DNA of 64,000 bases, taken from the IMG/VR virus record IMGVR_UViG_3300007231_000006. The stretch is one strand, 5' to 3'. Positions 1 to 64,000 of this stretch are shown here, piece after piece; the stretch's first letter is position 1, and every line of letters starts with the position of its first letter. Under the pieces are notes generated by a model that ran no database searches, was not told the DNA's origin, and saw only the letters and a list, made by a program, of their open reading frames with translations. Origin of the DNA: an uncultured virus (IMG/VR IMGVR_UViG_3300007231_000006). Taxonomy: Duplodnaviria; Heunggongvirae; Uroviricota; Caudoviricetes. A program made the translations under genes and the position numbers.

Positions 1-13
1 ACTGGCCAGCAAC

Positions 14-45
14 ACAAAGGAAATACGAACCATAACGGATAATAA
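14..45 (+). promoter_or_regulatory. Early promoter-like motif, copy 1 (ACA-N4-AAAYACGA-N9-GATAATAA)
   Basis: ACAAAGGAAATACGAACCATAACGGATAATAA; ATG at 50. Confidence 0.75.
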
Positions 46-49
46 AGAT

Positions 50-181
50 ATGAATAACAACATCCAACTACTGATGAGATCACCACTCGTCTCGCTGATC
101 AAGCATTTCCTTTGGTGTATGGTATATGTGGCAGTATTGCTAACATTCCTCGCGGCAGCGTGTCATCTTCACGATATGTAA
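50..181 (+). CDS. Small hydrophobic (single TM) early peptide, 43 aa
   Basis: Manual translation MNNNIQLLMRSPLVSLIKHFLWCMVYVAVLLTFLAAACHLHDM, directly after motif copy 1; below ORF-track cutoff. Confidence 0.55.
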   Translation: MNNNIQLLMRSPLVSLIKHFLWCMVYVAVLLTFLAAACHLHDM

Positions 182-278
182 GTCAAGTAACTTTCAACTT
201 AAAATGAAAGTACACTTTGAGAGAGTGCGGAGTAACTCTTCTAAATAATACTCAACTAAACAAGTGTGCTACTTTTGC

Positions 279-310
279 ACAACATAAATACGAAACCCAA
301 TAGATAATAA
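279..310 (+). promoter_or_regulatory. Early promoter-like motif, copy 2
   Basis: ACAACATAAATACGAAACCCAATAGATAATAA upstream of ORF 337. Confidence 0.75.
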
Positions 311-336
311 GTCTATAACAATTTAAATCTTTTACA

Positions 337-567
337 ATGTCAAATGTAATCCAATCAAAGCGCTTTGTCGTGCGCCAATCACTAATCGGCAAGAATCAAG
401 TTATCGAGGTAACTTTCAAGAGTGGCAACACTGTAACTTATAACCACGATGTCGCTTTCGAGATCATGAAAGATAAGCTAGAAACTCTGCCATGCTGGTT
501 AAAGTTCAAAAGCTACACTGCTAGCGGCAATATTCCAAAAGTGTTGCGCGACCAAAAGTTAGTGTAA
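337..567 (+). CDS. Hypothetical early protein
   Basis: 76 aa ORF, A/T-rich start context, downstream of motif. Confidence 0.75.
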   Translation: MSNVIQSKRFVVRQSLIGKNQVIEVTFKSGNTVTYNHDVAFEIMKDKLETLPCWLKFKSYTASGNIPKVLRDQKLV

Positions 568-642
568 CCACTCTTCTTAACTGCAGTCGGTGTTGAGCAA
601 TCGCCTTAACGACTATAAATAATATGAGCATGCGATTAACAT

Positions 643-776
643 ACACCTCCTCATGGGAGAGGCGTGTGAATGATTAAAAGGGTAAAACGCAGTAAGGTTG
701 TTTCTCTGCAGACAGCAGCCTGACCTGCAGCCGGTTTTAACGTCACGCGACGAAGGTTCGACTCCTTCGGGGTGTA
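643..776 (+). ncRNA. tRNA-like RNA with acceptor stem, T-arm and long hairpin replacing the anticodon arm (resembles tmRNA tRNA-like domain)
   Basis: ACACCTC(643-649)/GGGGTGT(769-775); GAC-GAAGG-TTCGACT-CCTTC; nested internal helices. Confidence 0.6.
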
Positions 777-778
777 CT

Positions 779-955
779 ATGGATATAAGTTTAATAATAC
801 TAGCTCTTGAAACTCTGCAAGAGCAAGTCAGTGACGCGATGTCAGTTGACGAACAAGCAGAAGACAGAGATAGATTTAACCGCATCAAGCGCGAGATCGA
901 GCTATTTAAAGCAGAGCAAATCATTGCTATGTTCACAAACAAAACACGAGAGTAA
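779..955 (+). CDS. Hypothetical early protein (start reassigned to ATG 779)
   Basis: MDISLIILALETLQEQ...; the upstream part of the track ORF overlaps the ncRNA. Confidence 0.6.
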   Translation: MDISLIILALETLQEQVSDAMSVDEQAEDRDRFNRIKREIELFKAEQIIAMFTNKTRE

Positions 956-966
956 GCAGATAATAA
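935..966 (+). promoter_or_regulatory. Early promoter-like motif, copy 3
   Basis: ACAAACAAAACACGAGAGTAAGCAGATAATAA; ATG at 971. Confidence 0.75.
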
Positions 967-970
967 AGAT

Positions 971-1246
971 ATGAAACAAAGTAATGAATTTAAGACAAAC
1001 TTCTGGTGCGGCGTAACAGCAGAGTACAAGAAGCAAAGCGATGGCTGGTGGTCAGTACACTGCCGCGATGCAAATGGTGGCAACGAAGGCCGATGGTTCA
1101 AGCATCTTACCGAATGCGAAGAGTTCACGGCAGAGTTCAAGCTGCCTGAGAATATCGCTAAACGTAAGCGTTCGCTTGACTTATTCAGCAATTACGTTAT
1201 GTCTTCAACTCGTAACTATAAAGGATATCGTGATGGCCTTGACTAA
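971..1246 (+). CDS. Hypothetical early protein
   Basis: 91 aa ORF immediately after motif. Confidence 0.7.
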   Translation: MKQSNEFKTNFWCGVTAEYKKQSDGWWSVHCRDANGGNEGRWFKHLTECEEFTAEFKLPENIAKRKRSLDLFSNYVMSSTRNYKGYRDGLD

Positions 1247-1379
1247 ACAACAGCAGCAAATCAGGTGTCAAATAGTATTAGACGACTTGTTAATGGTTGA
1301 GTTCGACGACTTCATGTACGGACTCGACAAGAAAAACGGCCTTATGCCATCACATGAATATAACACTAAAGTAAAGTAA
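1233..1379 (+). CDS. Hypothetical protein (start reassigned to ATG 1233)
   Basis: MALTKQQQQIRCQIVLDDLL..., fits operon tiling. Confidence 0.5.
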   Translation: MALTKQQQQIRCQIVLDDLLMVEFDDFMYGLDKKNGLMPSHEYNTKVK

Positions 1380-1380
1380 T

Positions 1381-1626
1381 ATGACACAAGATAAAGAGTG
1401 GTATTTAGTCCACGATCTCGCAGCAGCGATTAACAAAGGCAATAAAATGGCGTGCTTACGCATTAACGGAGGTAAAGACTCGACTAACTTCACAGGTTTT
1501 GACATCCAAGTGAAAATGCCTATCGCTGGAACGTGGAACTGCGCTTACGATGCTGCTAAGTACTTACTAAACGACGTGCGATCTAGCTTCAGCACGACTA
1601 CTATTGAATACTCATCTTCTTGGTAG
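1381..1626 (+). CDS. Hypothetical protein
   Basis: 81 aa ORF tiling with neighbours. Confidence 0.65.
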   Translation: MTQDKEWYLVHDLAAAINKGNKMACLRINGGKDSTNFTGFDIQVKMPIAGTWNCAYDAAKYLLNDVRSSFSTTTIEYSSSW

Positions 1627-1629
1627 ATT

Positions 1630-1661
1630 ACAAAATAAACACGATAACTAACAGATAATAA
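1630..1661 (+). promoter_or_regulatory. Early promoter-like motif, copy 4
   Basis: ACAAAATAAACACGATAACTAACAGATAATAA; ATG at 1666. Confidence 0.75.
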
Positions 1662-1665
1662 AGAC

Positions 1666-1761
1666 ATGAAACAATTCTTCTACAACAACGCAGTGCCATT
1701 CGTGCTGCTCACGCACACTACTTTCGTAGTAACAGTATGCATAACCGCTATAACACAGTAA
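1666..1761 (+). CDS. Small hydrophobic peptide, 31 aa
   Basis: Manual translation MKQFFYNNAVPFVLLTHTTFVVTVCITAITQ directly after motif. Confidence 0.5.
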   Translation: MKQFFYNNAVPFVLLTHTTFVVTVCITAITQ

Positions 1762-1765
1762 TAAT

Positions 1766-1915
1766 ATGGACTATAAAACAATGTTCGATCTTGCCATGGA
1801 GCAAAACGATTACCTTCTCAACGAACTAGAGTATAGCGAGGTAAAAGTAGAAAGTTTAGAAAGACAAATCAGAGAGTCACGCGACTTTCAAGAAGCACTC
1901 ACATCTCTACTATGA
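1766..1915 (+). CDS. Small coiled-coil protein, 49 aa
   Basis: MDYKTMFDLAMEQNDYLLNELEYSEVKVESLERQIRESRDFQEALTSLL; ATGA overlap with next ORF. Confidence 0.6.
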   Translation: MDYKTMFDLAMEQNDYLLNELEYSEVKVESLERQIRESRDFQEALTSLL

Positions 1916-2154
1916 CTAATATCACAAACGAGCAGCATGAATTGCCAGGCGACGTCAAGTGGTACTACGTAACACTGTTAGATTTTACTACAGGCGACGT
2001 ATTTCACTACAAAATCACGGAAGATCAAGTAATGCTAACCGACACCGATGGCGTAAGACACGCGCTCGACCAAATCCACCGACAAAACCACAGGTATGAG
2101 TTTATGCTACACGAGCAACCTCATCCTACTTACACAGAAATACTACAACTATGA
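1912..2154 (+). CDS. Hypothetical protein
   Basis: ATGA-coupled ORF. Confidence 0.7.
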   Translation: MTNITNEQHELPGDVKWYYVTLLDFTTGDVFHYKITEDQVMLTDTDGVRHALDQIHRQNHRYEFMLHEQPHPTYTEILQL

Positions 2155-2741
2155 ATGATTATCAAAGACAAGCAATGCGTTATCGGTGCGAGCCCGTGCA
2201 AAAAAATGCAATACGAGATGTATACGCAAAAGCACACGAAGGCCTATCGTGGACAAACAACGCTGAAAACACTTCTCAAGCTATCTACAGCATGCGAAAC
2301 GGTAACTCTATCATCTTAAAGCATTTCCTACAAGATCTAGGTTGGCAAGATATATCTACAAATGCACAGGTTAAAAACGGTACAACCGTCTTTGCTGTAG
2401 GCACGCCAAATTACGAAGGCTGTAGAATGCGCCAAGTTAAAATCGCTAGCTACAACAGTGGTTATATCCGCAAGTTTGTAGGCTATAGCGGCGCACACTA
2501 TCAGCTAAACAAGACTTTTCTTCAAAACCACCTTATCTGGTCAAGCTGGTCTAAAAAATACTACAATCAAACTCGAAGTGTGCGTATTCTAATACCAGCT
2601 GAAGTCGATCGACTTATTGCATTGCTTAACCACGTTGTCAACGAGTTGTACAATCAAGATACTGCTCGACAGACAGTTCAAGCCTTCAAAGACTTGCTTA
2701 ATGACGAATATGGCGTTTCTCGCCGCAAAACCAACGTATAA
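2151..2741 (+). CDS. Hypothetical protein
   Basis: 196 aa, ATGA/TAATG coupling. Confidence 0.75.
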   Translation: MNDYQRQAMRYRCEPVQKNAIRDVYAKAHEGLSWTNNAENTSQAIYSMRNGNSIILKHFLQDLGWQDISTNAQVKNGTTVFAVGTPNYEGCRMRQVKIASYNSGYIRKFVGYSGAHYQLNKTFLQNHLIWSSWSKKYYNQTRSVRILIPAEVDRLIALLNHVVNELYNQDTARQTVQAFKDLLNDEYGVSRRKTNV

Positions 2742-3034
2742 TGGCTAAAATAAACAAACAAATAGCGTTTAATAACTCCTTAAAGGAGCTCGCTGAAGAA
2801 GCTGCCGTAGAAATATACCATGAAGCGTATGATCTCGTTAGTGACAAAATGTACGAAGAAGCTATATTAGACAGGGAAGCGTTTGAAGTTGCACCGTTTG
2901 AAAAATATGAAGTCGAAGCGTTTCCTGTAGAAGGCAATAAAGTTTTTGCAACTGCTATAGATGATTTTGTTAGACACTTAGCTAATGAGTTACACTCTAT
3001 ACGTTTAGAAAACAATACCCAGCATTACGGCTAA
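2741..3034 (+). CDS. Hypothetical acidic protein
   Basis: 97 aa, TAATG coupling. Confidence 0.7.
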   Translation: MAKINKQIAFNNSLKELAEEAAVEIYHEAYDLVSDKMYEEAILDREAFEVAPFEKYEVEAFPVEGNKVFATAIDDFVRHLANELHSIRLENNTQHYG

Positions 3035-3039
3035 GAAAC

Positions 3040-3071
3040 ACAAAATAAACACGAACTAACACAGATAATAA
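3040..3071 (+). promoter_or_regulatory. Early promoter-like motif, copy 5
   Basis: ACAAAATAAACACGAACTAACACAGATAATAA; ATG at 3076. Confidence 0.75.
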
Positions 3072-3075
3072 TATT

Positions 3076-3285
3076 ATGAAATGCAAATGTAACACCCTAA
3101 TTCCAGAAGGCAGGTTAAAACTAGGCTATAAAGTCTGTGTTAACTGTTCGACTGTTGAGCGATATGGCTGCGCGCCATTAATAAACCACAAAACTGGTAA
3201 CTCTATTCAGATCATGTCACGTGGCGATGCAGCTCGCATTGCTAAAATGACACGGCGAAAAGGTTACGGAACAATGCTACGATGA
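3076..3285 (+). CDS. DksA/TraR-like C4 zinc-finger protein
   Basis: CxC...IPEGRL...CVNC resembles the CxxC..IPxxRL..CxxC finger. Confidence 0.55.
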   Translation: MKCKCNTLIPEGRLKLGYKVCVNCSTVERYGCAPLINHKTGNSIQIMSRGDAARIAKMTRRKGYGTMLR

Positions 3286-3452
3286 AGGACGCGCGTAAAT
3301 ACAGCCTTAAACCAGACTTTTTACCTAGAGAGTTCGATACCATAGAAGATTTAGTGCAATATGTGCTAGATCATGGTGTCGACCCAAGCTACGAGATCAC
3401 GCACGGAGGTGTAGATACAGGTGAAAAAGCAATAGACTTCATAGTGTGCTAA
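3282..3452 (+). CDS. Hypothetical protein, 56 aa
   Basis: Manual translation MKDARKYSLKPDFLPREFDTIEDLVQYVLDHGVDPSYEI...; ATGA overlap. Confidence 0.6.
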   Translation: MKDARKYSLKPDFLPREFDTIEDLVQYVLDHGVDPSYEITHGGVDTGEKAIDFIVC

Positions 3453-3455
3453 GTC

Positions 3456-3487
3456 ACAAAACAAACACGATCACTAATAGATAATAA
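3456..3487 (+). promoter_or_regulatory. Early promoter-like motif, copy 6
   Basis: ACAAAACAAACACGATCACTAATAGATAATAA upstream of ORF 3505. Confidence 0.75.
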
Positions 3488-3504
3488 TAATACAAACAAA
3501 CAAA

Positions 3505-3912
3505 ATGGAAATGCCATCACAAAACGAAACACCTAGTGAAGTCTACGACACTTGGATAAGAGAGCTAACAGCAGCAAAACAAAAGCTAACAGATGAACTT
3601 TATTCAGTAACAGCTGAAATTAGCGCCGCAGAGCAAGAAAAACAAAAAGCACTCAAACTTAGCGTTCCTGAAAGCTTAGTAGAGCATATTGCAGAGCAGG
3701 TGCAAGCTTCAGTTGACGCGTTTTTTGACGCCGCGCAAGACGAGCCTGATATGTTCGATATTGAGCTGTCGATGGGTTACGATAACAAGGTAGAAATATG
3801 CAATATAGATCTGTCATCTCTTAACATACCTGTTGAAGACTTTGTCGTAGCGGCTTTTGAAGACGAGTGTGTAATCACAACTCCTGCTGATGCCAGTGCT
3901 CTCAAAAGTTGA
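3505..3912 (+). CDS. Hypothetical acidic coiled-coil protein
   Basis: 135 aa ORF after motif. Confidence 0.75.
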   Translation: MEMPSQNETPSEVYDTWIRELTAAKQKLTDELYSVTAEISAAEQEKQKALKLSVPESLVEHIAEQVQASVDAFFDAAQDEPDMFDIELSMGYDNKVEICNIDLSSLNIPVEDFVVAAFEDECVITTPADASALKS

Positions 3913-3971
3913 ACTATGGTTCAATAAGAACTTTGGCTGGTTCTTTAAAAACGGAAATAAATAACGCGACG

Positions 3972-4164
3972 GCGTAAGGTGTACTTATGAAGGGCTAATC
4001 CTGCAAAGGTGAAATACAGCGCTGTAGTATACAACGGGCGTGGGTGTATGTACGACACCGTGATGTCACATGTAAGTACGACACAGGTAGCTCCTGTATT
4101 GCAGACACACGTTACGCACTGGCTTTGATTTATGGTCGCATAAATAGTGAGGTCAGTGCTTTTT
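3972..4164 (+). ncRNA. Putative structured ncRNA with pseudoknot and terminal hairpin/U-tract
   Basis: Several complementary segments in an ORF-free + strand gap (see findings). Confidence 0.45.
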
Positions 4165-4166
4165 AT

Positions 4167-4240
4167 AACCCTGTAGCTCAACTGGATAGAGCATCGCCCT
4201 TCTAAGGCGACGGTTAAGAGTTCGAATCTCTTCAGGGTTA
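4167..4240 (+). tRNA. tRNA-Arg (anticodon UCU)
   Basis: AACCCTG/CAGGGTT acceptor; GCTC/GAGC D-stem with TGG; TCGCC-CT-TCT-AA-GGCGA; AAGAG-TTCGAAT-CTCTT; CCA not encoded. Confidence 0.93.
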
Positions 4241-4245
4241 CACAT

Positions 4246-4322
4246 AGACAAGTATCTCCTCAAGCTTATACCTTGTAGAAAGAGTAGCTGGTCACACGTG
4301 GGTTCAAGTCCCACCTTGTCTA
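4246..4322 (+). tRNA. Atypical tRNA-Ile(UAU)-like RNA lacking a canonical D-arm position
   Basis: AGACAAG/CTTGTCT acceptor; CAAG-CTTATAC-CTTG anticodon arm; GTGGG-TTCAAGT-CCCAC T-arm; D-loop-like AGCTGG lies 3' of the anticodon arm. Confidence 0.65.
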
Positions 4323-4353
4323 CAAAACAAATACGATAACTAACAGATAATAA
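4322..4353 (+). promoter_or_regulatory. Early promoter-like motif, copy 7
   Basis: ACAAAACAAATACGATAACTAACAGATAATAA upstream of ORF 4363. Confidence 0.75.
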
Positions 4354-4362
4354 TAATAAAAA

Positions 4363-4728
4363 ATGGCATTAACATGGGACGTAACAGGTGTAGAAAACGC
4401 CTGGTCAAAAACAGAAAAACCAGAAGGCAACGAGATTCAGTTCTTTCAAATACCCTTCTACGAAGAAGACGGTCAGCGCTATGAGATGAACGAGATGCTT
4501 CATTACGCGCTAATGTCTACTATGACAGTAGGTATTGCCGAGATCACGAATAAAAACTATACCAAGTTTTACAACCGTGTAATCCACTTAAACCAAGTGC
4601 GGTGCGTTGAAACTCACGCGTCTATCACGTTAGAGGCTATAAAAAAATGCATCGGCTTGAAAACCAACGCTGAAACCATGACAAAATCTCAATTTGTCAA
4701 GAGAAGCACTAAATTCTTAGATCTTTAA
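4363..4728 (+). CDS. Hypothetical protein
   Basis: 121 aa ORF after motif. Confidence 0.75.
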   Translation: MALTWDVTGVENAWSKTEKPEGNEIQFFQIPFYEEDGQRYEMNEMLHYALMSTMTVGIAEITNKNYTKFYNRVIHLNQVRCVETHASITLEAIKKCIGLKTNAETMTKSQFVKRSTKFLDL

Positions 4729-4895
4729 TGAAAAAAGTAAAATTTCTAGAGCGTCATCTTTATGCGCCCGAACTAAACAAGCTATGGTATAATGATAATA
4801 CTTATAAAAAAGTACCTCAATGCACGACTATCGAAGAAGCAGAGAACCACGCAAGACTCGAAACCGCTATTAACCGCACAGACAAATACTTCTAA
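4728..4895 (+). CDS. Hypothetical protein, 55 aa
   Basis: TAATG coupling; MKKVKFLERHLYAPELNKLWYNDNTY... Confidence 0.5.
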   Translation: MKKVKFLERHLYAPELNKLWYNDNTYKKVPQCTTIEEAENHARLETAINRTDKYF

Positions 4896-5008
4896 TGGAA
4901 TAAAAATAAAAACAACCGTAACTGTAAACCCAGCTAAAAACTTTAACGAGTGGGCTCAAGGTATACACGCGCAGATCGACAAGAACTACAAAAACAAAAT
5001 TAACAATA

Positions 5009-5179
5009 ATGGAAAATAATCAAAAATACAAAGCGTACGAGCGAGTACGCGTGTCAGGCGTTACTAATATGTTTGACGTACGTACAGTAGGAATGCTATC
5101 GGGGTTAAGCCGAGAAGACATACTGGACGTTATGCACAACTACAGCGAATACAGAACCCTATATGAAGTAAACAAATGA
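5009..5179 (+). CDS. Small protein with RxSGxTNMFD motif (DUF5049-like)
   Basis: MENNQKYKAYERVRVSGVTNMFDVRTV...; ATGA overlap with 5176. Confidence 0.6.
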   Translation: MENNQKYKAYERVRVSGVTNMFDVRTVGMLSGLSREDILDVMHNYSEYRTLYEVNK

Positions 5180-5445
5180 GTAAAAAAGAACAAAACCTAC
5201 CTAGCTGGTTTGATGGCACGATCTACGACGAAGGTGCTACCGTCCGCAACCCTTTCTCAGGCGAAGAGTTTGAGCTTAACAGCCGAGAATTAAGCATGTA
5301 CGACCTTGTCAAAGGTATAGAAATAACTATAGTAAGTATGTTTGTTAGCGGACCTGCTTACAACAAGCTAATAAAAACTCAACGCAAAGGCTTGGACTGG
5401 TTCAGGCAAAACGCACCTGAGGCTTACATGGCTCTACTAGACTAA
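5176..5445 (+). CDS. Hypothetical phage protein
   Basis: 89 aa ORF ending EAYMALLD. Confidence 0.75.
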   Translation: MSKKEQNLPSWFDGTIYDEGATVRNPFSGEEFELNSRELSMYDLVKGIEITIVSMFVSGPAYNKLIKTQRKGLDWFRQNAPEAYMALLD

Positions 5446-5526
5446 TGTGGGCCTTAGTAGGAGTTCTAACCTTCGTGGTTGTAGAACAAATAATAGAAAG
5501 CAAAAGAAAATTTAAAGAATAAAAAC

Positions 5527-6018
5527 ATGAGCATCAGGAAAAAAGTATTGATAAGGTTTGCCGACAGGCGCGCGGCTGTGGCTTTTAATTTTCATCCACA
5601 GAACTTCTTCTTAGAGGTTGAGTTAAACACGACAGATTGTCTAGAGTCTGTTCGCCAGAGAGTTGCCAGCGTGGCAACAGACAAGGCTTGGAGAGAGAAA
5701 AACATGGGCACTTTTGTCACTGAAAGCGTTATTGGGCTTAGCTTTAATATAGGTTTTCCTAATGATAGAATAAGAATAACAGGTAGATCAACCGCGGCAG
5801 GGGAAATCGACAAAGCTTTTGGCTGTGATGAAGTTGTATACGTCTGGTTTAAAGACACAACAGAGTTTATTAAAGACGGCTTAGATGCCAAGTTCGCCCG
5901 ATGGGATTGGTTGCAAAGCAATAATATACCTTGGATAAGCTGTTTTAACGGCCAGCACGGCCAGCGCTGCACAGTTGTTTCATCAGCTGTAAAGCTTTCA
6001 CCTGTAATGTACTTGTAA
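5527..6018 (+). CDS. Hypothetical protein
   Basis: 163 aa ORF. Confidence 0.65.
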   Translation: MSIRKKVLIRFADRRAAVAFNFHPQNFFLEVELNTTDCLESVRQRVASVATDKAWREKNMGTFVTESVIGLSFNIGFPNDRIRITGRSTAAGEIDKAFGCDEVVYVWFKDTTEFIKDGLDAKFARWDWLQSNNIPWISCFNGQHGQRCTVVSSAVKLSPVMYL

Positions 6019-6019
6019 C

Positions 6020-6051
6020 ACATAATAAATACGAATAACCATGGATAATAA
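6020..6051 (+). promoter_or_regulatory. Early promoter-like motif, copy 8
   Basis: ACATAATAAATACGAATAACCATGGATAATAA; overlaps ATG of ORF 6041, upstream of ligase. Confidence 0.65.
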
Positions 6052-6346
6052 AGATGACGATCTTGAAAGAGAACAAGACATTGAAGATCTGGCCAACAGA
6101 ATAGTAGGTAAGATAATGAAGATAAAAGCGTTAAGTGGCAAAGAATCGCAATACGCGTCGACTGAAGATCCGTTAGAAATGCTCGTACCTAACGTACCTA
6201 GGCTGTACAAGATGTATGGCGAGCTAGCAAAGCTTATGACTTTTCTAGGTTTGTTTGAAGAAGACGAAGAGTATGAAAAATGCGCTGAAATAAAAGAAAG
6301 AATAATGATGATAAATAAAATACTAGAGAAATATGATGAGATATAA
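6041..6346 (+). CDS. Hypothetical protein with UVR (UvrB/C)-like C-terminal motif
   Basis: EEDEEYEKCAEIKERI. Confidence 0.55.
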   Translation: MDNKDDDLEREQDIEDLANRIVGKIMKIKALSGKESQYASTEDPLEMLVPNVPRLYKMYGELAKLMTFLGLFEEDEEYEKCAEIKERIMMINKILEKYDEI

Positions 6347-7235
6347 ACCAATGCTAGCGCATAAGTTTGACAAAAAAAAAGTTGACTGGAAATCACGAAC
6401 AACGTTTATGCAACCAAAACTAGATGGCGTGCGTTGTTTAATACAGTATGATAAAGATAAAAAAGCTGTAACTGCTTACTCTAGAACAGGTAAGCCATGG
6501 CTAAACATAGACCACATTTTACAAGATCTTGAACCAATGTTCAAAGGTTTACCAGACGTTGTTCTCGACGGCGAGCTTTACAACCACGAGTTAAAGAACG
6601 ACTTCGAAAAAATCATATCGCTTGTAAGAAAGAAAAAACCAAAACCCGAAGACAGAGAAGAGTCTAAGCAACTAGTACAGTTTCACTGCTACGACGTTAT
6701 CGAAGGCGATCCTACTCACGAATTAAACGCTAGGTTTGACGCGCGTAACACTTTTCTAAATATAATAGTAAAACCAAGCCAGTGCGTTCGCATTGTAGAA
6801 ACAATCAACCTATACCAAAGTCAAAGCTCTTGGCAAATTCACGTAGAATACGGTAATCCCAGAGCGCTTGCGTTGCATAAAAAGTGGCTAAAGCAAGGCT
6901 ACGAAGGTTCTATACTGCGCTTAAACGGCGTATACGAACAAAAGCGATCACACAGCTTGCAGAAGTTCAAAGACTTCCATGACACCGAAGCAGAAATCGT
7001 CGGTTGGGTTGAAGGCAAAGGCAAACGCGTAGGCACTGTCGGTAAGTTCTTAGCCCGTGATTCTGAAGGCATTGAATTTGGTATGCCTGTCATGGAAAAC
7101 TTTAGCTACCTACAGTCTAACTTCAAAGAAATGCAAGGCTGGATCGGCAAGACCGCTACTTTCACTTACTTCGAACGTACTAAAGCAAACAGCTACAGAC
7201 ACCCACTATTTAAATGCATCCGCGACTATGAATAA
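6333..7235 (+). CDS. ATP-dependent DNA ligase
   Basis: KPMLA, QPKLDGVR (motif I), LDGELY, YEGSILR, LQKFK; OB-fold C-terminus RHP. Confidence 0.93.
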   Translation: MMRYKPMLAHKFDKKKVDWKSRTTFMQPKLDGVRCLIQYDKDKKAVTAYSRTGKPWLNIDHILQDLEPMFKGLPDVVLDGELYNHELKNDFEKIISLVRKKKPKPEDREESKQLVQFHCYDVIEGDPTHELNARFDARNTFLNIIVKPSQCVRIVETINLYQSQSSWQIHVEYGNPRALALHKKWLKQGYEGSILRLNGVYEQKRSHSLQKFKDFHDTEAEIVGWVEGKGKRVGTVGKFLARDSEGIEFGMPVMENFSYLQSNFKEMQGWIGKTATFTYFERTKANSYRHPLFKCIRDYE

Positions 7236-7380
7236 TAAACTACACGACTGTGCCATGCTGCTAGAAAATGCAGGCTTTTGGCTAAAAACAACACATAATA
7301 AACCTAAAGACTTACATTTCTTAATAAAAGAAATAGAAACCTTATACCAAGAATACATAAATGAGACGACTAATATATGA
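7228..7380 (+). CDS. Hypothetical protein (start reassigned to ATG 7228)
   Basis: MNNKLHDCAMLLENAGFW... Confidence 0.45.
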   Translation: MNNKLHDCAMLLENAGFWLKTTHNKPKDLHFLIKEIETLYQEYINETTNI

Positions 7381-7439
7381 CATGTACTACGCCGACGAGA
7401 TCAGCGTGGAAATAGCAGAACGATTACTAGATAAACTAA

Positions 7440-7685
7440 ATGAAGTTAGAAACAAACGCAAAGGCTATTAAGAAATTTTTTAACCGTTGGTTAGAGTTTA
7501 CTACCCTTGATATAAAGTCATGGGAATCAGTTAAGGCTGATTTAGAAAGCCAAAGGCTAGTGGTTGACTTCTTACGTAAAGACTTAAAAAAAGCTAACGC
7601 TCAGATTGATTTTTGCAGAAAGAAGATAAGAGTTTTAACTCAAGCTAAAAAAAACAACGAAAAGTCATTTGACATAATAGATTAA
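7440..7685 (+). CDS. Hypothetical coiled-coil protein
   Basis: 81 aa ORF. Confidence 0.6.
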   Translation: MKLETNAKAIKKFFNRWLEFTTLDIKSWESVKADLESQRLVVDFLRKDLKKANAQIDFCRKKIRVLTQAKKNNEKSFDIID

Positions 7686-7686
7686 C

Positions 7687-8163
7687 ATGAATATATTTTA
7701 TCTCCATGAAGACCCAAAAAAAGCAGCTGAATATCAGTATAACAAGCACGTTGTTAAAATGATCTTAGAATCAGCTCAGATGCTATGTACAGCTCATCAC
7801 TTGCTAGATGGACCTGATGCAGATGTGCCATACAAGATTGCTCACAAGAACCACCCGTCTACCGTGTGGGCAAGGCAGTCATCGCAGAATTACGCCTGGC
7901 TTTACTACCACATGGTAGCTCTAGGTGATGAGTACACGAAACGCTACGGTAAAACACATTTAACAATAAAAAAGTGTAAAGACAAACTTGCTAAGCTGCC
8001 TGGAGGTATATTCTACACAGGTTTTGAACAACCTCCACAGTGTATGCCAGAAGAATACAAAGACAATTGCAGTATAAAAGCCTACTGGAACTACTACATC
8101 GGCGACAAACATAGGGTGGCTAACAACAATGAAACCATTAAGACAAAGATGTATGAACGATAA
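7687..8163 (+). CDS. Pyrimidine-dimer DNA glycosylase/endonuclease V (DenV)-like protein
   Basis: MNIFYL..KHVVKMILESAQML..HKNHPSTVW..EYTKRYGKTH signature of this phage family. Confidence 0.75.
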   Translation: MNIFYLHEDPKKAAEYQYNKHVVKMILESAQMLCTAHHLLDGPDADVPYKIAHKNHPSTVWARQSSQNYAWLYYHMVALGDEYTKRYGKTHLTIKKCKDKLAKLPGGIFYTGFEQPPQCMPEEYKDNCSIKAYWNYYIGDKHRVANNNETIKTKMYER

Positions 8164-8279
8164 ACTAAAGAAAAGAATCAAGGATTTTAATGAATGTAAT
8201 TCTAAAAGAATTATTTTATGCACACTAAAACCGTTAGAGACTGTGACAACAGCCCCTAATAAGAATAAGTAACAGGCTT

Positions 8280-8903
8280 ATGTCACAATACGAAAGAAAT
8301 TTAGAGTTACTTAACACGATGCGGGTTGTCTACAATCGAGAACCTATCAGCGACGTGCCTACGGTAGAGAACAGCCAATACATGTTCTTCTCTGACGGTA
8401 CGCACGAATGCTACTCGTTGTTCAGAAGTAAAGCTAAAATTACTACGTATAAGTCTTTAAAGTGGCATTTATTAGTGCTCTGGTACTTAAACTCTGATCT
8501 AGATCGCGAAGAGTTTCTAAAGATAGTAGATGTATTATCAGAAAAACGCAATGGATTCGTTAGTTTTAGCGTTAACCTAGAGGTGTTAGACAGGATAGTC
8601 AAAGAGATTCACGCGTGTAACTTAAACATCGCGCCTAGAAACAAAATTAGAAAAGTAGTATTTAAAGCTAACTCAGGACTCACGAAAGAACAAAAACTAC
8701 GAATCGTCGGTGAGTTAATAGGTAGGGCTAAAAAGATTGATTCTAACGACATTTATTCAGTTATGATAGACTTACATGATAACGGGGAAAAGATCACAAT
8801 AGGACGCGTCTCTAGCATCCTAAACGTGTCTTCAAGAACAATACACAGGAACATGCCAGACGAACTCAAGAGAGAAAAAGAAATATTAAACAGAACATTA
8901 TAA
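8280..8903 (+). CDS. DNA-binding protein with C-terminal HTH
   Basis: KITIGRVSSILNVSSRTIHRNM helix-turn-helix. Confidence 0.6.
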   Translation: MSQYERNLELLNTMRVVYNREPISDVPTVENSQYMFFSDGTHECYSLFRSKAKITTYKSLKWHLLVLWYLNSDLDREEFLKIVDVLSEKRNGFVSFSVNLEVLDRIVKEIHACNLNIAPRNKIRKVVFKANSGLTKEQKLRIVGELIGRAKKIDSNDIYSVMIDLHDNGEKITIGRVSSILNVSSRTIHRNMPDELKREKEILNRTL

Positions 8904-8904
8904 A

Positions 8905-9183
8905 ATGCAAAATAGAAAAGTAAAAAACCACACGTTTGAATACGTTAAAAACGACAGTGAAGACGTTCACGACGAAATAGGTTTCTACCAATGTAGAGGC
9001 GCTATGTACTATGACGAAGATCACGACCAAGTTCCTGAACCTAGTCTATGGCAAGCCGCTATAGCGCTAGCAAAAGAATTACGAAAAGAAGGCTTTGAAG
9101 CAGAGCCTGAGCACTCAGAAAAAGGTTGGGTTGAGGTTTACGTGCTAACGTTACCAGAAAAAGAAAAAAACGAAATAGAATGA
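8905..9183 (+). CDS. Hypothetical protein
   Basis: 92 aa ORF. Confidence 0.7.
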   Translation: MQNRKVKNHTFEYVKNDSEDVHDEIGFYQCRGAMYYDEDHDQVPEPSLWQAAIALAKELRKEGFEAEPEHSEKGWVEVYVLTLPEKEKNEIE

Positions 9184-9968
9184 AGAATTATAATATACAA
9201 AACTACATCCGCTATAAAAACGATGTAGACCGAAGCGTAGGTAGGTTAGAAGGTAAGTTCTGGGACGAGTACAGTCGAGACGAACTGATAGTTAAGTTCT
9301 TGCCTCTAGTAGAAAATCTAGCAAGAAAGTTCTCTACAGCCCAACAAGCATCCGGTGTTATGGATATAACAGATATAATACAAGAAGGAAGCAAAGGCTT
9401 AGTACAAGCTGTTGACAAGATCAACTGGGAAGTGTTAATGGAATCAAACGATATAGAAAAAACAATCAAATCTTTCTTGTCTAAAAGGATAAAAGGCGCA
9501 ATAAGAAGAGGTATAGATATAAACAGAGGCACGATGCGGATACCTGAGCATAAGCTAAACGAAATAAGACAGGTAGATAAACTAGAAAAACAAACACCAA
9601 ATGAATACGACACACCAAATAGCAAGTCTGTTGAAGTTTTTTTTAATTCTATATTCCTCAGTCTTGATAAGCTAGTGGATGACGAATCAACTCAGTACGA
9701 CGTGCCTGAGCCTATAGAAGGCTACAACAAAGATCTTTTAAACTCTTACTTGATAGGTATATTAAAAACCCATTTAAACAACAAAGAATTTCAAGTTGTA
9801 AGATTAAGTTACGGCTTAGATTGCAAGAAGCATTCAGCGGTAGAAATAGCAAAAGAATTAAACATCAAGGGAGATAGCGCTTACGTGCGTGTTTCGCAGC
9901 TTAAAAGACAAGCAATCAATAAACTAATAAACACCGTAGATCACTCGCAAGTGGTTGACCTTCTATAA
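9180..9968 (+). CDS. Phage RNA polymerase sigma-70-family factor
   Basis: LPLVENLARKF, DIIQEGSKGLVQAVDK, IKGAIRRGI, TMRIPEH, region-4 HTH (EIAKEL..RVSQLKRQAINKL). Confidence 0.9.
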   Translation: MKNYNIQNYIRYKNDVDRSVGRLEGKFWDEYSRDELIVKFLPLVENLARKFSTAQQASGVMDITDIIQEGSKGLVQAVDKINWEVLMESNDIEKTIKSFLSKRIKGAIRRGIDINRGTMRIPEHKLNEIRQVDKLEKQTPNEYDTPNSKSVEVFFNSIFLSLDKLVDDESTQYDVPEPIEGYNKDLLNSYLIGILKTHLNNKEFQVVRLSYGLDCKKHSAVEIAKELNIKGDSAYVRVSQLKRQAINKLINTVDHSQVVDLL

Positions 9969-10004
9969 GTTACGGAGTGAAAATACTTAAAAACCTAAAA
10001 AAAT

Positions 10005-10020
10005 GTGTAATTATATATAT
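10005..10020 (+). promoter_or_regulatory. Putative middle/late promoter GTGTAATTATAT
   Basis: Similar GTGTRA + AT-rich elements upstream of operons at 40960 and 63640 (- strand). Confidence 0.35.
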
Positions 10021-10037
10021 ATAAACCAAACACCAAA

Positions 10038-10592
10038 ATGAAAGACTTAAACGAAAAACTGGCGCAAGTCCAGACAAAACTAAAAGCTAAAAAATCTAGC
10101 TACAATTCGTTTGGCAAATATTATTTCCGTAAAGCGGAAGATATTCTAGAGGCAACAAAGCCTTTTCTAGTCGAGTTAGGAATCACAGTCACGATTAAAG
10201 AATCGATCGTAATGACTGATCCTGTGCCAATACTCGAAACAACAGCAATTTTCTCGGATGGAGTAGATCAGATAACTGCAACAGCAGTGGTCGGTGTTGA
10301 CTTGTCTCAAAAAGGAATGCAAACGTCACAGCAGTTTGGCGCCGCATCATCTTATGGCAAGAAGTATGCCTTAGGCAACTTGTTTCTAATCGACGACACA
10401 GCAGATTCAGACTCCACAAACAAACACGGTAAAGATGCGCCGGCACCAAAGCAGAAAGTAGAAAAAACAGAATTAAAAGGAAATGATTTAGAAAAAGCAA
10501 AAGCATATATACAAGGTGGCGGCAATATTGAAGCTATTAAACAAAAATACAAACTCTCTCCTGAAATAGAAAGCGAGTTAACCAAGCTATGA
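10038..10592 (+). CDS. ERF-family single-strand annealing protein
   Basis: KSSYNSFGKYYFRKAEDILEA...GAASSYGKKYALGNLFLIDD.DSD. Confidence 0.85.
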   Translation: MKDLNEKLAQVQTKLKAKKSSYNSFGKYYFRKAEDILEATKPFLVELGITVTIKESIVMTDPVPILETTAIFSDGVDQITATAVVGVDLSQKGMQTSQQFGAASSYGKKYALGNLFLIDDTADSDSTNKHGKDAPAPKQKVEKTELKGNDLEKAKAYIQGGGNIEAIKQKYKLSPEIESELTKL

Positions 10593-11323
10593 ATAAAGAA
10601 ATATACGAGAGGTTAAAGAACGACGAGGATTACTACGGTAAGTTTGGTCAACAATTCTTAAGCAACTCAAACATAAGCACACTGTTAAAAAACCCATTAC
10701 AATTACATGAACCAACTCCAAGCATACCAGCATTTTTAGTCGGTGGATACTTCCACACAGCTATACTAGAACCAGACAAACTAAAGTCTTTTAAAATAGT
10801 TGAGGCTACCTCAAGAAACACAAAAGCATACAAAGAGATATCTAACGGAGAACTCTGCTTGCTTCAACACGAGGTAGACAAGATCGAGGTCATGACCAAG
10901 AAGCTTTTAGAAAACAACATATGTAGAGACCTAATACAACCTTTACTGGGTAACGTAGAGTACGAACAACCATCAGTAACAAAGCTCTTTAATAACATGT
11001 GGAAAGGCAAGGCAGACATAGTTAATCACGATGAAAAACTAGTGATTGACTTAAAGACAACGGCTGATATAGATAAATTCAGGTGGTCTGCTTCTAAATA
11101 CAACTACGACAGTCAGGCTTATATATACCGAAAGTTATTCGGTTACGATATGCTTTTCATAGCAATGGACAAAAGTACTAATCAAATAGGCTTGTTCGAA
11201 TGCTCTTCTGAGTTTTATAGATCAGGAGAAAGAAAAGTAGAGAAAGCAAGCGAAGTATATGATTTATTTTTTAAAACAGAAAACTTCGACCACAAACAAC
11301 ACTTAATCACATCCACGTTATAA
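10589..11323 (+). CDS. PD-(D/E)XK exonuclease (RecE/ExoVIII-like)
   Basis: LSNSNI, GGYFHTAILEP, KGKAD, IDLKTT, YDSQAYIY; next to ERF. Confidence 0.8.
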   Translation: MNKEIYERLKNDEDYYGKFGQQFLSNSNISTLLKNPLQLHEPTPSIPAFLVGGYFHTAILEPDKLKSFKIVEATSRNTKAYKEISNGELCLLQHEVDKIEVMTKKLLENNICRDLIQPLLGNVEYEQPSVTKLFNNMWKGKADIVNHDEKLVIDLKTTADIDKFRWSASKYNYDSQAYIYRKLFGYDMLFIAMDKSTNQIGLFECSSEFYRSGERKVEKASEVYDLFFKTENFDHKQHLITSTL

Positions 11324-11346
11324 ATACGAACACAAACAGATAATAA
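11315..11346 (+). promoter_or_regulatory. Early promoter-like motif, copy 9
   Basis: ACGTTATAAATACGAACACAAACAGATAATAA; ATG at 11351. Confidence 0.7.
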
Positions 11347-11350
11347 AAAT

Positions 11351-11590
11351 ATGAAAAACCTTTTTAAAACCAAAGCCCAGAGAGCGCAAGCCATGGCAAA
11401 AGCAGTTCCTATGAAGATCTGTAGAATATCAGGCAAGAAGTTTCCTGCAACAATAAACAACTTCTACCACAATAGGTCTTATCCAGACAAGTTCCATCCG
11501 TACCATAAAAGCTTTGACAACTTTAGACGAACAACCGGAGCGTCTGTAGACCAATGTAGAAACCTAGTAAACTTAGTAAATTCAAAATAA
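11351..11590 (+). CDS. Small basic protein, degenerate Zn-ribbon-like
   Basis: KICRISGKKFPATINNFY. Confidence 0.6.
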   Translation: MKNLFKTKAQRAQAMAKAVPMKICRISGKKFPATINNFYHNRSYPDKFHPYHKSFDNFRRTTGASVDQCRNLVNLVNSK

Positions 11591-11902
11591 ATGGCAAGTA
11601 TAATTAAAACAAGTATCAACTTAAACGATCTTCCTAAAGACAAGCTTATCAAAGGCAAGAAAGGTCTTTATTTACCTATAACTATAACCCTCAACGACGA
11701 GGTCGACCAGTTCGGTAACCAAGGTCCCGTCTGTGTAGATCAGTCTAAAGAAGAGCGCGAGGCTAAAAACCCTAAAACGTACTTGGGTAACGTGAAAGTT
11801 GTATGGACAAACGGAGACAACGTAAGTCCTGCACCAAGAGAAGGAGGCCAAGAGGCGCCAGTTAACCAACCTAAACAAGATAATGTAGACTTACCATTCT
11901 AA
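11591..11902 (+). CDS. Single-stranded DNA-binding protein (putative)
   Basis: Beta-rich core, flexible linker, C-terminal DLPF tail; immediately upstream of primase-helicase. Confidence 0.65.
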   Translation: MASIIKTSINLNDLPKDKLIKGKKGLYLPITITLNDEVDQFGNQGPVCVDQSKEEREAKNPKTYLGNVKVVWTNGDNVSPAPREGGQEAPVNQPKQDNVDLPF

Positions 11903-13618
11903 ATGAACGTACAAGACAAAGAGATCAATGGATTTGTGATTGAGAAATTCAATCAACACGAGCTAGACGCAGGCGCGACGCAGGGGATTTGTCCCCTGTG
12001 TTCGTCTGGTAGGCAACCCAAGAACCAGAAAGCAAAATGTGCTTCCTACGACTGGGAACGTGGTCTCGGAACTTGTCACAACTGTGATACTAGCTTTCAG
12101 CTTAACACTTATGAAAGGAAAGGTTCAAGCGAAAAGGTCTACGTAAGACCTGACGTAAAACCCTTAAACGACGTAAGCACAAAAGTTGAAGGATGGTTTG
12201 AATCAAGGGGCATCTCAAAGAAAACACTTATGGATCTTCGCGTAAGCGAGGGTTCAGAGTGGATGCCTCAAACAGGACAACCCGAGAACACTATTCACTT
12301 TAACTACTATGTAGGTGAACAGTTAATCAACGTGAAATACAGAGACGGCAGAAAAAACTTTAAGTTATTTAAAGGCGCTGAAAAAGTATTTTACAACATA
12401 GACGCCACGGTCGGATACGACTGGTGTGTTGTTACTGAAGGAGAAATGGATGTGCTAGCATTGCATGAGGCTGGAGTTAAAAACGCTATCTCGGTTCCTA
12501 ATGGAGCTACGTTAAACTCTAACAACTTAGACTATCTAGACAACTGTATAGACTACTTTGAAGACAAAACAAAGATAGTATTAGCCTTAGACACAGACGA
12601 GGCTGGTCAAGCTTTAAAACAAGAGTTTATAAGAAGGCTAGGCGCTGAGGTTTGTTACTTAGTAGACTTCGACGCGTGTAAAGATGCTAACGAGTATCTC
12701 CAAGAGCACGGTATAGCTAAACTAAAGTCTGTTATATCCTCAGCAACTCAAGTGCCTTTAGAAGGCGTTTCAACGCTGTATGATATAGAAGATGAATTAA
12801 AAGACTTTGTTAAAAATGGTTTCAAGCCAGGTTTTCAAGTAGGTCTACCTAACTTTGATTCAATATTCAGCACTTACACAGGGCAGTTTATAACTGTTAC
12901 AGGTATACCTTCGTCAGGCAAGTCTGATTTTGTAGATCAAATGGTAATAGGCTACAACGCTAACTATGGTTGGAAGACGGCTTTCGCATCTCCTGAGAAC
13001 CACCCTACATACCTTCATGCTCACAAGTTAATGCGTAAGACCTGGCAAGACATGCCTAGACCTGATGACATAGGTACACAGCAATGGAACAAAGTAGCAG
13101 ATCATGTTAATGATAACTACTTCTTTATTGACATGGATCGATACACATTAGACGCAGTTCTACGTAAGGGCGCTGAGCTAGTAAAAAGAAAAGGTATAAA
13201 ATGTCTGGTTATAGATCCTTTTAATAAAGTAAGAGACACGGAGTGTAAAACAGAAGACGTGAATAGATACACGATGGAGTATCTTACTAAGATTGAGATT
13301 TTCGCTAAGAAGTATGACGTGCTTGTATTTATTGTGGCTCACCCCACTAAAATGTACAAAGATAAAGATGGTAAGATCGAGGAACCAACGATGTACAATA
13401 TTAAGGGTGGTGGTGAGTGGTACGATGCTAGCTACCATGGTCTTTTAATACACAGGGACTACGAGGCAAAAACCGTAAAAGCTAAAGTGCTAAAGGTTAA
13501 GTTTCAAAACCTAGGCGAGAATGGCGCAGAAGCACATTTTACGTGGGAACCTAGATCAGGCTGCTTCTTACCCAGTATTGCTGACATGGAAAGTAAAGAG
13601 TCTATGCCATGGGAATGA
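11903..13618 (+). CDS. Primase-helicase (T7 gp4/Twinkle-like)
   Basis: CPLC..CHNC zinc finger, TOPRIM EGEMD and DTDEAG, Walker A GIPSSGKS, VIDP, VAHPTK. Confidence 0.92.
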   Translation: MNVQDKEINGFVIEKFNQHELDAGATQGICPLCSSGRQPKNQKAKCASYDWERGLGTCHNCDTSFQLNTYERKGSSEKVYVRPDVKPLNDVSTKVEGWFESRGISKKTLMDLRVSEGSEWMPQTGQPENTIHFNYYVGEQLINVKYRDGRKNFKLFKGAEKVFYNIDATVGYDWCVVTEGEMDVLALHEAGVKNAISVPNGATLNSNNLDYLDNCIDYFEDKTKIVLALDTDEAGQALKQEFIRRLGAEVCYLVDFDACKDANEYLQEHGIAKLKSVISSATQVPLEGVSTLYDIEDELKDFVKNGFKPGFQVGLPNFDSIFSTYTGQFITVTGIPSSGKSDFVDQMVIGYNANYGWKTAFASPENHPTYLHAHKLMRKTWQDMPRPDDIGTQQWNKVADHVNDNYFFIDMDRYTLDAVLRKGAELVKRKGIKCLVIDPFNKVRDTECKTEDVNRYTMEYLTKIEIFAKKYDVLVFIVAHPTKMYKDKDGKIEEPTMYNIKGGGEWYDASYHGLLIHRDYEAKTVKAKVLKVKFQNLGENGAEAHFTWEPRSGCFLPSIADMESKESMPWE

Positions 13619-13890
13619 GCAAGCTAAGAAAAACAAAGCTAAAGAAAAACGCAGGAAGATCAGCAGGTACCTACTCTTATACAGAAGCACAAATAAAGCA
13701 CGTGCGGTGGTGCATGAAAAACGGCATATCCGTGTCTATGAACCCTGACTGGAAGACTCCAGATGGATGGTATATAGAGATAAAAATGAAAGACAGTATC
13801 CATATCGACCCCAAATCCTATCTAGCCGAAGAAGCATTTGAAAAGCTATACGAATACTATAAATACTACTACAATAAATATGAAAAATAG
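13609..13890 (+). CDS. Hypothetical protein
   Basis: 93 aa ORF tiling with neighbours. Confidence 0.65.
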   Translation: MGMSKLRKTKLKKNAGRSAGTYSYTEAQIKHVRWCMKNGISVSMNPDWKTPDGWYIEIKMKDSIHIDPKSYLAEEAFEKLYEYYKYYYNKYEK

Positions 13891-14524
13891 ATTTTACAAC
13901 GCAGACTCTGCTTTCAGTTATTTTTTAAACGAGATCAGACGTAATGGTATAGAGTTTGGTGATACTAAAGCTTTATTCAATGTAGGTTTTACTATGGAAC
14001 ATCCACGTGATATGTTTATACTAAACACAGAACGTAAGTGGAACAGAGAGTACGCTGAAGCTGAATGGAAATGGTATTTGTCAGGTGATCGCAACATACG
14101 TAAGTTAGGCGACTTGTACGGCAAAGTACCACCAATATGGACGCGTATGGCTGATGAAGATGGTAATGTTAACTCTAACTACGGTTGGCAGTGGAAACGC
14201 AACGATCAACTTCAAAAGGTTATAGATATGCTTTCAGATGAAAACACTAGACAAGCGGCTATAAGTATATACGACGGTAAAGAAATACACGCGTATGACA
14301 ACGATACACCATGCACTTATGCTGTCCAGTTTACAGTGATGCCTAAAACTAGAAAGCTCAACATGGCTGTAGTTATGAGGTCAAACGATTTATGGTTTGG
14401 TTTCTGCAACGATCAGTATTGTTTTGCTAGCTTACAAATGCTTGTAGCATACGAGCTAGGTATTGACTGTGGTGAGTATTACCATTACGCACATAATTTA
14501 CATTTATACAACAACAAACTATGA
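13880..14524 (+). CDS. Thymidylate-synthase-superfamily enzyme, T4 gp42-like dCMP hydroxymethylase/methylase (start ATG 13880)
   Basis: NSNYGW, PCT catalytic Cys, MRSNDLWFGFCND with Asp at the ThyA N177 position, NLHLY. Confidence 0.75.
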   Translation: MKNRFYNADSAFSYFLNEIRRNGIEFGDTKALFNVGFTMEHPRDMFILNTERKWNREYAEAEWKWYLSGDRNIRKLGDLYGKVPPIWTRMADEDGNVNSNYGWQWKRNDQLQKVIDMLSDENTRQAAISIYDGKEIHAYDNDTPCTYAVQFTVMPKTRKLNMAVVMRSNDLWFGFCNDQYCFASLQMLVAYELGIDCGEYYHYAHNLHLYNNKL

Positions 14525-14874
14525 AAAAAACATTAATAATAGCTTTTACGTTAGCGTGCTCCATGCTGACGGCCCAAGACACTATATGTGTTATGGTTAC
14601 ACTAAACGAGGTTATAAAGTTTGATTACTATACCTCAGAAGTCATTGAAAGCTTTGAATCAACAGGCGATATAACTTTTACAGTGGCTGACAACCAGGTT
14701 TTATGCTTACATCTTTATGACGGTAAAAGAAGGTTTCGAGGCCTAACAATTACATCTTCAGACGGGTATGTTTCAGATTTAGACGGTGTCTCATCTAAAG
14801 ATCAAGTTTATTACACTTTAGAAGACTTCAACGTAGAAAGCGTAAAAGTATCTAAGTCAAGACGAAACCGATGA
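14521..14874 (+). CDS. Exported protein with signal peptide
   Basis: MKKTLIIAFTLACSMLTA-QD. Confidence 0.65.
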   Translation: MKKTLIIAFTLACSMLTAQDTICVMVTLNEVIKFDYYTSEVIESFESTGDITFTVADNQVLCLHLYDGKRRFRGLTITSSDGYVSDLDGVSSKDQVYYTLEDFNVESVKVSKSRRNR

Positions 14875-15806
14875 CCTACTGCATATATCACATACCGGGA
14901 AAAAAGATCGGTGTAACCAATAACCCTCAAGAGAGAATAACAAACCAACAAGGATATGAAGAACACGAATATGAAATACTAGAAATGTCTGATGATATAA
15001 GTTATATATCACGGAAAGAAATAGAACTACAAAAAAAATACGGTTACAAGGTAGATACTACACCGTATGAAGACTTAATTTTTAACAACCACAAAAACAA
15101 AAACCATAAAAAAGAAATGAATATAAATGTAACAGAGCAAACCACAACGTTTCCTTATCCTGTAAACAAACTTAAAGGGCATTTAATGGATGCTATAGGT
15201 ATGAGATGGGAAACTCCTCACGGCTTGTTTTCTTTGTCAACACATTCCGTGCAATGGATAATGAACAACGTGAAAGTCTCCTCTTTCCGCGAGAACAGAA
15301 GCTACATCTACAACAAGTCTATGGCGCGGTACTACAGCTTAGATCCCATGCGTTCAATTGCTCCACACTTTAACCAAGCAGAAAGATGCAAAGAAGCCCC
15401 CTTAGACGTCCAGGCAGCGTGTGGACCCGATTGTGAATGCACAGGCTCTGCAGATGACTGGAAGTGGCATCACGAGGCCGAGAGCCGATTCGCAAACACC
15501 AAACACGACTATGTCATGTTCAACGAGATTAGAGCTTGGGCGCAAGAGAGAGGGTTGTACGCAAAAGGCGATGCTAAAACCCAGTACTTAAAACTAATTG
15601 AAGAGGCAGGTGAGTTAGGCAGGGCAATACTTAAAAACGATCTAGCTGAACAAGAAGACGCGATCGGCGATATGGTTGTAGTTTTAGTAAACCTATCGGA
15701 GCTTATTGACATCCCTATAGAGCAATGCATAGAGTCGGCTTATGATGTTATATCAAAAAGAACAGGTAAAATGATTAACGGAACATTTGTGAAAGATGAA
15801 AAGTAA
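14871..15806 (+). CDS. MazG-like NTP pyrophosphohydrolase with N-terminal GIY-YIG-like region
   Basis: KLIEEAGEL..DAIGDMVVVL..AYDVISKRTGKMINGTFVK; N-term YCIYHIPGKKIGVT..R. Confidence 0.75.
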   Translation: MTYCIYHIPGKKIGVTNNPQERITNQQGYEEHEYEILEMSDDISYISRKEIELQKKYGYKVDTTPYEDLIFNNHKNKNHKKEMNINVTEQTTTFPYPVNKLKGHLMDAIGMRWETPHGLFSLSTHSVQWIMNNVKVSSFRENRSYIYNKSMARYYSLDPMRSIAPHFNQAERCKEAPLDVQAACGPDCECTGSADDWKWHHEAESRFANTKHDYVMFNEIRAWAQERGLYAKGDAKTQYLKLIEEAGELGRAILKNDLAEQEDAIGDMVVVLVNLSELIDIPIEQCIESAYDVISKRTGKMINGTFVKDEK

Positions 15807-16107
15807 AAATATACAATTCAGAGACCCTGTAGTAGAAAGGGTTGTAGATAAGTTTGTGTCAAGGTCTGACTTAGGTTTTGCTAAATACGGTAGAACTTTA
15901 GACAGCGAACGAACAGAGAAGCTAAAAGGTTTAATAGGATATCTAACAGACGTACAAGAAGAGCTTATGGATGCTATATTGTATATTCAGTCTGCTAGAG
16001 AGGAACTCTTAGACCAACAAGAAGCATCTGAACAAGCTAGGATGGACATAATAGGCCGCAATGGCAATGATGGTATTCATTACTCAGCTGAGCTAGGCTC
16101 TGACTAA
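15796..16107 (+). CDS. All-alpha NTP pyrophosphatase-like protein
   Basis: RSDLGFAKYG..L....EELMDAILYI. Confidence 0.55.
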   Translation: MKSKNIQFRDPVVERVVDKFVSRSDLGFAKYGRTLDSERTEKLKGLIGYLTDVQEELMDAILYIQSAREELLDQQEASEQARMDIIGRNGNDGIHYSAELGSD

Positions 16108-16571
16108 TGGGAAAAGGCAAAACACATAAAACCAAAAGTAGAAAAAGAGGTCCAGTGAGGTCTAAGAAGGTTGTCCTTGACGGGATAACCTTCGCCTCGG
16201 GTCTTGAGAAATATATGTATCTTGCTTTAAAAAAAGCTCATATTAAATCTGAGTATGAGGGCGAGACGTTTATTCTACAAGAAGGATTTGATTTTGACAT
16301 GGAGTCTTACGAGAGACAAGCTAATGGAAAAGGTTATTTTGCTAACCGAGGAGAAAAGAAAATACTACCTATCAAGTATACTCCAGACTTCATCGGCGAA
16401 GACTTTATAATAGAAACGAAAGGAAGGGCTAACGACAGCTTCCCTCTTAGATGGAAAATGTTCAAGCAACAGGTTAATAAAACAAGATCGCATGTGACTT
16501 TATATAAACCTCAAAACCAAAAAGAATGCGATGAGGTTATACAGATAATATTAAACAAAAGAAAAAAATGA
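16107..16571 (+). CDS. Endonuclease I-like (T7 gp3 type) PD-(D/E)XK nuclease/resolvase
   Basis: FASGLE..YE..YTPDF..IIETKG. Confidence 0.75.
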   Translation: MGKGKTHKTKSRKRGPVRSKKVVLDGITFASGLEKYMYLALKKAHIKSEYEGETFILQEGFDFDMESYERQANGKGYFANRGEKKILPIKYTPDFIGEDFIIETKGRANDSFPLRWKMFKQQVNKTRSHVTLYKPQNQKECDEVIQIILNKRKK

Positions 16572-16714
16572 AAAGAAATTGGGAAGTAAGTTTAGGTTTT
16601 TACCCAGGCATCCTGCTTGGGTTTAGATCTTACGAAATGGAAGAGGTTGTGAACCACGTGTTATACGTGCCGTTTATGGACGTTTGTTTAACTTTAGAAA
16701 AGCAAGGCAAATGA
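16568..16714 (+). CDS. Small hypothetical protein, 48 aa
   Basis: MKRNWEVSLGFYPGILLGFRSY...; ATGA overlaps at both ends. Confidence 0.6.
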   Translation: MKRNWEVSLGFYPGILLGFRSYEMEEVVNHVLYVPFMDVCLTLEKQGK

Positions 16715-18576
16715 GTAAGGTAAGCAGAGACATACTCTCAGATATTACAGTTCATATGAAGTATGCTAAGTTCATACCAGAGCTTAACAGAAGAGAAACG
16801 TGGCACGAGTTAGTAGATCGTAACAAAGCCATGCACCAAAAGAAGTACCCTAAGCTAACCGAAGAGATTGAAGAAGTTTACAAGTACGTCTACGATAAGA
16901 AAGTTTTGCCGTCAATGCGAAGTTTACAGTTTGCTGGCAAGCCTATTGAGATATCTCCAAACAGGCTCTACAACTGTAGTTACCTACCTATAGACCATAT
17001 TGATAGCTTCAGTGAAACAATGTTTTTACTGCTTTCTGGCTGCGGTGTTGGCTACTCTGTTCAGCAGCATCACATTAAAAAACTCCCTTACATCAGCAAA
17101 CCTTTTGAAACAAGATCGAGGCGTTTTGTTGTTGGGGACAGCATAGAAGGTTGGGCGGACGCCGTAAAGGTTTTAATTGAGTCTTACTTAGGTGGAAGAA
17201 AATGTTCTAAAGTTAAGTTTGACTACTCCGACGTAAGACCAAAAGGCGCTAGGTTAGTAACCTCAGGAGGTAAAGCGCCAGGCCCTCAACCTTTAAAAGA
17301 ATGCTTGTTAAAGGTGAAAGGTATTTTAAATGCTAAAGACGACGCAACTCAGTTAACCTCTTTAGAAGTACACGACATAGTTTGCCATATCGCTGATGCT
17401 GTGTTAGCTGGTGGTATTAGAAGGGCTGCTTTAATATCTTTGTTCAGCGCTTCAGATGAAGAAATGATATCTTGCAAGAGCGGCGACTGGTGGGAACTCA
17501 ACGCCCAAAGAGGTCGGGCTAACAACTCCGCGGTTTTGATGAGACATAAGATAACGAAGGAGTTCTTTATGGACTTGTGGAAACGCGTTGAACTATCAGG
17601 GGCTGGAGAGCCAGGTATATACCTTAACAACGATAAAGACTGGGGCACAAACCCCTGCTGCGAGATTGCTTTAAGACCGTATCAGTTCTGTAATCTTTGC
17701 GAAGTAAACGCGTCAGACGTTGTTGATCAAGAAGATCTAAACCTTAGGGTGAAAGCAGCTTCATTCATAGGCACTCTGCAAGCTGGTTACACGGACTTTC
17801 ACTACCTAAGAGAGGTGTGGAAAGAAACAACTGAAAAAGACGCTCTAATAGGTATATCAATGACAGGCATAGCTTCTAACAAAGTTCTCAACTTAGACAT
17901 GAAGCAAGCCGCGGTTATAGTCAACCAAGAGAACGCTAGGGTTGCCAAGCAGATTAACATCCGTAAAGCTGCGCGTACAACATGCGTAAAACCCGCAGGG
18001 ACGACATCTCTGGTGATAGGATCTTCCTCGGGTATACATGCATGGCACAATGATTACTATGTCCGTAGATTGCGCGTAGGGAAGAACGAGGCTATATACT
18101 CTTACCTAGCCGCTAATCATCCTGAGCTAATCGAAGACGAATACTTTAGACCTCACGACACGGCTGTCATAAGCGTGCCTCAAGCTGCCCCTGAAAACTG
18201 TATAGTAAGAACCGAGTCTGCGTTTGACTTGCTAGAGAGAATAAAGAAGGTATCTACAGAGTGGGTAGCGCCTGGTCACCGGTCAGGATCGAACACTCAC
18301 AACGTATCAGCAACGGTAAGTCTTAAAGAAGATGAGTGGGATAAAGCTGGAGAATGGATGTGGGACAACAGGAACTACTACAACGGTCTATCCGTACTAC
18401 CTTACAACGGCGGTACTTATATCCAAGCTCCGTTTGAAGACACGGATTTAGGTAAGTTTGAGGAGATGATAAAATCTTTATCTAACCTAGACTTAACAAA
18501 AGTAACAGAAGCTGAAGACAATACAGATCTATCAGGAGAAGCAGCGTGTGCTGGAGGTGCATGCGAGGTTACTTAA
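16711..18576 (+). CDS. nrdJ: Class II (adenosylcobalamin-dependent) ribonucleotide reductase
   Basis: LPSMRSLQFAG, NCSY, GTNPCCEI, KPAGTTS, C-terminal CAGGAC; no small subunit; start ATG 16711. Confidence 0.9.
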   Translation: MSKVSRDILSDITVHMKYAKFIPELNRRETWHELVDRNKAMHQKKYPKLTEEIEEVYKYVYDKKVLPSMRSLQFAGKPIEISPNRLYNCSYLPIDHIDSFSETMFLLLSGCGVGYSVQQHHIKKLPYISKPFETRSRRFVVGDSIEGWADAVKVLIESYLGGRKCSKVKFDYSDVRPKGARLVTSGGKAPGPQPLKECLLKVKGILNAKDDATQLTSLEVHDIVCHIADAVLAGGIRRAALISLFSASDEEMISCKSGDWWELNAQRGRANNSAVLMRHKITKEFFMDLWKRVELSGAGEPGIYLNNDKDWGTNPCCEIALRPYQFCNLCEVNASDVVDQEDLNLRVKAASFIGTLQAGYTDFHYLREVWKETTEKDALIGISMTGIASNKVLNLDMKQAAVIVNQENARVAKQINIRKAARTTCVKPAGTTSLVIGSSSGIHAWHNDYYVRRLRVGKNEAIYSYLAANHPELIEDEYFRPHDTAVISVPQAAPENCIVRTESAFDLLERIKKVSTEWVAPGHRSGSNTHNVSATVSLKEDEWDKAGEWMWDNRNYYNGLSVLPYNGGTYIQAPFEDTDLGKFEEMIKSLSNLDLTKVTEAEDNTDLSGEAACAGGACEVT

Positions 18577-18595
18577 CAAAACTGTATAAATAAAG

Positions 18596-18632
18596 AAAGG
18601 GGATAACCGTAATGGCTATCCCCTTTTTTTTT
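18596..18632. terminator. Bidirectional intrinsic terminator between the two arms
   Basis: AAAGGGGATAACC-GTAA-TGGCTATCCCCTTTTTTTTT with A-rich tract on the other side. Confidence 0.85.
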
Positions 18633-18651
18633 ATTGCAACTTTTTTAAATA

Positions 18652-18846
18652 CTATTTAGGCACGCAGTTTGGAACCGTGCGGCCACCTTTCTTTTTTGTA
18701 CCCACCATTTTATGCGATTTCCAACAAGCTTTATATGGGCTATGTTCATAACCTTTTTCCTTCAGCTCTAAGTGCTGCTGCTCAGTTTTGGCCTCCTGCT
18801 TATCGTACATGTTGTGAGCTTTAAAGCCCTTCATCTTAAATGCCAT
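18652..18846 (-). CDS. Small basic protein (MAFKMKG N-terminus; CW..VPNCVP motif)
   Basis: Sequence motifs. Confidence 0.7.
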   Translation of the reverse strand: MAFKMKGFKAHNMYDKQEAKTEQQHLELKEKGYEHSPYKACWKSHKMVGTKKKGGRTVPNCVPK

Positions 18847-18862
18847 GATTATTGTTTTTACT

Positions 18863-19168
18863 TTAACACTTCCAGTTTCTTCTTGCTATATCGTTTGGGC
18901 AATCGCCGTTCTTATCTGGATCTTTACACTTTTTTATACCTGCTGATCTAGCGCAATATGAGTCTTTACGCGATCCACCTCCAGGCTGTGGGGCTTGTAC
19001 GTTGCCTCCGGTTTTGTTGTTGTAGGCTTTTCTTTCAGACGCGCTCATACCCGCCTCGTATGGTTTTGTTCTTTTTAAAGGAGAATTAAAACCAGCACCA
19101 ATACCTTCTGCTCTGCGTCTTCCGCAACTCGTAACAGGGAAAGGATTTCCTTTTTGAATGTAGGCCAT
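18863..19168 (-). CDS. Small basic protein with RKxSYCARS..RxWKC motif (DUF6321-like)
   Basis: Motif recalled from marine phage proteins. Confidence 0.65.
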   Translation of the reverse strand: MAYIQKGNPFPVTSCGRRRAEGIGAGFNSPLKRTKPYEAGMSASERKAYNNKTGGNVQAPQPGGGSRKDSYCARSAGIKKCKDPDKNGDCPNDIARRNWKC

Positions 19169-19169
19169 G

Positions 19170-19631
19170 TTATATAACTTTATATTTAGTTTTACCTTTA
19201 TCCTTATAAGCCTTGAGACATCTGTTTCTATTCTCTTCTTTTGACACGAAGCTTACATGAACCCAATCAGGATTTTCATCATCGCCAAACTCCCATATCA
19301 TTTGATCGAAGTTAAGGTTTTCTTTAATAAAACCATACATATCAGCATTTGACCTGTGCCCAAACCCGTCGTCAATATCCATAGCTTGTCCTGACATATG
19401 CTGCGACTTAGTTGATCCTCCTACGGCTTTGTTAAGTTTCTCACCTCTAAAAAAACTGTTAACCTTTATAGGACCTCCAACCCACTCTCTAAGAGGCTCG
19501 AAAACCTCTTTAGCTACAATCTCCATTTTCTCAAGTTGCTCGGCTCCAGGTGTGTTTTCTATACCCAGCCTCAATGCAGTATTACTTCTAACACCTTCTT
19601 TGTAACTTACGTGTTTGCTTATGTTTTTCAT
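19170..19631 (-). CDS. Peptidase M15-family endolysin
   Basis: SFFR..LNKAVGG..SQHMSGQAMD..WVHVS. Confidence 0.88.
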   Translation of the reverse strand: MKNISKHVSYKEGVRSNTALRLGIENTPGAEQLEKMEIVAKEVFEPLREWVGGPIKVNSFFRGEKLNKAVGGSTKSQHMSGQAMDIDDGFGHRSNADMYGFIKENLNFDQMIWEFGDDENPDWVHVSFVSKEENRNRCLKAYKDKGKTKYKVI

Positions 19632-19936
19632 CCTTTTACAATTACAGAAACATTAGGCGAAGTGCCCGTTGTTGTTATTTTCAAGTTTAACACGCTACTA
19701 TCAAAGCTTAAATCCTCGTTTAGCAACAGTGTTGTCACAGCTGGTATTACAGTGCTTTTTAAATAGTAAGACTTTGCCGCAGCAGAATCTTCTAAAAAAA
19801 GATCTACGGTTAAGCTATTAGAAGCGTGAACGTTGGTTATTCTTATAGAGGTTATATTACCTAGCGTGCTTTCTATAGGAACAAGAGTAGTAGTATCACC
19901 TGAACTCCCTGTTATATTAAATAATCCTTTTTGCAT
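19628..19936 (-). CDS. Putative virion structural protein
   Basis: Beta-rich 102 aa in tail module. Confidence 0.55.
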   Translation of the reverse strand: MQKGLFNITGSSGDTTTLVPIESTLGNITSIRITNVHASNSLTVDLFLEDSAAAKSYYLKSTVIPAVTTLLLNEDLSFDSSVLNLKITTTGTSPNVSVIVKG

Positions 19937-19951
19937 GTTAATTAAATAATG

Positions 19952-20179
19952 TTACCGCGCTAATTCGTCGAGTAAGTTACTTGTAGACGTTGCTATAGTC
20001 CATGTCGTGGCTCCCTGGGTTTTTAACGTGTTGTAGCGGTTTTTTACTAGCTCAATGCCAGCGAGCATATTTTTGCGGTACTCTTTGCCGTACCAATCGC
20101 TTATCAAAGCAACGTTTCTTTGCTTATGCTCAGGCCACCTTGAGACTATCTCGTTACTTGCACCTTCTTTAAGTGTCAT
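19952..20179 (-). CDS. Putative tail fibre assembly chaperone
   Basis: Small ORF after fibre gene; I..RWPEHKQRN. Confidence 0.45.
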   Translation of the reverse strand: MTLKEGASNEIVSRWPEHKQRNVALISDWYGKEYRKNMLAGIELVKNRYNTLKTQGATTWTIATSTSNLLDELAR

Positions 20180-20183
20180 GTTG

Positions 20184-21533
20184 TTAGAAATTATAAATTG
20201 TCGTAGTGGTAGTGCTGCCTGATTCCACGAACGCCGTGGTGTCTATGACCGTAACGAAGTTTGTTCCATCGTTACTACCTAGCAACTTGAAGTGGGTTGC
20301 AACGTGGAAGTTGTCTACAACTGTAAGTTTAATGCTTTGAAAGGTTTCTGCTCCGTTTGCAAACCTAACTTGAATCCAGCTGTTGTTAGCAACATTGTTG
20401 CTTAGCGTCCACCACATTGAACTAGTAGCGTTGATTACTCCATCAAAAGCCTTCCATATAGCATACGTGCTAGAGTACTCATGCCCAGCAGACAGAACCA
20501 CCCCAGATATACTTGTTGTGCTAGTTGCGTCTCCGTTAGGTTCATGAGTGCCCCCTGCGTTTTGAGTTGGATACAATTCCATCTCAGCAAGCGCGTGACG
20601 AGCAGTGGTGTTGTTTCCGCTGCTATCTACCCCTTGTAACCTCCACACTGTAAAGCTAGTTGCTTGAACAACCGCAAACGTCTTAACTAACACGTTGCTT
20701 CCTAGCTCTCCTACGTCTGCGCAAAGTATTCTTAATTCATACCCTGTCGCAATGGTCATTGGTGCAACAACGGAGATGTTTCCGCTACTATCTACACTTC
20801 CATATATATTTTGAAATACCCCACTAGAATTAAAAACCTTAAGCAAATAAGTAGCGGTAGGAATATGATTGTCTATAGTGCCTGTTAATGTTGCTCCCTG
20901 TTGACCGCTTGTTCCAAAAGTTGCGGTAGGAGTAGCCGTTGTCGTTCCGCCGCCAGCGGTAGCCCACGATAAAACAGCAGACCCGTTTGTAGATAACACC
21001 TGCCCGCTGGATCCATCCGCTGCCGGAAGTTCCCAAACAGTGCTTGCTGATAAAGAACCATTAGCTTTAAAACCCACATACTCATCCCCAGAGGCTGCTG
21101 GTGCTTCTTTTAGTCTAATTTCACCAGCGGTATACCCATTGGAATTTGTAAACAAAACTGGCTCGCTAATAGTAACTAACCCGTCCTGAAGGACCATGAT
21201 ATTTGCATTGCCGTTTTTAAAAGAGAGTAAATTGTCAGCTAGGTCTACCTCTCTATTCCCTGTAATCTCTTGATTAGCCTCTCCCAGAACAGGCACTGTT
21301 ATATTAGCGCTACCATTAAAGCTCACCCCATTGATATTCCTGGCTGTAGCTAATGTAGTTGCCGTATCTGCGTTACCAGTTAAATCACCAGTAAACCCCT
21401 GTGTAGCGCTAACTTCACCTGCGAAAAAAGCGTTCTTTAACTTAACGCTTGACGTACCTAAGTCGGTTTGGCCGTTAGTCTTAGCTTGTAGCGCGCCATC
21501 GTTTAAAACTACGTCACTGTAAAATTTTGGCAT
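20184..21533 (-). CDS. Tail fibre/receptor-binding protein with C-terminal discoidin-like domain
   Basis: GNADTATTLATAR repeat; LPAADGSSGQVLSTNGS..LSW; KAFDG..W..FKLLGSNDG. Confidence 0.75.
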   Translation of the reverse strand: MPKFYSDVVLNDGALQAKTNGQTDLGTSSVKLKNAFFAGEVSATQGFTGDLTGNADTATTLATARNINGVSFNGSANITVPVLGEANQEITGNREVDLADNLLSFKNGNANIMVLQDGLVTISEPVLFTNSNGYTAGEIRLKEAPAASGDEYVGFKANGSLSASTVWELPAADGSSGQVLSTNGSAVLSWATAGGGTTTATPTATFGTSGQQGATLTGTIDNHIPTATYLLKVFNSSGVFQNIYGSVDSSGNISVVAPMTIATGYELRILCADVGELGSNVLVKTFAVVQATSFTVWRLQGVDSSGNNTTARHALAEMELYPTQNAGGTHEPNGDATSTTSISGVVLSAGHEYSSTYAIWKAFDGVINATSSMWWTLSNNVANNSWIQVRFANGAETFQSIKLTVVDNFHVATHFKLLGSNDGTNFVTVIDTTAFVESGSTTTTTIYNF

Positions 21534-21561
21534 TATATTTTATTTAATTAAACTCTATGTA

Positions 21562-23604
21562 TTAAGTATACGCGAGAGTTCCGGCTGTAGCTCCTTTCAA
21601 AGAAGTTATTAAACATCTAACGTCGTTAGGCGGAGCAGCGCCAAAGTCGATACTGACCACGCTGGTAGACGCTGTTGCCATGTCATCGGTTGTTCTAGCT
21701 ATATCAGCGTAGACATTAGCCTCCGTAGTCATATCAAACAACTGTACCATGACGTCTGCTGTTCCTAGGTTATGCGTAATTGTGACTGTGTTAGAGTCTG
21801 TTAAACTAGATTGAGCAATTGTAGCGACAACTGATTTAGCAGACAACGTATCGGCTGTTACAACTCTAGCAGCGTCTGTACCGGTTAAAACCTCTGCAGC
21901 TGTAGCAAGTTCAACTTTACCAGCAGCTGAGGCTGATGCAGCACTAACAATTGCCGTTGCATCACCAGCGGCTAGAGTGCCCACGGTTGTGAGCGAGCTA
22001 GTTACAACAGTAGACTTCAGAGTATCGCCACTCAATGTACCAGCAGCCGCCGTTACTGTAATAGCCGCAGATCCATTAAAATCAACACCGTTTATAGCTC
22101 TAGCTGTAGTCAACGTAGCGGCTGATCCACTAGTGTTTTGGTTACCCGCGCTATTAACGCCGGGTAAATTTATATTCGCTGAACCATTAAAGCTAACACC
22201 ACCAATCGTTCTTGCTGTCGCTAAAACAGTGGCTGTATCTGCGTTACCAGTTACATCACCAGTAATATCACCAGTTACATCTCCATAAAAACCATCGGCA
22301 GCATCAATGCGACCAGCTGATATAGGTGCTAGATCGTAGCCAGTTCCAGCGGTGTTAACCGTAGCTCCAGGTTCAGCCTGTAGGCCATCAAAGAAAACGA
22401 ATGGATCGCCGTTTGCACTTACGTCTCTAAACACCCCAGCGTACTTCGCTGTGCCACTAACACCGTACTGGCCATAGAAACCAAAGTCAACTACGTCAGC
22501 TGTGTTTGCTTGGTCTTTAGCCAGCTTCAACATGCTATCAGCTATTGCGACAGTAGTTGAGTCGATAGTTGTTGTTGTACCGTCAACGTTTAAAGTACCA
22601 GAAACAGAGAAGTTACCAGTAACAGTCGTGTTTCCTTCTAACTGAATATCACTAGCAGCGTCTAAAGTAATTGTAGTGGCCGCAACCTCTATATCGTTAG
22701 CTGTTGGAGAGTTTATGTAGGCATTAGCATCTCTAAAGTTAAGCTTAGTTGTTGTTCCAAAAGTTTTTGAACCAGTAAACGTTTGCGCAGTAGTTAAGTG
22801 AGCCGTATCAGCATCTAAGTAAGCAGAGGCGATAGCAGTTCCGTTCCAAACACCCGTTGCAATAGTACCTACAGATGTAAGTGAAGAGGTTACTACTGAT
22901 GATTTTAAAGTATCACCACTAAGCGTACCTGCAGCGGCGGTAATCGTTATTGCAGCAGAGCCATTAAAGTCTACTCCGTTAATTGCCCTTGCTGTTGCCA
23001 ACGTAGTAGCCGTGTCTGCGTTACCTGTGACCGCGCCCGTCAAGGGACCAGCAAAAGCGTCTGAAGTAACTGTACCGTCAAAAAAAGCGTCTTTGAACTC
23101 TAAGCTACTACTACCAAGATCCACGTCATTATTGGTAACAGGAAGCAACGCTCCGTCTATTAACACTACTTGATCCGCGTTAGCGGCTCTAAAAAATATT
23201 CTATTATCGGTAGTGGCAAAGTCTATTAAATTATGTTGGTCTCTACCAACCTTTAAGCCAGCGTTAGATATACTGGTTATAGTTGTTTGAGCAGCGGTTA
23301 TAGCTACGTCGTTAGCATTTGCTGTTATGCCATCACCGCCAATTACGTTTAAGGTAGCATCTCCACTTGTAGCGCCGCCAGTCATGCCTGCGCCTGCTAC
23401 AACTGATGTTATATCACCTCCGGCACTAACCAAGCTTACCCAAGAAGAGCCGTTCCAAACATACACCTCTTTATCGCCACCGGTAGTGTCGTAATACAAC
23501 TGCCCTTCAACAGGGCTTGACGGGGCGGTGCCTAAGTTGTGAACAGCCGCGTTTTGTAGTTCGTTCTTGTTTAAGTCTAGACTACTGTAAAATTCTAATG
23601 CCAT
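21562..23604 (-). CDS. Tail fibre protein
   Basis: G/T/A-rich, repeated TATTLATARAINGVDFNGSAAIT, ITHNLGT C-terminus. Confidence 0.8.
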   Translation of the reverse strand: MALEFYSSLDLNKNELQNAAVHNLGTAPSSPVEGQLYYDTTGGDKEVYVWNGSSWVSLVSAGGDITSVVAGAGMTGGATSGDATLNVIGGDGITANANDVAITAAQTTITSISNAGLKVGRDQHNLIDFATTDNRIFFRAANADQVVLIDGALLPVTNNDVDLGSSSLEFKDAFFDGTVTSDAFAGPLTGAVTGNADTATTLATARAINGVDFNGSAAITITAAAGTLSGDTLKSSVVTSSLTSVGTIATGVWNGTAIASAYLDADTAHLTTAQTFTGSKTFGTTTKLNFRDANAYINSPTANDIEVAATTITLDAASDIQLEGNTTVTGNFSVSGTLNVDGTTTTIDSTTVAIADSMLKLAKDQANTADVVDFGFYGQYGVSGTAKYAGVFRDVSANGDPFVFFDGLQAEPGATVNTAGTGYDLAPISAGRIDAADGFYGDVTGDITGDVTGNADTATVLATARTIGGVSFNGSANINLPGVNSAGNQNTSGSAATLTTARAINGVDFNGSAAITVTAAAGTLSGDTLKSTVVTSSLTTVGTLAAGDATAIVSAASASAAGKVELATAAEVLTGTDAARVVTADTLSAKSVVATIAQSSLTDSNTVTITHNLGTADVMVQLFDMTTEANVYADIARTTDDMATASTSVVSIDFGAAPPNDVRCLITSLKGATAGTLAYT

Positions 23605-23615
23605 GTTTGTTTTTT

Positions 23616-24071
23616 TTAATTAAGATACGCCTTACCAGAAAATGCTAAGGCTGATCCTCCCCCGAAAAAGGTTATTGTTATTTGATTCAATGTGTTAAAG
23701 ACAATAGTACCTACAACGATTGACTCCCCTGAGTCAACCACGGTTACAGAAGGAAATTTGCCTAAATTATGATTTATAGTCCAGGTGTTAGACACGCTAC
23801 TTTGAGTAAACGTAAACGTCGACGCTGTCTTTGTTGCGTCAATCCACTTTAACCCCGTAGCTTCATTACTATCCGCTGTTAAAACAAAATCGTCATCACC
23901 TACGGTTAATGCTCTAGGTGCTGTAACCCCGTCGCCTACAATAATAGACCCTTTAGCGCTAAGATCTAGCTCAGACGGTAGTCCACTACTAGAGCCTACG
24001 GTAACACTACCTTCTGTAGGTATTTTACCAATCCACTTTACTCCGTTTTTACTTGGATTAGTTTTTTTCAT
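23616..24071 (-). CDS. Tail fibre-associated structural protein
   Basis: VLTADSNEATGLKW; WTINHNLGKFPSVTVVD..FSGKAYLN. Confidence 0.65.
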   Translation of the reverse strand: MKKTNPSKNGVKWIGKIPTEGSVTVGSSSGLPSELDLSAKGSIIVGDGVTAPRALTVGDDDFVLTADSNEATGLKWIDATKTASTFTFTQSSVSNTWTINHNLGKFPSVTVVDSGESIVVGTIVFNTLNQITITFFGGGSALAFSGKAYLN

Positions 24072-25459
24072 TGCTTAATAATGGTCTTTTTAACAACAGA
24101 GGTTCCGTAGAAAAAGAACACTTCGTATATTCCGTTTGGAAAACCTGATACATCCACGGTGTCTGACCTTACCCCACTCAGCATGATTCTACCATTTGAA
24201 TCATATATATCTACATAGCATCCTGGAGGTAGGACTAGGTTTAGTGTATCATATACTGGATTTGGATATAAGCCGCTACCAAACCCGTTTTCTATGTTTA
24301 CAACAACTGATGTGAACTCACAAGATCCATCGTCATCCGTTGCTTCTGAGTTGTAGTTAGACGCTGTCGGCTCAGTACACCCTGGTATTTCAAATTGATC
24401 GCAAACACCGTCTTGGTCTGTGTCATAATCGCATTCTCCATCGCAGTCGTAACCTAGCTCGGGGTACTCACACGAGCCGTCATCTAAAACCATGTCCCCA
24501 CCGTAGTTGCAAGCCGCCTCGTCACTACATCCTTCTTCAAAAATACAAGACTCATCAACGGGTAAGCACTGGGTATTAGCTAAAGGATCGTAGTTTAAAG
24601 CAACAGGTATTATACACCCGCAAACTATAGGTATACAGCTTCCGTCGTCTACAACGGCAAGAGGATTGTAATTTGTAGAGTTTATATCTGTACAACCGGC
24701 AACGCACCACGAGCTAGACAAGTTAGGAAGCACTTCAACATAAGTGTTGTTGTAACTGTTTTCGTCATACCCAAAACTCATCCACCAATAATCCGAAGGA
24801 CCATTGACGTCTAAAAGATGGAAGCTAAGAACTCCATCCACATAGACTCTAGGCCATTGTTGAATAGCGGAGTCACCTGCCATTAAAGGAAGATATGTTT
24901 GACCAGTAAAGCAAACCGTGTCGTTTGTCTGGCCCAAAACCTGGAACTTCACGCAAAACTCAGTTATATCCTCTGTGCCTTGGTTAGAAATATATATCGA
25001 TGGCTGCAAGTAAGGACCATACACATCGCAGCCAGTTTCGTAGAAAATAGTGTCTACACTGAAATCAATATCTACATAGCACTGGTGTGCGTCTGGAATT
25101 ATCATGTCCTGCGAGTTGTTTTCTGTGTTGACCTCGTCAGCATCACCTACTATTTCAACGTTTAAATAACCTCCAAAATCGTTATTACTAAGCACACCTA
25201 GCGAAAAAGATCTTACTCCTCCTGGATACAATGGATAGTTCCCGTTTGTAGTATCTGGACACGCTTCCTGACCGTTTACTTCATGGCAAAAGTAATCGCT
25301 TACTTCATCTCCGGTGTTTTCTACACTGAACTGAATCGAATAGTAGGGCGTTATACCCGCGCACAAGCTGTCTGTATACAAGGTTGTTATAACCAAATCT
25401 GGCTGAGCAGAAGCCTGGACACATAAAACAACTAGTAAAAAAAATTGTATTAATTTCAT
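24068..25459 (-). CDS. Secreted Cys-rich protein: CARDB-like domains, GCTD repeats, T9SS type A C-terminal sorting domain
   Basis: Signal peptide; V.N.G and NN motifs; GCT...NY...DDGSC repeats; LYPNPV..IYDSNGR..DVSGFPNGIY..KTIIKQ. Confidence 0.8.
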   Translation of the reverse strand: MKLIQFFLLVVLCVQASAQPDLVITTLYTDSLCAGITPYYSIQFSVENTGDEVSDYFCHEVNGQEACPDTTNGNYPLYPGGVRSFSLGVLSNNDFGGYLNVEIVGDADEVNTENNSQDMIIPDAHQCYVDIDFSVDTIFYETGCDVYGPYLQPSIYISNQGTEDITEFCVKFQVLGQTNDTVCFTGQTYLPLMAGDSAIQQWPRVYVDGVLSFHLLDVNGPSDYWWMSFGYDENSYNNTYVEVLPNLSSSWCVAGCTDINSTNYNPLAVVDDGSCIPIVCGCIIPVALNYDPLANTQCLPVDESCIFEEGCSDEAACNYGGDMVLDDGSCEYPELGYDCDGECDYDTDQDGVCDQFEIPGCTEPTASNYNSEATDDDGSCEFTSVVVNIENGFGSGLYPNPVYDTLNLVLPPGCYVDIYDSNGRIMLSGVRSDTVDVSGFPNGIYEVFFFYGTSVVKKTIIKQ

Positions 25460-27462
25460 TTTTTTATAACTTTAAGAATGCTAGGTCTTCCGTTAACAAC
25501 TACTACTATCGTATATACGCCCGCGGAAAGCCCAGACACGTTTATACGGTTACTGCTGGTGGGCTCAACCACCACTTGCCCAAAACTGTTATAAATTGTA
25601 GTTTCACTTGTAGAAGTGCACTTAACGTACAGTTGATCTATTACAGGGTTAGGGTATAAACTTAAAGAGTTAGAGTAGTAATCTATATCTGTCGGCAGGC
25701 CTTGCTCGCAATATGAGTAAAGATCAACACAAGTGTTGTCCCAAGCTGTTTCGCAGCAATATGGGTCAACGTCTATAACCCAAGAGTAACAAACGTCGTT
25801 AGCCCAATATGGATCACCAGGTTCACCAGCACACCCAGCGTCGTACAAGCAATCATCCGTAGCTACGTTAGCAAACTCGTTGTAGTTCCAAGCGTCGACG
25901 TCAAAGCACCCTTCTACAATCGCCACGCAACTAGCATTATCTACGTTTGCTTCTGCGTCGAAGTTTATAGCGTCAATATCAGTGCAACCAAACACAGCTA
26001 ACGTGTCACACGACCCGTCTTCGAAATCAGCTTCAAAGCCTTGGTTGTAGTATTCTAAGTACCCAGCTTGAGTACATCCAGGGTTGTAGTAACAGCTCTC
26101 AATACCAGTGTTAGCTAGTTGATCGTAGTTAACCGCTGTAGTATCTAAGCAACCTTCCACTATCAACTCGCAATAGTCTTGGCATGAAGCCGCAGCGGTG
26201 TACTCGTATGGGAATTTTTTTATAGGATCTGTCCAGGGGTTTGTACCAGCTTCTATTATAAGCCCATTAGGCCCAGTTAAACTAAAACCACACTGAGCAG
26301 CTGTAGACTCTGCGTTGCCCTCTGTGAAAAAGAAAATACCAATTTGATCATAAGAGTTTAAGTTTAACACAAAGCTTTCTTCAAACCCGTCATCAGGACC
26401 CATTTGAAAAGGCCCATATACACTATCTCCCTGCGTAATCCCAAGCCAACTACCAAACCAACCGTCGCCACCTCCGTCTGTTATGATCAAAGAATATTCA
26501 CACATAGGGTACATTTCTAAAACGTTAGCACCCGCGTCGTAATTGTACATAGTTGAGTCTGTGCATCCTAAAGACACAAGCGTTAAGCAAGAGCCATCGT
26601 CTTGAATAGCTTCGGGGTTGTACTCTAAATAGTCAACATCCATACATCCTGCTTCTAACTCTAGAAAACACTCTTGTATCACAACCGTGTTTGATGACGC
26701 TGTATCAAATTGAGTTTGCTCTCCAACGAAGTAAAGAGTGTCGTCGCATAACGTAGTTAAAGAAAAACTTCCATCAACTCCACCCCAACAGGTTCCGCAA
26801 AACCCGTCGCCGAACGTGTCATAGACGCTTGCAACTAAGCTGTCACCTACGCTCAAGCAAAAAACATCAACTACGGAAGTGCCTACAGATGAGTAGCCAT
26901 AACCAGTAGCTACTGAGTCTCCGTTTACGGTTAAGTCCCACGACGTTTCTGTTGGGTAAGAATCTAATGTAGTTGTAGCGATAACAGTAACTTGATCTCC
27001 TTCACATTGAGCTGGCGGGAATACACAATCTTGCGGTACGTTAGCCCATGGGTTAAAGTTCAATGCTTCTGACTCCACACAGCCTAGCACAGGTGGAGGA
27101 CAAGGAAAAAGGCTAAAAGGTAGAACAAGCTCACTAGTGTTAAAATCATACACGTAGCTCTCAAGACCACACGCGTTGCTTAGACCAAAGTAACCCTCTC
27201 CAAAACCGCAGCATATGCCGTCTCCGAAAGAATCTGTGATAACAAACTCGTACTCTCCTGGTGGTATGTTTATAAGCTGCTCAGAATAAGAGTTGCCAAA
27301 TAGAACACCTGATTGAGCAACAACCTCACTTTCGCTGTTTAGTATCTGCCAGTTTGTTTCGCCAGCATAAGTGTCTGTCTGTAAGATCACATTAACCCAG
27401 CTTCCCTGCGCTGCCATGGTGCAACTTAAAGCTATGTATAGTAGTAGTAGTGTGTTTTTCAT
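25456..27462 (-). CDS. Secreted Cys-rich protein: DSFGDG modules, GCTD repeats, T9SS type A C-terminal sorting domain
   Basis: Signal peptide; ITDSFGDGICC; about 6 GC.D..A.NY repeats; LYPNPV..IYNSFGQ..INVSGLSAGVY..KVIKK. Confidence 0.82.
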   Translation of the reverse strand: MKNTLLLLYIALSCTMAAQGSWVNVILQTDTYAGETNWQILNSESEVVAQSGVLFGNSYSEQLINIPPGEYEFVITDSFGDGICCGFGEGYFGLSNACGLESYVYDFNTSELVLPFSLFPCPPPVLGCVESEALNFNPWANVPQDCVFPPAQCEGDQVTVIATTTLDSYPTETSWDLTVNGDSVATGYGYSSVGTSVVDVFCLSVGDSLVASVYDTFGDGFCGTCWGGVDGSFSLTTLCDDTLYFVGEQTQFDTASSNTVVIQECFLELEAGCMDVDYLEYNPEAIQDDGSCLTLVSLGCTDSTMYNYDAGANVLEMYPMCEYSLIITDGGGDGWFGSWLGITQGDSVYGPFQMGPDDGFEESFVLNLNSYDQIGIFFFTEGNAESTAAQCGFSLTGPNGLIIEAGTNPWTDPIKKFPYEYTAAASCQDYCELIVEGCLDTTAVNYDQLANTGIESCYYNPGCTQAGYLEYYNQGFEADFEDGSCDTLAVFGCTDIDAINFDAEANVDNASCVAIVEGCFDVDAWNYNEFANVATDDCLYDAGCAGEPGDPYWANDVCYSWVIDVDPYCCETAWDNTCVDLYSYCEQGLPTDIDYYSNSLSLYPNPVIDQLYVKCTSTSETTIYNSFGQVVVEPTSSNRINVSGLSAGVYTIVVVVNGRPSILKVIKK

Positions 27463-27816
27463 TTAAAAATCACTTAATAGTATATCGTCAATTATAAGCT
27501 GCAGGTCTTCCTGCGTAGCATTTACCTTAAAACTCAAGTCGGCTTGAAATCTTTTAACCTCATCGCCATTGAATATGATAACAGTAGGTACAACCACTAT
27601 GTTGTGATCTGTTTGCCACGTGCCTTTGTCTATATCAACTCTTACAACTTCGCAGTCAGTTAGTTCGTCTAAAAAACTTACAGAGTTTTGCTTATTCCAC
27701 GATGCGTTAAATTCAATAACACATAACTCGCTGTTGCAGGTTTCTTGTGCCAGCGTAACACCTCCGTAAAAACAAGAGGCCACTAAGATTGTAAAACTAA
27801 ACAGGATATTCTTCAT
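27463..27816 (-). CDS. Exported thioredoxin-fold protein lacking CxxC
   Basis: Signal peptide; VIEFNASWNKQN in place of FWAxWCxxC; VDID; VVPTVIIF..EVKR. Confidence 0.7.
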   Translation of the reverse strand: MKNILFSFTILVASCFYGGVTLAQETCNSELCVIEFNASWNKQNSVSFLDELTDCEVVRVDIDKGTWQTDHNIVVVPTVIIFNGDEVKRFQADLSFKVNATQEDLQLIIDDILLSDF

Positions 27817-27822
27817 GTCTTA

Positions 27823-28107
27823 TTATTTCAGTTCATCGAGCTTAGCTTCAATCCTCTTCATATCGTCTTTAATCTCTTTGACGTCTTCTTGAGTTGTCAT
27901 TATAGTAGCCCTAATCATTTGATCTTTCATGTCAAACTCCATTCGCGTGACCTCAGGGTCTGGAGGTTTAGGCAGCTCTTTAGCTTTCTGTATATCAGCT
28001 TGTAAAACAAACCACATACTTATAACGCTTACCATTGCTATCCCAACACCAACTAGCGTTTTAACGCTTACATGAAAACCAGTGTTTTCGTCTAATTCTT
28101 TTGCCAT
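27823..28107 (-). CDS. Single-TM membrane protein with C-terminal coiled coil (start reassigned to MAKELD)
   Basis: Hydrophobic TLVGVGIAMVSVISMWFVL; Pro linker; heptad C-terminus. Confidence 0.7.
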   Translation of the reverse strand: MAKELDENTGFHVSVKTLVGVGIAMVSVISMWFVLQADIQKAKELPKPPDPEVTRMEFDMKDQMIRATIMTTQEDVKEIKDDMKRIEAKLDELK

Positions 28108-28124
28108 TGATAAAATGTTATATC

Positions 28125-29165
28125 TTAAAAGATCACACAGTTTAACCCACACTTAAAGTTGTACCACTCACGATTCCAGTACCTGTTGTATTTACCTTCA
28201 ACAAAGAAACCTAAGTTGCGGTTTACCTTGTATCCAACTATCAACCCAGCTGAGTAATCCACCCATTGGCCACCTACAAAATTGTTGTATAAAAAATCAT
28301 CACCATTATCATAGTGCATAGGCATAACGCTACCCCAGGAGTGTAGCCAAAAGCTTTTCGTGTAGTGATACAGGTCAAATCCTAATACTATAGAGTGTTG
28401 AACTAGATTATTTAGTTCGTTTCTTTTCTTTTTAGAGTAGTCAAGTATAACGTTAGGTATAACAACTTCTTCCCAGACCTCGTGGCTGGTAGCTACAAGC
28501 TCACCGCTTGGGTTGTAGAACTCGCCATTAGTAACGTCAACAGTGTAACCCTCTTGTATAGCTAAGTACGTATAGTGTATATCTCCATTTTCTAAAATCC
28601 AATCAGAAAGAGGATTGTAACCATATGGCTCTGCCAGTCTTTGAGCTAGCCCTAAATTGAACGAGAGCTTCTTACCGATCTTCTGTCTATATCTTTCTGA
28701 AGCCTCGACGTAGGAGACATCAGCAAAGCCATCTTGAAGGAATTGACACTTTAGTATATATCGATCACCTACGTATCTCAAAAAGTGGTCTTGATCCAAG
28801 AACTCTTGACCCATTTGCCTTTTGTACTTAATCTCAGAAAGAAACTCTAGTCCGTTTCTTTTACCTATGTTAGCGGCATCTGACAAAGACTCCTCAGACC
28901 CGTCGTAAAAAACATTAGCCCTATTTTCGTAACCAAACCTAGCAATTTTCCTAACACCTATGGTTAGGCTATAGTCGTATGGTGTTTCTTGAAGCGTAGA
29001 GCCTAAGCCGTTCGCTACCGAGTACACGGTTTGATCTGCTATTGAGTTGCTTCCGCTTGCCGCGGCGTAAAACGTAGAGAATTTAAAAGCATCCTTTAAT
29101 ACCTGAGAGCTAGCAACGCTGCATGTTAGCAACGTGGTAATTAATATTAATCGTGATAGTAACAT
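28125..29165 (-). CDS. Putative outer-membrane beta-barrel protein
   Basis: Signal peptide, aromatic amphipathic strands (YSAGLIVGYK, LGFFVEGKY), C-terminal Phe. Confidence 0.6.
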   Translation of the reverse strand: MLLSRLILITTLLTCSVASSQVLKDAFKFSTFYAAASGSNSIADQTVYSVANGLGSTLQETPYDYSLTIGVRKIARFGYENRANVFYDGSEESLSDAANIGKRNGLEFLSEIKYKRQMGQEFLDQDHFLRYVGDRYILKCQFLQDGFADVSYVEASERYRQKIGKKLSFNLGLAQRLAEPYGYNPLSDWILENGDIHYTYLAIQEGYTVDVTNGEFYNPSGELVATSHEVWEEVVIPNVILDYSKKKRNELNNLVQHSIVLGFDLYHYTKSFWLHSWGSVMPMHYDNGDDFLYNNFVGGQWVDYSAGLIVGYKVNRNLGFFVEGKYNRYWNREWYNFKCGLNCVIF

Positions 29166-32100
29166 AGTCCAGATTTATTTGATGTTTGCATCTTACAACG
29201 CTTGCCGTCGCTTTTAATGTGAGAGCACTGCTCTTTAACGCCGTCAGTCCGTTGCTCTGCTTCCTCATGTATGGTACAGAAGTTTTTACCTTCAACAACC
29301 TTTGTCCCGCATCTCTTACCAGCTCTGTTAACGGCTGCGCAAAGTATGTTTTCTTCACCTTGCGCTCTTTCTTCCTCTTGAATCTCTAAGTTCTCGTCTT
29401 CAACTTTTTGATCCTCTTCTTCTCTCTCTTTTTCTCTTTCAACTTTTCTTTCTTCCCTTCTTTTTTCTGTAGCAGCATCTCTAAGATCTCTAACTTCTCC
29501 TTTAGCATCAGTGAGAGACTGGTTCTGGATACCTAGACTCCAACTACTCCACCCAAGTGCTAATGCTATTCTTTTCCACATTTCGTTTTCTGAATTTAAA
29601 GCTTCCTTTATGTTACTAAACTTGTTGTAAGCTCTGCTTAAGGGCAGGTTTGTTAACGCTTCTGTAGCCGTGAATATAGCATCATAAGCAGGGTTGTCTA
29701 TATCTGTCTTACTCATGTGGTCAATAACCTCGTTGTTAAACTCCCACGTTTGGGCAGCGCTGTATAGCTTTCTAGCTTTAATACCTATAGGTGGAGAAAG
29801 ATTCAAGGCTTCAAGCAGAGTGTAGGCGTGATCTGGCTGTGTAAAGAACACACCATCATTGTCTTTTTCTTGCTCTTGAGCAAATCTTATTATCACGTTC
29901 TTTAAAGTCGAAACAACAGCACCACCTATTCCAGCTCCTCTAAGGATACCGTCCACCATGCCGTTTACTACACGTTCTTTCTTTTTAGCGTTTTTATCTT
30001 CGTCGTCTTCTTCGTCGTCGTCAAACAACATAGCAAACATAGCGTTTTGCAAACTATAGAATATAGCGTTTTGTATTGCGCCGTAATAAAGTATCTTTGA
30101 TATATGCGTTTTTGCATCGCCTCTACCGTTAACTAGATCTTGAGCCGCCTTTTTAATAAGACGGTTGTATTGCATTGGTGTGTTCTGAAAAGCAAGTATC
30201 AACTTACCCAGTGGCGAGGCCTGCTGTTGGGATATTCTATCTGGTCGAGCGGACTGTTGCGTTTCCTCTGCAATCTCCATGAAGTCTAGAAAAGCTTTAG
30301 CTTCAGCGTCAGCTTTGTTCATACCTTCAGCCATCAAAGACTTTATCCTATTTCTATACATGGTAGCGCCACCGCTTGCGATTGCAAAACTGTCAGCTAT
30401 CTGCGTAGGTGTAAAACCAACCTGCAGCAAGTAACCCATAGCTGCTCTAGCAGGGTTCTTGGCCCCTCTAACAGCTTCCATCAACTCAGCAGTGTTAACG
30501 TCTTGGGTCAAACCAGATCTTCTTTGCTTCAAGAAGTCAGAGTTGAATATCATAGACATGTCAGCCCAGTACTGTTTCTGATTACCAAATGCCGCTGCTG
30601 CTTTCAACGGGTTGTTATCGCTCCAGTTTATAAAGTTTACCGTAGATAGAGTCTGAAGTACTGCTGATCTAGAGTTGAAGAACATCGTCGCGCCAATAGA
30701 ACCGTTGATCCAGTTCATAAAGTTGTTGAGTAGTCTTCCTTGGCCTTTAGAACGGTTACTACCAGTCTCCATCCTGAACAAAGAGTCTTCTAAAGCTTCT
30801 CTAAAGTTAGAGCCATAGACGGCCTCTATCTTGTTCATGTTAGCGTCGTTGAATATGACTTTAACATTATTCTTCCACTGGTCCAGGTATGTCCCTCTTG
30901 CAATGTCTAGGGCATCCTTTAGATCTGTAGTGATATTACCGGCCAACCAGTCGTTACCTGCTTGTTGAAGCCCTCCAGGCATTTGAGCTATACTAGAGAC
31001 TGTTTCAGCAAATTGCTTAAGATCAGCATTGTTCTCCACTTTTTTAACTAGCGTATCAGTGTCAGCCTGTGATAAACCGGGTACAGTAAGCCCTGCTTTA
31101 ACCCAGTTGTAAACCCTGACAGCGTGCTCGTTGGTGTATTCAGTTCCTGGAATTGTTTTCTTAAGTAGGTTTTTAACGCCAGGCATAGCCTTCTTAAGAG
31201 CTCGCATATCGCTCGCGACGACTGTTTGAACAGCGTTCAAGTGCCTAATGCCTTTTGAGTAAGGATCGAACAAATGCTCTTTAAACCAAGCATGGTGCTT
31301 TTCCCCTTGCTTACCTTTACCTAAAAAACTATACATTAAACCAGCGAAGTCATCCGCTGAAGGCGGTATAAAGAACTTGTACTTACCCTTGTCCTTGCCT
31401 CTTTGTCTTGCTTTCGCAGGAGAGAAAGTTTTTTCAGCTTTAACGCCTTTGGTTTGCTCAAGCGTTATGTTAAACTCTTTATTAAGGTCTGCAGCGCCTT
31501 CGTCAATAATACCGTCCATCACCACTGGTGCTTTCTTGCTAAACTGGACTTTAGCTAACTGCACCACACCTTTAACGTCGAAACGGTTAAACATGTCTTT
31601 AACAGCATCAACGTTTTGTAGTGCGTCGTCAGCAAAGTAAAGATCATTATACCCATTTGCTATTAAGTTCTCAGCGATCCAACTGGCTTTAGCTTGGCCC
31701 GTTGAGTTACCTAGACCTTTGATGTTCTCCATAGGTATGTTAAGACCAACACCTTTTAGAAACTCGTATATAGCCTGCTGAGCTTGAGGTGCTCTAGCGG
31801 TAAGTATAAACTGATCTTTTGTCCCAAACTTCTTAGCTCTTTCAAGAGCTTTGTTAAGCAGTGGTCCTGGCTTGCCTTCAGTAACTTTATTAAACTCAGA
31901 GAAATCAAACTCATAACCATCAGCTAGAAGTTCACTACCCTGTGTTGCAAATTCTTCCGCGCTTAGCTTTCCTTTAACGCCGTCAGGACTAGTGAACAAT
32001 ACGTCTGACTTAGTTCTAGCTAATGTATCGTCAAAATCCCAGACGCTTGCTCCTTTAGGTTTTTTAGAAAAACTAATACCCCTGTAGGCTTCGTTTAAAG

Positions 32101-35100
32101 CCTGAATATCCGAGGCTTTCACGTCTGTTTTAGAGTCTAAAGCTTTAGCGGCTTCAACAAAGTTTTTTCCAACAAACTCTGCTGGAGTGCCTTTTTTAGC
32201 AGGATCTATACTTCTAATAGCCCTTAGTCTTGGATCTCTAAAGGTTTTCATGTTATAGTTTCTAGAGCCTCCATCTGCCGGTGATCTTCGTTGGTACCCA
32301 GCCTCTACAATCACCCTATCCATTGATTTAGGTATGACCTGCACCTTATAGTTCTCCCAAACATTGTTGTTCAGCTCTCCTTCATTAAGGTAAGAGTGTA
32401 ATATCTTTATAGCGACCTCTTCTTGAGGCACCATGTGTTCATACTCTGTAACTTTTCCTATTGACTTACCTTTTTTTGCTGCGTCTGCAATCAACTGTTC
32501 GGTTCCCTCTGCAATGTACTCTGCTGGCGCCGCTCTTCTAATAGGAGCCTGCATGCCTGAACCCATGCTCGTGACAATCATAGCAAAATCAGCGTAGTCA
32601 TAACCTCCTTCCTTCGAGTTTATTCTTTCCCAGTAAAAATCAAGAGCTGTCTTAACTGCTTTTCTGGCTTTATCTGCCTGAGCTTTTCTTGATTCAAACT
32701 CACGTAAAGGGTTTGTTTCGACGCCTTTCAAAAAAGCCTTAGAGCTTTCTCCCAGCAAAGTTGTTTCTAGCTTGACCCCATTTAAAGAGTATCCTTTACC
32801 GCTTTTCTTCAACGACTCTAGTCCAGGTATAGATCTAAGCGTATTTATAAAGTCAGCTTGATTAGAAAATATTTGTTTTCTATTTTTTGGTGGCTTTCCG
32901 TCTTTGTTAATAGAGTCTTTTACTAACTGGTCCCACGCAGGGTTGTCGATAACCACGTTGTCGTCGACAACAAACCTACCGTCAGCCATTTTAGCAGCTC
33001 TTGAGTACATACCAGAAAAGTAAGCAATCATAATCTCTGCCGCTTCTTGTAAGGAAGAACCTTCCTCAACCATCTTGTTGCCTATACCTACTACAGCGGC
33101 TCTGTTTCTTTGAACCCTGTCTGCTTCTAAAAAGTGAGCTCCAATTGGGATTGTTTTTCCTTTAGAGTTTTTAGGTAAAACATCTCTTAAAGCGCCTATA
33201 ATACCTGGGTCTAAGCTTTCTTGAGCAAAGTTGTCATTTAAAAACTCATCAAGAGACTTCGGTACACCCACTACTTTCGCTCCAGCTTTGTGAGCAGAGA
33301 CAATTCTGTTGTAGTCTTTAGTTTGTTCCCATATGTTCTTCGCTATAGCTTTTCTTTCTCTATTAGAAAACCCTAGCTCATCTGTTAAAACGCTTGCGAC
33401 AGCTATTTCCACGGACTTTAAATCAGCTGGATTAGAAGCCGCAACTTGTTTTGCCAAAGAGTCAAACTGTTCGGTAAATTGATCTTTGTTTTTATCAGAG
33501 ACCTTTTTGCTAAACATAACCTCTGATCTTCCATCACCCAACAAAGCAACCGTTGCTTCGGCGAACGTGCCGTTTTCTAAAGCGTTTTCTCTAATAGCTT
33601 GGTTAGCAACTATCACAGCTGTTTGATTAACCATAGCTTTAATCGCCCCGTCAAACTTCTTGTTACCGTCAAGCGTTCCGTCTGGTTTGATACCAAACAA
33701 AGCGTTAAACTCTTCTGTTGTAACGTCAGTTCTTTTAGTTTGAGAAAACTTACCTTGTGTTCCAGCTCCTTCAGCAGCTTTTACTCTACCACCTTTCTCG
33801 TACAACTCGCTTAGCTTGCTTTTTGCGACGCCCGTGGCCTGACCACTTCTAGTCTCACCTTCTGGTAGTAACTCTAAAAGTGCTTTTGAGTTTTTCTTTA
33901 TATACTCTTGAGCAGCTTTTCTTTGCGCTCCATTTAAGTCAGCTGGCTTAACAATTCTTTTTGCCTCTATACCAAACTCAGTCGCTACAGCGTCTAACAC
34001 GCCTGAAAGCGAAGAGCCAGGGGTTGACGTTAGCTTCTTAACGCCTTTATATGTTAGTCCCTCAAGGTTAACTTTAGCGTCGTTCACAACGGTCTCAATG
34101 CCAGAGATGACCTTAGGAGACATACTTAAAGACTCAGCTGCCTTAACACCCTGTCTCTTTCTTCTTCTCACTCTAGGCCTGTTCCTAGACCCTACAGACA
34201 GATCCTGTTCTTCAAAACTTGTTGTGCTTTCGTCTACTTCAGCTTCTATCTGAGCAGCAAAAGAATCTCCTCCTCCAGAATCCATACTTGCGTCAATAGA
34301 AACAGTAGCAAGTTGGTTGTCCTCCTTGTACTTGTTCATGACGTCGCCTTTGGCTCTGTAGATAATAGAACGTCCTGCGCCTCCAGATACACCGGTTAAC
34401 CAACCAAACAAACTATCGTTTTTGGCTACGTCGTAGTTTTTTAAAAACCGTTCGCCTATATTACTCTTAACCTTTACTGTAAAATCACGTAGCGCGTCAG
34501 GTGGTAAACCAAGGTCAGTCATACCTTGTTGGATAAGACCGTCTAGAGTTCTACCTTCAACCAGGTGTAAGTAAGCCTCGTAATATTCTGGCGCAACCTT
34601 AAATTCTTCGTTATTCTCAAACTTTCTATCACCGGCTTCGTCTTGAACAAAAGTGTCAATCTCGCTTTTCATGTCAGGGTTTGCCCGCATGTTTGAATCC
34701 ACTGCTCTTGAAAACTGAGCCCGCTGTTTTTCCTCAACGGCTTTAGCAACACCGGCGTCTCTTTTTTCCTGAGCCTCTTGAATTAGCCCTCCACTAGCGC
34801 CTTCAGCTGTAAGTCGAGAGATTCTAGCATCCTTCTTACCTTTGTTAAGCGATCTATGAAAGTCCTTCATAAAATTCCTAACATCGTTGCTAGTATCGAA
34901 CTTTATATCACGGTTTATTTTGAGTTGAAAGATTCTTCTGAAAAAATCCTTGAGCCTACCCATAGCAGAGTCATCTATAGTTATATCACCGTTAGCCATT
35001 AACTCTGAAACAATAGCTAAGGTCTCTTCTCCTTGCTCTCCTTTCTTATATTCTTTCAACCGCGCTTTAAGTATCGCGGACCCTTTTTTAGTTATGTTAA

Positions 35101-38100
35101 CGCCTTTCCCTCCAGCGTAAGATCCGTCATCTTGGATACCAAGTATTTCATCAACCTTCGTGCCTAGCGCGGCTCTAACCTCAGGGTCTCGCTTGACGGT
35201 ATTATACAACGCAACGTGCATGAACTCGTGAGCTCCAGTCGTTATCATACCGTCTTTAAGTGATGTTTCTTTATTGATAAAGATAGTGTACGAATCAAGC
35301 TCCCCATTTTCGTTAAAGTTAGGCGTCATAAGACCGTAGTTTTCCCCTACCCCTTCTCTTTTCGCTTTATTTAACGATACAGAATATTCAGCCCCTTGGT
35401 CCAAAGCCTGTTGAGCAGCGGCTTTATCCCCAGCTGAGGCATTAGGGTCTTGTACGATGCCCTCTAGTTTCTTTCTAATTTCAGGTGTATTAATCCTGGC
35501 CACCTCTTCCACGAAAGCCTTAGAGCTACCTTCTACTACGTTGACCTTTTTTCCTCCGGCTTTTTCAACCTCTTTAGATCTGTTTCTTAGAACCTCTACA
35601 GATTGCTTGTACTTCTTAGTGTTTTCCTCGCTTGGGTATTTCTGTAATATACCTTGCTTTTTTGCGATGTTCTGCGCAAACTTCGCTTCAAGTTTTTGGA
35701 CTTCTCTTTCTCTCTGCTCCTCCGTTAAACCGCTGTCTTCACTGCTTAAAGCATTGTACTTTCTTGACAACCCGTTATTAGCTCTTTCTATCTCTAGCAA
35801 AGCAGACTTATCATTATCCTCTAACGCATCTACACGCTGGACGTCTATCTCTATTGCTTTCTTGTTTTGTTGCACCAGTTCTGCAACTTCAGTTTCAAGC
35901 TCTACCCGAGCATCAACGCTTAATCCACCGCTAGCAATCAAGTCCTCTATCTGGTTTATTCTAGCAAAGTTTTCGTTAAGGACTTGCCTACCGTTGTTTG
36001 ACTGGAAAGGAGCTATAGCATGTTTAAATAAAACAGGAGACTTTATGGTGGAGCTAATCATAGCACCACTAACAAAAGACTCAGCTAAATCATCAAAAAG
36101 CCCTACGTCTTTACTTCCTGACATAATATCTAAACCGTTTCCAGCTAGCGTTGCCAGAACCTCAGAACCGCCTTCTTCAGTGAGATCCAGTAAGTTGTTA
36201 CGCATTAACTGGCTATCAAAAACATTTTGTCTAAGGTACTTAGCGTAACCTTGTACTCCGCCTGTTCTTAAAGAGCTTTTACTTAAGTTAAAACCAGTCT
36301 TCTTAAGTTGTCCTAATGTTACTTTTTCAGACAAAGCCTCAGCCGTGCCTTTAAGAGTAGATACCGTAAGCATTTGTGCAAAATTATAATCTTGCCCGTA
36401 CAGACCTCCGCTTTCTTCAAAAGCATTTCTTTTATCCTCCATAGCAGAGTAAGAAGCTCCAGCCGAACTCGCGCCCATCATATACAAAGAAAGCCCACCA
36501 GAAGCGTACATTAAAGCTAGGTTTGGTATCTGACCAGCAATCATGACGCCTGCGTATTCTCCAAGATCACTAAAACTGTCAATGTCTCCGTAAGCCATAG
36601 GAGCTTGGATGTTACTGGCTACGTTAGCTTGCCATCCGTCAACACTCGCTTTTATGCTCTGCCTTGTATCGCCAGAGTACCAACTAACCGGACCTGTCGT
36701 AAACCTTGCCAAGTCCACGGCTGATTTAATTGTATCTAAATTGTCGTATCCCTTGTCTTCTAGACTAGAGATAACAGAATCTGCAAGCGCGCCTAAAGGA
36801 TTTATCATGTAAACCGCATCGGCTAATCCTTGTCCAAGGTCTACAGCGGCACTAGCAAGCGACCAAGCCATTTGAGTGCCTAACTGGTGGTTATCACCTA
36901 TGTAATCAGTAAACACACTTAGTTCGTCCTCTTCTAACTGCAAGGTCTCAAACTCGTCACCTAAGGTGCCGTATGCTGTAACAAGCGCTTTGTGGTTGTT
37001 TGCGTATTTGTTTGCTTCGCTAGATTTCTCTTTATACTGCGAAACTAAAGCCTGTATCTCAGACTTCGCTTTGTCAACCTGGTCTTGCGTAGTGTAACTA
37101 CCTTCAGCAATAGCCTTGATCTTTGCTTCAACGTCACCTAAGTCGTTTAATTCTTTCATCGCGCTGTCTAGCGCCTTACTATTGCTCTCTAAAGCAATCG
37201 CTGTTACGTTGAGTTTTTTAGCTAGAACAGCGTCGTTCTCTTTTAACAGCTCTAATCTACCATCAGCTGTGTCTTCAATTGCTCTTTGAGCATCTTTTTT
37301 GGAAAACAAATTACCAGCTTGTAAGCCGGCAATGGCTTCAATTCCTCCAGTGTCAAAACTCACTTCGGTGTATTCTGACATGCCCCAGTCTGACGGTAAG
37401 TTCTCAACAAACTCTGCTACGTTTTTTTGAACAGACTCAGCATCGCCTGCTCTAGATGCGTTACCTATAACGGCCTTTCTAAGATCCGGGTCGTCGACCC
37501 GCACATTGTTGTAGGTGTCTTCAAAACCTTCTGGCCAAGACTCACGGTCGTTTACGTCTATAACTGTGTTATTGAGCTCTAATTGCTGAGCGTGAGTGTA
37601 TCCATTTTCTTCAGCAAACCTAGCTTTTGCGGTGTTAATTTTTGCCTGCTGAAACTCAGGAGCATTGTTATAAGCGTCATTCCGAGCTATTACCTCTGAA
37701 TACGAGTCTATATCGTCTTCTTTAATACGCTCGTCGACGTACTTCTCTCTCGCCCTCGCCCATCCTCCAGTGACATCATCGTACTCGCTTTTGTACTTAG
37801 CCACATACGCGAGTCTCCCCTCTTCAGCATAGGCATCTCTTAACTCTTTCTCTTTTTGCTCCTCCTCGTCCCTTGTGATTGACCCAAATCCTGAGTCAAA
37901 CTCTGCTACGGTTCGAGCAGTTTGGCTACGGTTGTTGTAATCTTTTCTTGCGATAAGCTCATTGTCAGCCTCTTGCTCTTCTGTAACAGAGGTATCTTCT
38001 AACGCTTGATCTAGAGTTGAGTCGGACTCTGTGGAATACTCCTTATACACAGGTTTTTGGGCAACTATGAACTCGCTGGCATCTTCATCTCTTAGTTTTG

Positions 38101-38437
38101 ATAGCACGTCTGCATCTGGAGATGGCGCTCCTCCAAAACCAAGCATTACGCTTCGCTGTCCCTCTAACTCTCTACCTTGTGAGTCGCTCCAAAAACCTTC
38201 TTCGTTTTTAACGTAACCATCTCTACTGCCAAAAACCTCTTCGTTTTCGCGCCACCAGCTGTGATCGGCGTAAGCGTTAGCTATAGCAGGTGGTTCAGTC
38301 GGCTCCTCATCTCGCTTAGCTCTAGCAGCAAGAACAAATGCTCTAACCTCTGCGTCGACCTCGCTTTTATCTCGCCCAGCACGGTCGCCAGCGGCGATCA
38401 TCTCTGAGGCCCTGGCTTTTATTTGCTCTTCGTTCAT
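29147..38437 (-). CDS. Giant virion-ejected multidomain (polyvalent) protein: zincin peptidase, HAD phosphatase, C-terminal zinc fingers
   Basis: 3096 aa; AHEFMH; WDFDDTL..LTAR..K..FADD; two C-x9-C-x10-C-x2-H; follows internal virion genes. Confidence 0.7.
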   Translation of the reverse strand: MNEEQIKARASEMIAAGDRAGRDKSEVDAEVRAFVLAARAKRDEEPTEPPAIANAYADHSWWRENEEVFGSRDGYVKNEEGFWSDSQGRELEGQRSVMLGFGGAPSPDADVLSKLRDEDASEFIVAQKPVYKEYSTESDSTLDQALEDTSVTEEQEADNELIARKDYNNRSQTARTVAEFDSGFGSITRDEEEQKEKELRDAYAEEGRLAYVAKYKSEYDDVTGGWARAREKYVDERIKEDDIDSYSEVIARNDAYNNAPEFQQAKINTAKARFAEENGYTHAQQLELNNTVIDVNDRESWPEGFEDTYNNVRVDDPDLRKAVIGNASRAGDAESVQKNVAEFVENLPSDWGMSEYTEVSFDTGGIEAIAGLQAGNLFSKKDAQRAIEDTADGRLELLKENDAVLAKKLNVTAIALESNSKALDSAMKELNDLGDVEAKIKAIAEGSYTTQDQVDKAKSEIQALVSQYKEKSSEANKYANNHKALVTAYGTLGDEFETLQLEEDELSVFTDYIGDNHQLGTQMAWSLASAAVDLGQGLADAVYMINPLGALADSVISSLEDKGYDNLDTIKSAVDLARFTTGPVSWYSGDTRQSIKASVDGWQANVASNIQAPMAYGDIDSFSDLGEYAGVMIAGQIPNLALMYASGGLSLYMMGASSAGASYSAMEDKRNAFEESGGLYGQDYNFAQMLTVSTLKGTAEALSEKVTLGQLKKTGFNLSKSSLRTGGVQGYAKYLRQNVFDSQLMRNNLLDLTEEGGSEVLATLAGNGLDIMSGSKDVGLFDDLAESFVSGAMISSTIKSPVLFKHAIAPFQSNNGRQVLNENFARINQIEDLIASGGLSVDARVELETEVAELVQQNKKAIEIDVQRVDALEDNDKSALLEIERANNGLSRKYNALSSEDSGLTEEQREREVQKLEAKFAQNIAKKQGILQKYPSEENTKKYKQSVEVLRNRSKEVEKAGGKKVNVVEGSSKAFVEEVARINTPEIRKKLEGIVQDPNASAGDKAAAQQALDQGAEYSVSLNKAKREGVGENYGLMTPNFNENGELDSYTIFINKETSLKDGMITTGAHEFMHVALYNTVKRDPEVRAALGTKVDEILGIQDDGSYAGGKGVNITKKGSAILKARLKEYKKGEQGEETLAIVSELMANGDITIDDSAMGRLKDFFRRIFQLKINRDIKFDTSNDVRNFMKDFHRSLNKGKKDARISRLTAEGASGGLIQEAQEKRDAGVAKAVEEKQRAQFSRAVDSNMRANPDMKSEIDTFVQDEAGDRKFENNEEFKVAPEYYEAYLHLVEGRTLDGLIQQGMTDLGLPPDALRDFTVKVKSNIGERFLKNYDVAKNDSLFGWLTGVSGGAGRSIIYRAKGDVMNKYKEDNQLATVSIDASMDSGGGDSFAAQIEAEVDESTTSFEEQDLSVGSRNRPRVRRRKRQGVKAAESLSMSPKVISGIETVVNDAKVNLEGLTYKGVKKLTSTPGSSLSGVLDAVATEFGIEAKRIVKPADLNGAQRKAAQEYIKKNSKALLELLPEGETRSGQATGVAKSKLSELYEKGGRVKAAEGAGTQGKFSQTKRTDVTTEEFNALFGIKPDGTLDGNKKFDGAIKAMVNQTAVIVANQAIRENALENGTFAEATVALLGDGRSEVMFSKKVSDKNKDQFTEQFDSLAKQVAASNPADLKSVEIAVASVLTDELGFSNRERKAIAKNIWEQTKDYNRIVSAHKAGAKVVGVPKSLDEFLNDNFAQESLDPGIIGALRDVLPKNSKGKTIPIGAHFLEADRVQRNRAAVVGIGNKMVEEGSSLQEAAEIMIAYFSGMYSRAAKMADGRFVVDDNVVIDNPAWDQLVKDSINKDGKPPKNRKQIFSNQADFINTLRSIPGLESLKKSGKGYSLNGVKLETTLLGESSKAFLKGVETNPLREFESRKAQADKARKAVKTALDFYWERINSKEGGYDYADFAMIVTSMGSGMQAPIRRAAPAEYIAEGTEQLIADAAKKGKSIGKVTEYEHMVPQEEVAIKILHSYLNEGELNNNVWENYKVQVIPKSMDRVIVEAGYQRRSPADGGSRNYNMKTFRDPRLRAIRSIDPAKKGTPAEFVGKNFVEAAKALDSKTDVKASDIQALNEAYRGISFSKKPKGASVWDFDDTLARTKSDVLFTSPDGVKGKLSAEEFATQGSELLADGYEFDFSEFNKVTEGKPGPLLNKALERAKKFGTKDQFILTARAPQAQQAIYEFLKGVGLNIPMENIKGLGNSTGQAKASWIAENLIANGYNDLYFADDALQNVDAVKDMFNRFDVKGVVQLAKVQFSKKAPVVMDGIIDEGAADLNKEFNITLEQTKGVKAEKTFSPAKARQRGKDKGKYKFFIPPSADDFAGLMYSFLGKGKQGEKHHAWFKEHLFDPYSKGIRHLNAVQTVVASDMRALKKAMPGVKNLLKKTIPGTEYTNEHAVRVYNWVKAGLTVPGLSQADTDTLVKKVENNADLKQFAETVSSIAQMPGGLQQAGNDWLAGNITTDLKDALDIARGTYLDQWKNNVKVIFNDANMNKIEAVYGSNFREALEDSLFRMETGSNRSKGQGRLLNNFMNWINGSIGATMFFNSRSAVLQTLSTVNFINWSDNNPLKAAAAFGNQKQYWADMSMIFNSDFLKQRRSGLTQDVNTAELMEAVRGAKNPARAAMGYLLQVGFTPTQIADSFAIASGGATMYRNRIKSLMAEGMNKADAEAKAFLDFMEIAEETQQSARPDRISQQQASPLGKLILAFQNTPMQYNRLIKKAAQDLVNGRGDAKTHISKILYYGAIQNAIFYSLQNAMFAMLFDDDEEDDEDKNAKKKERVVNGMVDGILRGAGIGGAVVSTLKNVIIRFAQEQEKDNDGVFFTQPDHAYTLLEALNLSPPIGIKARKLYSAAQTWEFNNEVIDHMSKTDIDNPAYDAIFTATEALTNLPLSRAYNKFSNIKEALNSENEMWKRIALALGWSSWSLGIQNQSLTDAKGEVRDLRDAATEKRREERKVEREKEREEEDQKVEDENLEIQEEERAQGEENILCAAVNRAGKRCGTKVVEGKNFCTIHEEAEQRTDGVKEQCSHIKSDGKRCKMQTSNKSGLCYYHD

Positions 38438-38442
38438 GTATT

Positions 38443-39576
38443 TTACGGTTGAATCAATCCCTCGAGCCTATTGGCTTCGGCAATGTTTGTCTGACCACCC
38501 ATCCCCCTCATTTTATCCACTTGGGTCGTCGCGCGTTGTCTTGCGCCGTCGTCAAAGTTAGTTTTTTGTTTACCCATCATCCAACGAGCCATTATATCTT
38601 GAAGAACATCAAAGTCTTCGTTTGTTATAGCGCCTTGTTTAGCTTCTTGAATCTTACTGGCTATCCATTCCCTTGCTTCTTTAAAGTCAACTCCGTCTCC
38701 GTTTTGGTCCATCAAAGGGTCACCGTTATCTAGCTCCACTCCTCCTAGGGTAAATTCTTTTAAATCGTCAATAAACTTAGTACCAGTCCATTCGTCCATC
38801 GCAACGGAGTAAGCGTTTTTCTTGTCTATCATGTTTTTGTTGTTTGTCATGATAACATTCTGCGTTGACTCGTCCCATACGGTTCCATTTAAGCCTTGCT
38901 CCTTGATGTTTACGGTTGAGTTTAAAAAAGCAGCTTGGCGCTCTTTGGGTTTGATACCTTGCGCCACTAATTGGTCAATCTCTTCTCGATAAACCTGTAT
39001 TGGCTCACCACCTGCTTTTTGCGATGGGATTTCAATATACATTTTGCCTTGGGGGTCAAATTTCATTTCACCGTTAGCCATAGATGTCAGCTGGCCAAGC
39101 TTGTACGAGGCGTCTGGATCATCTGTTATAAGCGCTCCCCAACCGGTTTCACTATGTATTTCTCCAGCAGTCTTCATTAGGGACGACCACTTGTTCATCT
39201 CTACGCTTTTTCTATTTTGATCTTGAAGTATCCTCTGTGCTTCAACAGGGTCCTCACTGTCTAAAGCTGCAAGGTGAGCTTCTTTGTCCGTCTGCATGTA
39301 CACTCGCATCTGCTCATACAGCTCAGGTGTGTCGCCCCAGCTTCCTCTTTCAGCTTGCTCGTTAAAGCCTTGTTCCATGGAAAGGCCAGCTAAGCCCGCT
39401 TCCTGCTCTTTGATCTTATCCTCTTCCTTTTCCTTCTCGCCTTCTTCTACTATAGTTTCCAGGCTGTCTTCAAGCCCACTGGTGTCACCAATGCCACTAG
39501 CAGCGTAACCACTAGACTTGGCACGCCCGACCCTGTTAAGGGTGTCGGCTGATAATTTGTAATCTAAAGTTGCCAT
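38443..39576 (-). CDS. Putative internal virion (ejection) protein
   Basis: Position between pilot-like protein and giant protein. Confidence 0.5.
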   Translation of the reverse strand: MATLDYKLSADTLNRVGRAKSSGYAASGIGDTSGLEDSLETIVEEGEKEKEEDKIKEQEAGLAGLSMEQGFNEQAERGSWGDTPELYEQMRVYMQTDKEAHLAALDSEDPVEAQRILQDQNRKSVEMNKWSSLMKTAGEIHSETGWGALITDDPDASYKLGQLTSMANGEMKFDPQGKMYIEIPSQKAGGEPIQVYREEIDQLVAQGIKPKERQAAFLNSTVNIKEQGLNGTVWDESTQNVIMTNNKNMIDKKNAYSVAMDEWTGTKFIDDLKEFTLGGVELDNGDPLMDQNGDGVDFKEAREWIASKIQEAKQGAITNEDFDVLQDIMARWMMGKQKTNFDDGARQRATTQVDKMRGMGGQTNIAEANRLEGLIQP

Positions 39577-39667
39577 TGTTGTGTCTGCTATTTTGCTTTA
39601 ATTTCCTCCAGATGACATAAGACCTCTGATGTTCCTGTTTCTGCCGTGATATTATTGTTCTCTAATC

Positions 39668-40420
39668 CTAGATGTTATCTTGAATCCATTGGTCGTATTG
39701 TTCTGTACCAGGTTGCCACGGGTTTACGCCCGTGGTGTTCGTAGCACCCCCAACCGCCACGCTACCAGCACCCGCTGTCTCTGCTGTTTTAACTGTACCG
39801 GGGACTTCTGGCGTGCCTCCACCACCCATACCTGAAACTGAACCAGCGATATCGCCAAGCCCATCCCACGCCTGAGCTTTACCAGCTGCTCTAGCTGCGT
39901 TTGCCGCGGCTACCTCATCTGCTGACATACCCATCAAGCTTTCTATCTTACCTTGCTCAGCGCTTCTAGACATGATCTCGCCCTTTCTCTCAAGATCTTG
40001 TATTCTAGAGGCTTCAACCGCCTGTTGCTTCTGGTTGTCTTGTTCTTGCTTACCAATACTAACTGAAGCTTTCTGAGCGTCTGTAGCGCCTTGGTTTGCC
40101 ATCGTCTGAGCAAGAGCCGCAATACCAGATCCACCGGCTACACCTCTATACTGCTCCATTATATTAGCTTGAGACTGCATAGATTGCTGTTTTGCAAACT
40201 CTGCCTCTTGAGTGTTAACTGTAAGATCTTCCTTGGTGTTCTCCATGTTTAGGTATGGATTACTTGTATCAAGCGCTTCAAATGCTTTCTTCTGCTTATC
40301 AAGCTCTACCTGAGCTTTAGCCGCCGCCTTCTTGGCCCTATTGGCTTGTATACCTCCGTCAACAGCTTTTGCTGCGCCTACCACGGCTGTCGTTACTGCT
40401 GCTGCTATTAAAAATGACAT
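39668..40420 (-). CDS. Putative DNA pilot/internal virion protein
   Basis: Ala/Gly/Gln-rich, hydrophobic N-terminus, GGSGIAALAQ. Confidence 0.6.
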   Translation of the reverse strand: MSFLIAAAVTTAVVGAAKAVDGGIQANRAKKAAAKAQVELDKQKKAFEALDTSNPYLNMENTKEDLTVNTQEAEFAKQQSMQSQANIMEQYRGVAGGSGIAALAQTMANQGATDAQKASVSIGKQEQDNQKQQAVEASRIQDLERKGEIMSRSAEQGKIESLMGMSADEVAAANAARAAGKAQAWDGLGDIAGSVSGMGGGGTPEVPGTVKTAETAGAGSVAVGGATNTTGVNPWQPGTEQYDQWIQDNI

Positions 40421-40423
40421 GTT

Positions 40424-40924
40424 TTATTTGTTTTCTTTATATTCCTCATACTCCTCGTAAGTTATAGCTACGATATCTTTTTCAAGATCACACAGGTCTT
40501 CTGTGTTAGACGGGTTCTTATGTGTGTTGTACCATATAGAGTCCTCGTTAGCAAACAAAACTCTCTTAACGCCAGGTGTTGACACTATAAAACAAGGAGC
40601 TATGTGATCAATAGTTTCTTCTTCGTTGGCAACTGTTATGTGTCCCTTAAGCAAGAAACACATGTGAAGATGCTTATGTATAGCTCCCACCACTAGTGTT
40701 CCTTTGAACATCGTCATTTCTCTTACGTAAACACCGTCCATGAAAAAATGCCTTATAGGCACTTTGGTGCTATCGCTAACTATAGGCCTGTCTTTTGTAC
40801 CGGCCACAACACAGTCGTTGTTATCGGCTTCACTAATCATCGCTTGTTCAAGAGCGGTGACAGCAGATCTAAACTCATTAGTTAAGCTGGACGTCTGCTT
40901 TTTAGCTAAACTGTTGTCCACCAT
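40424..40924 (-). CDS. Cupin-fold protein
   Basis: HFFMDGVYVREM..GAIHKHLH..PGVKR. Confidence 0.65.
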   Translation of the reverse strand: MVDNSLAKKQTSSLTNEFRSAVTALEQAMISEADNNDCVVAGTKDRPIVSDSTKVPIRHFFMDGVYVREMTMFKGTLVVGAIHKHLHMCFLLKGHITVANEEETIDHIAPCFIVSTPGVKRVLFANEDSIWYNTHKNPSNTEDLCDLEKDIVAITYEEYEEYKENK

Positions 40925-40944
40925 TATATTTAATTGAATTACCT

Positions 40945-40960
40945 GCTATAATAGTCACAC
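40945..40960 (-). promoter_or_regulatory. Putative late promoter GTGTGACTATTAT
   Basis: Intergenic, matches elements at 10005 and 63640. Confidence 0.35.
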
Positions 40961-40970
40961 TTTTTACAGT

Positions 40971-41387
40971 TTATTTACTGCTCTCAAAGTAGTCTACGCC
41001 TACGGAGAATAGCTCTGCCTCATCTTCCGAGTTGTTTACCATCTTTACATCGGCATAGTAACCCAGCACAGAGCTTAAGTTTGCTTTGTTGTCTTTGCTA
41101 AATAAAATAAACGGTGTTGCTCCGTCGGCTAGCCCTCCAGAGTTAGGAAGATCCGTCATGCATTTAACTTTCGCAACAGGCGGTGAAGCGGTCCCATCAA
41201 AAGGCGTGATCTCTCTTATCTGGCCTATCTCTATTATGCTACCAGAGTTTTTCTTAAACGGAACCAAAGCACCAGCGGCGTTGATTGACCCACCGTCATC
41301 TTCAGTTTCGACGTAATAAGCCGTGTCGCCTACTTGACAAGAGGCATTTAGAGGTGCTGCAAAGATTAGTGTTACTGGTTGTGGCAT
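40971..41387 (-). CDS. Tail-module structural protein
   Basis: C-terminal LGYYADVKMVN..ELFSVG..ESSK. Confidence 0.55.
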   Translation of the reverse strand: MPQPVTLIFAAPLNASCQVGDTAYYVETEDDGGSINAAGALVPFKKNSGSIIEIGQIREITPFDGTASPPVAKVKCMTDLPNSGGLADGATPFILFSKDNKANLSSVLGYYADVKMVNNSEDEAELFSVGVDYFESSK

Positions 41388-43387
41388 TATGATACTGTTA
41401 TTATGTTGTCTAAAAATAAATTAAGATCACCTGATTTAAATATTTCTCCAACCTTTATATATCCTGATATTGTGGCTCTAGTATTAGGTGAACCTAAAAT
41501 AGTTGCTTGCGCAAAAAGAAGCGAAGAAGTCGTTGTAAGAGAGTTAGAGAACAACAATAACTCGTTATTCCCCAACGCTGGTTGAGCTACATTTAAGGTA
41601 AATCTACTTCCATTTGCAAAATCAATACTGGTTATTACCGGATCATTTCCGTCGGTATCTTTCACTATGTTAGTGCTAGAGACAGACATCCCAATCGCTA
41701 ATCCAGCAACAGAATCAACCGTAATAATAGTGTTAAAATCTTGACCGTTAGTAAGCACCGAAGCGCTGCCTAAACCTCCTATAGGAGTGCTTATTAAATA
41801 CGGTTGTTTTACAATTGAAATATCATCGCCATCAGCGTTTTCACCAACAGCAAAGCTAAATTCAAAAATATCACTAGAATCTCTTACAAATTTAACCTGG
41901 GTGTTTGCCGCGACTGTCGCTGTTTGACTTAGCTTAATTACGTTGTTTTTTACAACCTGAACTACAGTTGTACCGTGTGGTATTCCAGCTCCCATAGCTA
42001 TCATGCCGCTATGTATTCTAGACTCGGCTCTAGTTAATGTCAAGTTTACGATCGCACTTCCACCTGTGGTTGCTACAGCTCTAACCTCTACGTGCTCTGG
42101 TCTGTAGCTAGCTGAAGACGTGTAAGAAGTGGCTCTAGTTATTTCTACACCGCTAGGTAAACTACCAAACCTACTAGCCTGAAGACTAATTGGTTGCAAC
42201 GTGAGGGTACTGTTACCGTACTGCACTACGTCGTTTGACTTTGCTTGTGTTGCAGGTAGTATAACACTTCCATTACGTGACTCTATTACAATTTTATACT
42301 CTACATTTGACCCTGATATATCTGGCAAGTCGTAAGAAACGTAGCTAAAACCAAAACCGTTAGTAGTGCCTAAATACACAGACGATTGGTTAGTCGTTGT
42401 TTGAAACAGTTTACTCGCAAAGTTGTATTGTTTAGTAAGGTCTTTATAAACAACTTTAAGTGTGAAGTCAGTGTTGGGCGATCCAGCAACGCGAACCACA
42501 GCGCTTTGACCGTTTTTACCAAAAAACTTAGTATAGCTTAATTTTTTTATGGTGTTAGATACAGGAACGCTAACAGCGGCTAAAGAATAGTTAACACCAA
42601 AAGTGTGACCTAACTGTTCGACGTCTTCACTGCTTCCGCTGAAACTTGTGCTTGGCGTGTAGTATACTTTTACAACAAAAGAGGTTATGCGCCCACTTGT
42701 TCTTGTGCTGACTACTTCTGAACTATAAGAGTTCGCGTACGATTTTAAATTACTAAAAGAAATAGTTGGCTCAAATCTGTAAAAATATCCCGATGCAGCT
42801 GTAAAAGTAACGTACGAAACAAGGGTGGAAGTGCCTTGCGGCACCGAACCAGAAAAAGAGTATCTCTGAGTACCACTAGTTGTACCATCATCTACCTCTG
42901 TTTCTGAAGAAGAAGCATTAGCGCTTCTTTGTAATGCTTCGCTCCTGACAGTACCGTCATCTAGATCCAAGGGGGTAACGGTGTGACCTGCCGCTGTATA
43001 TTCCCATTCACCAAAAATAAAGACAGGCCTTACCGTGTCTGGCCTTAAATCGGTTACCTCGTCAATATCTATGTATTTTATAGCAGCGTCAACGTCAGCC
43101 GTGAATTGTGACGTGTAAACTTCAGCATTGACGATGTTGGCCGGATCTCCAGCCGTACCGTCGTCAGAAAAAATAACTTTAGCTATACCAGAATCCACAT
43201 TCCCGCCTGTCCAAGTCGTACCGCTTTGACTTGCATCACCTATCTTAAAGTCGGTCGCAGATAAGTTGTAACCTGAATAAACACCGTTGATTATGTTTGA
43301 TATTTTTAAATTAAACTTTTCGTTTGCCGCTACTGTTGCTTCGTCTACGAACGCTTTGCTATCTGACGCTACTGTCCAATTTGCCAT
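41387..43387 (-). CDS. Putative tail structural protein
   Basis: 666 aa beta-rich Ser/Thr-rich protein in tail module. Confidence 0.55.
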   Translation of the reverse strand: MANWTVASDSKAFVDEATVAANEKFNLKISNIINGVYSGYNLSATDFKIGDASQSGTTWTGGNVDSGIAKVIFSDDGTAGDPANIVNAEVYTSQFTADVDAAIKYIDIDEVTDLRPDTVRPVFIFGEWEYTAAGHTVTPLDLDDGTVRSEALQRSANASSSETEVDDGTTSGTQRYSFSGSVPQGTSTLVSYVTFTAASGYFYRFEPTISFSNLKSYANSYSSEVVSTRTSGRITSFVVKVYYTPSTSFSGSSEDVEQLGHTFGVNYSLAAVSVPVSNTIKKLSYTKFFGKNGQSAVVRVAGSPNTDFTLKVVYKDLTKQYNFASKLFQTTTNQSSVYLGTTNGFGFSYVSYDLPDISGSNVEYKIVIESRNGSVILPATQAKSNDVVQYGNSTLTLQPISLQASRFGSLPSGVEITRATSYTSSASYRPEHVEVRAVATTGGSAIVNLTLTRAESRIHSGMIAMGAGIPHGTTVVQVVKNNVIKLSQTATVAANTQVKFVRDSSDIFEFSFAVGENADGDDISIVKQPYLISTPIGGLGSASVLTNGQDFNTIITVDSVAGLAIGMSVSSTNIVKDTDGNDPVITSIDFANGSRFTLNVAQPALGNNELLLFSNSLTTTSSLLFAQATILGSPNTRATISGYIKVGEIFKSGDLNLFLDNIITVS

Positions 43388-43396
43388 GTTATATGT

Positions 43397-46300
43397 TTAA
43401 TCTGCCGTTGAGTCCCACGCACCACCCCCGCCGTCGGAGCCTTCGTACGTTGTAGACGTATTATTAGAAACCGTCAAGTTGAAAGTTTCTTTTTGAGTGT
43501 CATCACGGTCGACCGTTGCTGTTCCAAGTCCCTGCACGGAAAACTCTTTACCGTCTATATTTGACAAGGAAGTAGCTTCTCCGCTAGGGATACCAAACCA
43601 CTTACCTTCCTTGTCTTTAAACTCTAACTCGCCGCACGTCTGCAGGTTTGTAACTATAGACTCCACGTACCACCCTGGTACATCATCCTCTATGTTAAAG
43701 TACTCTCCATCCGCTATGTTTGCCGCGGTTGCTAACCCGTCACCCGTGTCGATATCACCGGTAAGTCTTTGTGTTGACACAAGATCAAAATTAGTAATTC
43801 TAGCTTGAGTGCCCTCGTAGTTGATAGAGCCTATGCTCTTAGCAGCTTCTACAGCGTCATTAAACACTAGCGTAACGTTTGACGTGTATTGGTTGCCGTA
43901 AAATTTATTTCTAGTTTCGTTAGTGTGATGCTTCCAGATACGACCGCTGGAAAAAGTAAAGTAATCGTTGTTTAAACTAACGCCGTTTTGAGGGTTGAAA
44001 GACTTGAAGCTTGCCCATCCTTTAGCTATTTCGCTATACGATATAGTGGTTTGCTCGTGTGGCTGGATTTGATAGCTAGCGTATTTTTTAGATATAGTAA
44101 CGTTGTACTCATTTTTTCTCTCATCGTATGTGCCTAAAGATCTCCACACGTAAGACTTAGAAAGATCAGCGAAGTAGTCCTTCATACCAGCGTTTGATAT
44201 AGATCTTACACCTTCGTTAGACAGAGCTAAAACCTGCCCTCTTATTATGTCAGTGAAATACAAGTTACCAGGCGTAACAGCTAAAGATTCAGGGTTTTTA
44301 GATATACCCCAGTCACCCTGATAAGCGGTGACATCGCCTACAACAGCATTGCTAGCTACTAGTTGAGGTTTACCGTCGGCACTGTATAGCGCGTCTTTAT
44401 TTGTTACTGCTTGTAAAACCTTGTCTTCGCAGAATATAGCGAGGGTAGTACCTCTATTGAACAGCCTTTGTATACTGCCGTGGCTAGGGTTTACGTCTTT
44501 GGTTATATTCTCTCCGGCTATAAATTGATTTGTATTATTAACACCTGCGCTAGAGTTGTATATACCAGACCAGATCATGCCGTTTTTACGGCGCTCTTCT
44601 CTTGACTGCGTGCCTAGCACCGTTGACGCTTTTACGCCGTTATCAAGCTTAGCGCCGTTAAAGGAGTCTCTTACGGTATCAGATTCCAAGCCGTTTCCAA
44701 AGCTGTAGCAGTTGCTCCAGTCTAAGCGGTGCTTTTGAGAGTAGAGCTTCCTGCTAGCAAGTGTTGTTTCTGGTCCTCCCCAAAGCGTCATAGAACTTGC
44801 ACCAGCACCAACTGCTGATTTAACCACAGCTGTCAATGAATATGAGTTTCTTTTATCAAAGACAACTGTAGAGTTCGCTGTAATTGGATTTGAATCTTCT
44901 TCTTGTGGGCTTATCGCTGGGGTAAAAGTAAAGGTCTGCGGCCCAGTCCAGTTAGTTATAGTGTGAATTGTTGGTGAAGAAGGATCGCCTTCATGGCTCT
45001 TGAACTTTGTTCCTATAGGTAGGTACTCCTCATTTGTTTTTTCATTAAGCTCGACAGGAATGAGCCCAGTAGCTTGATAGTATATATCTAAGTCCACAGA
45101 CTCTTTAGGTTCTGTTTCCCAAATTGCCGGGTTTTCAGAAAAACTATCATCATTGCCAATACCTTCTACCGGACCCAGTATCTCTATAACGTCTGAGTCA
45201 GAGCCGTCGTGCCTAAGAGCGTCAACGCTGTCATTACCCCTCGTTGGCTTGTAAGTGCCACCATCGCCTATGGGAGGATCGACTTGAATAGTCCATCGTT
45301 GCCTTAAATTGTCGCCTCTATACTGTTTTTTATCACGATGGGGAGAGCCGGTTCTATAGTTTCTAATACCCCACGCGCCGTCACTAGCGGGATTGCCACC
45401 GATATCAGGATTATAATAGTATGGGTTATTGTATCCTTGGTACCAATTATAAGCCTGTACGGTATAAACAATGCCGTCTGGATCTCTTTGGAACCTAAAC
45501 TTTGTGCCAGGAGCTACAAGTTTTTTTATAAAACTATTGGCTTCAGCATATATCCCGCCACCATCTGTGGATGGAATTTGGGAGAGTTTAGCTGGGAAAG
45601 GTTTACCGGAATTAAAGTTGTTGCCATCGTACCCTTTTGACATACCTGTCCACGATATATCCATGTACCTTTGCCCATCATCCCAGCCCCATATACCTCT
45701 ACTTGGGTGCGCTAACCGCTGCGATGGAATGGGGTTCATGTTACCAGTGATACCATCAACTGCACCATCCTCCTGGTCTTCTGCAACGCCGCCGGTATCA
45801 TAGAAGTCTGTGTATGTGTAGACATTACCTCCGCTTGCCATGACAGTAGCGTTTTGCGAAAGGATATTTCCAGGTCTCATATCGCCGTTGGCGTTACCTC
45901 TTCCACTCCAGGAGTAGGCAGTACAAGCATCAATGAAAAAATGGTGGTGATCTGCCATGTTCTCCCAAAACTTCACGCTTGGGTCAGTACCGTTTGTTAA
46001 AATATCCGGATGTTGATTGTAATAATCTGCGGTTATATTACCATTGGATGACTGGTTTTGTCCATTTACAGCAGAGTTACCACCCCAGTATCTTTGAGCA
46101 GTGTTTAAGTCTTGCGCTGTAGGGTGTTTAGATCTGTTTTGACTGGTGTTGTCAATATCCGGGCTCATCATAGCCTGCGTATGGCTGTTTCCAACACTCC
46201 AACCTGAAGGGTGATCAAACCAAGCGTTGCTGTTTATATACCTTAAAGGCCAAGATGTCTCCACAGTGTAGTCAGAGCTTTCGTATTGAATAATTTGCTG

Positions 46301-49132
46301 ATCTATAGACTCGTCTCTATTTATTTTTACAAAAAACCTTCCATCAAACTCTGGGGTGTCTCTTGGCTCGCGCTCGAATAAGAGAAACGAAAGATCGTTA
46401 ATAGTATTGTCAATAGTGTCATCTGAAGAAGCAAACGCAACGTCACCGCCAAACCTACCTATAATTTGAATTTTTTTATTAGCTTCTTGTTGGGTGATGC
46501 TAGCCACGCCATATGGTTTAGAGGCTTTTCCTTGACCAGTGAACGTGATGAACATGTTCGACCCGTTTGGGGTTGCGAAATCGCTACCGAATGCACTATC
46601 AAATGATCCACCGTCCACTGTTATAAACGTAGTGTCTTGCAAAGGATACCCATTACCGTTTATGCCAATTACAGAGCCAGCTTCGCCACAAAATAAAGAC
46701 CCTAAAGACTTATTAAAGGATTTTACGTCAGGTGGAGCTTCATTCTCTAAAGCAAGAACCTTATATTTAGTTTTATCTTCTACAACTTGGTCTGAGTTGT
46801 GTGCTTTCTTAAGGCTTAAAAAAGTGTCAAGATCTACTTTGTTTCGCTCTGATGAAGGAAACGAAAGCCATATATTGCCATCTTCAGCATGATACCATCT
46901 GTCCATGGTCATGTTGTGATACCCTGTAGAGGTTTCTTTTATGTAGAAAGAATAGTGCTTAGCCCAGTCTGGCACAACAGTATCTTCACTTAAAGAAGCC
47001 GTTATTCTGTTTCTTCTTTTAGAAGCGTCTTTAGGTACGGATATTGATGATTTTTTAGAGCTTAGCACTGGCGTCTCCCTACCGTACTCATCGCTAAACA
47101 CAACGCCTACTTGATATTCTCTAGATGTTTTAACAGAAGGAAGAGCAAAACCACCTCCCCAACCAATACCTGCATAGTGCAAGCCATCAACATGTAAACC
47201 TACATCTATAACCGGATCTTTTAATATAGTGTAGTTTTGTAGGTAGTTCCCGTATACTACTCTATTAGCGCTTATTTCTTGAGCTAGCGCTTTTCTAGGG
47301 ACATTGTCCCAAGGTCTAATCAGCTGGTTCGAAGGCACGACAGCGTGTATAAGATCCGTGTCTAAAACAAATTCACCTCTAGCATTTGCATTAGAGCTTA
47401 GGTCTGGCCAAATACCGTTGTCGAAGCCGTCAGACTTTCTTAGTGTTTTTACAGTGTATACCGTAGGGTTGTTTGTTTCTTTATATAGCAGGTCTATTTC
47501 AACAATGTCTTGCGGTATTGCAGCCTCGCTAGCGTGGTAACCTTTTAGCTTAACGCTTTTTACTTGATTAGCCATACCAAGATTAAATCCTTTTGCTGGC
47601 TTGAAATCGTAATGATCTGGCAGAAAAGCAACTTGAGACCACGGTGCGAAGGTAGAGTATTCCCCGTCTTGGTACTTGTATCTATAAGAAAACCTAGGAA
47701 ACTTTAAGTTAAACAAAGTTTCTGAAACCTCAAGTCTAGCAACAAAACCTAAGTCTTCGAGATCTTGAGATTCTAAGTCTGATATACTATTCGATATAGT
47801 TCTGATTTTAAGCACAAAACCCGTAGACGACAACGCGTTTGCGTCAAGGACATCAGACGCTGTAACTAAAGCCCTTATGTCGTAGTCCGAGGGCTCAAAC
47901 GTGAGAGTGTCAGAGTTAACAGCTGCACTGGTCTGCATTGCTAACAAAAGAACATCTCCTACTCTAAAATCTACCGCCTCGTCAAAATCCACATCAATAG
48001 TATTACCAACTTCTAAGCCCCCCACGTCAAAAGAGCATGTCGTTGAAAGCTTGTTTTCAACACCTGCGTCAGTAACTCTAGAGCTAGGCCCCCTAAACAT
48101 CTCTATCTCCAAGGGTTGTGTTGGAGCTTTTTTAATCACAGTTATGTGGCTTTCGTTTACGTACACTGCTTTGTTTCCGCTAGCGTTAGTAACAACGCTA
48201 TACCTATTAGAGTCTACGTTGTAAAAAGCTTTATCTTTGACTAACCTAGTGTGGAAGTGGTCGAAGTCCCCTTCAAACACGCTGCTTGTGTTAACAGTCG
48301 ACGCGTTTGACCAACCTCCGTTTCCAGCGCCGTACAAGTAATCAGTACCGCCCGTTCCAGCTATAGATCTAGGTATACTTATTTTCTTAGGCTCAGAAGA
48401 GTTGTCTGTCCAGTATATAAATTCGTCTAAAACGTTTATGCCTGTTATAATAATGTTTTTTGAAAAATTCAAAACCCTGTCTGCGTGGAAGCTTAGCGAT
48501 ACCACGCCTGACGACGAGGAAAAAGCGACACCATTAGGGTGTGTTAAGTAAACATCCCACTTAGGGCTTCCTAAGTTAGCGTTGTACTTTATTTCAGAAA
48601 CCTTAAGTGCGTCTGCGCGAGTGTAGGTAACGCCGTTTACCGTGCCAGTCACAATCATGTCTAATCTAATGCCTGTGTCGTTGGTCGCGCTTGATGCCGC
48701 TAAACTAACAAAAGCCGATGTGCTAGACGTCGTGGCAACAGTGGTGATCGTCGATCTGTATATATCAACAAACACATACCTGTGCTTGTCTAATACAGAA
48801 TCGTACTCTAATATATAGTCTTTTCTTACAGGCCTGTGGTTAGATGAAGCGGCCTCGTCTCCAGCTGAAACGAAGTAGTATATCTTGTCTGAATCTTTAG
48901 CGGCAACTGCACCAACACAAGTGGCTGTGGTAGGCACGTTTATGCTGTGACCCGCTAGCATTGTGCTAGACGCGGTGTTACCGAGAAGGGTTTGGGCTGA
49001 TCCAGCGTTAGAACCGTCAGACGTGGAAACCTGTATGTTTAATGCATCTCTGTAATGACCTTGAGGAATCAAACGCTCGTCGGCATCCTTGTTCATCTTA
49101 GCCTTTTGGAAATTACGTTTTGATAGCGGCAT
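43397..49132 (-). CDS. Tail nozzle/muzzle (stabilisation) protein, crAss-like
   Basis: KMNKDADERLIPQGHYRDALN N-terminus, YWTDN..EPKKI, GISKNPES; 1911 aa. Confidence 0.7.
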   Translation of the reverse strand: MPLSKRNFQKAKMNKDADERLIPQGHYRDALNIQVSTSDGSNAGSAQTLLGNTASSTMLAGHSINVPTTATCVGAVAAKDSDKIYYFVSAGDEAASSNHRPVRKDYILEYDSVLDKHRYVFVDIYRSTITTVATTSSTSAFVSLAASSATNDTGIRLDMIVTGTVNGVTYTRADALKVSEIKYNANLGSPKWDVYLTHPNGVAFSSSSGVVSLSFHADRVLNFSKNIIITGINVLDEFIYWTDNSSEPKKISIPRSIAGTGGTDYLYGAGNGGWSNASTVNTSSVFEGDFDHFHTRLVKDKAFYNVDSNRYSVVTNASGNKAVYVNESHITVIKKAPTQPLEIEMFRGPSSRVTDAGVENKLSTTCSFDVGGLEVGNTIDVDFDEAVDFRVGDVLLLAMQTSAAVNSDTLTFEPSDYDIRALVTASDVLDANALSSTGFVLKIRTISNSISDLESQDLEDLGFVARLEVSETLFNLKFPRFSYRYKYQDGEYSTFAPWSQVAFLPDHYDFKPAKGFNLGMANQVKSVKLKGYHASEAAIPQDIVEIDLLYKETNNPTVYTVKTLRKSDGFDNGIWPDLSSNANARGEFVLDTDLIHAVVPSNQLIRPWDNVPRKALAQEISANRVVYGNYLQNYTILKDPVIDVGLHVDGLHYAGIGWGGGFALPSVKTSREYQVGVVFSDEYGRETPVLSSKKSSISVPKDASKRRNRITASLSEDTVVPDWAKHYSFYIKETSTGYHNMTMDRWYHAEDGNIWLSFPSSERNKVDLDTFLSLKKAHNSDQVVEDKTKYKVLALENEAPPDVKSFNKSLGSLFCGEAGSVIGINGNGYPLQDTTFITVDGGSFDSAFGSDFATPNGSNMFITFTGQGKASKPYGVASITQQEANKKIQIIGRFGGDVAFASSDDTIDNTINDLSFLLFEREPRDTPEFDGRFFVKINRDESIDQQIIQYESSDYTVETSWPLRYINSNAWFDHPSGWSVGNSHTQAMMSPDIDNTSQNRSKHPTAQDLNTAQRYWGGNSAVNGQNQSSNGNITADYYNQHPDILTNGTDPSVKFWENMADHHHFFIDACTAYSWSGRGNANGDMRPGNILSQNATVMASGGNVYTYTDFYDTGGVAEDQEDGAVDGITGNMNPIPSQRLAHPSRGIWGWDDGQRYMDISWTGMSKGYDGNNFNSGKPFPAKLSQIPSTDGGGIYAEANSFIKKLVAPGTKFRFQRDPDGIVYTVQAYNWYQGYNNPYYYNPDIGGNPASDGAWGIRNYRTGSPHRDKKQYRGDNLRQRWTIQVDPPIGDGGTYKPTRGNDSVDALRHDGSDSDVIEILGPVEGIGNDDSFSENPAIWETEPKESVDLDIYYQATGLIPVELNEKTNEEYLPIGTKFKSHEGDPSSPTIHTITNWTGPQTFTFTPAISPQEEDSNPITANSTVVFDKRNSYSLTAVVKSAVGAGASSMTLWGGPETTLASRKLYSQKHRLDWSNCYSFGNGLESDTVRDSFNGAKLDNGVKASTVLGTQSREERRKNGMIWSGIYNSSAGVNNTNQFIAGENITKDVNPSHGSIQRLFNRGTTLAIFCEDKVLQAVTNKDALYSADGKPQLVASNAVVGDVTAYQGDWGISKNPESLAVTPGNLYFTDIIRGQVLALSNEGVRSISNAGMKDYFADLSKSYVWRSLGTYDERKNEYNVTISKKYASYQIQPHEQTTISYSEIAKGWASFKSFNPQNGVSLNNDYFTFSSGRIWKHHTNETRNKFYGNQYTSNVTLVFNDAVEAAKSIGSINYEGTQARITNFDLVSTQRLTGDIDTGDGLATAANIADGEYFNIEDDVPGWYVESIVTNLQTCGELEFKDKEGKWFGIPSGEATSLSNIDGKEFSVQGLGTATVDRDDTQKETFNLTVSNNTSTTYEGSDGGGGAWDSTAD

Positions 49133-49135
49133 TCT

Positions 49136-50059
49136 TTAGTGCTTAATTATTTTTGAACTACCTCTTAATACTTGCGTAAGCTCTTCAAGTTTTATATTCG
49201 AAAGCCTTAGTTTAGCTTTTCTAGTTTCAGCAAACCTTTCTTTCTTCAAGTAAGCAAGCGTACCTGCTGGCGTGTCTTTCCTAGCAAGCAAAACACCGTA
49301 CAGTATATGCTTGTATATAGCTTCCTCAGCTAGTTTAGGAACGTATGAAGTAGTAAGATCAATGCCTCCGTTAGAAGTAGATGATACGCCATCACTCAAG
49401 TATTTTAACACCAGTGTCTTACCGCTTAAGTTAGAGCTAAAGTGAAACTTGCCAGCTGTCTCATCTATAAAGAAAGACCCGTTAACCTGCGAGTGCTGAG
49501 GGTCTAAACCAAACCTAGCGCCTGTTAAGTTACCGTACACGTCGTCAACTTCATCATAGTCTAAAGAAGCTACGTCAGAAGGTGTTATAGTTTGGAAGTT
49601 GGCATTTGTGTCTGATGCTTCAGATCCATCCAAGTCAGTGTTTGTGCCTTCTGTGGTCCAACCACCCCAGTCTTGAACCAACGCATGAGTATTCGTGTCA
49701 ACGTTTAAAGGATTAGACGTTTTACTAGTAGGATATATAATTCTTTCAATGCCGCTACTGTCACTCCAGCCAAGTTTTATATAGTTAACATAATCTAACG
49801 GCATCACGAGCACGAGTGTTGCTGGTACTTCAACCTCCCAATCCTTTGTCGATCTAATCGTATCGTAGCTTAGCTCTTGCAATGCTCTTAAAGCGTGGAA
49901 TGTAATGTCGTTGTTTGTTACGTTCTCACACAGCTTGTCTTTGCCTACGTAAGTAGCATTAAAAGAATCTATAATCTCATTCAATGGTATATACCTATAA
50001 TCCCCGTGATCTCCACCCGTATTGTAGTACGCTAGTGGGGCTTGTTTAATTATACCCAT
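49136..50059 (-). CDS. Tail ring/adaptor protein
   Basis: MPLDYVNY, LKYLSDG, KLAEEAIYKHI; position. Confidence 0.6.
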   Translation of the reverse strand: MGIIKQAPLAYYNTGGDHGDYRYIPLNEIIDSFNATYVGKDKLCENVTNNDITFHALRALQELSYDTIRSTKDWEVEVPATLVLVMPLDYVNYIKLGWSDSSGIERIIYPTSKTSNPLNVDTNTHALVQDWGGWTTEGTNTDLDGSEASDTNANFQTITPSDVASLDYDEVDDVYGNLTGARFGLDPQHSQVNGSFFIDETAGKFHFSSNLSGKTLVLKYLSDGVSSTSNGGIDLTTSYVPKLAEEAIYKHILYGVLLARKDTPAGTLAYLKKERFAETRKAKLRLSNIKLEELTQVLRGSSKIIKH

Positions 50060-50062
50060 TGT

Positions 50063-50818
50063 TTATGATTTTTGTGAAGTTGTTTCAGCAGCGCTGTATT
50101 GACTAACCGTCTGAGCAAGGCCTACTTTGTTCATTATAATACCGGCAAGCTCTAGTATTTTATTCGTGAGTGTATCCTCTTCAGATCTATGCAATTCAAA
50201 GTTTACGGATGTCGCGCTGTTGTAAAGTGCTTTACCGTTTACGACAACGTATCCCCATGCTACTGTTTTAGGCACTCTAAAGCATTCAACAGTGACCCCA
50301 GCGGTTTCCTCGTTATCGTCAGAACCATCGATTCCGCCAGCGTAAACGACTATGTCTCTACCACTAACCCTGTTATCGGTATAGAACGGCGCCTGGTTGT
50401 CAGTAACTGCCATATGCCTTGTAGACTTCTTAAACCGCTGCGCCTCAAACATAGACACTTTTTGACAGGGCTCATCACCAAGTAAAACCACACCTGTTTG
50501 GAAGACATCGTAGTTAACGCTATCAACTGCTATTATGCTTGGGAATGTGTGCCCGGCGTTGTCGACAGTTGCTTCATAAGACTGAAAAGGAGCGAGCTTT
50601 TTATCTAGCAACTCACTTATATCTGTTTCGTCTACCTCTATAGACCTAGCGTCCTCTATTCTATTTCTTTGATTCTTATCGTAAAAGTAAGATTCAAATA
50701 TTGCCATTTGGGCGTGGTTGGCCAATAAGTTGTACTCCTGCGGGGTTATATAGCCTCTCTGCTCTTTGTTAGCAAGAGCTAAAACCCTTTGATATATAGT
50801 ATCTACACTTATTGCCAT
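50063..50818 (-). CDS. Head-tail adaptor/ring protein
   Basis: NKEQRGYITPQEYN..AQ; position after capsid genes. Confidence 0.6.
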   Translation of the reverse strand: MAISVDTIYQRVLALANKEQRGYITPQEYNLLANHAQMAIFESYFYDKNQRNRIEDARSIEVDETDISELLDKKLAPFQSYEATVDNAGHTFPSIIAVDSVNYDVFQTGVVLLGDEPCQKVSMFEAQRFKKSTRHMAVTDNQAPFYTDNRVSGRDIVVYAGGIDGSDDNEETAGVTVECFRVPKTVAWGYVVVNGKALYNSATSVNFELHRSEEDTLTNKILELAGIIMNKVGLAQTVSQYSAAETTSQKS

Positions 50819-50838
50819 AATTCTTTTTTTATGGTTTA

Positions 50839-50862
50839 GCGACTACCCCGAAGGGCAGTCGC
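50839..50862 (-). other. Intergenic GC-rich hairpin with UUCG loop
   Basis: GCGACTGCCC-TTCG-GGGTAGTCGC; no U-tract on - strand. Confidence 0.6.
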
Positions 50863-50879
50863 ATCACCGTATATGATTA

Positions 50880-51722
50880 TTAATTTAATCGTTTCTCTAT
50901 GTTGGAGTAAATCTCCATTCCCTCGTCAGTCTTAAACCAAGCGGCTAAAGCTGAATACGGGTGTTCGTCAAAAGGAACAGTCATTAACTTTCTGTCGTTA
51001 GTTCCCCACGAGAACGTTCTTTGATCAGAGGATAGTTTAATGATTCCCATCTCTGTAGCTTTGATACCAAAGTTCCTAAGTACCACGTTGTCGTCATTGA
51101 CTAATTCTAAGAACAAACTAGGGTTTCTCTTAGCGTATAATAGTAAATCACGCTTAAGCTCCTTAGAACTCATCTGAGATACCTTAGAACCAATCTCTAC
51201 TCTCATAACAGCTTCTGCCATGTCAATGTCTAGGTTCATGGCTGCGTTTAGGGCTTCAACCTCCATTTCTAACCAATCAATCTCTTGAGCGGCTCTAACT
51301 TGAGGCTTAAGTTCTTCGTATATGTTTTTGCGATTTGGGTGATACAAAGACAAAAGCTTTTGCAATGTCACTTTATTTTTAGGCACCATCAAAACTCCAT
51401 TGCGGAATATAATATGTGATAACCTTTGATCACCTTGCATTTCATCTACGAAACAAGTTCTTTGGTTTTCGCAGTACTTTAGTTCTCTTTCATAACCCTT
51501 TTCCTCATCGAAGTAGTATACTCCAGCAGATTTTATTGATCTACTTAAAGGGCTTTTGTTATATCTAAGAACGTAAGTTCTGTCTTTAATTTCCCAAGTG
51601 TCTTTCTTAGGTAATTCTTTTCTCGCGATTGGTTTAGGCTCCGGTTTTGGAGCTTCTAGTACAACCGTTTCTTCTACGTAGGGTTCTTCGACCTCTACTT
51701 TTTTTGTTTGCTTTTTAGCCAT
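50880..51722 (-). CDS. Conserved head-module protein
   Basis: 280 aa directly downstream of major capsid gene. Confidence 0.6.
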   Translation of the reverse strand: MAKKQTKKVEVEEPYVEETVVLEAPKPEPKPIARKELPKKDTWEIKDRTYVLRYNKSPLSRSIKSAGVYYFDEEKGYERELKYCENQRTCFVDEMQGDQRLSHIIFRNGVLMVPKNKVTLQKLLSLYHPNRKNIYEELKPQVRAAQEIDWLEMEVEALNAAMNLDIDMAEAVMRVEIGSKVSQMSSKELKRDLLLYAKRNPSLFLELVNDDNVVLRNFGIKATEMGIIKLSSDQRTFSWGTNDRKLMTVPFDEHPYSALAAWFKTDEGMEIYSNIEKRLN

Positions 51723-51748
51723 AATATAATATAATAAAAAATTAATAT

Positions 51749-51780
51749 AAAACTACCCCTCCCGAAGGAGAGGTAGTTTC
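51749..51780 (-). terminator. Intrinsic terminator after major capsid gene
   Basis: GAAACTACCTCTCC-TTCG-GGAGGGGTAGTTTT. Confidence 0.8.
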
Positions 51781-51796
51781 ACCAAATATACTTATC

Positions 51797-53221
51797 TTAG
51801 TTCAACAACATGAAGTTGTTAGCACCTTGAGTTACTAAACATCTCTCTGACAAGAAGTTTACAGTCATTGCGTCTAGAGTAGACGTAACAGCTCCAACTG
51901 AACCAGTGATCCAAGTCTTCATCTTGCGAGACTCAGTGTTAGATGCTCTGTAACGAACGTGTAGGAAAGGACGCTTAAGGTTCTTACCCATTTGCTCGTC
52001 ATATACAGAAGAAGTACCAGCAGGGATGATTACACCTCTGATGTCCTCACCGGCAGTAGCGTTAGCATTGATGCCTCCACGTGTAGCCAGATCGTTTAGG
52101 TACTTCCAGTCTGACTTGTAGAAATCGTAAGATCCGCGACGGAATCCAGAGAATCCTAGGTTTAAAGCCATATCCTCATCGTTCTCGAATACCCCGTAAG
52201 AAGTACCTCCAGCACCGTAAGAATTCATAGAAGCTAGCATATCGTCAAGAGCTAAAGCTGTTGCGCGATTAACAAACATCATGTTCTCTTCGATAGCACC
52301 GTTCTTATCGAACTCAGCTAGGATAGCATCAAACTCAGCTAGGTCAGTAGCAGCATTAACACCAGTAACACCAGAAGACTGGTGACCACGGTCTTTAATA
52401 GCAGCAAATAAACCTTGTGTACCAACTAGTCCGTTAGCACCACCCAAGATAGTAGAAGCGTCAGCAGCTTTCTCAGACTCAATCATACTCATCTCTAAGT
52501 AATCAGTGAATCGAGAGCGTGTCTCACCTTCAGCTTTTAGGTACCACATGTAACCGTTCTGTCCATCTTCACCTGAAACTTCAACCCAGCCAACTTGCGC
52601 AGCATCAGAACCTGATACTTCGTATTGATCCTTAAGGATAATTGGCTTGTTAGTGAAAGTAGTGAAAGAAGGCTTAACAGATCTAGCTCCACTGTACTCA
52701 GTTCCTTTTGAATTCTCAGAACCAAACACTAGAACACGAAGATCATTGTCTGTATCTGCGAAACCAACGTCACTTAAGTGAGCTCCACCGTAAGGTAGCG
52801 CAGTGATAGTTTGGTTACCAGCAGCAGCTACAGTTACTAAAGCAGTAACAGTTTGACCTCCACCTGCAATTAACACCTGATCACCAACACGGATACCGTG
52901 AGTAGTAGTTTGAGCTACACCGTCGATGTCGTGAGTAATATTAATCGTACTAGCAGAAGCGTCTAAACAGTCCGCTTTGTACGAAAGGTGTAATCTACCT
53001 TGCTCTGACCAAATAACTTGATCAGCTGACATAGCCTCTTCAGCTCCAACTTGTCCTAGGAAACCAGCAATAGTACGCTTTCCGTATACTTCAGCCTCCT
53101 TCTCCATTAGATCTGGAAGGTATTGCTGTGCCCATCCATTTGTTTGGATGTCTAAATAATTGTCCGACGTTACTTGCTGTATTGGTGCAGCTTGAAACGA
53201 CGTTCTTGCAGTAATTGCCAT
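51797..53221 (-). CDS. Major capsid protein
   Basis: 474 aa after scaffold-like gene, followed by terminator; WSEQGRLH, LNLGFSGFRRGSYDFYK. Confidence 0.8.
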   Translation of the reverse strand: MAITARTSFQAAPIQQVTSDNYLDIQTNGWAQQYLPDLMEKEAEVYGKRTIAGFLGQVGAEEAMSADQVIWSEQGRLHLSYKADCLDASASTINITHDIDGVAQTTTHGIRVGDQVLIAGGGQTVTALVTVAAAGNQTITALPYGGAHLSDVGFADTDNDLRVLVFGSENSKGTEYSGARSVKPSFTTFTNKPIILKDQYEVSGSDAAQVGWVEVSGEDGQNGYMWYLKAEGETRSRFTDYLEMSMIESEKAADASTILGGANGLVGTQGLFAAIKDRGHQSSGVTGVNAATDLAEFDAILAEFDKNGAIEENMMFVNRATALALDDMLASMNSYGAGGTSYGVFENDEDMALNLGFSGFRRGSYDFYKSDWKYLNDLATRGGINANATAGEDIRGVIIPAGTSSVYDEQMGKNLKRPFLHVRYRASNTESRKMKTWITGSVGAVTSTLDAMTVNFLSERCLVTQGANNFMLLN

Positions 53222-53239
53222 TTTTTCTTAATTTTAAAT

Positions 53240-54400
53240 TTATTTTTTGTTTTTAATCTTGAACTTAAAAGAGGCGGAATCATCGCCTAGCACTCTCATT
53301 TTTATACCTCCAGTCTGGCCTTCTCCATGAGAGGATCTAGCTGTTGTGTTGATATTCTTGGCTTTAGCCACGCTGTCTTTCAACGCGTCTGTTTTGCCTT
53401 GTTCATAAAAGTGCTGAGCAACAGCATCAGCGTTCATAGCGGTATACAAGCCTTTGTGATAACCTTTAGCATCATTAATAGACTTGTCTTCGTTTAAAAA
53501 CTTTTTAATGAAGTTGCCTATATCGCTCTGGTTCTCTTTAACTTGCCCCGCATCTTTAACGTTAAATCTAAATCGTTTGTCACCGACATTGTATTCAAAA
53601 CCTTTGAACTCGTCGTTGAAAACCTCATTGGTCTTCTTGTCAAACCTAGTTTTATTTAACTCTGCTGTTTTGTTTGATTGCTCCGTCTCTTTACTGTATC
53701 TGTTGAAGAAATCTATAGCCTTCTGCTGTTCTTGTGTTAGTTTGCTTCCAGCTTTGATCTCTTCGTAATATTTAGACTTTTGCCCGTCTAAATAGGTCTT
53801 AGCCTCGGCAACTTGCTCTTTCAAGGCTAATTTTTTTCTTTTTATCTGTGTCTCATCTTCTATATCTTCGTCAAACGAAAACTTGTCTTCCATAAGAAAA
53901 TCAATCTCGTCGCTAGACAGATGAGGTTTTGTGGCTTTATAGTAGTCTTGAAGTACGTCTTTAGAATCTAGCTCGTCTACGTTTTTGTTTAATCTAACGT
54001 AGTCCTCTAGATCACCACCTGTGTCATCCATGAAATCCAGTAGCTTCTGAATCTTTTCTGGAATTACAGCGCCTGACTCTTCTGATGCCTGGATAGCCTC
54101 AACGGCTTCTTCGCCAAGCTCGTCCGCCTGCTGCTGCTCAACCTCAGTAATCTCTTCGATTAGAGATGTTTGGTTTTCGTCAACTGCTTCTGGCTGAGCT
54201 TCTTCAGCTACCACCTGTTCCTCTACAACTTCTTCCTTTACGTTGTCTGTCGGTGGTGGTGCAGATAAATCTACTTTAACAACGCTAGGGTCGTCTTTTG
54301 TTGCAAACTTACCCAGGTCAATAACGTTCTCTTCTTTCTGCTCAACTACCTTTTCTTGAACTTCTGGTTCTTCAACCTTTTCTTTCTTTTTTTTACTCAT
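53240..54400 (-). CDS. Scaffolding-like acidic protein
   Basis: Highly acidic N-half, between portal and MCP. Confidence 0.6.
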   Translation of the reverse strand: MSKKKKEKVEEPEVQEKVVEQKEENVIDLGKFATKDDPSVVKVDLSAPPPTDNVKEEVVEEQVVAEEAQPEAVDENQTSLIEEITEVEQQQADELGEEAVEAIQASEESGAVIPEKIQKLLDFMDDTGGDLEDYVRLNKNVDELDSKDVLQDYYKATKPHLSSDEIDFLMEDKFSFDEDIEDETQIKRKKLALKEQVAEAKTYLDGQKSKYYEEIKAGSKLTQEQQKAIDFFNRYSKETEQSNKTAELNKTRFDKKTNEVFNDEFKGFEYNVGDKRFRFNVKDAGQVKENQSDIGNFIKKFLNEDKSINDAKGYHKGLYTAMNADAVAQHFYEQGKTDALKDSVAKAKNINTTARSSHGEGQTGGIKMRVLGDDSASFKFKIKNKK

Positions 54401-54417
54401 GATAAAATATTATATAA

Positions 54418-56808
54418 TTAACTTCCTATTTGCGGGGTGAAGTCATCTAAACCGATTCCACCACCGAGTATATCATTACCTGAAGACTCAAACTTTTTAG
54501 CGGGTTTTGGTGAATTTGTTTGCTTCATTACCTCCCTTCTGTCTTTACCGTCTTCTTTAAGCTGCTCCATACCTTTCGCGTCTTGCCTTTCTTGCCCGCG
54601 AAGTTTTTGATTAAGCTCAAATTCATAAGCCATTAACTGCTTTTTTAACTCAACTTCTTTCTGTAGGTAAACAAGCTTAGCCTCTGACTTCATTTGCTCT
54701 AGGCCCATATCAGCCTGCGACTTAGCCTGGTTCTTCTGCATTTCAACTTGAGACGCCTGTTGCTGAGCTTGTGAGTTAGCCTGCGCTTGCGCTTCCATGT
54801 CTTGCTGTCTAATCTGCTGATCGCGCTCTTGCTTCTTCTTTCGCTTTATCTTTAGTAGCTGATTAGCAAGCTTAACGTTCCTAACAGTTCGTATGTCAAT
54901 AGCATCGTCAAGATCTATCAACTGTTGGGCTAGTGCTGTTTGGATGTTATTCTCTAGCATCTGCTTCTCTTCTTCGTCAGGCTCTAGTTCTATAAAGATA
55001 CCAAAGTCGTAAAGGTAAAGCTCTGACATCTCCTTCAGCGTCGCTACGTTGTGAGCGCCAAGCGCCTGAACAAACGCGTCAGCTGTTGGCGAATACTCTA
55101 ATATATCTGAAATCCGCAAAGACAAAGCGTTAGCCACTTCAGTCGTCAAGTACATCGATGAATCTAAGATGTGCCTAGTAGCTACGTTTGAATTAGCCGC
55201 TGCTAGCTTTTGAACCCCAACTAAAGACTTTGGATCGGGTGAACTGCCATCTCTAGCCTCGTTAAGGCCAGTTACATCTCTTATCATTTGAAGATAGTAG
55301 TTATAAGTCTGTATTAGACTTCCTATCTTGTTTTGACCAGCGCCGTTAGATATCTGCTGAATAGGTATCTTACCTGGATTAGCATCCCCATCGCCAGTGA
55401 AAGACCTACCTATAACAGAGCCTGTTTGGAAGAACATATTAAGCGCTTCCTGCGGGTTGTAGTTTGTTCCGTTGCCTAAGTCAATTTCAGCAAGTCCATC
55501 AGCGTCAAGGTAAACCCCATCGGGTACCATGCGTGATAAAACCTGCTGTAGTTTTAAATGCGTTAATTGTATCGTGTCAGCAAAACCAGTGATTCTGCTA
55601 ACTATAGATTCAATTCTTCCGTTGTACATTCTAGGCGCTACAATAGAGTAATTCATTTTTACCTTATTGAAGTCGCTCTTAGAACGCATCATGTTTTCTG
55701 CCCGCTCCCACTTTAGTAGGATGTCAGTACCTAGAATCATAACACCTTCATACACGCACTCAACTGACCGCTGTAGCTTTGAGTAACCACCTTCTTTATC
55801 TTCTGGTGGATTAAAAGTGTCAGGTTTTTCTATGGCTTTATAGCCGCCAGTAGAAGTTTCTTTAACCTTGTAAACATTGTTCATAAAGGTCTTGTAGTTA
55901 AAATACAAAACCTGAACCTTGTTTATATCGTTGACCTCTGTCCTGTAGGTTCTATTGCCGTACCTTTTAGACGCAGAGCTTTGGATTTTCTCTAGATCGT
56001 CAAGCGTGAGATGCTCAAACTCTCTGGCAAGCTCGTTAATGGGTATAGTCTTTACTTCACCTACGTAGTATACGTCTTCGAAATAAGGTGATTCAGTTCT
56101 AGAGTAAACTATATTAGCTGGGTCAACGTAATCTATAGTAACACCTTCACTCCAGTTAAAACTAGTTTTTACACAACCAAGTCCTAGCACCGTAAGATCG
56201 TAAACAAGTCTACGTCTAATCAAGTCGTAGTCATTACCGTCTAGAAGCACGTTTATAGCTTGCTCTTCGGCAATCTCCACAGCTTGCTTATAGTTTAGCT
56301 GCATATGGAGAGAAAGCTCCTCCTCGGTCTCCGGAAGCTCCTCTGCGTTAGTCTCAGATAAATCTATATTAAATAAAGCCTTTGAGTTGTCGTTAAACTG
56401 CTTCGACTTCATGTCACGGACTATAGCGTCCATGTACTCAGTACGCTTGCTAACTCCGTATTGATCTTGCGAATAAGCTTTTATACTGAACATACGGTCA
56501 GATAGACCGTTAGTAACAATATCAACAAACTTAGGTATAATAGGTACAGGCTTCCAGTCTAAGTTTAAATAAGATAAATCGCCGTTTATAGAGAGCTCAT
56601 CTTTATACTTCTGTATAGACTGCTCTCCTCTAGCGTATAATCTAAGGCTGTGAAACTTATTCTTGTTATCATCAAACTTACTACCTCCAGCATCGTGAAA
56701 CCACTCTTGCTCTACGGCTCTAGCAACCTTCAACCCATACTCTGGGCTCATTTTTTCTAGGTCACTTACAACCTGAGACGGGAAATTAACATATGCAACG
56801 TTAGCCAT
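54418..56808 (-). CDS. Portal protein
   Basis: 796 aa after terminase; PVPIIPKFVDIV, RDVTGLNEARDGS; Gln-rich coiled-coil tail. Confidence 0.8.
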   Translation of the reverse strand: MANVAYVNFPSQVVSDLEKMSPEYGLKVARAVEQEWFHDAGGSKFDDNKNKFHSLRLYARGEQSIQKYKDELSINGDLSYLNLDWKPVPIIPKFVDIVTNGLSDRMFSIKAYSQDQYGVSKRTEYMDAIVRDMKSKQFNDNSKALFNIDLSETNAEELPETEEELSLHMQLNYKQAVEIAEEQAINVLLDGNDYDLIRRRLVYDLTVLGLGCVKTSFNWSEGVTIDYVDPANIVYSRTESPYFEDVYYVGEVKTIPINELAREFEHLTLDDLEKIQSSASKRYGNRTYRTEVNDINKVQVLYFNYKTFMNNVYKVKETSTGGYKAIEKPDTFNPPEDKEGGYSKLQRSVECVYEGVMILGTDILLKWERAENMMRSKSDFNKVKMNYSIVAPRMYNGRIESIVSRITGFADTIQLTHLKLQQVLSRMVPDGVYLDADGLAEIDLGNGTNYNPQEALNMFFQTGSVIGRSFTGDGDANPGKIPIQQISNGAGQNKIGSLIQTYNYYLQMIRDVTGLNEARDGSSPDPKSLVGVQKLAAANSNVATRHILDSSMYLTTEVANALSLRISDILEYSPTADAFVQALGAHNVATLKEMSELYLYDFGIFIELEPDEEEKQMLENNIQTALAQQLIDLDDAIDIRTVRNVKLANQLLKIKRKKKQERDQQIRQQDMEAQAQANSQAQQQASQVEMQKNQAKSQADMGLEQMKSEAKLVYLQKEVELKKQLMAYEFELNQKLRGQERQDAKGMEQLKEDGKDRREVMKQTNSPKPAKKFESSGNDILGGGIGLDDFTPQIGS

Positions 56809-56810
56809 GT

Positions 56811-59027
56811 TTATTTAATTATTTCGGATGCAAATCCTTTGTTGTTGTATTTTGCTATATTCAAGTTGAGCGAAGGTTTATGCTTTTCAGCGTGTGGAGT
56901 GTATAGGTGTCTATTACAAGCCATGATAGCCAGGCCTGAACTTATAGCCGCGTCAAATTTAGTTCTTTTGTTTATATCAAAACCAGCCCAGTCGTTCAGT
57001 GTTTCTTGAAAGTAAACTGTCCCGTAGTTGCCGTCACCTAGATGACCAACATGGGATTGTATATACATTTCAATCGCTGCCGCGTGGGCTTGTTTGATGT
57101 CTTCACTGGAGTTTGGTATACCACCTACTTCTTTCTCAGCAACAGAAAGCTTATTCCAAACCTTGTCTGGTCTGTTCATGCTATAGCCTCTGTATCCTCT
57201 TCGCTTTAGGTAGTAAAGCAGTCTTGGTTTGTTGTTCTCTGCAAGTAGAGGCATTCCGTAAAACACCAATGCCATAAGCACGTCTTCAAAAAATATCTCA
57301 GCAGTTTGGGGTCTTGCTACATACTCTAAGAAAAACGAGCTAGGCGGCGCGTCCTCCATGGAAAACTTAGTTAATCCATGAAGTGCTCCTTTTGAACCCT
57401 TTCCATCTACAGTTCCAGATATGTCGTAACTGTCACAACCAAAAGCACCTACGTGCTCGTTGCCAGGGAATTTTACCCCGTTTTTAACAATCGACTTGTT
57501 CTGTAGACTTATTGGCGGAACCCAGCTTATATTAAATCTTCCGTTAGGATCAGGGTAGAAGATTACTTTAGAATCTTTTACACCGTTCTCCCATTGAAAG
57601 CTACCTTTAGTGGTATGTGCGCTGTGACGGCTGCCCTCGTTATAATCTATTTGCTCGTAAATCTTTACTAGGTTGAATATACTATTCTTAGCCTCATCTC
57701 TAAAAGCGTGTTCTACGGTTCTAGGGAATTGTCTATAAAATTCGTTTAATCCATCCTGGTCATCTTTTAAACCATGGGCTTCGTTTTCCCAATGATCTAT
57801 AACACCTATGTCTATTAGTTCACCATCTGGTGACAGTCTTTCTCCATCGTCTGGAGTATTAAATACAGGAAATCCGAATCTGTCAATAAATCCCTCATAG
57901 TTCCATTCCATTGGGATAAAGAGAGAATAAAGCCCAGACTTCGTCTGTCCATTTCTATTTCTCTTTGAAACATTTGAATCATTGTACAGTTTCTTAAAGT
58001 TGTTACCGCCTTTGTCTAAAGCGTTTGAGGTAGACCCCATCAAGCACTTTCCTATAATTCTACTTCCTAACCTAAGACAAGTTTTAGTTACTCGCCAGTT
58101 GTTGAGTATGTTGTCAGGTCTTTCCCACTTACCACTTTCATCATGTACTAGCAGGTTAAGCTTTTCACCGTCATAACTGTTGTCGCCTGTGTTCTTCCAG
58201 TCAATCGTAGTGTCAAGTCCTACTAGTTCCTCAAGCTTTTCATTGCTCTGTATCTTCCTTCTAGTAAACTTACTAGCAGGTACTCTATAAGCAAGTTCAG
58301 ACTTAGGTCTGTCCATACCATCTTGTATAGGCTTGAAGAAAAACGGGTAGTTCATTGATATAGGAACTATCTTATCCGTAAACATTTTCTTTGCGTCTCC
58401 ACCTGATTTAGACAACACTCCATATCTACTATCACTCGATATGGTCGCTAAGTTAACTGTTTCAGCTGAACTCATAAAAGAAAAACCAGATCTTCTATTC
58501 TTTAGATAGCACATGCCGTAGCATCTTTTATCTGCTTTACACGCTTCCCAGAATATAAAAAATAACCTGTTTGACTCTCTGAAGTCTGCGGCACCTACGT
58601 CAATCTTGCTCCACTGGAGGTACATGTAGTGACTTCCAGTTATGTACGTTGGCTCTCCATCGTTCACGAACCAGAATCCTTCTTCTCTCCGAATAAACTC
58701 TTCGTCTATATAATCGTACCATCTTTCTTTAAGTTCTTCAGGGTAGGCTTTCCAGTCAAATATATTTTTAAGCTTGCCTAGTTCTTTAGGAACTTCTTGT
58801 TTAACCCATTGGTTAGCCCGGTTTTCAATCGTAGTGCTTTTTTTCGGTAAAGCTATTTTCAAGCCTTGTATTTCGTACACGTCCCCGATTTGACCGGTCT
58901 TAGAGATAACTATAACGTCATGCTCTTTATTATAACCATAGTCCCACTTTTTCGACTTGTTGAGTCTACTTATAGCGTTACTTTTTATAGGATGTATTAC
59001 CTTAAGTAGCTCTTGCTGATACTTCAT
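56811..59027 (-). CDS. terL: Terminase large subunit
   Basis: KNRRSGFS Walker A, LVHDESGK Walker B, MGST, FGCDSYD nuclease, AENN. Confidence 0.88.
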   Translation of the reverse strand: MKYQQELLKVIHPIKSNAISRLNKSKKWDYGYNKEHDVIVISKTGQIGDVYEIQGLKIALPKKSTTIENRANQWVKQEVPKELGKLKNIFDWKAYPEELKERWYDYIDEEFIRREEGFWFVNDGEPTYITGSHYMYLQWSKIDVGAADFRESNRLFFIFWEACKADKRCYGMCYLKNRRSGFSFMSSAETVNLATISSDSRYGVLSKSGGDAKKMFTDKIVPISMNYPFFFKPIQDGMDRPKSELAYRVPASKFTRRKIQSNEKLEELVGLDTTIDWKNTGDNSYDGEKLNLLVHDESGKWERPDNILNNWRVTKTCLRLGSRIIGKCLMGSTSNALDKGGNNFKKLYNDSNVSKRNRNGQTKSGLYSLFIPMEWNYEGFIDRFGFPVFNTPDDGERLSPDGELIDIGVIDHWENEAHGLKDDQDGLNEFYRQFPRTVEHAFRDEAKNSIFNLVKIYEQIDYNEGSRHSAHTTKGSFQWENGVKDSKVIFYPDPNGRFNISWVPPISLQNKSIVKNGVKFPGNEHVGAFGCDSYDISGTVDGKGSKGALHGLTKFSMEDAPPSSFFLEYVARPQTAEIFFEDVLMALVFYGMPLLAENNKPRLLYYLKRRGYRGYSMNRPDKVWNKLSVAEKEVGGIPNSSEDIKQAHAAAIEMYIQSHVGHLGDGNYGTVYFQETLNDWAGFDINKRTKFDAAISSGLAIMACNRHLYTPHAEKHKPSLNLNIAKYNNKGFASEIIK

Positions 59028-59299
59028 CTAGATCTACCTTCGGCAAAACCTTTAAAAGTAGCTTCTTTACTAGACTCGCTTAGCACGCTGTCTAAAAGGT
59101 TCTGCTCTTCTTGAATTCTAGTGAGTATTTCAAACGCGTCGAATATAGCAAGCTTTTTAGTAGCAGCAGCGTTTTTAAGTCTATCAGCTGATATATCGTC
59201 ATCAGAATCTATAATAGGTTCTTTAGCGACTTTAATCAACTCATCAACTGCTACTTGCCCAGCTTGGATTATACTCTTCTTCGTTTCCTTGATATTCAT
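59024..59299 (-). CDS. Putative terminase small subunit (start MNIKET)
   Basis: Helical 91 aa directly upstream of terL, ATGA overlap. Confidence 0.5.
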   Translation of the reverse strand: MNIKETKKSIIQAGQVAVDELIKVAKEPIIDSDDDISADRLKNAAATKKLAIFDAFEILTRIQEEQNLLDSVLSESSKEATFKGFAEGRSR

Positions 59300-59849
59300 A
59301 TTTAATTGTAATAAATTTAGACAGCACCCTATACATCCTTTGGCCTTCAACGATAAACTCAAACTCGCTGCTCGGCGTAAAGCCAACTAAGCTGCCCTCT
59401 TCTACTGTGCCGTCAGAGTACTTGACTATACCAACAAGCGGCATCTCTTCTAAGTCCTCTACTTCAAACCCTTCTATAGCAGACTGGTGCTTTATAGGTT
59501 GTACGAAGCAGTAGCCGTTTATGCTCTTCCAGTTATCGTTAGACTTGTACAGGTATAGCTGATCCGGAGATACTAAGTATTTTCCTTCTTCTAGAAAAGC
59601 CCTGCTGTTCTTCTCACGGCCTTTTACATCGTGCCATCGCCTAAAAACGTTATGGTGGACAAGTACCGTGTCACCGTCTTTTATATCTGTGTTAGATATC
59701 TTAGGCGTGGTTAAAACAACAGCCTCTCTATTTATATACTGGTGGTTGAATATCTCTGAGTTTATAATCAACTCATGTTCATCCACTTTTTTAACGTTGT
59801 TATATCTCTCACCTTTAGGTGATACAACAAAATTATATATTGATCTCAT
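59244..59849 (-). CDS. GroES-like protein (tandem co-chaperonin-fold domains, tentative)
   Basis: Two beta modules ending IKDGDTVLVH and VEEGSLVGF..EFIVEGQRMY. Confidence 0.45.
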   Translation of the reverse strand: MRSIYNFVVSPKGERYNNVKKVDEHELIINSEIFNHQYINREAVVLTTPKISNTDIKDGDTVLVHHNVFRRWHDVKGREKNSRAFLEEGKYLVSPDQLYLYKSNDNWKSINGYCFVQPIKHQSAIEGFEVEDLEEMPLVGIVKYSDGTVEEGSLVGFTPSSEFEFIVEGQRMYRVLSKFITIKYEYQGNEEEYNPSWASSS

Positions 59850-60076
59850 TAATATTCCAGGTTGTATTCAACTGAAATTGCCATGTTTTTATTAAAGTCC
59901 TTCCAAGGTATCACAGCGTTGCCTTTTCTTATGTAAATAGAGTACTTGTCTTCTTCCTCTAGTATATCACAAATAGTATGACCGCCATAAACCTCCTGAC
60001 CCACAGCGTAATGCATGGAGTCAGTTTTGTAGTCTTTACCTATCGTTATCTTCCTTATTAGATGGCTCATCTTCAC
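59849..60076 (-). CDS. Hypothetical protein
   Basis: 75 aa, tiled. Confidence 0.7.
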   Translation of the reverse strand: MKMSHLIRKITIGKDYKTDSMHYAVGQEVYGGHTICDILEEEDKYSIYIRKGNAVIPWKDFNKNMAISVEYNLEY

Positions 60077-60329
60077 CGTAGTTTATAACACCGGTTTGGA
60101 TGTCTATATTGTTTGTACCGTAGGTTTCTTGAAGGTTTTTCTGCATCATAATAAGCTGCTCATTAACTTGGAACACGGACTGTACAGCTACGTGTTTTTG
60201 AAGTTCTAACTGAACAATATCGTTTCGGTGCTTGTTTATGTTTGCTACCGCTTGCTGCATATTCTGCAGTTCCTCTTTAGTGATCTCGGTTGGCTTGAGA
60301 TCAACTACTTTGTTTTTTGATTTTCCCAT
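60036..60329 (-). CDS. Coiled-coil protein
   Basis: ..LQETYG..NIDIQTG. Confidence 0.7.
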   Translation of the reverse strand: MGKSKNKVVDLKPTEITKEELQNMQQAVANINKHRNDIVQLELQKHVAVQSVFQVNEQLIMMQKNLQETYGTNNIDIQTGVINYGEDEPSNKEDNDR

Positions 60330-60341
60330 GATTTAATTAAA

Positions 60342-60473
60342 TTAACGCCCTTGCCCTCGGTATTTTTTCTTGTATAAGGGAGAAGACTTTTGGTTTGATT
60401 GTTTTGTTTTCGCGTGAACCCCAGGTCTATTGATACTTTTTGATTCGTACGTATTTACGGCTTTATTAGCCAT
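60342..60473 (-). CDS. Small basic protein ending KKKYRGQGR, 43 aa
   Basis: Manual translation MANKAVNTYESKSINRPGVHAKTKQSNQKSSPLYKKKYRGQGR. Confidence 0.7.
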   Translation of the reverse strand: MANKAVNTYESKSINRPGVHAKTKQSNQKSSPLYKKKYRGQGR

Positions 60474-60506
60474 GATTAAATTGTATTAAATTGTTGTTAA
60501 TTGTTT

Positions 60507-60836
60507 TTAATATCCAAAGTAGAATATTACTCCACCAGCTGTGGTGGTTGGAGGCGTAAAACTATCCCACCTTCCATATATTGTTAGTCCAGCTGGGAAT
60601 GAAGTAGCAGCATCTGATTCCGCAGCACCACCACCGTTGCCAGCAACAGCGGCTGTATGACTAAAATAAGCGGCATCAGGATTATCCGTAGAAGCTACCA
60701 GTGTAGACAATACTGTTGCTTCTAAAAAAGTTATAGCTATTATTTTTTTTCCAGTTGGAGGAGTAACTTCAACAGCCTCGTCGCTAAAACCACTACCAAA
60801 CTGTCCTAATTGATCTGTTCCTATGTTAAATCCCAT
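60507..60836 (-). CDS. Putative structural protein
   Basis: FPAGLTIYGRW motif, Ala/Thr-rich. Confidence 0.55.
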   Translation of the reverse strand: MGFNIGTDQLGQFGSGFSDEAVEVTPPTGKKIIAITFLEATVLSTLVASTDNPDAAYFSHTAAVAGNGGGAAESDAATSFPAGLTIYGRWDSFTPPTTTAGGVIFYFGY

Positions 60837-60839
60837 AAT

Positions 60840-61232
60840 TTATTTTTTTACTTTTTCTAGTGATCTTCCGCCAAAATATGCACCGATCACGGTTATTAAC
60901 ACTAATTGAAGAAGGTCTACGTATGAGTCCTTCACGTTGAAATTTATTGTCCCTGCATCAATGAATATCAATAACATCGTGCATACTATCAAGAATATAA
61001 GAACCATAGGCCTTACGTTCTTTGAAAGCCAAGAGTCAGATCTTAAGTCCGCCTCCCATCGAGAAGTGATGTTCTTTTCCATCTCTATCTCGTAATTCGC
61101 TACAAGCTCTTTTACCTTGCGTTCGGCTTCAAGTTTCTCGTCCTTCGATGTAGTTAAGTTATCTAGCACTCCACCGACGTTTTTTATAAGGTCGGCAGCT
61201 CCACCAGAAAGTACTTTACTAAGTATACCCAT
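60840..61232 (-). CDS. Holin, 3TM (GTA-holin-like)
   Basis: RWEAD..SDSWLSKNVRP..TM..YFGGRSLEK. Confidence 0.75.
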   Translation of the reverse strand: MGILSKVLSGGAADLIKNVGGVLDNLTTSKDEKLEAERKVKELVANYEIEMEKNITSRWEADLRSDSWLSKNVRPMVLIFLIVCTMLLIFIDAGTINFNVKDSYVDLLQLVLITVIGAYFGGRSLEKVKK

Positions 61233-61705
61233 TATTTACCTCTGTTTTTTCTCGCTTTTTCTTTAGCGTTGTGATCTCGCAGTTCTTGTCTCTTCTTTGC
61301 TTTCTCAGCAGAGGAAAGGTTTGCCATAGCTCTTGAATCTTGTTTTTCAGCCTTGTCGCTAAGCTTTTTCGCTTTACCGGTGTTACCCCTTGCGCTTGCT
61401 TTAAGGGATCTTCTTGCTAGGTTAGCCGCTTTATTGTCCGCAGCGTAACCGGCTTCCCCGTCAACTCGGCGCGTTACAGCTGCTACTCTACCGAATTTCT
61501 TGTTTTTGATTCTCTCTCCTCGATCTTTCATAGGAGACTCCGCTTTTGAAGCATGAACCGCTTTACGCTGGGCATCGCTTGCATATTTTTTCATAGGAGA
61601 TTCTGGCGCCGCTTCGATCTTGGCTTTTAGTTCCTCTGGTAAGTTATGCTGCTTACCTACTAACGCTTTTGTCATTGGGCTTTTGCCCCTCATTTTAAAT
61701 GCCAT
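61232..61705 (-). CDS. Basic protein with MAFKMRG N-terminus and SPMK repeats
   Basis: Start reassigned to MAFKMRGKSP. Confidence 0.65.
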   Translation of the reverse strand: MAFKMRGKSPMTKALVGKQHNLPEELKAKIEAAPESPMKKYASDAQRKAVHASKAESPMKDRGERIKNKKFGRVAAVTRRVDGEAGYAADNKAANLARRSLKASARGNTGKAKKLSDKAEKQDSRAMANLSSAEKAKKRQELRDHNAKEKARKNRGK

Positions 61706-61706
61706 G

Positions 61707-61925
61707 TTAATTCTTTTTTGCAAATTTTTCTACACCACTAATACCAAACGAACCTAAAACCACCCAAACAAACGAATTGTAAACAAAGTCGTTAATTACT
61801 AGATCCTTACCTATTGCTCCAGAAACAGTGTCTGCAATCATTACCAGAACCATTATTGCAAAGGCTACAAATCCAACTATTGCTTTTTCGTTCCATTCGT
61901 TCGAGTCTTTAAATATATCAAACAT
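61707..61925 (-). CDS. Two-TM membrane protein (holin-like)
   Basis: MFDIFKD..two hydrophobic helices..GVEKFAKKN. Confidence 0.6.
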   Translation of the reverse strand: MFDIFKDSNEWNEKAIVGFVAFAIMVLVMIADTVSGAIGKDLVINDFVYNSFVWVVLGSFGISGVEKFAKKN

Positions 61926-62277
61926 CGCTCTCGTTTTTAACAGCTCGTTTTTCCCAAGGGAATACGTTGTCTCCTTCTGGGTACCACTTACCGTTGTATT
62001 TAATCTCACCGTCTTTACGAGGGTAAGTTTTTTTACCATCTCTAACAAAATCGTCACCGTATGCTATTTTACCGCTCTTCATCTCAGAGGCATGTAAGCT
62101 TTCATGCGCTATAACTCTTTTTTCTAGAGCGCTGCCCTTAGGCACGGACTTATCTATATGTATGCTTCCATCCATATTAGCCTCACCCATTATGCCTGAT
62201 TCAAGGTTTTTTCTAAATATAGGCGTATCCTTGGAATTCCTATTCTGGCGTTTCTCTCTACCAAGTTTAAAACCCAT
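61918..62277 (-). CDS. Small zincin-like metallopeptidase
   Basis: GEANMDGSIHI..VIAHESLH..PWEKRA. Confidence 0.6.
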   Translation of the reverse strand: MGFKLGREKRQNRNSKDTPIFRKNLESGIMGEANMDGSIHIDKSVPKGSALEKRVIAHESLHASEMKSGKIAYGDDFVRDGKKTYPRKDGEIKYNGKWYPEGDNVFPWEKRAVKNESDV

Positions 62278-62278
62278 A

Positions 62279-62719
62279 TTATCTATCTTTATCTCGTATC
62301 ATATCATCTACAGACTTGCTATAGACTTTATCTGAATACGATTTGTTTTTATAAAAAACACTCCTGTCAGAGGTTGGTATATCCTCTTCACCTAGCAAGA
62401 TACGGTATATCCTACTTACTAGCTGGGAGCATTGGAATGAAGTCTTGTATACAGAGTACTTTATACTCTTACCGTTTCTTTGCCTCCAAGTCTCTATCCA
62501 TCCAGCTGATCGTAGCTTCTCCCACCTTCTCTTATCCCAAGAGTACGTGTAAGCGCCCTCGATAAATTCGTTGCGGGTAAATCTACCCTTATGATCTAGG
62601 TATATCAATAACTCTAGATCGGCATCGGTTAACCCATAAGTCTTACAGGCCCACTTACGCGTGAGCCTGTAGTACTTAAGGATATTCAATTCACGCAGAT
62701 CCTGCGCGGTTAGTCTCAT
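62279..62719 (-). CDS. Winged-helix DNA-binding protein (putative)
   Basis: YGLTDADLELLIYL..FT..L...GWI. Confidence 0.5.
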   Translation of the reverse strand: MRLTAQDLRELNILKYYRLTRKWACKTYGLTDADLELLIYLDHKGRFTRNEFIEGAYTYSWDKRRWEKLRSAGWIETWRQRNGKSIKYSVYKTSFQCSQLVSRIYRILLGEEDIPTSDRSVFYKNKSYSDKVYSKSVDDMIRDKDR

Positions 62720-62722
62720 GTG

Positions 62723-63097
62723 TTATGAGTCTATAGTTATAGCTAGAGCGGATATCGCTGGCATACCGGCCGCGTACACACTCTCTGTGAGGTCAGCGAC
62801 TGTGTGCATGATGCCTCCGTGAGGGTGTGCGTTTAGCAAGCTTGAGACAGCTTCTGCTATCTCCTTGCATTTATGCCCGTTGATATCAGCTTGGTCATCT
62901 GCTACCGTTGCTGAGTTCAAATGCGTTAGCACAACTTTATCCAGGCCATCTCCCACGCCGGTTTGGCCTTCAAAGTATAACGTTGTAGTTGTAGCTGACG
63001 TTGGGTCTACACCTATGAATCTTGAGGCTGGCCACATAGCAGAATCGCCTGTTGCGTCTGCTCCATCGCCATCTGAGAAGTATAAATAATTTTCCAT
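62723..63097 (-). CDS. Putative structural protein (paralogue of 63122-63553)
   Basis: YLYF..PAS.F.G.DPT..L.FE. Confidence 0.6.
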   Translation of the reverse strand: MENYLYFSDGDGADATGDSAMWPASRFIGVDPTSATTTTLYFEGQTGVGDGLDKVVLTHLNSATVADDQADINGHKCKEIAEAVSSLLNAHPHGGIMHTVADLTESVYAAGMPAISALAITIDS

Positions 63098-63121
63098 GTT
63101 ATTATTTTTTTATGTTAATTA

Positions 63122-63553
63122 TTAAGCGATTGCGCATCCAGTTACATTTCCCAAGAATGCCTTGTGGTATACAGCTGTTTTAGTTCCATACTGAGCTGGA
63201 TCATAAGAAGTGCCCGCACCACCAGTAGCTGTAGTAAGCTCTTTAGCAGTTGTCACTTCAGCATCAGCAACCACGATAACCCCAGCGTTTGCTTTATTAG
63301 GATTAGAGTTCATTATAGACGCTAATGCGGCCATAACCTGCTTATGTGTATCCGTCGCTATAGTTAGGGTTACGACATTAACTGTGTCGGTTGCCACCAC
63401 GTCTTCAAATGACAGCGTTAAAGCGTTGTCACCTGTTGGGTTAGCCCCTAAGTAAGAGCTAGCCGGAACGCAGATAGCCTCTGTCGTTGTAGCCACTTCT
63501 GCTTCCGCGAAGTAAAGGTAAGGGCCTTTCGCCCTAATTGATTGTTGTGCCAT
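63122..63553 (-). CDS. Putative structural protein (paralogue of 62723-63097)
   Basis: YLYF..PAS.Y.G.NPT..L.FE. Confidence 0.6.
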   Translation of the reverse strand: MAQQSIRAKGPYLYFAEAEVATTTEAICVPASSYLGANPTGDNALTLSFEDVVATDTVNVVTLTIATDTHKQVMAALASIMNSNPNKANAGVIVVADAEVTTAKELTTATGGAGTSYDPAQYGTKTAVYHKAFLGNVTGCAIA

Positions 63554-63624
63554 TTTAAAATTTTTTAATTAGTTGTTTGTTTAAATGTTCTCCGTTTAAG
63601 GTTTGAGGTTCAAGGTTTAGGTCT

Positions 63625-63640
63625 AATATATATATCACAC
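63625..63640 (-). promoter_or_regulatory. Putative late promoter GTGTGATATATAT
   Basis: Intergenic, heads the structural arm; matches 10005 and 40960. Confidence 0.35.
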
Positions 63641-63654
63641 GTTTAGTGAGGTAG

Positions 63655-63912
63655 TTACTCCACTAAAACAACGTCTCTTGCTCGAATCACTTGGTATACT
63701 GTATCTGCCCAAGTTATACCGTGTCCAGCATGTTTGTCGTAATATATAACATCTTTATCTTGTAGGCCTTCAACTAAGTTTCCAGTAGAAACTATAGTAG
63801 CCTTTACGTACCTATTGTCACTGTCTAGATCTTCTGTTAGAATTAAGCCTCCAACCTTTTTAGGTCCGACTTTCTCTATATCTACTACAATGTAGTCATT
63901 AATTGCTTTCAT
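63655..63912 (-). CDS. groES: Co-chaperonin GroES
   Basis: KAINDYIVV..KKVGGLIL..IVSTG..D.IYY..VIRARDVV. Confidence 0.8.
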   Translation of the reverse strand: MKAINDYIVVDIEKVGPKKVGGLILTEDLDSDNRYVKATIVSTGNLVEGLQDKDVIYYDKHAGHGITWADTVYQVIRARDVVLVE

Positions 63913-64000
63913 CTGCTCTAGCGTTTGAGATTACACAATCAGCGGATATAATGGTAGACACTACAGAGCAAGCGTTTTTCAAAGCGGACTTAGTAACTAG
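63899..64000 (-). CDS. groEL: Chaperonin GroEL, C-terminal fragment (partial at window edge)
   Basis: LVTKSALKNACSVVSTIISADCVI matches GroEL KVTRSALQNAASVA..TECVI; overlaps groES start. Confidence 0.75.
   Translation of the reverse strand, partial: LVTKSALKNACSVVSTIISADCVISNARADESN

What the first reader, a model, noticed from the sequence alone, without database searches (positions are those of the whole stretch)
643..779. About 135-nt tRNA-like RNA resembling a tmRNA tRNA-like domain with no mRNA domain
Seen: acceptor ACACCTC/GGGGTGT, T-arm GAAGG-TTCGACT-CCTTC preceded by GAC, and a small CTC-ATGG-GAG element at the D position. A long irregular hairpin replaces the anticodon arm: GCGTG/CACGC, TTAAAA/TTTTAA, GCAG/CTGC, AGGTTGTT/AGCAGCCT, TCT/AGA. 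Established: tmRNA has a long P2 helix and a short GAC linker before the T-stem in the SmpB-binding region. No tag ORF space and no G3-U70 alanine determinant are present. Inference: an early phage RNA acting as an SmpB/tmRNA mimic or decoy for tRNA-targeting defence enzymes.
Basis: partly seen in the sequence, partly recalled or inferred. Interest (0 to 1): 0.78.

Follow-up and report, generated by a model that had tools for sequence, protein, structure and literature searches.

The report
Phage tRNA look-alike without anticodon
An uncultured aquatic phage carries a real, conserved RNA of about 135 bases shaped like the top half of a tRNA, with a long hairpin where the anticodon arm should be; it belongs to a large uncatalogued family of such look-alikes, whose job is untested (probably a cutting mark for host tRNA-trimming enzymes, possibly a decoy).

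Summary
Window 643-779 folds as a 7-bp acceptor stem, a small hairpin with a GG loop, an 87-nt irregular hairpin, a GAC linker and a canonical T-arm, then A and CTA. ARAGORN and Rfam call nothing there.

Three diverged lineages keep this architecture, with compensatory changes in the acceptor, the small hairpin and the base of the long hairpin.

It is the long-form member of a large family of anticodon-less tRNA-like elements (35-137 nt). These lie after a conserved 76-aa gene in 57 of 90 related loci, against 1 of 90 on the opposite strand and 0 of 69 upstream controls. Covariation is strong.

It is not a tmRNA tRNA-like domain (TLD) by membership. Rfam tmRNA gives no hit at E<=10. Pair 3:70 is A-U here, G.U or G-C in relatives. 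The D region has a stem.

A covarying pseudoknot sits directly upstream. My best reading (0.42) is a tRNA-shaped processing module cut by host RNase P and RNase Z. A trans-acting decoy is not excluded.

This scan had noted similar armless tRNA mimics in other phages.

The parts
337..567 (+). Conserved 76-aa gene of unknown function directly upstream. Its homologues mark the syntenic position of the tRNA-like family.
   Evidence: 33 related loci in viral contigs. 251 relatives in metagenome contigs, of which 79 loci were kept. Alignment A4 has 17 invariant residues. AlphaFold2 pLDDT 91.5. No Pfam family and no fold match.
586..613 (+). Hairpin S1: GTCG 586-589 with CGAC 610-613, 20-nt loop.
   Evidence: On A5 (22 sequences) 4 of 4 stem pairs show compensatory changes and 95% of cells are paired.
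599..637 (+). Pairing S2 between the loop segment AATCGC 599-604 and GCGATT 632-637. With S1 it makes an H-type pseudoknot, or an alternative hairpin.
   Evidence: In the window's lineage L040 has AATCGC/GCGGTT, a one-sided change that keeps T.G. In 20 other sequences the equivalent pairs covary: CG 10/UA 6/UG 4 and AU 7/GC 7/GU 4. The G.U intermediates lie on the + strand.
614..627 (+). Conserved A-rich motif TATAAATAATATGA. It is loop 3 of the pseudoknot and resembles the upstream half of a motif repeated before ORFs in the window.
   Evidence: Found within 80 nt upstream of 36 of 56 family members. The repeated ORF-upstream motif has 10 copies against 0.15 expected.
643..649 (+). Acceptor stem, 5' strand ACACCTC.
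   Evidence: Pairs with 769-775. Compensatory changes at pairs 3:70 and 5:68 in L039 and L040.
650..661 (+). D-like mini hairpin CTC/GAG with loop ATGGGA. The loop GG is a candidate partner of the T-loop.
   Evidence: C-G changes to U-A in L039 and L040. GG is invariant in 28 of 28 short-form relatives.
662..748 (+). 87-nt irregular hairpin in place of the anticodon arm. No 7-nt anticodon-type loop.
   Evidence: MFE fold. Its base, 662-665/745-748, is kept with 2 compensatory pairs in L039 and L040. The inner part is not alignable between lineages. Three strain variants (A679G, C704T, C746T) each turn a Watson-Crick pair into G.U.
749..751 (+). GAC linker before the T-stem.
   Evidence: Identical in the window, L038, L039 and L040. 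The Rfam tmRNA consensus has GGAC here.
752..768 (+). T-arm GAAGG-TTCGACT-CCTTC.
   Evidence: This is the only part that Rfam's tRNA model aligns (12.8 bits, E 8). T-stems covary across the family.
769..779 (+). Acceptor 3' strand GGGGTGT 769-775, discriminator A776, trailer CTA. CCA is not encoded. A779 is the first base of the next ORF's ATG.
   Evidence: Real tRNAs in related loci have the same ACTAAAA trailer.
779..955 (+). Downstream 58-aa ORF that starts 3 nt after the discriminator. It is not conserved among relatives.
   Evidence: ORF list. The only related locus is the window's own near-identical contig.
4246..4321 (+). Second anticodon-less tRNA-like element (7-bp acceptor AGACAAG/CTTGTCT, T-arm GTGGG-TTCAAGT-CCCAC), 4 nt after tRNA-Arg(TCT) 4167-4241.
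   Evidence: Script scan and sequence. Missed by ARAGORN and Rfam. Weak match to model R1, 11.7 bits. Fold z only -1.05.

Best explanation
The element is a tRNA-shaped RNA module read on the + strand together with its flanks. Only the parts that host tRNA-maturation enzymes recognise are kept: the coaxial acceptor/T-arm stack and the T-loop/GG-loop elbow.

Inferred mechanism:
1. RNase P cuts at 642/643. This leaves the upstream 76-aa-gene message ending 5 nt after a pseudoknot (586-637), which could shield its 3' end.
2. RNase Z or trimming exonucleases cut after A776. This frees the next message with a 2-nt leader before its ATG at 779.
3. The excised piece of about 134 nt, CCA-tailed or not, is a by-product or a stable RNA of secondary use.

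The 87-nt arm is a lineage-specific insert that only has to fold without disturbing the chassis.

Shown: the structure, its conservation and covariation, the synteny, the pseudoknot covariation, the adjacency to the ORF. Inferred: every enzymatic step.
For: 1. Only the top half of the tRNA shape is conserved. In 28 short-form relatives 99.6% of cells in 10 pairs are paired, 9 of 10 pairs have compensatory changes, and 0 of 500 shuffles reach the observed values. GG and the T-loop are invariant. The region between varies from 6 to about 100 nt.
2. The window's long form keeps the acceptor, mini hairpin, helix base and T-arm in three lineages: 24 predicted pairs, 7 with compensatory change.
3. 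The family sits on the coding strand after the 76-aa gene in 57 of 90 loci. All 41 matches to model R1 in 100 loci are on the + strand.
4. The next ATG lies within 40 nt of the discriminator in 46 of 56 members, and 3 nt away here.
5. The neighbour that is conserved is the upstream gene, not the downstream ORF.
6. A pseudoknot ending 2-5 nt before the acceptor covaries through G.U intermediates on the + strand. So RNA spanning 599-637 is under selection and the transcript starts upstream of it.
7. Contigs from RNA libraries bridge 464-621 and 580-803. This is weak: contigs only, depth about 3, and DNA carry-over is not excluded.
8. Genuine tRNAs in related loci carry the same A+CTAAAA trailer.
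9. Precedent: tRNA-like t-elements at mRNA ends, read as signals for RNase P/Z cleavage (abstract of PMC1920247). The MALAT1 3'-end structure with mascRNA is a further parallel, recalled and not checked here.
Against: - No transcript ends were seen. The runs are contigs that cannot show ends.
- The A-rich motif before the element resembles the upstream half of a likely promoter motif. The RNA could then be an independent gene whose product matters in itself.
- All three strain variants inside the long arm preserve pairing, which hints at constraint beyond 'anything that folds'.
- A related phage keeps a canonical TLD-only tmRNA, so at least some family members probably act in trans.
- 33 of 90 loci lack an element within 450 nt, so it is dispensable as punctuation.
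- Most short forms stack only 6+5 pairs, one fewer than a tRNA. What that does to cleavage is unknown.
Confidence: 0.42

Rival explanations
1. Trans-acting tRNA mimic. The excised, stable, non-decoding RNA competes with tRNAs for a host factor that reads the acceptor/T-arm/elbow. Candidates are a processing or modification enzyme, or a toxin or defence nuclease or transferase that attacks tRNA acceptor ends. Alternatively the tRNA chassis stabilises and displays the variable arm as the active part.
For: GG and the T-loop are invariant in 28 of 28 sequences. 36 of 56 members have the promoter-like A-rich motif upstream, as does tRNA-Arg. All three strain variants in the arm preserve pairing. 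There are several different tRNA-like elements per genome: window 643 and 4246; L028 at 3284, 5804 and 5991. Arm content is lineage-specific.
Against: No partner is identified. No RNA-related protein was found in 25 early ORFs. The 76-aa neighbour has no known fold. The arm has no complementarity above chance to the window, at most 10 nt. Depth in RNA-library contigs is no higher over the element than over its neighbours, though such libraries capture small structured RNAs poorly.
Confidence: 0.25
2. One reading: a TLD-only tmRNA mimic that binds SmpB and blocks or diverts trans-translation.
For: The order of parts matches the Rfam tmRNA consensus line, including GAC before the T-stem and discriminator A. 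L028 5991-6072 in a related contig is a TLD-only tmRNA (64.7 bits against a gathering score of 47, with G3.U70). DS6A's TLD-only gene and its reported inhibition of tmRNA in E. coli are in print (passages of PMC4131195 and PMC11915505).
Against: No Rfam tmRNA hit at E<=10. Pair 3:70 is A-U here, G.U in L040 and G-C in L039, so alanine identity is not selected. The D region has a supported 3-bp stem, whereas the TLD D-loop has none and SmpB binds it extended (PMC3968760 passages). The helix base lacks the 5' GAC that pairs as G.A/A.G in the model. Syntenic relatives have no long helix. No tRNA or tmRNA hit at E<=5 in 16 loci with short or long forms.
Confidence: 0.1
3. A decaying tRNA gene or a DNA-level feature (integration-site remnant, promoter hairpin) with no RNA function.
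For: A cluster of tRNA genes in an unrelated 90-kb viral contig (L003) holds a cloverleaf-like sequence with the same T-arm and 3' acceptor strand. It scores below Rfam's tRNA threshold.
Against: Compensatory changes in three helices across lineages. Family-wide covariation. Strand specificity of 57 against 1 in 90 loci. G.U-type variants only make sense on the + strand RNA. No integrase was seen among the proteins scanned.
Confidence: 0.05

Closest known systems
TLD-only ('standard, no CDS') tmRNA, e.g. mycobacteriophage DS6A. PMC4131195 Table 2 and text; PMC11915505 counts 9 unique sequences of this form.
   Same: Phage-encoded and non-decoding. Acceptor stem plus T-arm plus a reduced D region, a helix in place of the anticodon arm, GAC before the T-stem, discriminator A, no tag ORF. 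A contig of the same phage group (L028) has a bona fide example.
   Different: No G3.U70, and no G1-C72 or G2-C71. A D-like stem is present. The 5' GAC and tandem G.A base of the helix are absent. CCA is not encoded. It fails the Rfam tmRNA model. The long helix is absent from most syntenic homologues.
t-elements of plant mitochondria (PMC1920247, abstract). Also the mascRNA/MALAT1 3'-end module, which is recalled and was not read here.
   Same: A tRNA-like structure inside a longer transcript, at the junction of two messages, presumed to be cut by RNase P and RNase Z. Here there is also a structured element (a pseudoknot) just upstream of the presumed RNase P site.
   Different: It is in a bacteriophage. 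Cleavage is not shown. The family keeps an unusually canonical T-loop and GG loop. A promoter-like motif lies upstream.
Canonical tRNA (Rfam RF00005), including intron-bearing tRNA genes
   Same: 7-bp acceptor, 5-bp T-stem, T-loop TTCGACT, discriminator A, and the same 3' trailer as the real tRNAs of related phages.
   Different: No anticodon arm or loop. The junctions are 3-4 nt shorter than a cloverleaf: 0 nt between acceptor and D, 3 nt before the T-stem. ARAGORN finds nothing and Rfam aligns the T-arm only. The 77-87-nt insert matched no Rfam family at the gathering score, introns included.
   Same: Non-coding RNAs that copy the tRNA elbow.
   Different: No Rfam match to any of them. In YrlA the tRNA-like part is internal to a protein-binding stem (recalled; only the listing of PMC4201824 was seen). 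Here the RNA ends form the acceptor.

Membership tests
tmRNA tRNA-like domain (RF00023; TLD-only form) | Score at or above Rfam's gathering threshold of 47 bits | tested here: not met
   No tmRNA match at E<=10 in 560-860. L028 5991-6072 scores 64.7 bits in the same test.
tmRNA tRNA-like domain (RF00023; TLD-only form) | G3.U70 wobble pair, stated to be conserved in all ssrA (PMC3968760 passage) | tested here: not met
   A645-T773 in the window. G.U in L040, G-C in L039.
tmRNA tRNA-like domain (RF00023; TLD-only form) | Discriminator A followed by CCA | tested here: inconclusive
   A776 is present, followed by CTA. The Rfam-positive L028 copy also has ACTA, so CCA could be added after transcription.
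tmRNA tRNA-like domain (RF00023; TLD-only form) | Acceptor stem formed by the 5' and 3' ends, and a tRNA-type T stem-loop | tested here: met
   643-649/769-775 and 752-768.
tmRNA tRNA-like domain (RF00023; TLD-only form) | Reduced D-loop without a stem (PMC3968760 passage) | tested here: not met
   650-652/659-661 pair, with a C-G to U-A compensatory change in L039 and L040.
tmRNA tRNA-like domain (RF00023; TLD-only form) | Helix 2 starting with 5' GAC paired to 3' GGA, then one C before the T-stem (Rfam consensus line) | tested here: inconclusive
   A helix is present and the 3' GAC is present (749-751). The 5' side reads AGG, not GAC.
tmRNA tRNA-like domain (RF00023; TLD-only form) | Binds SmpB | not testable with these tools
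   No RNA-protein docking or assay is available.
tRNA (RF00005) | Cloverleaf with anticodon arm, detected by ARAGORN or the Rfam model | tested here: not met
   ARAGORN finds only tRNA-Arg 4167-4241. The Rfam tRNA model aligns 749-768 only, 12.8 bits against a gathering score of 29.
tRNA-like processing signals (t-element type) | tRNA-like acceptor/T-arm structure at the boundary of two messages on the coding strand | tested here: met
   It lies between ORFs 337-567 and 779-955. 57 of 90 syntenic loci have one, on the + strand only.
tRNA-like processing signals (t-element type) | Transcript ends created by RNase P and RNase Z at the element | not testable with these tools
   Only contigs of RNA libraries were available, and they cannot show ends.
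   All four features and the synteny are present. The covariance model itself misses the window's copy because of the 87-nt insert.

The most novel reading that the evidence does not exclude
These phages use a tRNA chassis as a natural scaffold. A family of anticodon-less tRNA mimics, perhaps descended from a captured tmRNA tRNA-like domain, is cut out and stabilised by the host's own tRNA enzymes. It then acts in trans. The bare chassis would serve as a decoy for factors that read tRNA acceptor ends (SmpB, acceptor-targeting toxins or defence enzymes). The interchangeable arms of 0-90 nt would be lineage-specific payloads.
Probability: 0.2. Interest if true: 0.85.

Novelty: new variant of a known kind. 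Interest (0 to 1): 0.6.

Why it matters
Phage tRNA genes are usually read as codon-usage helpers or as replacements for tRNAs cut by defence systems. Here a whole group of uncultured aquatic phages keeps RNAs that copy only the half of a tRNA that processing enzymes, EF-Tu, SmpB and acceptor-targeting toxins see, and that cannot decode.

- If they are processing marks, phages punctuate their early messages with host tRNA enzymes. That device is described for organelles and for one mammalian long non-coding RNA. My five text searches did not find it described for phages.
- If they act in trans, they are a new class of phage counter-measure or translation modulator.

Either way the family is missed by ARAGORN and Rfam and could be added as a model. 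It spans a graded series, from a canonical TLD-only tmRNA to 35-nt minihelices, which is useful for asking what each host factor needs.

Tried and rejected
- Detection tools. ARAGORN, Rfam at gathering score and Rfam at E<=10 call nothing at 643-779 beyond the T-arm. Rfam at E<=5 on 16 loci holding short or long forms gives no tRNA or tmRNA hit.
- Cultured phages. blastn of 300-1300 and tblastn of the 76-aa protein against 50,697 phage records find no match. Model R1 finds nothing in MW202828.1 and only E 0.43 in Flavobacterium phage elemoF. So I found no cultured carrier.
- Nearest held virus record, G001: no match.
- Downstream 58-aa ORF: only the window's own near-identical contig is related.
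- Pattern scans for the long form's 3' half: only the same contig in viral contigs, and 0 in 185,579 species genomes. So no host tRNA of origin was found.
- Model R1 on the window misses 643-779 because of the large insert. Its best hit, 20279-20204 (-), lies inside ORF 20184-21533 and lacks a T-arm, so I rejected it.
- Intron-bearing tRNA: rejected. There is no anticodon stem-loop left after removing any insert, the junctions are too short, and no Rfam intron family reaches its gathering score.
- Tag ORF: ARAGORN calls none.
- Partner protein. Pfam on 25 early ORFs gives nothing RNA-related. The 76-aa protein folds confidently but Foldseek's best E is 0.99 and VIA-align's best Z is 3.1.
- Antisense target of the arm within the window: at most 10-nt matches, E>=3.3.
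- Virion-RNA-polymerase-type DFDxD motif in the 3096-aa protein: none.
- Sigma-70 and terminator scan of 1-5000: promoter-like sites at the chance level, none at the element.
- RNA-library contigs. Stretches without cover (for example 480-540 in X16/X17) and the small shares of X18-X20 say nothing. Depth about 3 is no measure of expression.
- No complex prediction was run, because the tool takes proteins only.

Full report
**What is there**

Window 643-779 (+ strand) lies in a 211-nt gap between a 76-aa ORF (337-567) and a 58-aa ORF (779-955), in a block of small + strand ORFs.
- acceptor 643-649/769-775, 7 pairs
- T-arm 752-768 with loop TTCGACT
- GAC 749-751
- an 87-nt irregular hairpin, 662-748

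The unconstrained fold gives exactly this four-way layout (-49.9 kcal/mol; shuffles -39.2 +/- 3.8; z -2.83; 1 of 200 as good). ARAGORN finds only tRNA-Arg(TCT) at 4167-4241. Rfam at gathering score finds only that tRNA. At E<=10 the only relevant Rfam row is the tRNA model on the T-arm alone (12.8 bits, E 8). There is no tmRNA row.

**The genome**

The large proteins are a primase/helicase, ribonucleotide reductase, DNA ligase, a sigma-like protein, portal and large terminase.

The terminase's relatives among 50,697 phage records number 87. The best is an uncultured podovirus from a spring (62.9%). The rest are phages of Flavobacterium (68), Cellulophaga (15), Tenacibaculum (2) and Maribacter (1), at about 44% identity.

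The host is therefore probably a member of the Flavobacteriia. That is an inference. The DNA occurs in freshwater and marine metagenome runs.

**Relatives of the element**

- An IMG/VR contig carries an identical copy.
- The upstream 76-aa protein is well conserved (17 invariant residues). It retrieved 33 viral loci and 79 metagenome loci.
- L038 (99% protein identity) has the element with two changes.
- L039 (105 nt) and L040 (127 nt), from proteins 79% and 77% identical, have diverged long forms.

RNAalifold on the four sequences predicts 24 pairs, 7 of them with compensatory changes:
- acceptor pairs 3:70 (A-U, G-C, G.U) and 5:68 (C-G, A-U)
- a 3-bp hairpin, 650-652/659-661 (C-G to U-A)
- the base of the long helix, 662-665/745-748 (two compensatory pairs, one G-C/G.U)

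The T-arm and GAC are invariant. Beyond its base the long arm cannot be aligned between lineages: L039 folds it into two short hairpins.

Within the window's own lineage there are three variable sites inside the arm:
- A679G (L038)
- C704T (L038, and a contig of run X16)
- C746T (contigs of X16 and X17)

Each turns a Watson-Crick pair into G.U on the + strand.

**A larger family**

In most related loci the syntenic element is far shorter. It has a 6-7-bp acceptor, a 10-13-nt linker with an invariant GG (for example AACGGTTAAT or CATGGTGCCGAG), a canonical T-arm, then A and CTA or CAA.

Twenty-eight such sequences align almost without gaps. On 10 named pairs, 99.6% of cells are paired. Nine pairs have changes on both sides (58 cells). 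No shuffle of 500 reaches the observed values, and slid controls fall to 23-70% paired.

Those sequences were picked by a script that demanded pairing, so I ran a control. Among 90 distinct loci with at least 450 nt after the gene:
- 57 have an element on the + strand
- 1 of 90 has one on the reverse strand of the same regions
- 0 of 69 upstream control regions have one

A covariance model of the short form (R1) finds 41 matches at E<=0.01 in 100 loci, all on the + strand.

Intermediate and long members carry different inserts at different places: L013, L022 and L030 (52-53 nt), L008 and L010 (68-86 nt), L021 and L048 (88-89 nt), L024, L027 and L050 (114 nt).

The window has a second anticodon-less element at 4246-4321, 4 nt after tRNA-Arg.

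**Relation to tmRNA**

One related contig (L028) has three tRNA-like elements. The third, 5991-6072, matches Rfam tmRNA end to end at 64.7 bits (gathering score 47, E 3.5e-25), with 304 model positions replaced by 12 nt. It is a TLD-only tmRNA with G3.U70 and ACTA at its end.

Such genes are in print. DS6A is listed as 'TLD only'. A similar molecule is said to inhibit tmRNA, perhaps by titrating SmpB (passages of PMC4131195). A 2025 database paper counts 9 unique 'standard, no CDS' sequences and repeats the DS6A statement (passages of PMC11915505). I did not see Mao et al. 2009, the paper they cite.

Measured against the alignment line printed, the window's element has the same order of parts and the same 3' GAC. 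It differs in four ways:
- no G1-C72, G2-C71 or G3.U70
- AGG instead of GAC at the 5' base of the helix
- a supported D-like stem, where the TLD has none (PMC3968760 passages)
- no model score

Pair 3:70 changes as an ordinary pair, both in this lineage (A-U, G.U, G-C) and in the 114-nt group (G.U in L024, A-U in L027, G-C in L050). So alanine identity is not being selected. It works perhaps like a TLD, but it is not a member.

**Upstream context**

Directly before the element lies a hairpin, S1 (586-589/610-613). The 3' part of its loop (599-604) is complementary to 632-637, forming pairing S2. The conserved A-rich TATAAATAATATGA (614-627) lies between them.

On 22 aligned relatives:
- all 4 S1 pairs show compensatory changes (95% paired)
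- the inner S2 pairs covary through G.U intermediates: CG 10/UA 6/UG 4, and AU 7/GC 7/GU 4
- 0 of 500 shuffles reach the observed paired percentage or covariation score

The window and L040 use a shifted S2, which that count treats as unpaired.

G.U intermediates are only tolerable on the + strand as RNA. So an RNA spanning at least 599-637 is under selection. S2 ends 2-5 nt before the acceptor in most members.

The A-rich motif is found within 80 nt upstream of 36 of 56 members, mostly 11-13 nt from the acceptor. It resembles the upstream half of a motif, ACGA-N8/9-GATAATA (extended consensus about CACAAAAYAAAYACGA-N8-AGATAATAA). That motif occurs 10 times in the window against 0.15 expected. 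Nine copies are on the + strand, just before ORFs.

Whether that motif is a promoter is not shown.

**Transcription**

Four RNA-library runs hold parts of the region, as contigs only. One contig spans 580-803 (the whole element with its leader). Another spans 464-621 (from the 76-aa gene into the hairpin). Depth is about 3, and DNA carry-over cannot be excluded. This fits co-transcription with the flanks. It says nothing about ends or abundance.

**Mechanism**

What is conserved is the coaxial acceptor/T-arm stack and the T-loop/GG elbow. From established knowledge, which I recall here and did not test, this is what RNase P, RNase Z and the CCA-adding enzyme recognise.

What lies between is free to vary from 6 to about 100 nt. 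The next ATG is within 40 nt of the discriminator in 46 of 56 members, and 3 nt away here. The conserved neighbour is the upstream gene, not the downstream one. A covarying pseudoknot ends just before the presumed RNase P site.

The reading I rank first (0.42) is a processing module:
1. RNase P makes the 3' end of the upstream message, which is then capped by the pseudoknot.
2. RNase Z makes the 5' end of the next message.

This is as proposed for plant mitochondrial t-elements (abstract of PMC1920247). It also resembles the mammalian MALAT1/mascRNA arrangement (recalled).

A trans role is not excluded, and the two readings are compatible:
- general tRNA-top-half decoy or tRNA-scaffolded arm, 0.25
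- SmpB decoy specifically, 0.10
- remnant or DNA-level feature, 0.05

About 0.18 remains for functions I have not thought of.

**Novelty**

Anticodon-less tRNA mimics in phages are known as single cases (DS6A). Earlier notes of this scan list several more in other phages. Those notes are unchecked AI readings, not evidence.

This family is large. It runs in a graded series from 35-nt minihelices to a canonical TLD-only tmRNA, comes with a pseudoknot leader, and is invisible to ARAGORN and Rfam. In five full-text searches I did not find it described. That covers only the open-access library searched.

I rate it a new variant of a known kind, interest 0.6.

Noticed in passing
window 25-44, 290-309, 946-965, 1641-1660, 3051-3070, 3467-3486, 4333-4352, 6031-6050, 11326-11345 (+); 62277-62297 (-): Ten copies of ACGA-N8/9-GATAATA, against 0.15 expected by chance. 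Extended consensus is about CACAAAAYAAAYACGA-N8-AGATAATAA. Each + strand copy lies 5-35 nt before an ORF start. It is probably the phage's early or middle promoter, or another start signal. Several ATGs sit 6 nt after it, which would give very short leaders.
   Followed up: partly
window 4246-4321: A second anticodon-less tRNA-like element (7-bp acceptor, T-arm with loop TTCAAGT), 4 nt after tRNA-Arg(TCT). It runs straight into a copy of the repeated motif. L007 and L012 have the tRNA-Arg but not this element.
   Followed up: partly
L028 5991-6072 (IMG/VR contig of a related phage): A TLD-only tmRNA gene that passes Rfam's gathering score (64.7 bits) with G3.U70. It is preceded at 5804-5909 by a 106-nt tRNA-like element and by a long-range hairpin that ends 4 nt before its acceptor.
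   Followed up: partly
L008, L009, L010, L013, L014, L017, L020, L022 and others, 60-120 nt upstream of their tRNA-like element: A further hairpin with a conserved 15-nt loop, TGAAGTGCYGATTAG. Its stems differ by compensatory changes (CTACATG/CATGTAG, CCACTCG/CGAGTGG, CCTCGGC/GCCGAGG). It is absent from the window: 0 matches with up to 2 mismatches.
   Followed up: partly
window 218-249: A second hairpin (AGAGT/ACTCT) followed by TCTAAATAAT and a stretch complementary to its loop, upstream of the 76-aa gene. It has the same build as the pseudoknot at 586-637.
   Followed up: no
L040 1101-1211: A 107-nt tRNA-like element with an encoded ACCA end, lying between the 76-aa gene and the pseudoknot leader of the long-form element. 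That makes two tRNA-like elements in tandem.
   Followed up: no
window 337-567: The 76-aa protein is highly conserved across more than 100 loci and folds confidently (pLDDT 91.5). It has no Pfam family and no structural match. Some relatives (L006, L016, L024, L027) carry two tandem copies.
   Followed up: partly
window 29147-38437 (-): A 3096-aa ORF with no PHROG family at E<=1e-5 and no DFDxD motif. Next to it is a 1911-aa virion structural protein.
   Followed up: no
L003 1452-1528 (unrelated 90-kb viral contig): A cloverleaf-like sequence with anticodon-loop TAT inside a cluster of seven tRNA genes. It shares the T-arm and 3' acceptor strand with the window's element but is not called by Rfam at gathering score.
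   Followed up: no

Follow-up and report, generated by a model that had tools for sequence, protein, structure and literature searches.

Departures from the cloverleaf

Circularly permuted and split tRNA genes, known from a red alga and from Nanoarchaeum, carry their segments in a non-standard order and are processed back to an ordinary cloverleaf. The D-armless tRNAs of metazoan mitochondria keep only a short loop in place of the D arm and have lost the interaction of the D loop with the T loop. The parts of the literature that deal with such molecules, and with the engineered mini-HisT, report them only from mitochondria or from the bench (PMC11551756, PMC7609411). The tRNA-Ile2(UAU) of Mycoplasma mobile, as outlined in PMC3575796, is a normal cloverleaf that works with an adapted IleRS and an adapted ribosome. 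Metagenome mining has brought to light the allo-tRNAs, whose scaffolds are non-standard and among whose commonest anticodons is UAU (PMC5389517); these combine acceptor/T stems of 8/4 or 9/3 with a normal D arm and a variable hairpin that is long.

The subject of this article is an element of 77 nt at positions 4246–4322 of the window, by which we mean the whole stretch of 64,000 nucleotides of phage DNA that was analyzed. We read it as the gene of a working elongator tRNA-Ile(UAU) with a core wired unlike the cloverleaf, one member of a widespread family of genes from phages and mobile tRNA arrays, and we put the probability of this reading at roughly 70%. What the family shares with canonical bacterial and phage tRNA-Ile (RF00005) is a long list: the 7-bp acceptor stem, A73, the 5-bp T stem, a TTCRANY T loop, an anticodon loop of 7 nt that includes U33 and A37, anticodons for Ile and a location in tRNA arrays, to which come a GG and R/Y bases such as are usual at the elbow and in the Levitt pair. 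Unlike canonical tRNA-Ile, it has no D hairpin; the anticodon arm sits inside the equivalent of the D stem and has the D-loop-like strand on its 3′ side, and the anticodon stem consists of 4 bp and a U-U layer.

The missing D hairpin and the short 5′ connector between acceptor and anticodon stems recall the D-armless mitochondrial tRNAs and mini-HisT. Those molecules lose the contact between D and T loops, whereas the family keeps a canonical T loop, a UGGU and a 15–48-like pair; and the D-armless type belongs to metazoan mitochondria, whereas the family occurs in phages, cultured ones among them, and in bacterial genome contigs. With Mycoplasma mobile it has in common a UAU that would read AUA without lysidine, but here the scaffold is rewired and the five carrier bacteria tested retain TilS. 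It differs from the allo-tRNAs in its 7/5 stems and in lacking both a D hairpin and a variable hairpin. Permuted and split genes end up as cloverleaves, whereas in the family the acceptor strands already sit at the gene ends and the internal rearrangement would persist in the mature RNA. Our literature searches turned up no account of this architecture, although the family may be included anonymously in a published list of 10,006 candidate RNAs of viruses (PMC10690425).

Layout of the element

The outer parts of the element (Table 1) are those of any cloverleaf: an acceptor stem in which all seven pairs are Watson–Crick, an unpaired discriminator, a 5-bp T stem and a 7-nt T loop. The anticodon loop has its 7 nt, its U33 and a purine at 37, on a stem of 4 bp plus the U-U layer rather than 5 bp. 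It is between acceptor and anticodon arms that matters become strange. Only 8 nt, TATCTCCT (4253–4260), lie there, and the D hairpin of positions 10–25 is absent. A helix of CTC and GAG, pairing gene positions 11–13 with 37–39, surrounds the anticodon arm, and TAGCTGGTCACAC (4285–4297) follows it. The original prediction had noted the acceptor, the T arm, the anticodon loop and the 8-nt spacing, and all four can be read directly in the sequence. Both acceptor strands stand at the ends of a single gene, with the rearranged segment inside. Phages also carry tRNA-Ile(tat) genes of 92–96 nt with a long variable arm, in which the anticodon arm is identical to that of the element.

Table 1. Features of the element and its upstream partner in the window. 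Columns such as T31 or R42 are those of the family alignment.
Feature	Position	Strand	Remark
Canonical tRNA-Arg(UCU), upstream partner	4167–4241 (ARAGORN); 4167–4240 (Rfam, 70.5 bits)	+	
Acceptor stem, 5′ strand AGACAAG	4246–4252	+	pairs with 4315–4321
U8-A9-U10 connector (TAT)	4253–4255	+	invariant, 129/129
Enclosing 3-bp helix, 5′ strand CTC (D-stem equivalent)	4256–4258	+	pairs with 4282–4284; covaries
CU, 5′ side of internal loop between the two helices	4259–4260	+	invariant
Anticodon hairpin: 4-bp CAAG/CTTG (4261–4264/4272–4275), 7-nt loop CUUAUAC (4265–4271), UAU (4267–4269)	4261–4275	+	stem 99.2% paired
UAGAAA, 3′ side of internal loop (U-N-G-A-A-A)	4276–4281	+	T31, G33, A34–A36 invariant; N32 variable
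Enclosing 3-bp helix, 3′ strand GAG	4282–4284	+	pairs with 4256–4258; covaries
D-loop-like connector UAGCUGGUCACAC, joins T stem directly	4285–4297	+	UA, UGGU, CA invariant
G18G19-like pair	G4290, G4291		
Levitt-like pair	G4287/C4297		family columns R42/Y52
T arm GUGGG-UUCAAGU-CCCAC, canonical T loop	4298–4314	+	97.2% paired
Acceptor 3′ strand CTTGTCT (4315–4321), discriminator A4322, C4323	4315–4323	+	A invariant, 129/129

A family and its distribution

Protein searches with the neighboring ORFs (4363–4725 and 3505–3909) led back to the IMG/VR contig itself and, beyond it, to no more than two weak loci. Since these anchors were uninformative, homologs were sought with DNA patterns. Two such scans of viral contigs gave at least 112 and at least 120 loci; a gene that passed our filters came from 93 of the 112 and 117 of the 120 among the matches listed, making at least 129 distinct genes. 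These counts are no census, and the search patterns themselves account for some of the conservation that the family displays. An independent set of bacterial genome contigs yielded 42 loci, 41 of which fit the architecture, and 40 distinct genes. All told, a search for homologs, proposed when the element was first noticed, has turned up hundreds of loci in viral, cultured-phage and bacterial contigs. The nearest record examined, G001, had no match to the element.

Members come from marine, soil and gut phages and also from bacterial tRNA arrays, and the gene is exactly 77 nt long in 124 of the 129. Cultured phages match as well: Kehishuvirus 'tikkala', which is a crAss-like Bacteroides phage, and 38 records of Streptomyces phages. 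The copy is full-length in 37 of the Streptomyces phage records and in 'tikkala', with no annotated feature over any full-length match. A second subfamily is distinct in sequence and wired alike, with CGA/TCG become CGT/ACG. We also considered whether, in the Chryseolinea group, the element might belong to the core tRNAs of the cell, and rejected the idea: just 2 of the 61 genomes sampled from that bacterial family match, there it sits in tRNA arrays, and TilS is present in all 5 carriers tested.

Covariation and conservation

In the alignment of 129 genes, 97.1% of the 2580 pair cells are paired, where shuffles give 65.4%. Covariation scores 0.818 in the family and 0.202 in the shuffles, none of which, out of 500, attained the family's value (slid controls gave at most 0.166). 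All four helices covary. Every one of the seven acceptor pairs changes on both sides, with 96.1% of cells paired; so do all 4 pairs of the anticodon stem and 4 of the 5 of the T stem. The enclosing 3-bp helix had been proposed at the outset from CTC and GAG. It covaries without a single unpaired cell in 129 genes (100%), its middle pair occurring as five types (CG 56, UA 47, GC 23, AU 2, UG 1) and its inner pair as CG 106, GC 22 and UA 1, and it is paired again in 40 of the 40 genome-contig genes, in six strand combinations. RNAalifold, run unguided, arrived at the same four helices, the 3-bp one included.

Two further pairs had been suggested between CT and AG, just inside that helix, and here the comparison is less kind. 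T4260–A4277 finds no support, column 4277 reading A 77, T 41, C 9 and G 2 opposite a T4260 that never varies. C4259 and G4278 are both invariant and may pair.

The D-loop-like strand with its GG before the T stem, another part of the original prediction, proved to carry a UGGU that never varies, along with an R/Y pair whose covariation is like that of the 15–48 Levitt pair, both displaced in the chain. That pair, R42/Y52, is AU in 83 genes, GC in 28, GU in 1 and something else in 17 of the 129, and in the independent 40 it is A-U in 19 and G-C in 16. Ranked by corrected mutual information it comes 15th, behind 14 helix pairs, and the top 15 are all proposed pairs. Beyond the helices, the equivalents of U33 and A37 (T21 and A25), A73 and UGGU are invariant in 129 of 129; in the T loop the opening TTC (T54, T55, C56) and the A in fifth place (A58) do not vary either, nor does the G-C pair that closes it (G53–C61). 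The first scan pattern left the TAT connector and the UNGAAA segment free, yet both are conserved among the family members that it found.

A proposed different path to the L

How might such a chain fold? After the acceptor strand and U8-A9-U10 it descends a long hairpin, comprising the 3-bp helix (perhaps with a U10–U40 layer upon it), an internal loop of CU against UNGAAA and the anticodon arm. Once back through that helix, along its 3′ strand, it runs on as A-R-N-U-G-G-U-N-R-C-A-Y, which resembles canonical positions 14–20 fused to 48, and then enters the T arm. The 3-bp helix would take the place of the D stem, GG and T loop would meet at the elbow, and R42/Y52 would serve as the 15–48 pair. 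The L-shape would be rebuilt with segment 10–20 relocated behind position 44. This threading follows textbook tRNA geometry, and the family comparison supports the re-routed tRNA that was originally proposed.

A working tRNA need not, of course, rebuild the whole L. The RNA might act as an adaptor that has no D arm, is flexible or takes a Y shape, as in mitochondrial tRNA-Ser(AGY) or mini-HisT, its 13-nt strand a mere linker or a tiny hairpin, an idea that we consider unlikely. It would sit comfortably with the absence of a D hairpin, and RNAalifold does suggest a 2-bp mini-hairpin within the connector, made of two invariant pairs (U-A and G-C) that would occupy one G of the GG. Against it stand a fully canonical T loop, an invariant UGGU, and an R42/Y52 that is A-U or G-C in 111 of 129 genes and 35 of 40. 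The same goes for the helical stack, which we count at 10 layers, equal to the canonical anticodon-plus-D stack, and for the constant length of the connector in a family so uniform in size.

Anticodons, neighbors and codons

Whether the anticodon is conserved was a question raised with the original prediction. It is limited to four: TAT in 77 of the 129 genes, GAT in 28, CAT in 22 and TAC in 2, and in the 40 genome-contig genes TAT in 33, GAT in 4 and CAT in 3. A73 is followed by C in every one of the 128 genes whose flanks were examined. Of the 129, 20 encode the whole CCA, this phage's gene not among them, and T stands at −1 in 75 of 128. For 82 of the 129 genes ARAGORN calls a tRNA in the flank examined, with a median of 7 nt between the two. 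The commonest such neighbor is tRNA-Arg(tct), upstream of 17 genes and downstream of 8, and it is this tRNA that precedes the element in the window, where the expected adjacency holds, with a gap of 4–5 nt depending on whether the ARAGORN or the Rfam end is taken.

No tRNA genes other than these two came to light in the window; one reads AGA and the other AUA. Codons were counted in 60 ORFs picked mechanically, which hold 19,236 codons in all. ATA is the phage's commonest Ile codon, with 598 of 1086 (55%; 31.1 per 1000), and AGA makes up 396 of 750 Arg codons (53%), so the impression that both are common in these genes was sound and the pair of tRNAs matches the favored codons. A role in decoding AUA fits this usage. 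Independence of TilS, which was further proposed, follows from a UAU anticodon having no C34 to modify; as to whether it would be needed, all five carrier bacterial genomes tested have TilS.

Might the RNA resemble a tRNA and decode nothing? One could imagine it as a decoy (the original prediction had raised one for anticodon nucleases) or a sponge, directed at a nuclease that targets tRNAs or at another host factor, or else as a regulator or a processing signal of the tRNA operon. We regard this as quite improbable. Its best friend is the Streptomyces phage LilMartin, which has canonical tRNA-Ile(tat) and tRNA-Ile(gat), leaving the odd GAU copy redundant; an odd core might also let it evade, or else draw in, enzymes that recognize the D arm. 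Against it, just 4 of 64 anticodons are used, inside an intact U33…A37 loop, A73 and the C after it are invariant, and this phage's codon usage is closely matched. In 'tikkala', moreover, the element occupies the sole gap, between tRNA-Trp and tRNA-Met, of the 5-kb tRNA block that we examined, and supplies GAU where the only Ile tRNA called there by ARAGORN is UAU, filling a missing slot. A nuclease decoy in particular would not be expected to show joint constraint on acceptor, T arm, elbow bases and discriminator. A rule that the element always supplies a missing isoacceptor, which we entertained, is true for 'tikkala' and contradicted by LilMartin.

Hidden from the gene finders

ARAGORN made no call at 4246–4322, even in relaxed, mitochondrial, mammalian-mitochondrial and intron modes (it found the tRNA-Arg alone), and Rfam RF00005 gave no match there at E up to 10. 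At that setting the T arm alone matches the tmRNA model, with 10.9 bits, and the remainder is noise. The rest of the family fares little better: ARAGORN detects 2 of the 129 genes, and the RF00005 threshold is reached by 3 of 21 members tested, with scores for members elsewhere of 24.5–33.6 bits against 40–70 for most canonical neighbors. The family has been overlooked, we believe, because gene finders presuppose a cloverleaf.

Folding the window element by itself gives a z-score of −1.11, and 25 of 200 shuffles fold equally well. By itself this sequence is not beyond chance, and significance rests on the family comparison. The minimum-energy fold, at −18.5 kcal/mol, departs in its middle hairpin from the structure proposed, which comes to −14.9 kcal/mol. 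We rejected it as the family structure, for its middle helices are paired in just 65.5% and 54.1% of family cells. From its invisibility to ARAGORN and Rfam and its unremarkable solitary fold one could argue that the element is peculiar to this phage, either a tRNA pseudogene left by decay or rearrangement or something that looks like a tRNA by chance, but that reading is refuted, and has a negligible chance of being right, given hundreds of homologs in unrelated phages and bacterial tRNA arrays, compensatory changes in every helix, and a family model that scores the element at 96.1 bits when the next best site in the 64 kb reaches 11.1.

We lean, on balance, toward a broader view: that these genes make up a natural working class of tRNA (for Ile, and probably for Met or Ile2 and for Val) in phages and mobile arrays, attaining the L-shape by another backbone path and unseen by finders that assume a cloverleaf. 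It would be the first non-cloverleaf tRNA in bacterial cytosolic translation. It may persist because it can be charged by a class Ia synthetase yet escapes host or phage enzymes that read the D arm. If this is true, structural biology gains a natural topological isomer of the L, and with it a test of how shape, rather than the order of the chain, guides IleRS, RNase P, the CCA enzyme, EF-Tu and the ribosome. The unannotated full-length copies in cultured phages would mark a blind spot in annotation, and those same carriers allow direct testing. The scaffold may be a new one for orthogonal tRNAs.

A proposed route from transcript to ribosome

In the pathway that we envisage, the RNA would be excised from a joint tRNA-Arg(UCU)/tRNA-Ile transcript and given its CCA, after which the host IleRS would charge it and it would decode AUA with no lysidine step. 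The constant C after A73 and the codon match lend this indirect support. The E. coli enzyme charges tRNA-Ile with a UAU anticodon poorly, and on E. coli ribosomes that tRNA misreads AUG (PMC3575796).

There is a weak hint of expression in RNA libraries. Contigs of 74–97 nt at a depth of 231–246 cover 4258–4307 (two runs of one study), with flanks at a depth of 3–7, and a 2183-nt contig from a second study spans 4244–4324 with 2 differences; these contigs come from relatives, they do not show transcript ends, and RNA libraries can contain DNA. A promoter and terminator scan of 3800–4450, uninformative for a Bacteroidota-type host, found no σ70-like site and one terminator-like site, on the minus strand.

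A probable tRNA gene that annotation passes over

The original prediction was of a tRNA-Ile(UAU) gene whose D-loop had been moved behind the anticodon arm. Read directly, the sequence has the acceptor, the anticodon stem and loop, the T arm and the CTC/GAG helix exactly where they had been placed. The standard tools do not see it. ARAGORN, also under relaxed, mitochondrial and intron settings, calls only the neighboring tRNA-Arg(tct), which is likewise the sole call of Rfam at gathering scores; with E values up to 10, Rfam's tmRNA model matches the T arm alone (10.9 bits). As a single sequence, the odd tRNA has a fold z-score of -1.11 (25 of 200 shuffles fold equally well), and its minimum-energy fold, which has a different middle hairpin, comes to -18.5 kcal/mol versus -14.9 kcal/mol for the proposed structure. 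Because the sequence alone is unremarkable, we built the case on comparison.

Features of the window and helices of the family (helix statistics from 129 aligned genes)
Feature	Position	Strand	Observation
tRNA-Arg(tct)	4167-4241	+	ARAGORN and Rfam; upstream of the odd tRNA by 4-5 nt
Probable rewired tRNA-Ile(UAU)	4246-4322	+	AGACAAG-UAU-CUC-CU-CAAG-CUUAUAC-CUUG-UAGAAA-GAG-UAGCUGGUCACAC-GUGGG-UUCAAGU-CCCAC-CUUGUCU-A (direct read)
Enclosing helix	11-13/37-39 (gene numbering)		100% of cells paired; middle pair CG 56, UA 47, GC 23, AU 2, UG 1; inner pair CG 106, GC 22, UA 1
Anticodon stem			99.2% of cells paired; both-side changes in 4/4 pairs
Acceptor stem			96.1% of cells paired; both-side changes in 7/7 pairs
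T stem			97.2% of cells paired; both-side changes in 4/5 pairs
Direct repeat, two copies	4045-4058 and 4071-4084		TGTA(T/A)GTACGACAC; upstream of tRNA-Arg
Variable stretch	3980-4032		15 other letters instead in relatives' RNA-library contigs
3095-residue ORF	29147-38437	-	Adjoins the 1911-residue ORF
1911-residue ORF	43397-49132		

A large family and its covariation

Homologues turned out to be plentiful in viral, cultured-phage and bacterial DNA, by pattern scans and blastn. Our first scan, of viral contigs with the anticodon arm and T loop alone fixed, gave at least 112 loci, and 93 of the matches listed have the odd-tRNA architecture; these members share UAU-C, CU, U-N-GAAA, G-UA and UGGU, though the pattern specified none of them. 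Of the 19 remaining loci, 13 are tRNA-Ile(tat) genes of the ordinary kind (the variable arm is long in 12), two belong to a second rewired subfamily, two have another string in place of UGGU and two are truncated by the end of their contig. A second scan, with the conserved strings fixed, the helices and anticodon free and the window's anticodon stem excluded, gave at least 120 loci with 124 matches; 117 of the loci listed yield a gene passing our filter (at least 4/5 T-stem and 5/7 acceptor pairs). The third, a general pattern that again left the anticodon free, found 42 loci on bacterial and archaeal genome contigs, 41 with the architecture and one a chance match. The first two scans and three cultured-phage records make up our 129-gene set; the family thus has at least 129 distinct genes, in 220 occurrences, and 124 of the 129 are exactly 77 nt long.

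It is covariation that carries the argument. Across the 129-sequence alignment, 97.1% of 2580 cells are paired in the proposed structure versus 65.4% in column shuffles, and the covariation score of 0.818 (0.202 in shuffles) was equalled by none of 500 shuffles; with the partners displaced by 1-3 columns it was 0.166 or less. The enclosing helix, the CTC/GAG helix around the anticodon arm in which covariation had been sought, is always paired, by five pair types. A blind mutual-information ranking fills its top 15 places with proposed pairs, RNAalifold recovers the same four helices when given no structure, and all 40 distinct genome-contig genes outside the alignment pair the enclosing helix, by six strand combinations. 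The window's minimum-energy alternative fares poorly as a family fold, with just 65.5% and 54.1% of cells paired. One predicted detail fell: the U4260-A4277 pair is not conserved across the family. The finding is real, and the rewired arrangement itself, on comparative sequence evidence, is supported by strong covariation in a large, diverse family.

The second subfamily (eight loci on viral contigs: L051, L096, L284-L289) has the same wiring in a distinct sequence: acceptor, UA-C, CGA/CGU, G, a 5-bp anticodon stem, AUAU, UCG/ACG, UA-GUGGU, 17-18 nt, T arm. It contains one compensatory change, carries UAU and GAU anticodons and scores 46-47 bits with the family model. A G/A pair of bases occupies the equivalents of positions 26 and 44, and its connector runs to 17-18 nt.

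ARAGORN calls two of the 129 family genes, both with wrong boundaries. Rfam's tRNA model lifts three of 21 genes (20 loci) over its 29-bit threshold, at 29.8-33.6 bits, and in three cultured-phage records gives the odd tRNA 29.7, 26.6 and 24.5 bits, its canonical neighbors mostly 40-70. The family model separates the two cleanly, with intact members at 79.7-96.1 bits and canonical tRNAs at 29 or below. Our full-text literature searches found the architecture nowhere described. A D-loop behind the anticodon arm does not appear in the available parts of a review of non-canonical tRNAs that covers Sec, Pyl, allo- and mitochondrial tRNAs (PMC7609411) or of an allo-tRNA paper on the same ground (PMC5389517), and the accessible portion of a paper on long tRNA arrays makes no mention of the odd tRNA (PMC8421152). 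D-armless tRNAs are reported only from mitochondria or as engineered molecules (PMC11551756, PMC7609411). A catalogue of 10,006 candidate viral RNAs labels some as tRNA-like; "anticodon", "isoleucine" and "D-arm" are absent from its main text, and its supplements might list the family uninterpreted (PMC10690425).

Several side observations deserve mention. ARAGORN finds 92-96-nt tRNA-Ile(tat) genes on viral contigs L012, L015, L027, L034, L043, L045, L057, L073, L078, L085, L111 and L112; their D arm is normal, their variable arm very long, and their 15-nt anticodon arm identical to that of the window's odd tRNA. In these respects they recall allo-tRNA(UAU). Two bacterial contigs, L241 (1456-1547, 79.7 bits) and L268 (1460-1546, 54.3 bits), hold copies with additional letters around the T loop; these could be disrupted or insertion-carrying. 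On contig L236, an Rfam int-alpA RNA match (194-263, 40.8 bits, threshold 35.8) adjoins a UAC (Val) family member.

Signs of a tRNA-like core

After the enclosing helix, the connector reads U-A-R-N-U-G-G-U-N-R-C-A-Y, with UA, UGGU and CA invariant in 129 sequences. Positions R42 and Y52 covary (A-U 83, G-C 28, G-U 1, other 17; A-U 19 and G-C 16 in the independent 40-gene genome-contig set), as the canonical 15-48 Levitt pair does. Nothing in the T loop departs from the canonical form. RNAalifold offers two further pairs within the connector, both invariant and hence with no covariation signal.

How might such a chain reach the familiar L? Our threading, drawn from textbook tRNA geometry, is a model rather than a result. 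A9 and U10-N13 would take the place of canonical 21 and 22-25, C14 that of 26, and U15 to U31 that of 27-43; N37-U40 would then stand in for 10-13, A41, R42 and G45-G46 for A14, R15 and G18-G19, and Y52 for 48. The stack would count 10 layers, like the canonical anticodon-plus-D stack, and each of the three new chain junctions would connect neighbors in the L-shape.

Probable decoding and hints of expression

AUA and AGA had been thought common in this phage's genes, and so they are: in 60 mechanically chosen, uncurated ORFs (19,236 codons), ATA is the top isoleucine codon (598/1086; 31.1 per 1000) and AGA the top arginine codon (396/750). Only two tRNA genes were found in the window, reading AGA and AUA. 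Every family sequence keeps U33 and A37 of the anticodon loop and a discriminator A. The anticodons, whose conservation was also in question, are confined to four triplets (TAT 77, GAT 28, CAT 22 and TAC 2 in 129 genes; TAT 33, GAT 4 and CAT 3 in the 40 genome-contig genes), those of Ile, Met or Ile2, and Val. Where flanks are available (128 genes), C always follows the discriminator; 20 of the 129 genes encode the whole CCA, and T stands at -1 in 75 of 128. An ARAGORN tRNA lies within the available flank of 82 of 129 genes (median gap to the upstream one, 7 nt), most commonly tRNA-Arg(tct), as in the window. The direct repeat and the variable stretch may serve the tRNA pair as promoter or operator.

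Expression evidence comes from contigs of public runs. In one study, two marine metatranscriptome runs hold 74-97-nt contigs at depth 231-246 covering 4258-4307; with 4-5 differences, these must come from relatives. Contigs on flanking phage genes in the same runs have depth 3-7. A run of another study has a 2183-nt contig (depth 23.3) spanning 4244-4324 with two differences. Since contigs are blind to transcript ends and RNA libraries may hold DNA, this is a weak hint that the odd tRNA or its relatives are expressed.

UAU anticodons are indeed rare in prokaryotes, according to the available text of two papers (PMC8007984, PMC3575796), which also report that UAU tRNA-Ile is poorly charged by E. 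coli IleRS and misreads AUG on E. coli ribosomes; both are risks for a functional reading. On the sequence evidence, we regard the gene as most likely a working tRNA-Ile(UAU) whose core is re-routed and which serves the phage's heavy AUA use.

Phage and bacterial carriers

With a family member as query, blastn matched 38 Streptomyces phage records (~131 kb) and the crAss-like Kehishuvirus 'tikkala' of Bacteroides cellulosilyticus. The match spans at least 80% of the gene in 38 of these 39, all 38 under no annotated feature; the partial one is overlapped by an HNH endonuclease gene of Streptomyces phage TomSawyer. The window's own gene matched Streptomyces phages Coruscant, LilMartin, MulchMansion and Angela, and bajarodcaudo virus 1. 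In a 5-kb block of 'tikkala' with 23 canonical tRNAs (ARAGORN), the odd tRNA exactly fills an unannotated gap between tRNA-Trp and tRNA-Met; it is GAU, and the block's sole ARAGORN isoleucine tRNA is UAU. Beside its odd GAU copy, LilMartin carries both tRNA-Ile(tat) and tRNA-Ile(gat) in canonical form, which argues against a simple gap-filling role.

In Coruscant-type Streptomyces phages, a nucleotidyltransferase gene directly precedes the odd tRNA. Coruscant's FtsK-like translocase CDS (L118, MT711976.1) is annotated from 1547 and overlaps the odd tRNA (1495-1571), so its start was probably placed too far upstream. LilMartin's tRNA-rich region also encodes a tmRNA (L291, 5820-6086; tag ANSKFAFALAA, ARAGORN).

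Chryseolinea, Chryseosolibacter, Ohtaekwangia and related genomes carry a near-identical UAU version within their tRNA arrays. The family model matches two of 61 sampled genomes of the Chryseolinea group's bacterial family, and TilS scored above cut-off in all five bacterial carriers tested. In these bacteria the odd tRNA looks like accessory mobile cargo, not the cell's own AUA decoder.

The window itself is phage DNA, with PHROGs for portal, primase/helicase, ribonucleotide reductase and ligase, two opposed gene blocks and 41% GC; one IMG/VR contig is identical across the region. Among cultured phages, the portal is closest to those of phages infecting Flavobacterium, Cellulophaga, Maribacter and Tenacibaculum (51.5% identity at best in 87 records), and by such sequence likeness the host is likely in Bacteroidota. 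The 3095-residue ORF has no PHROGs match; it and the 1911-residue ORF may be giant virion proteins of a Flavobacteriia-type podophage.
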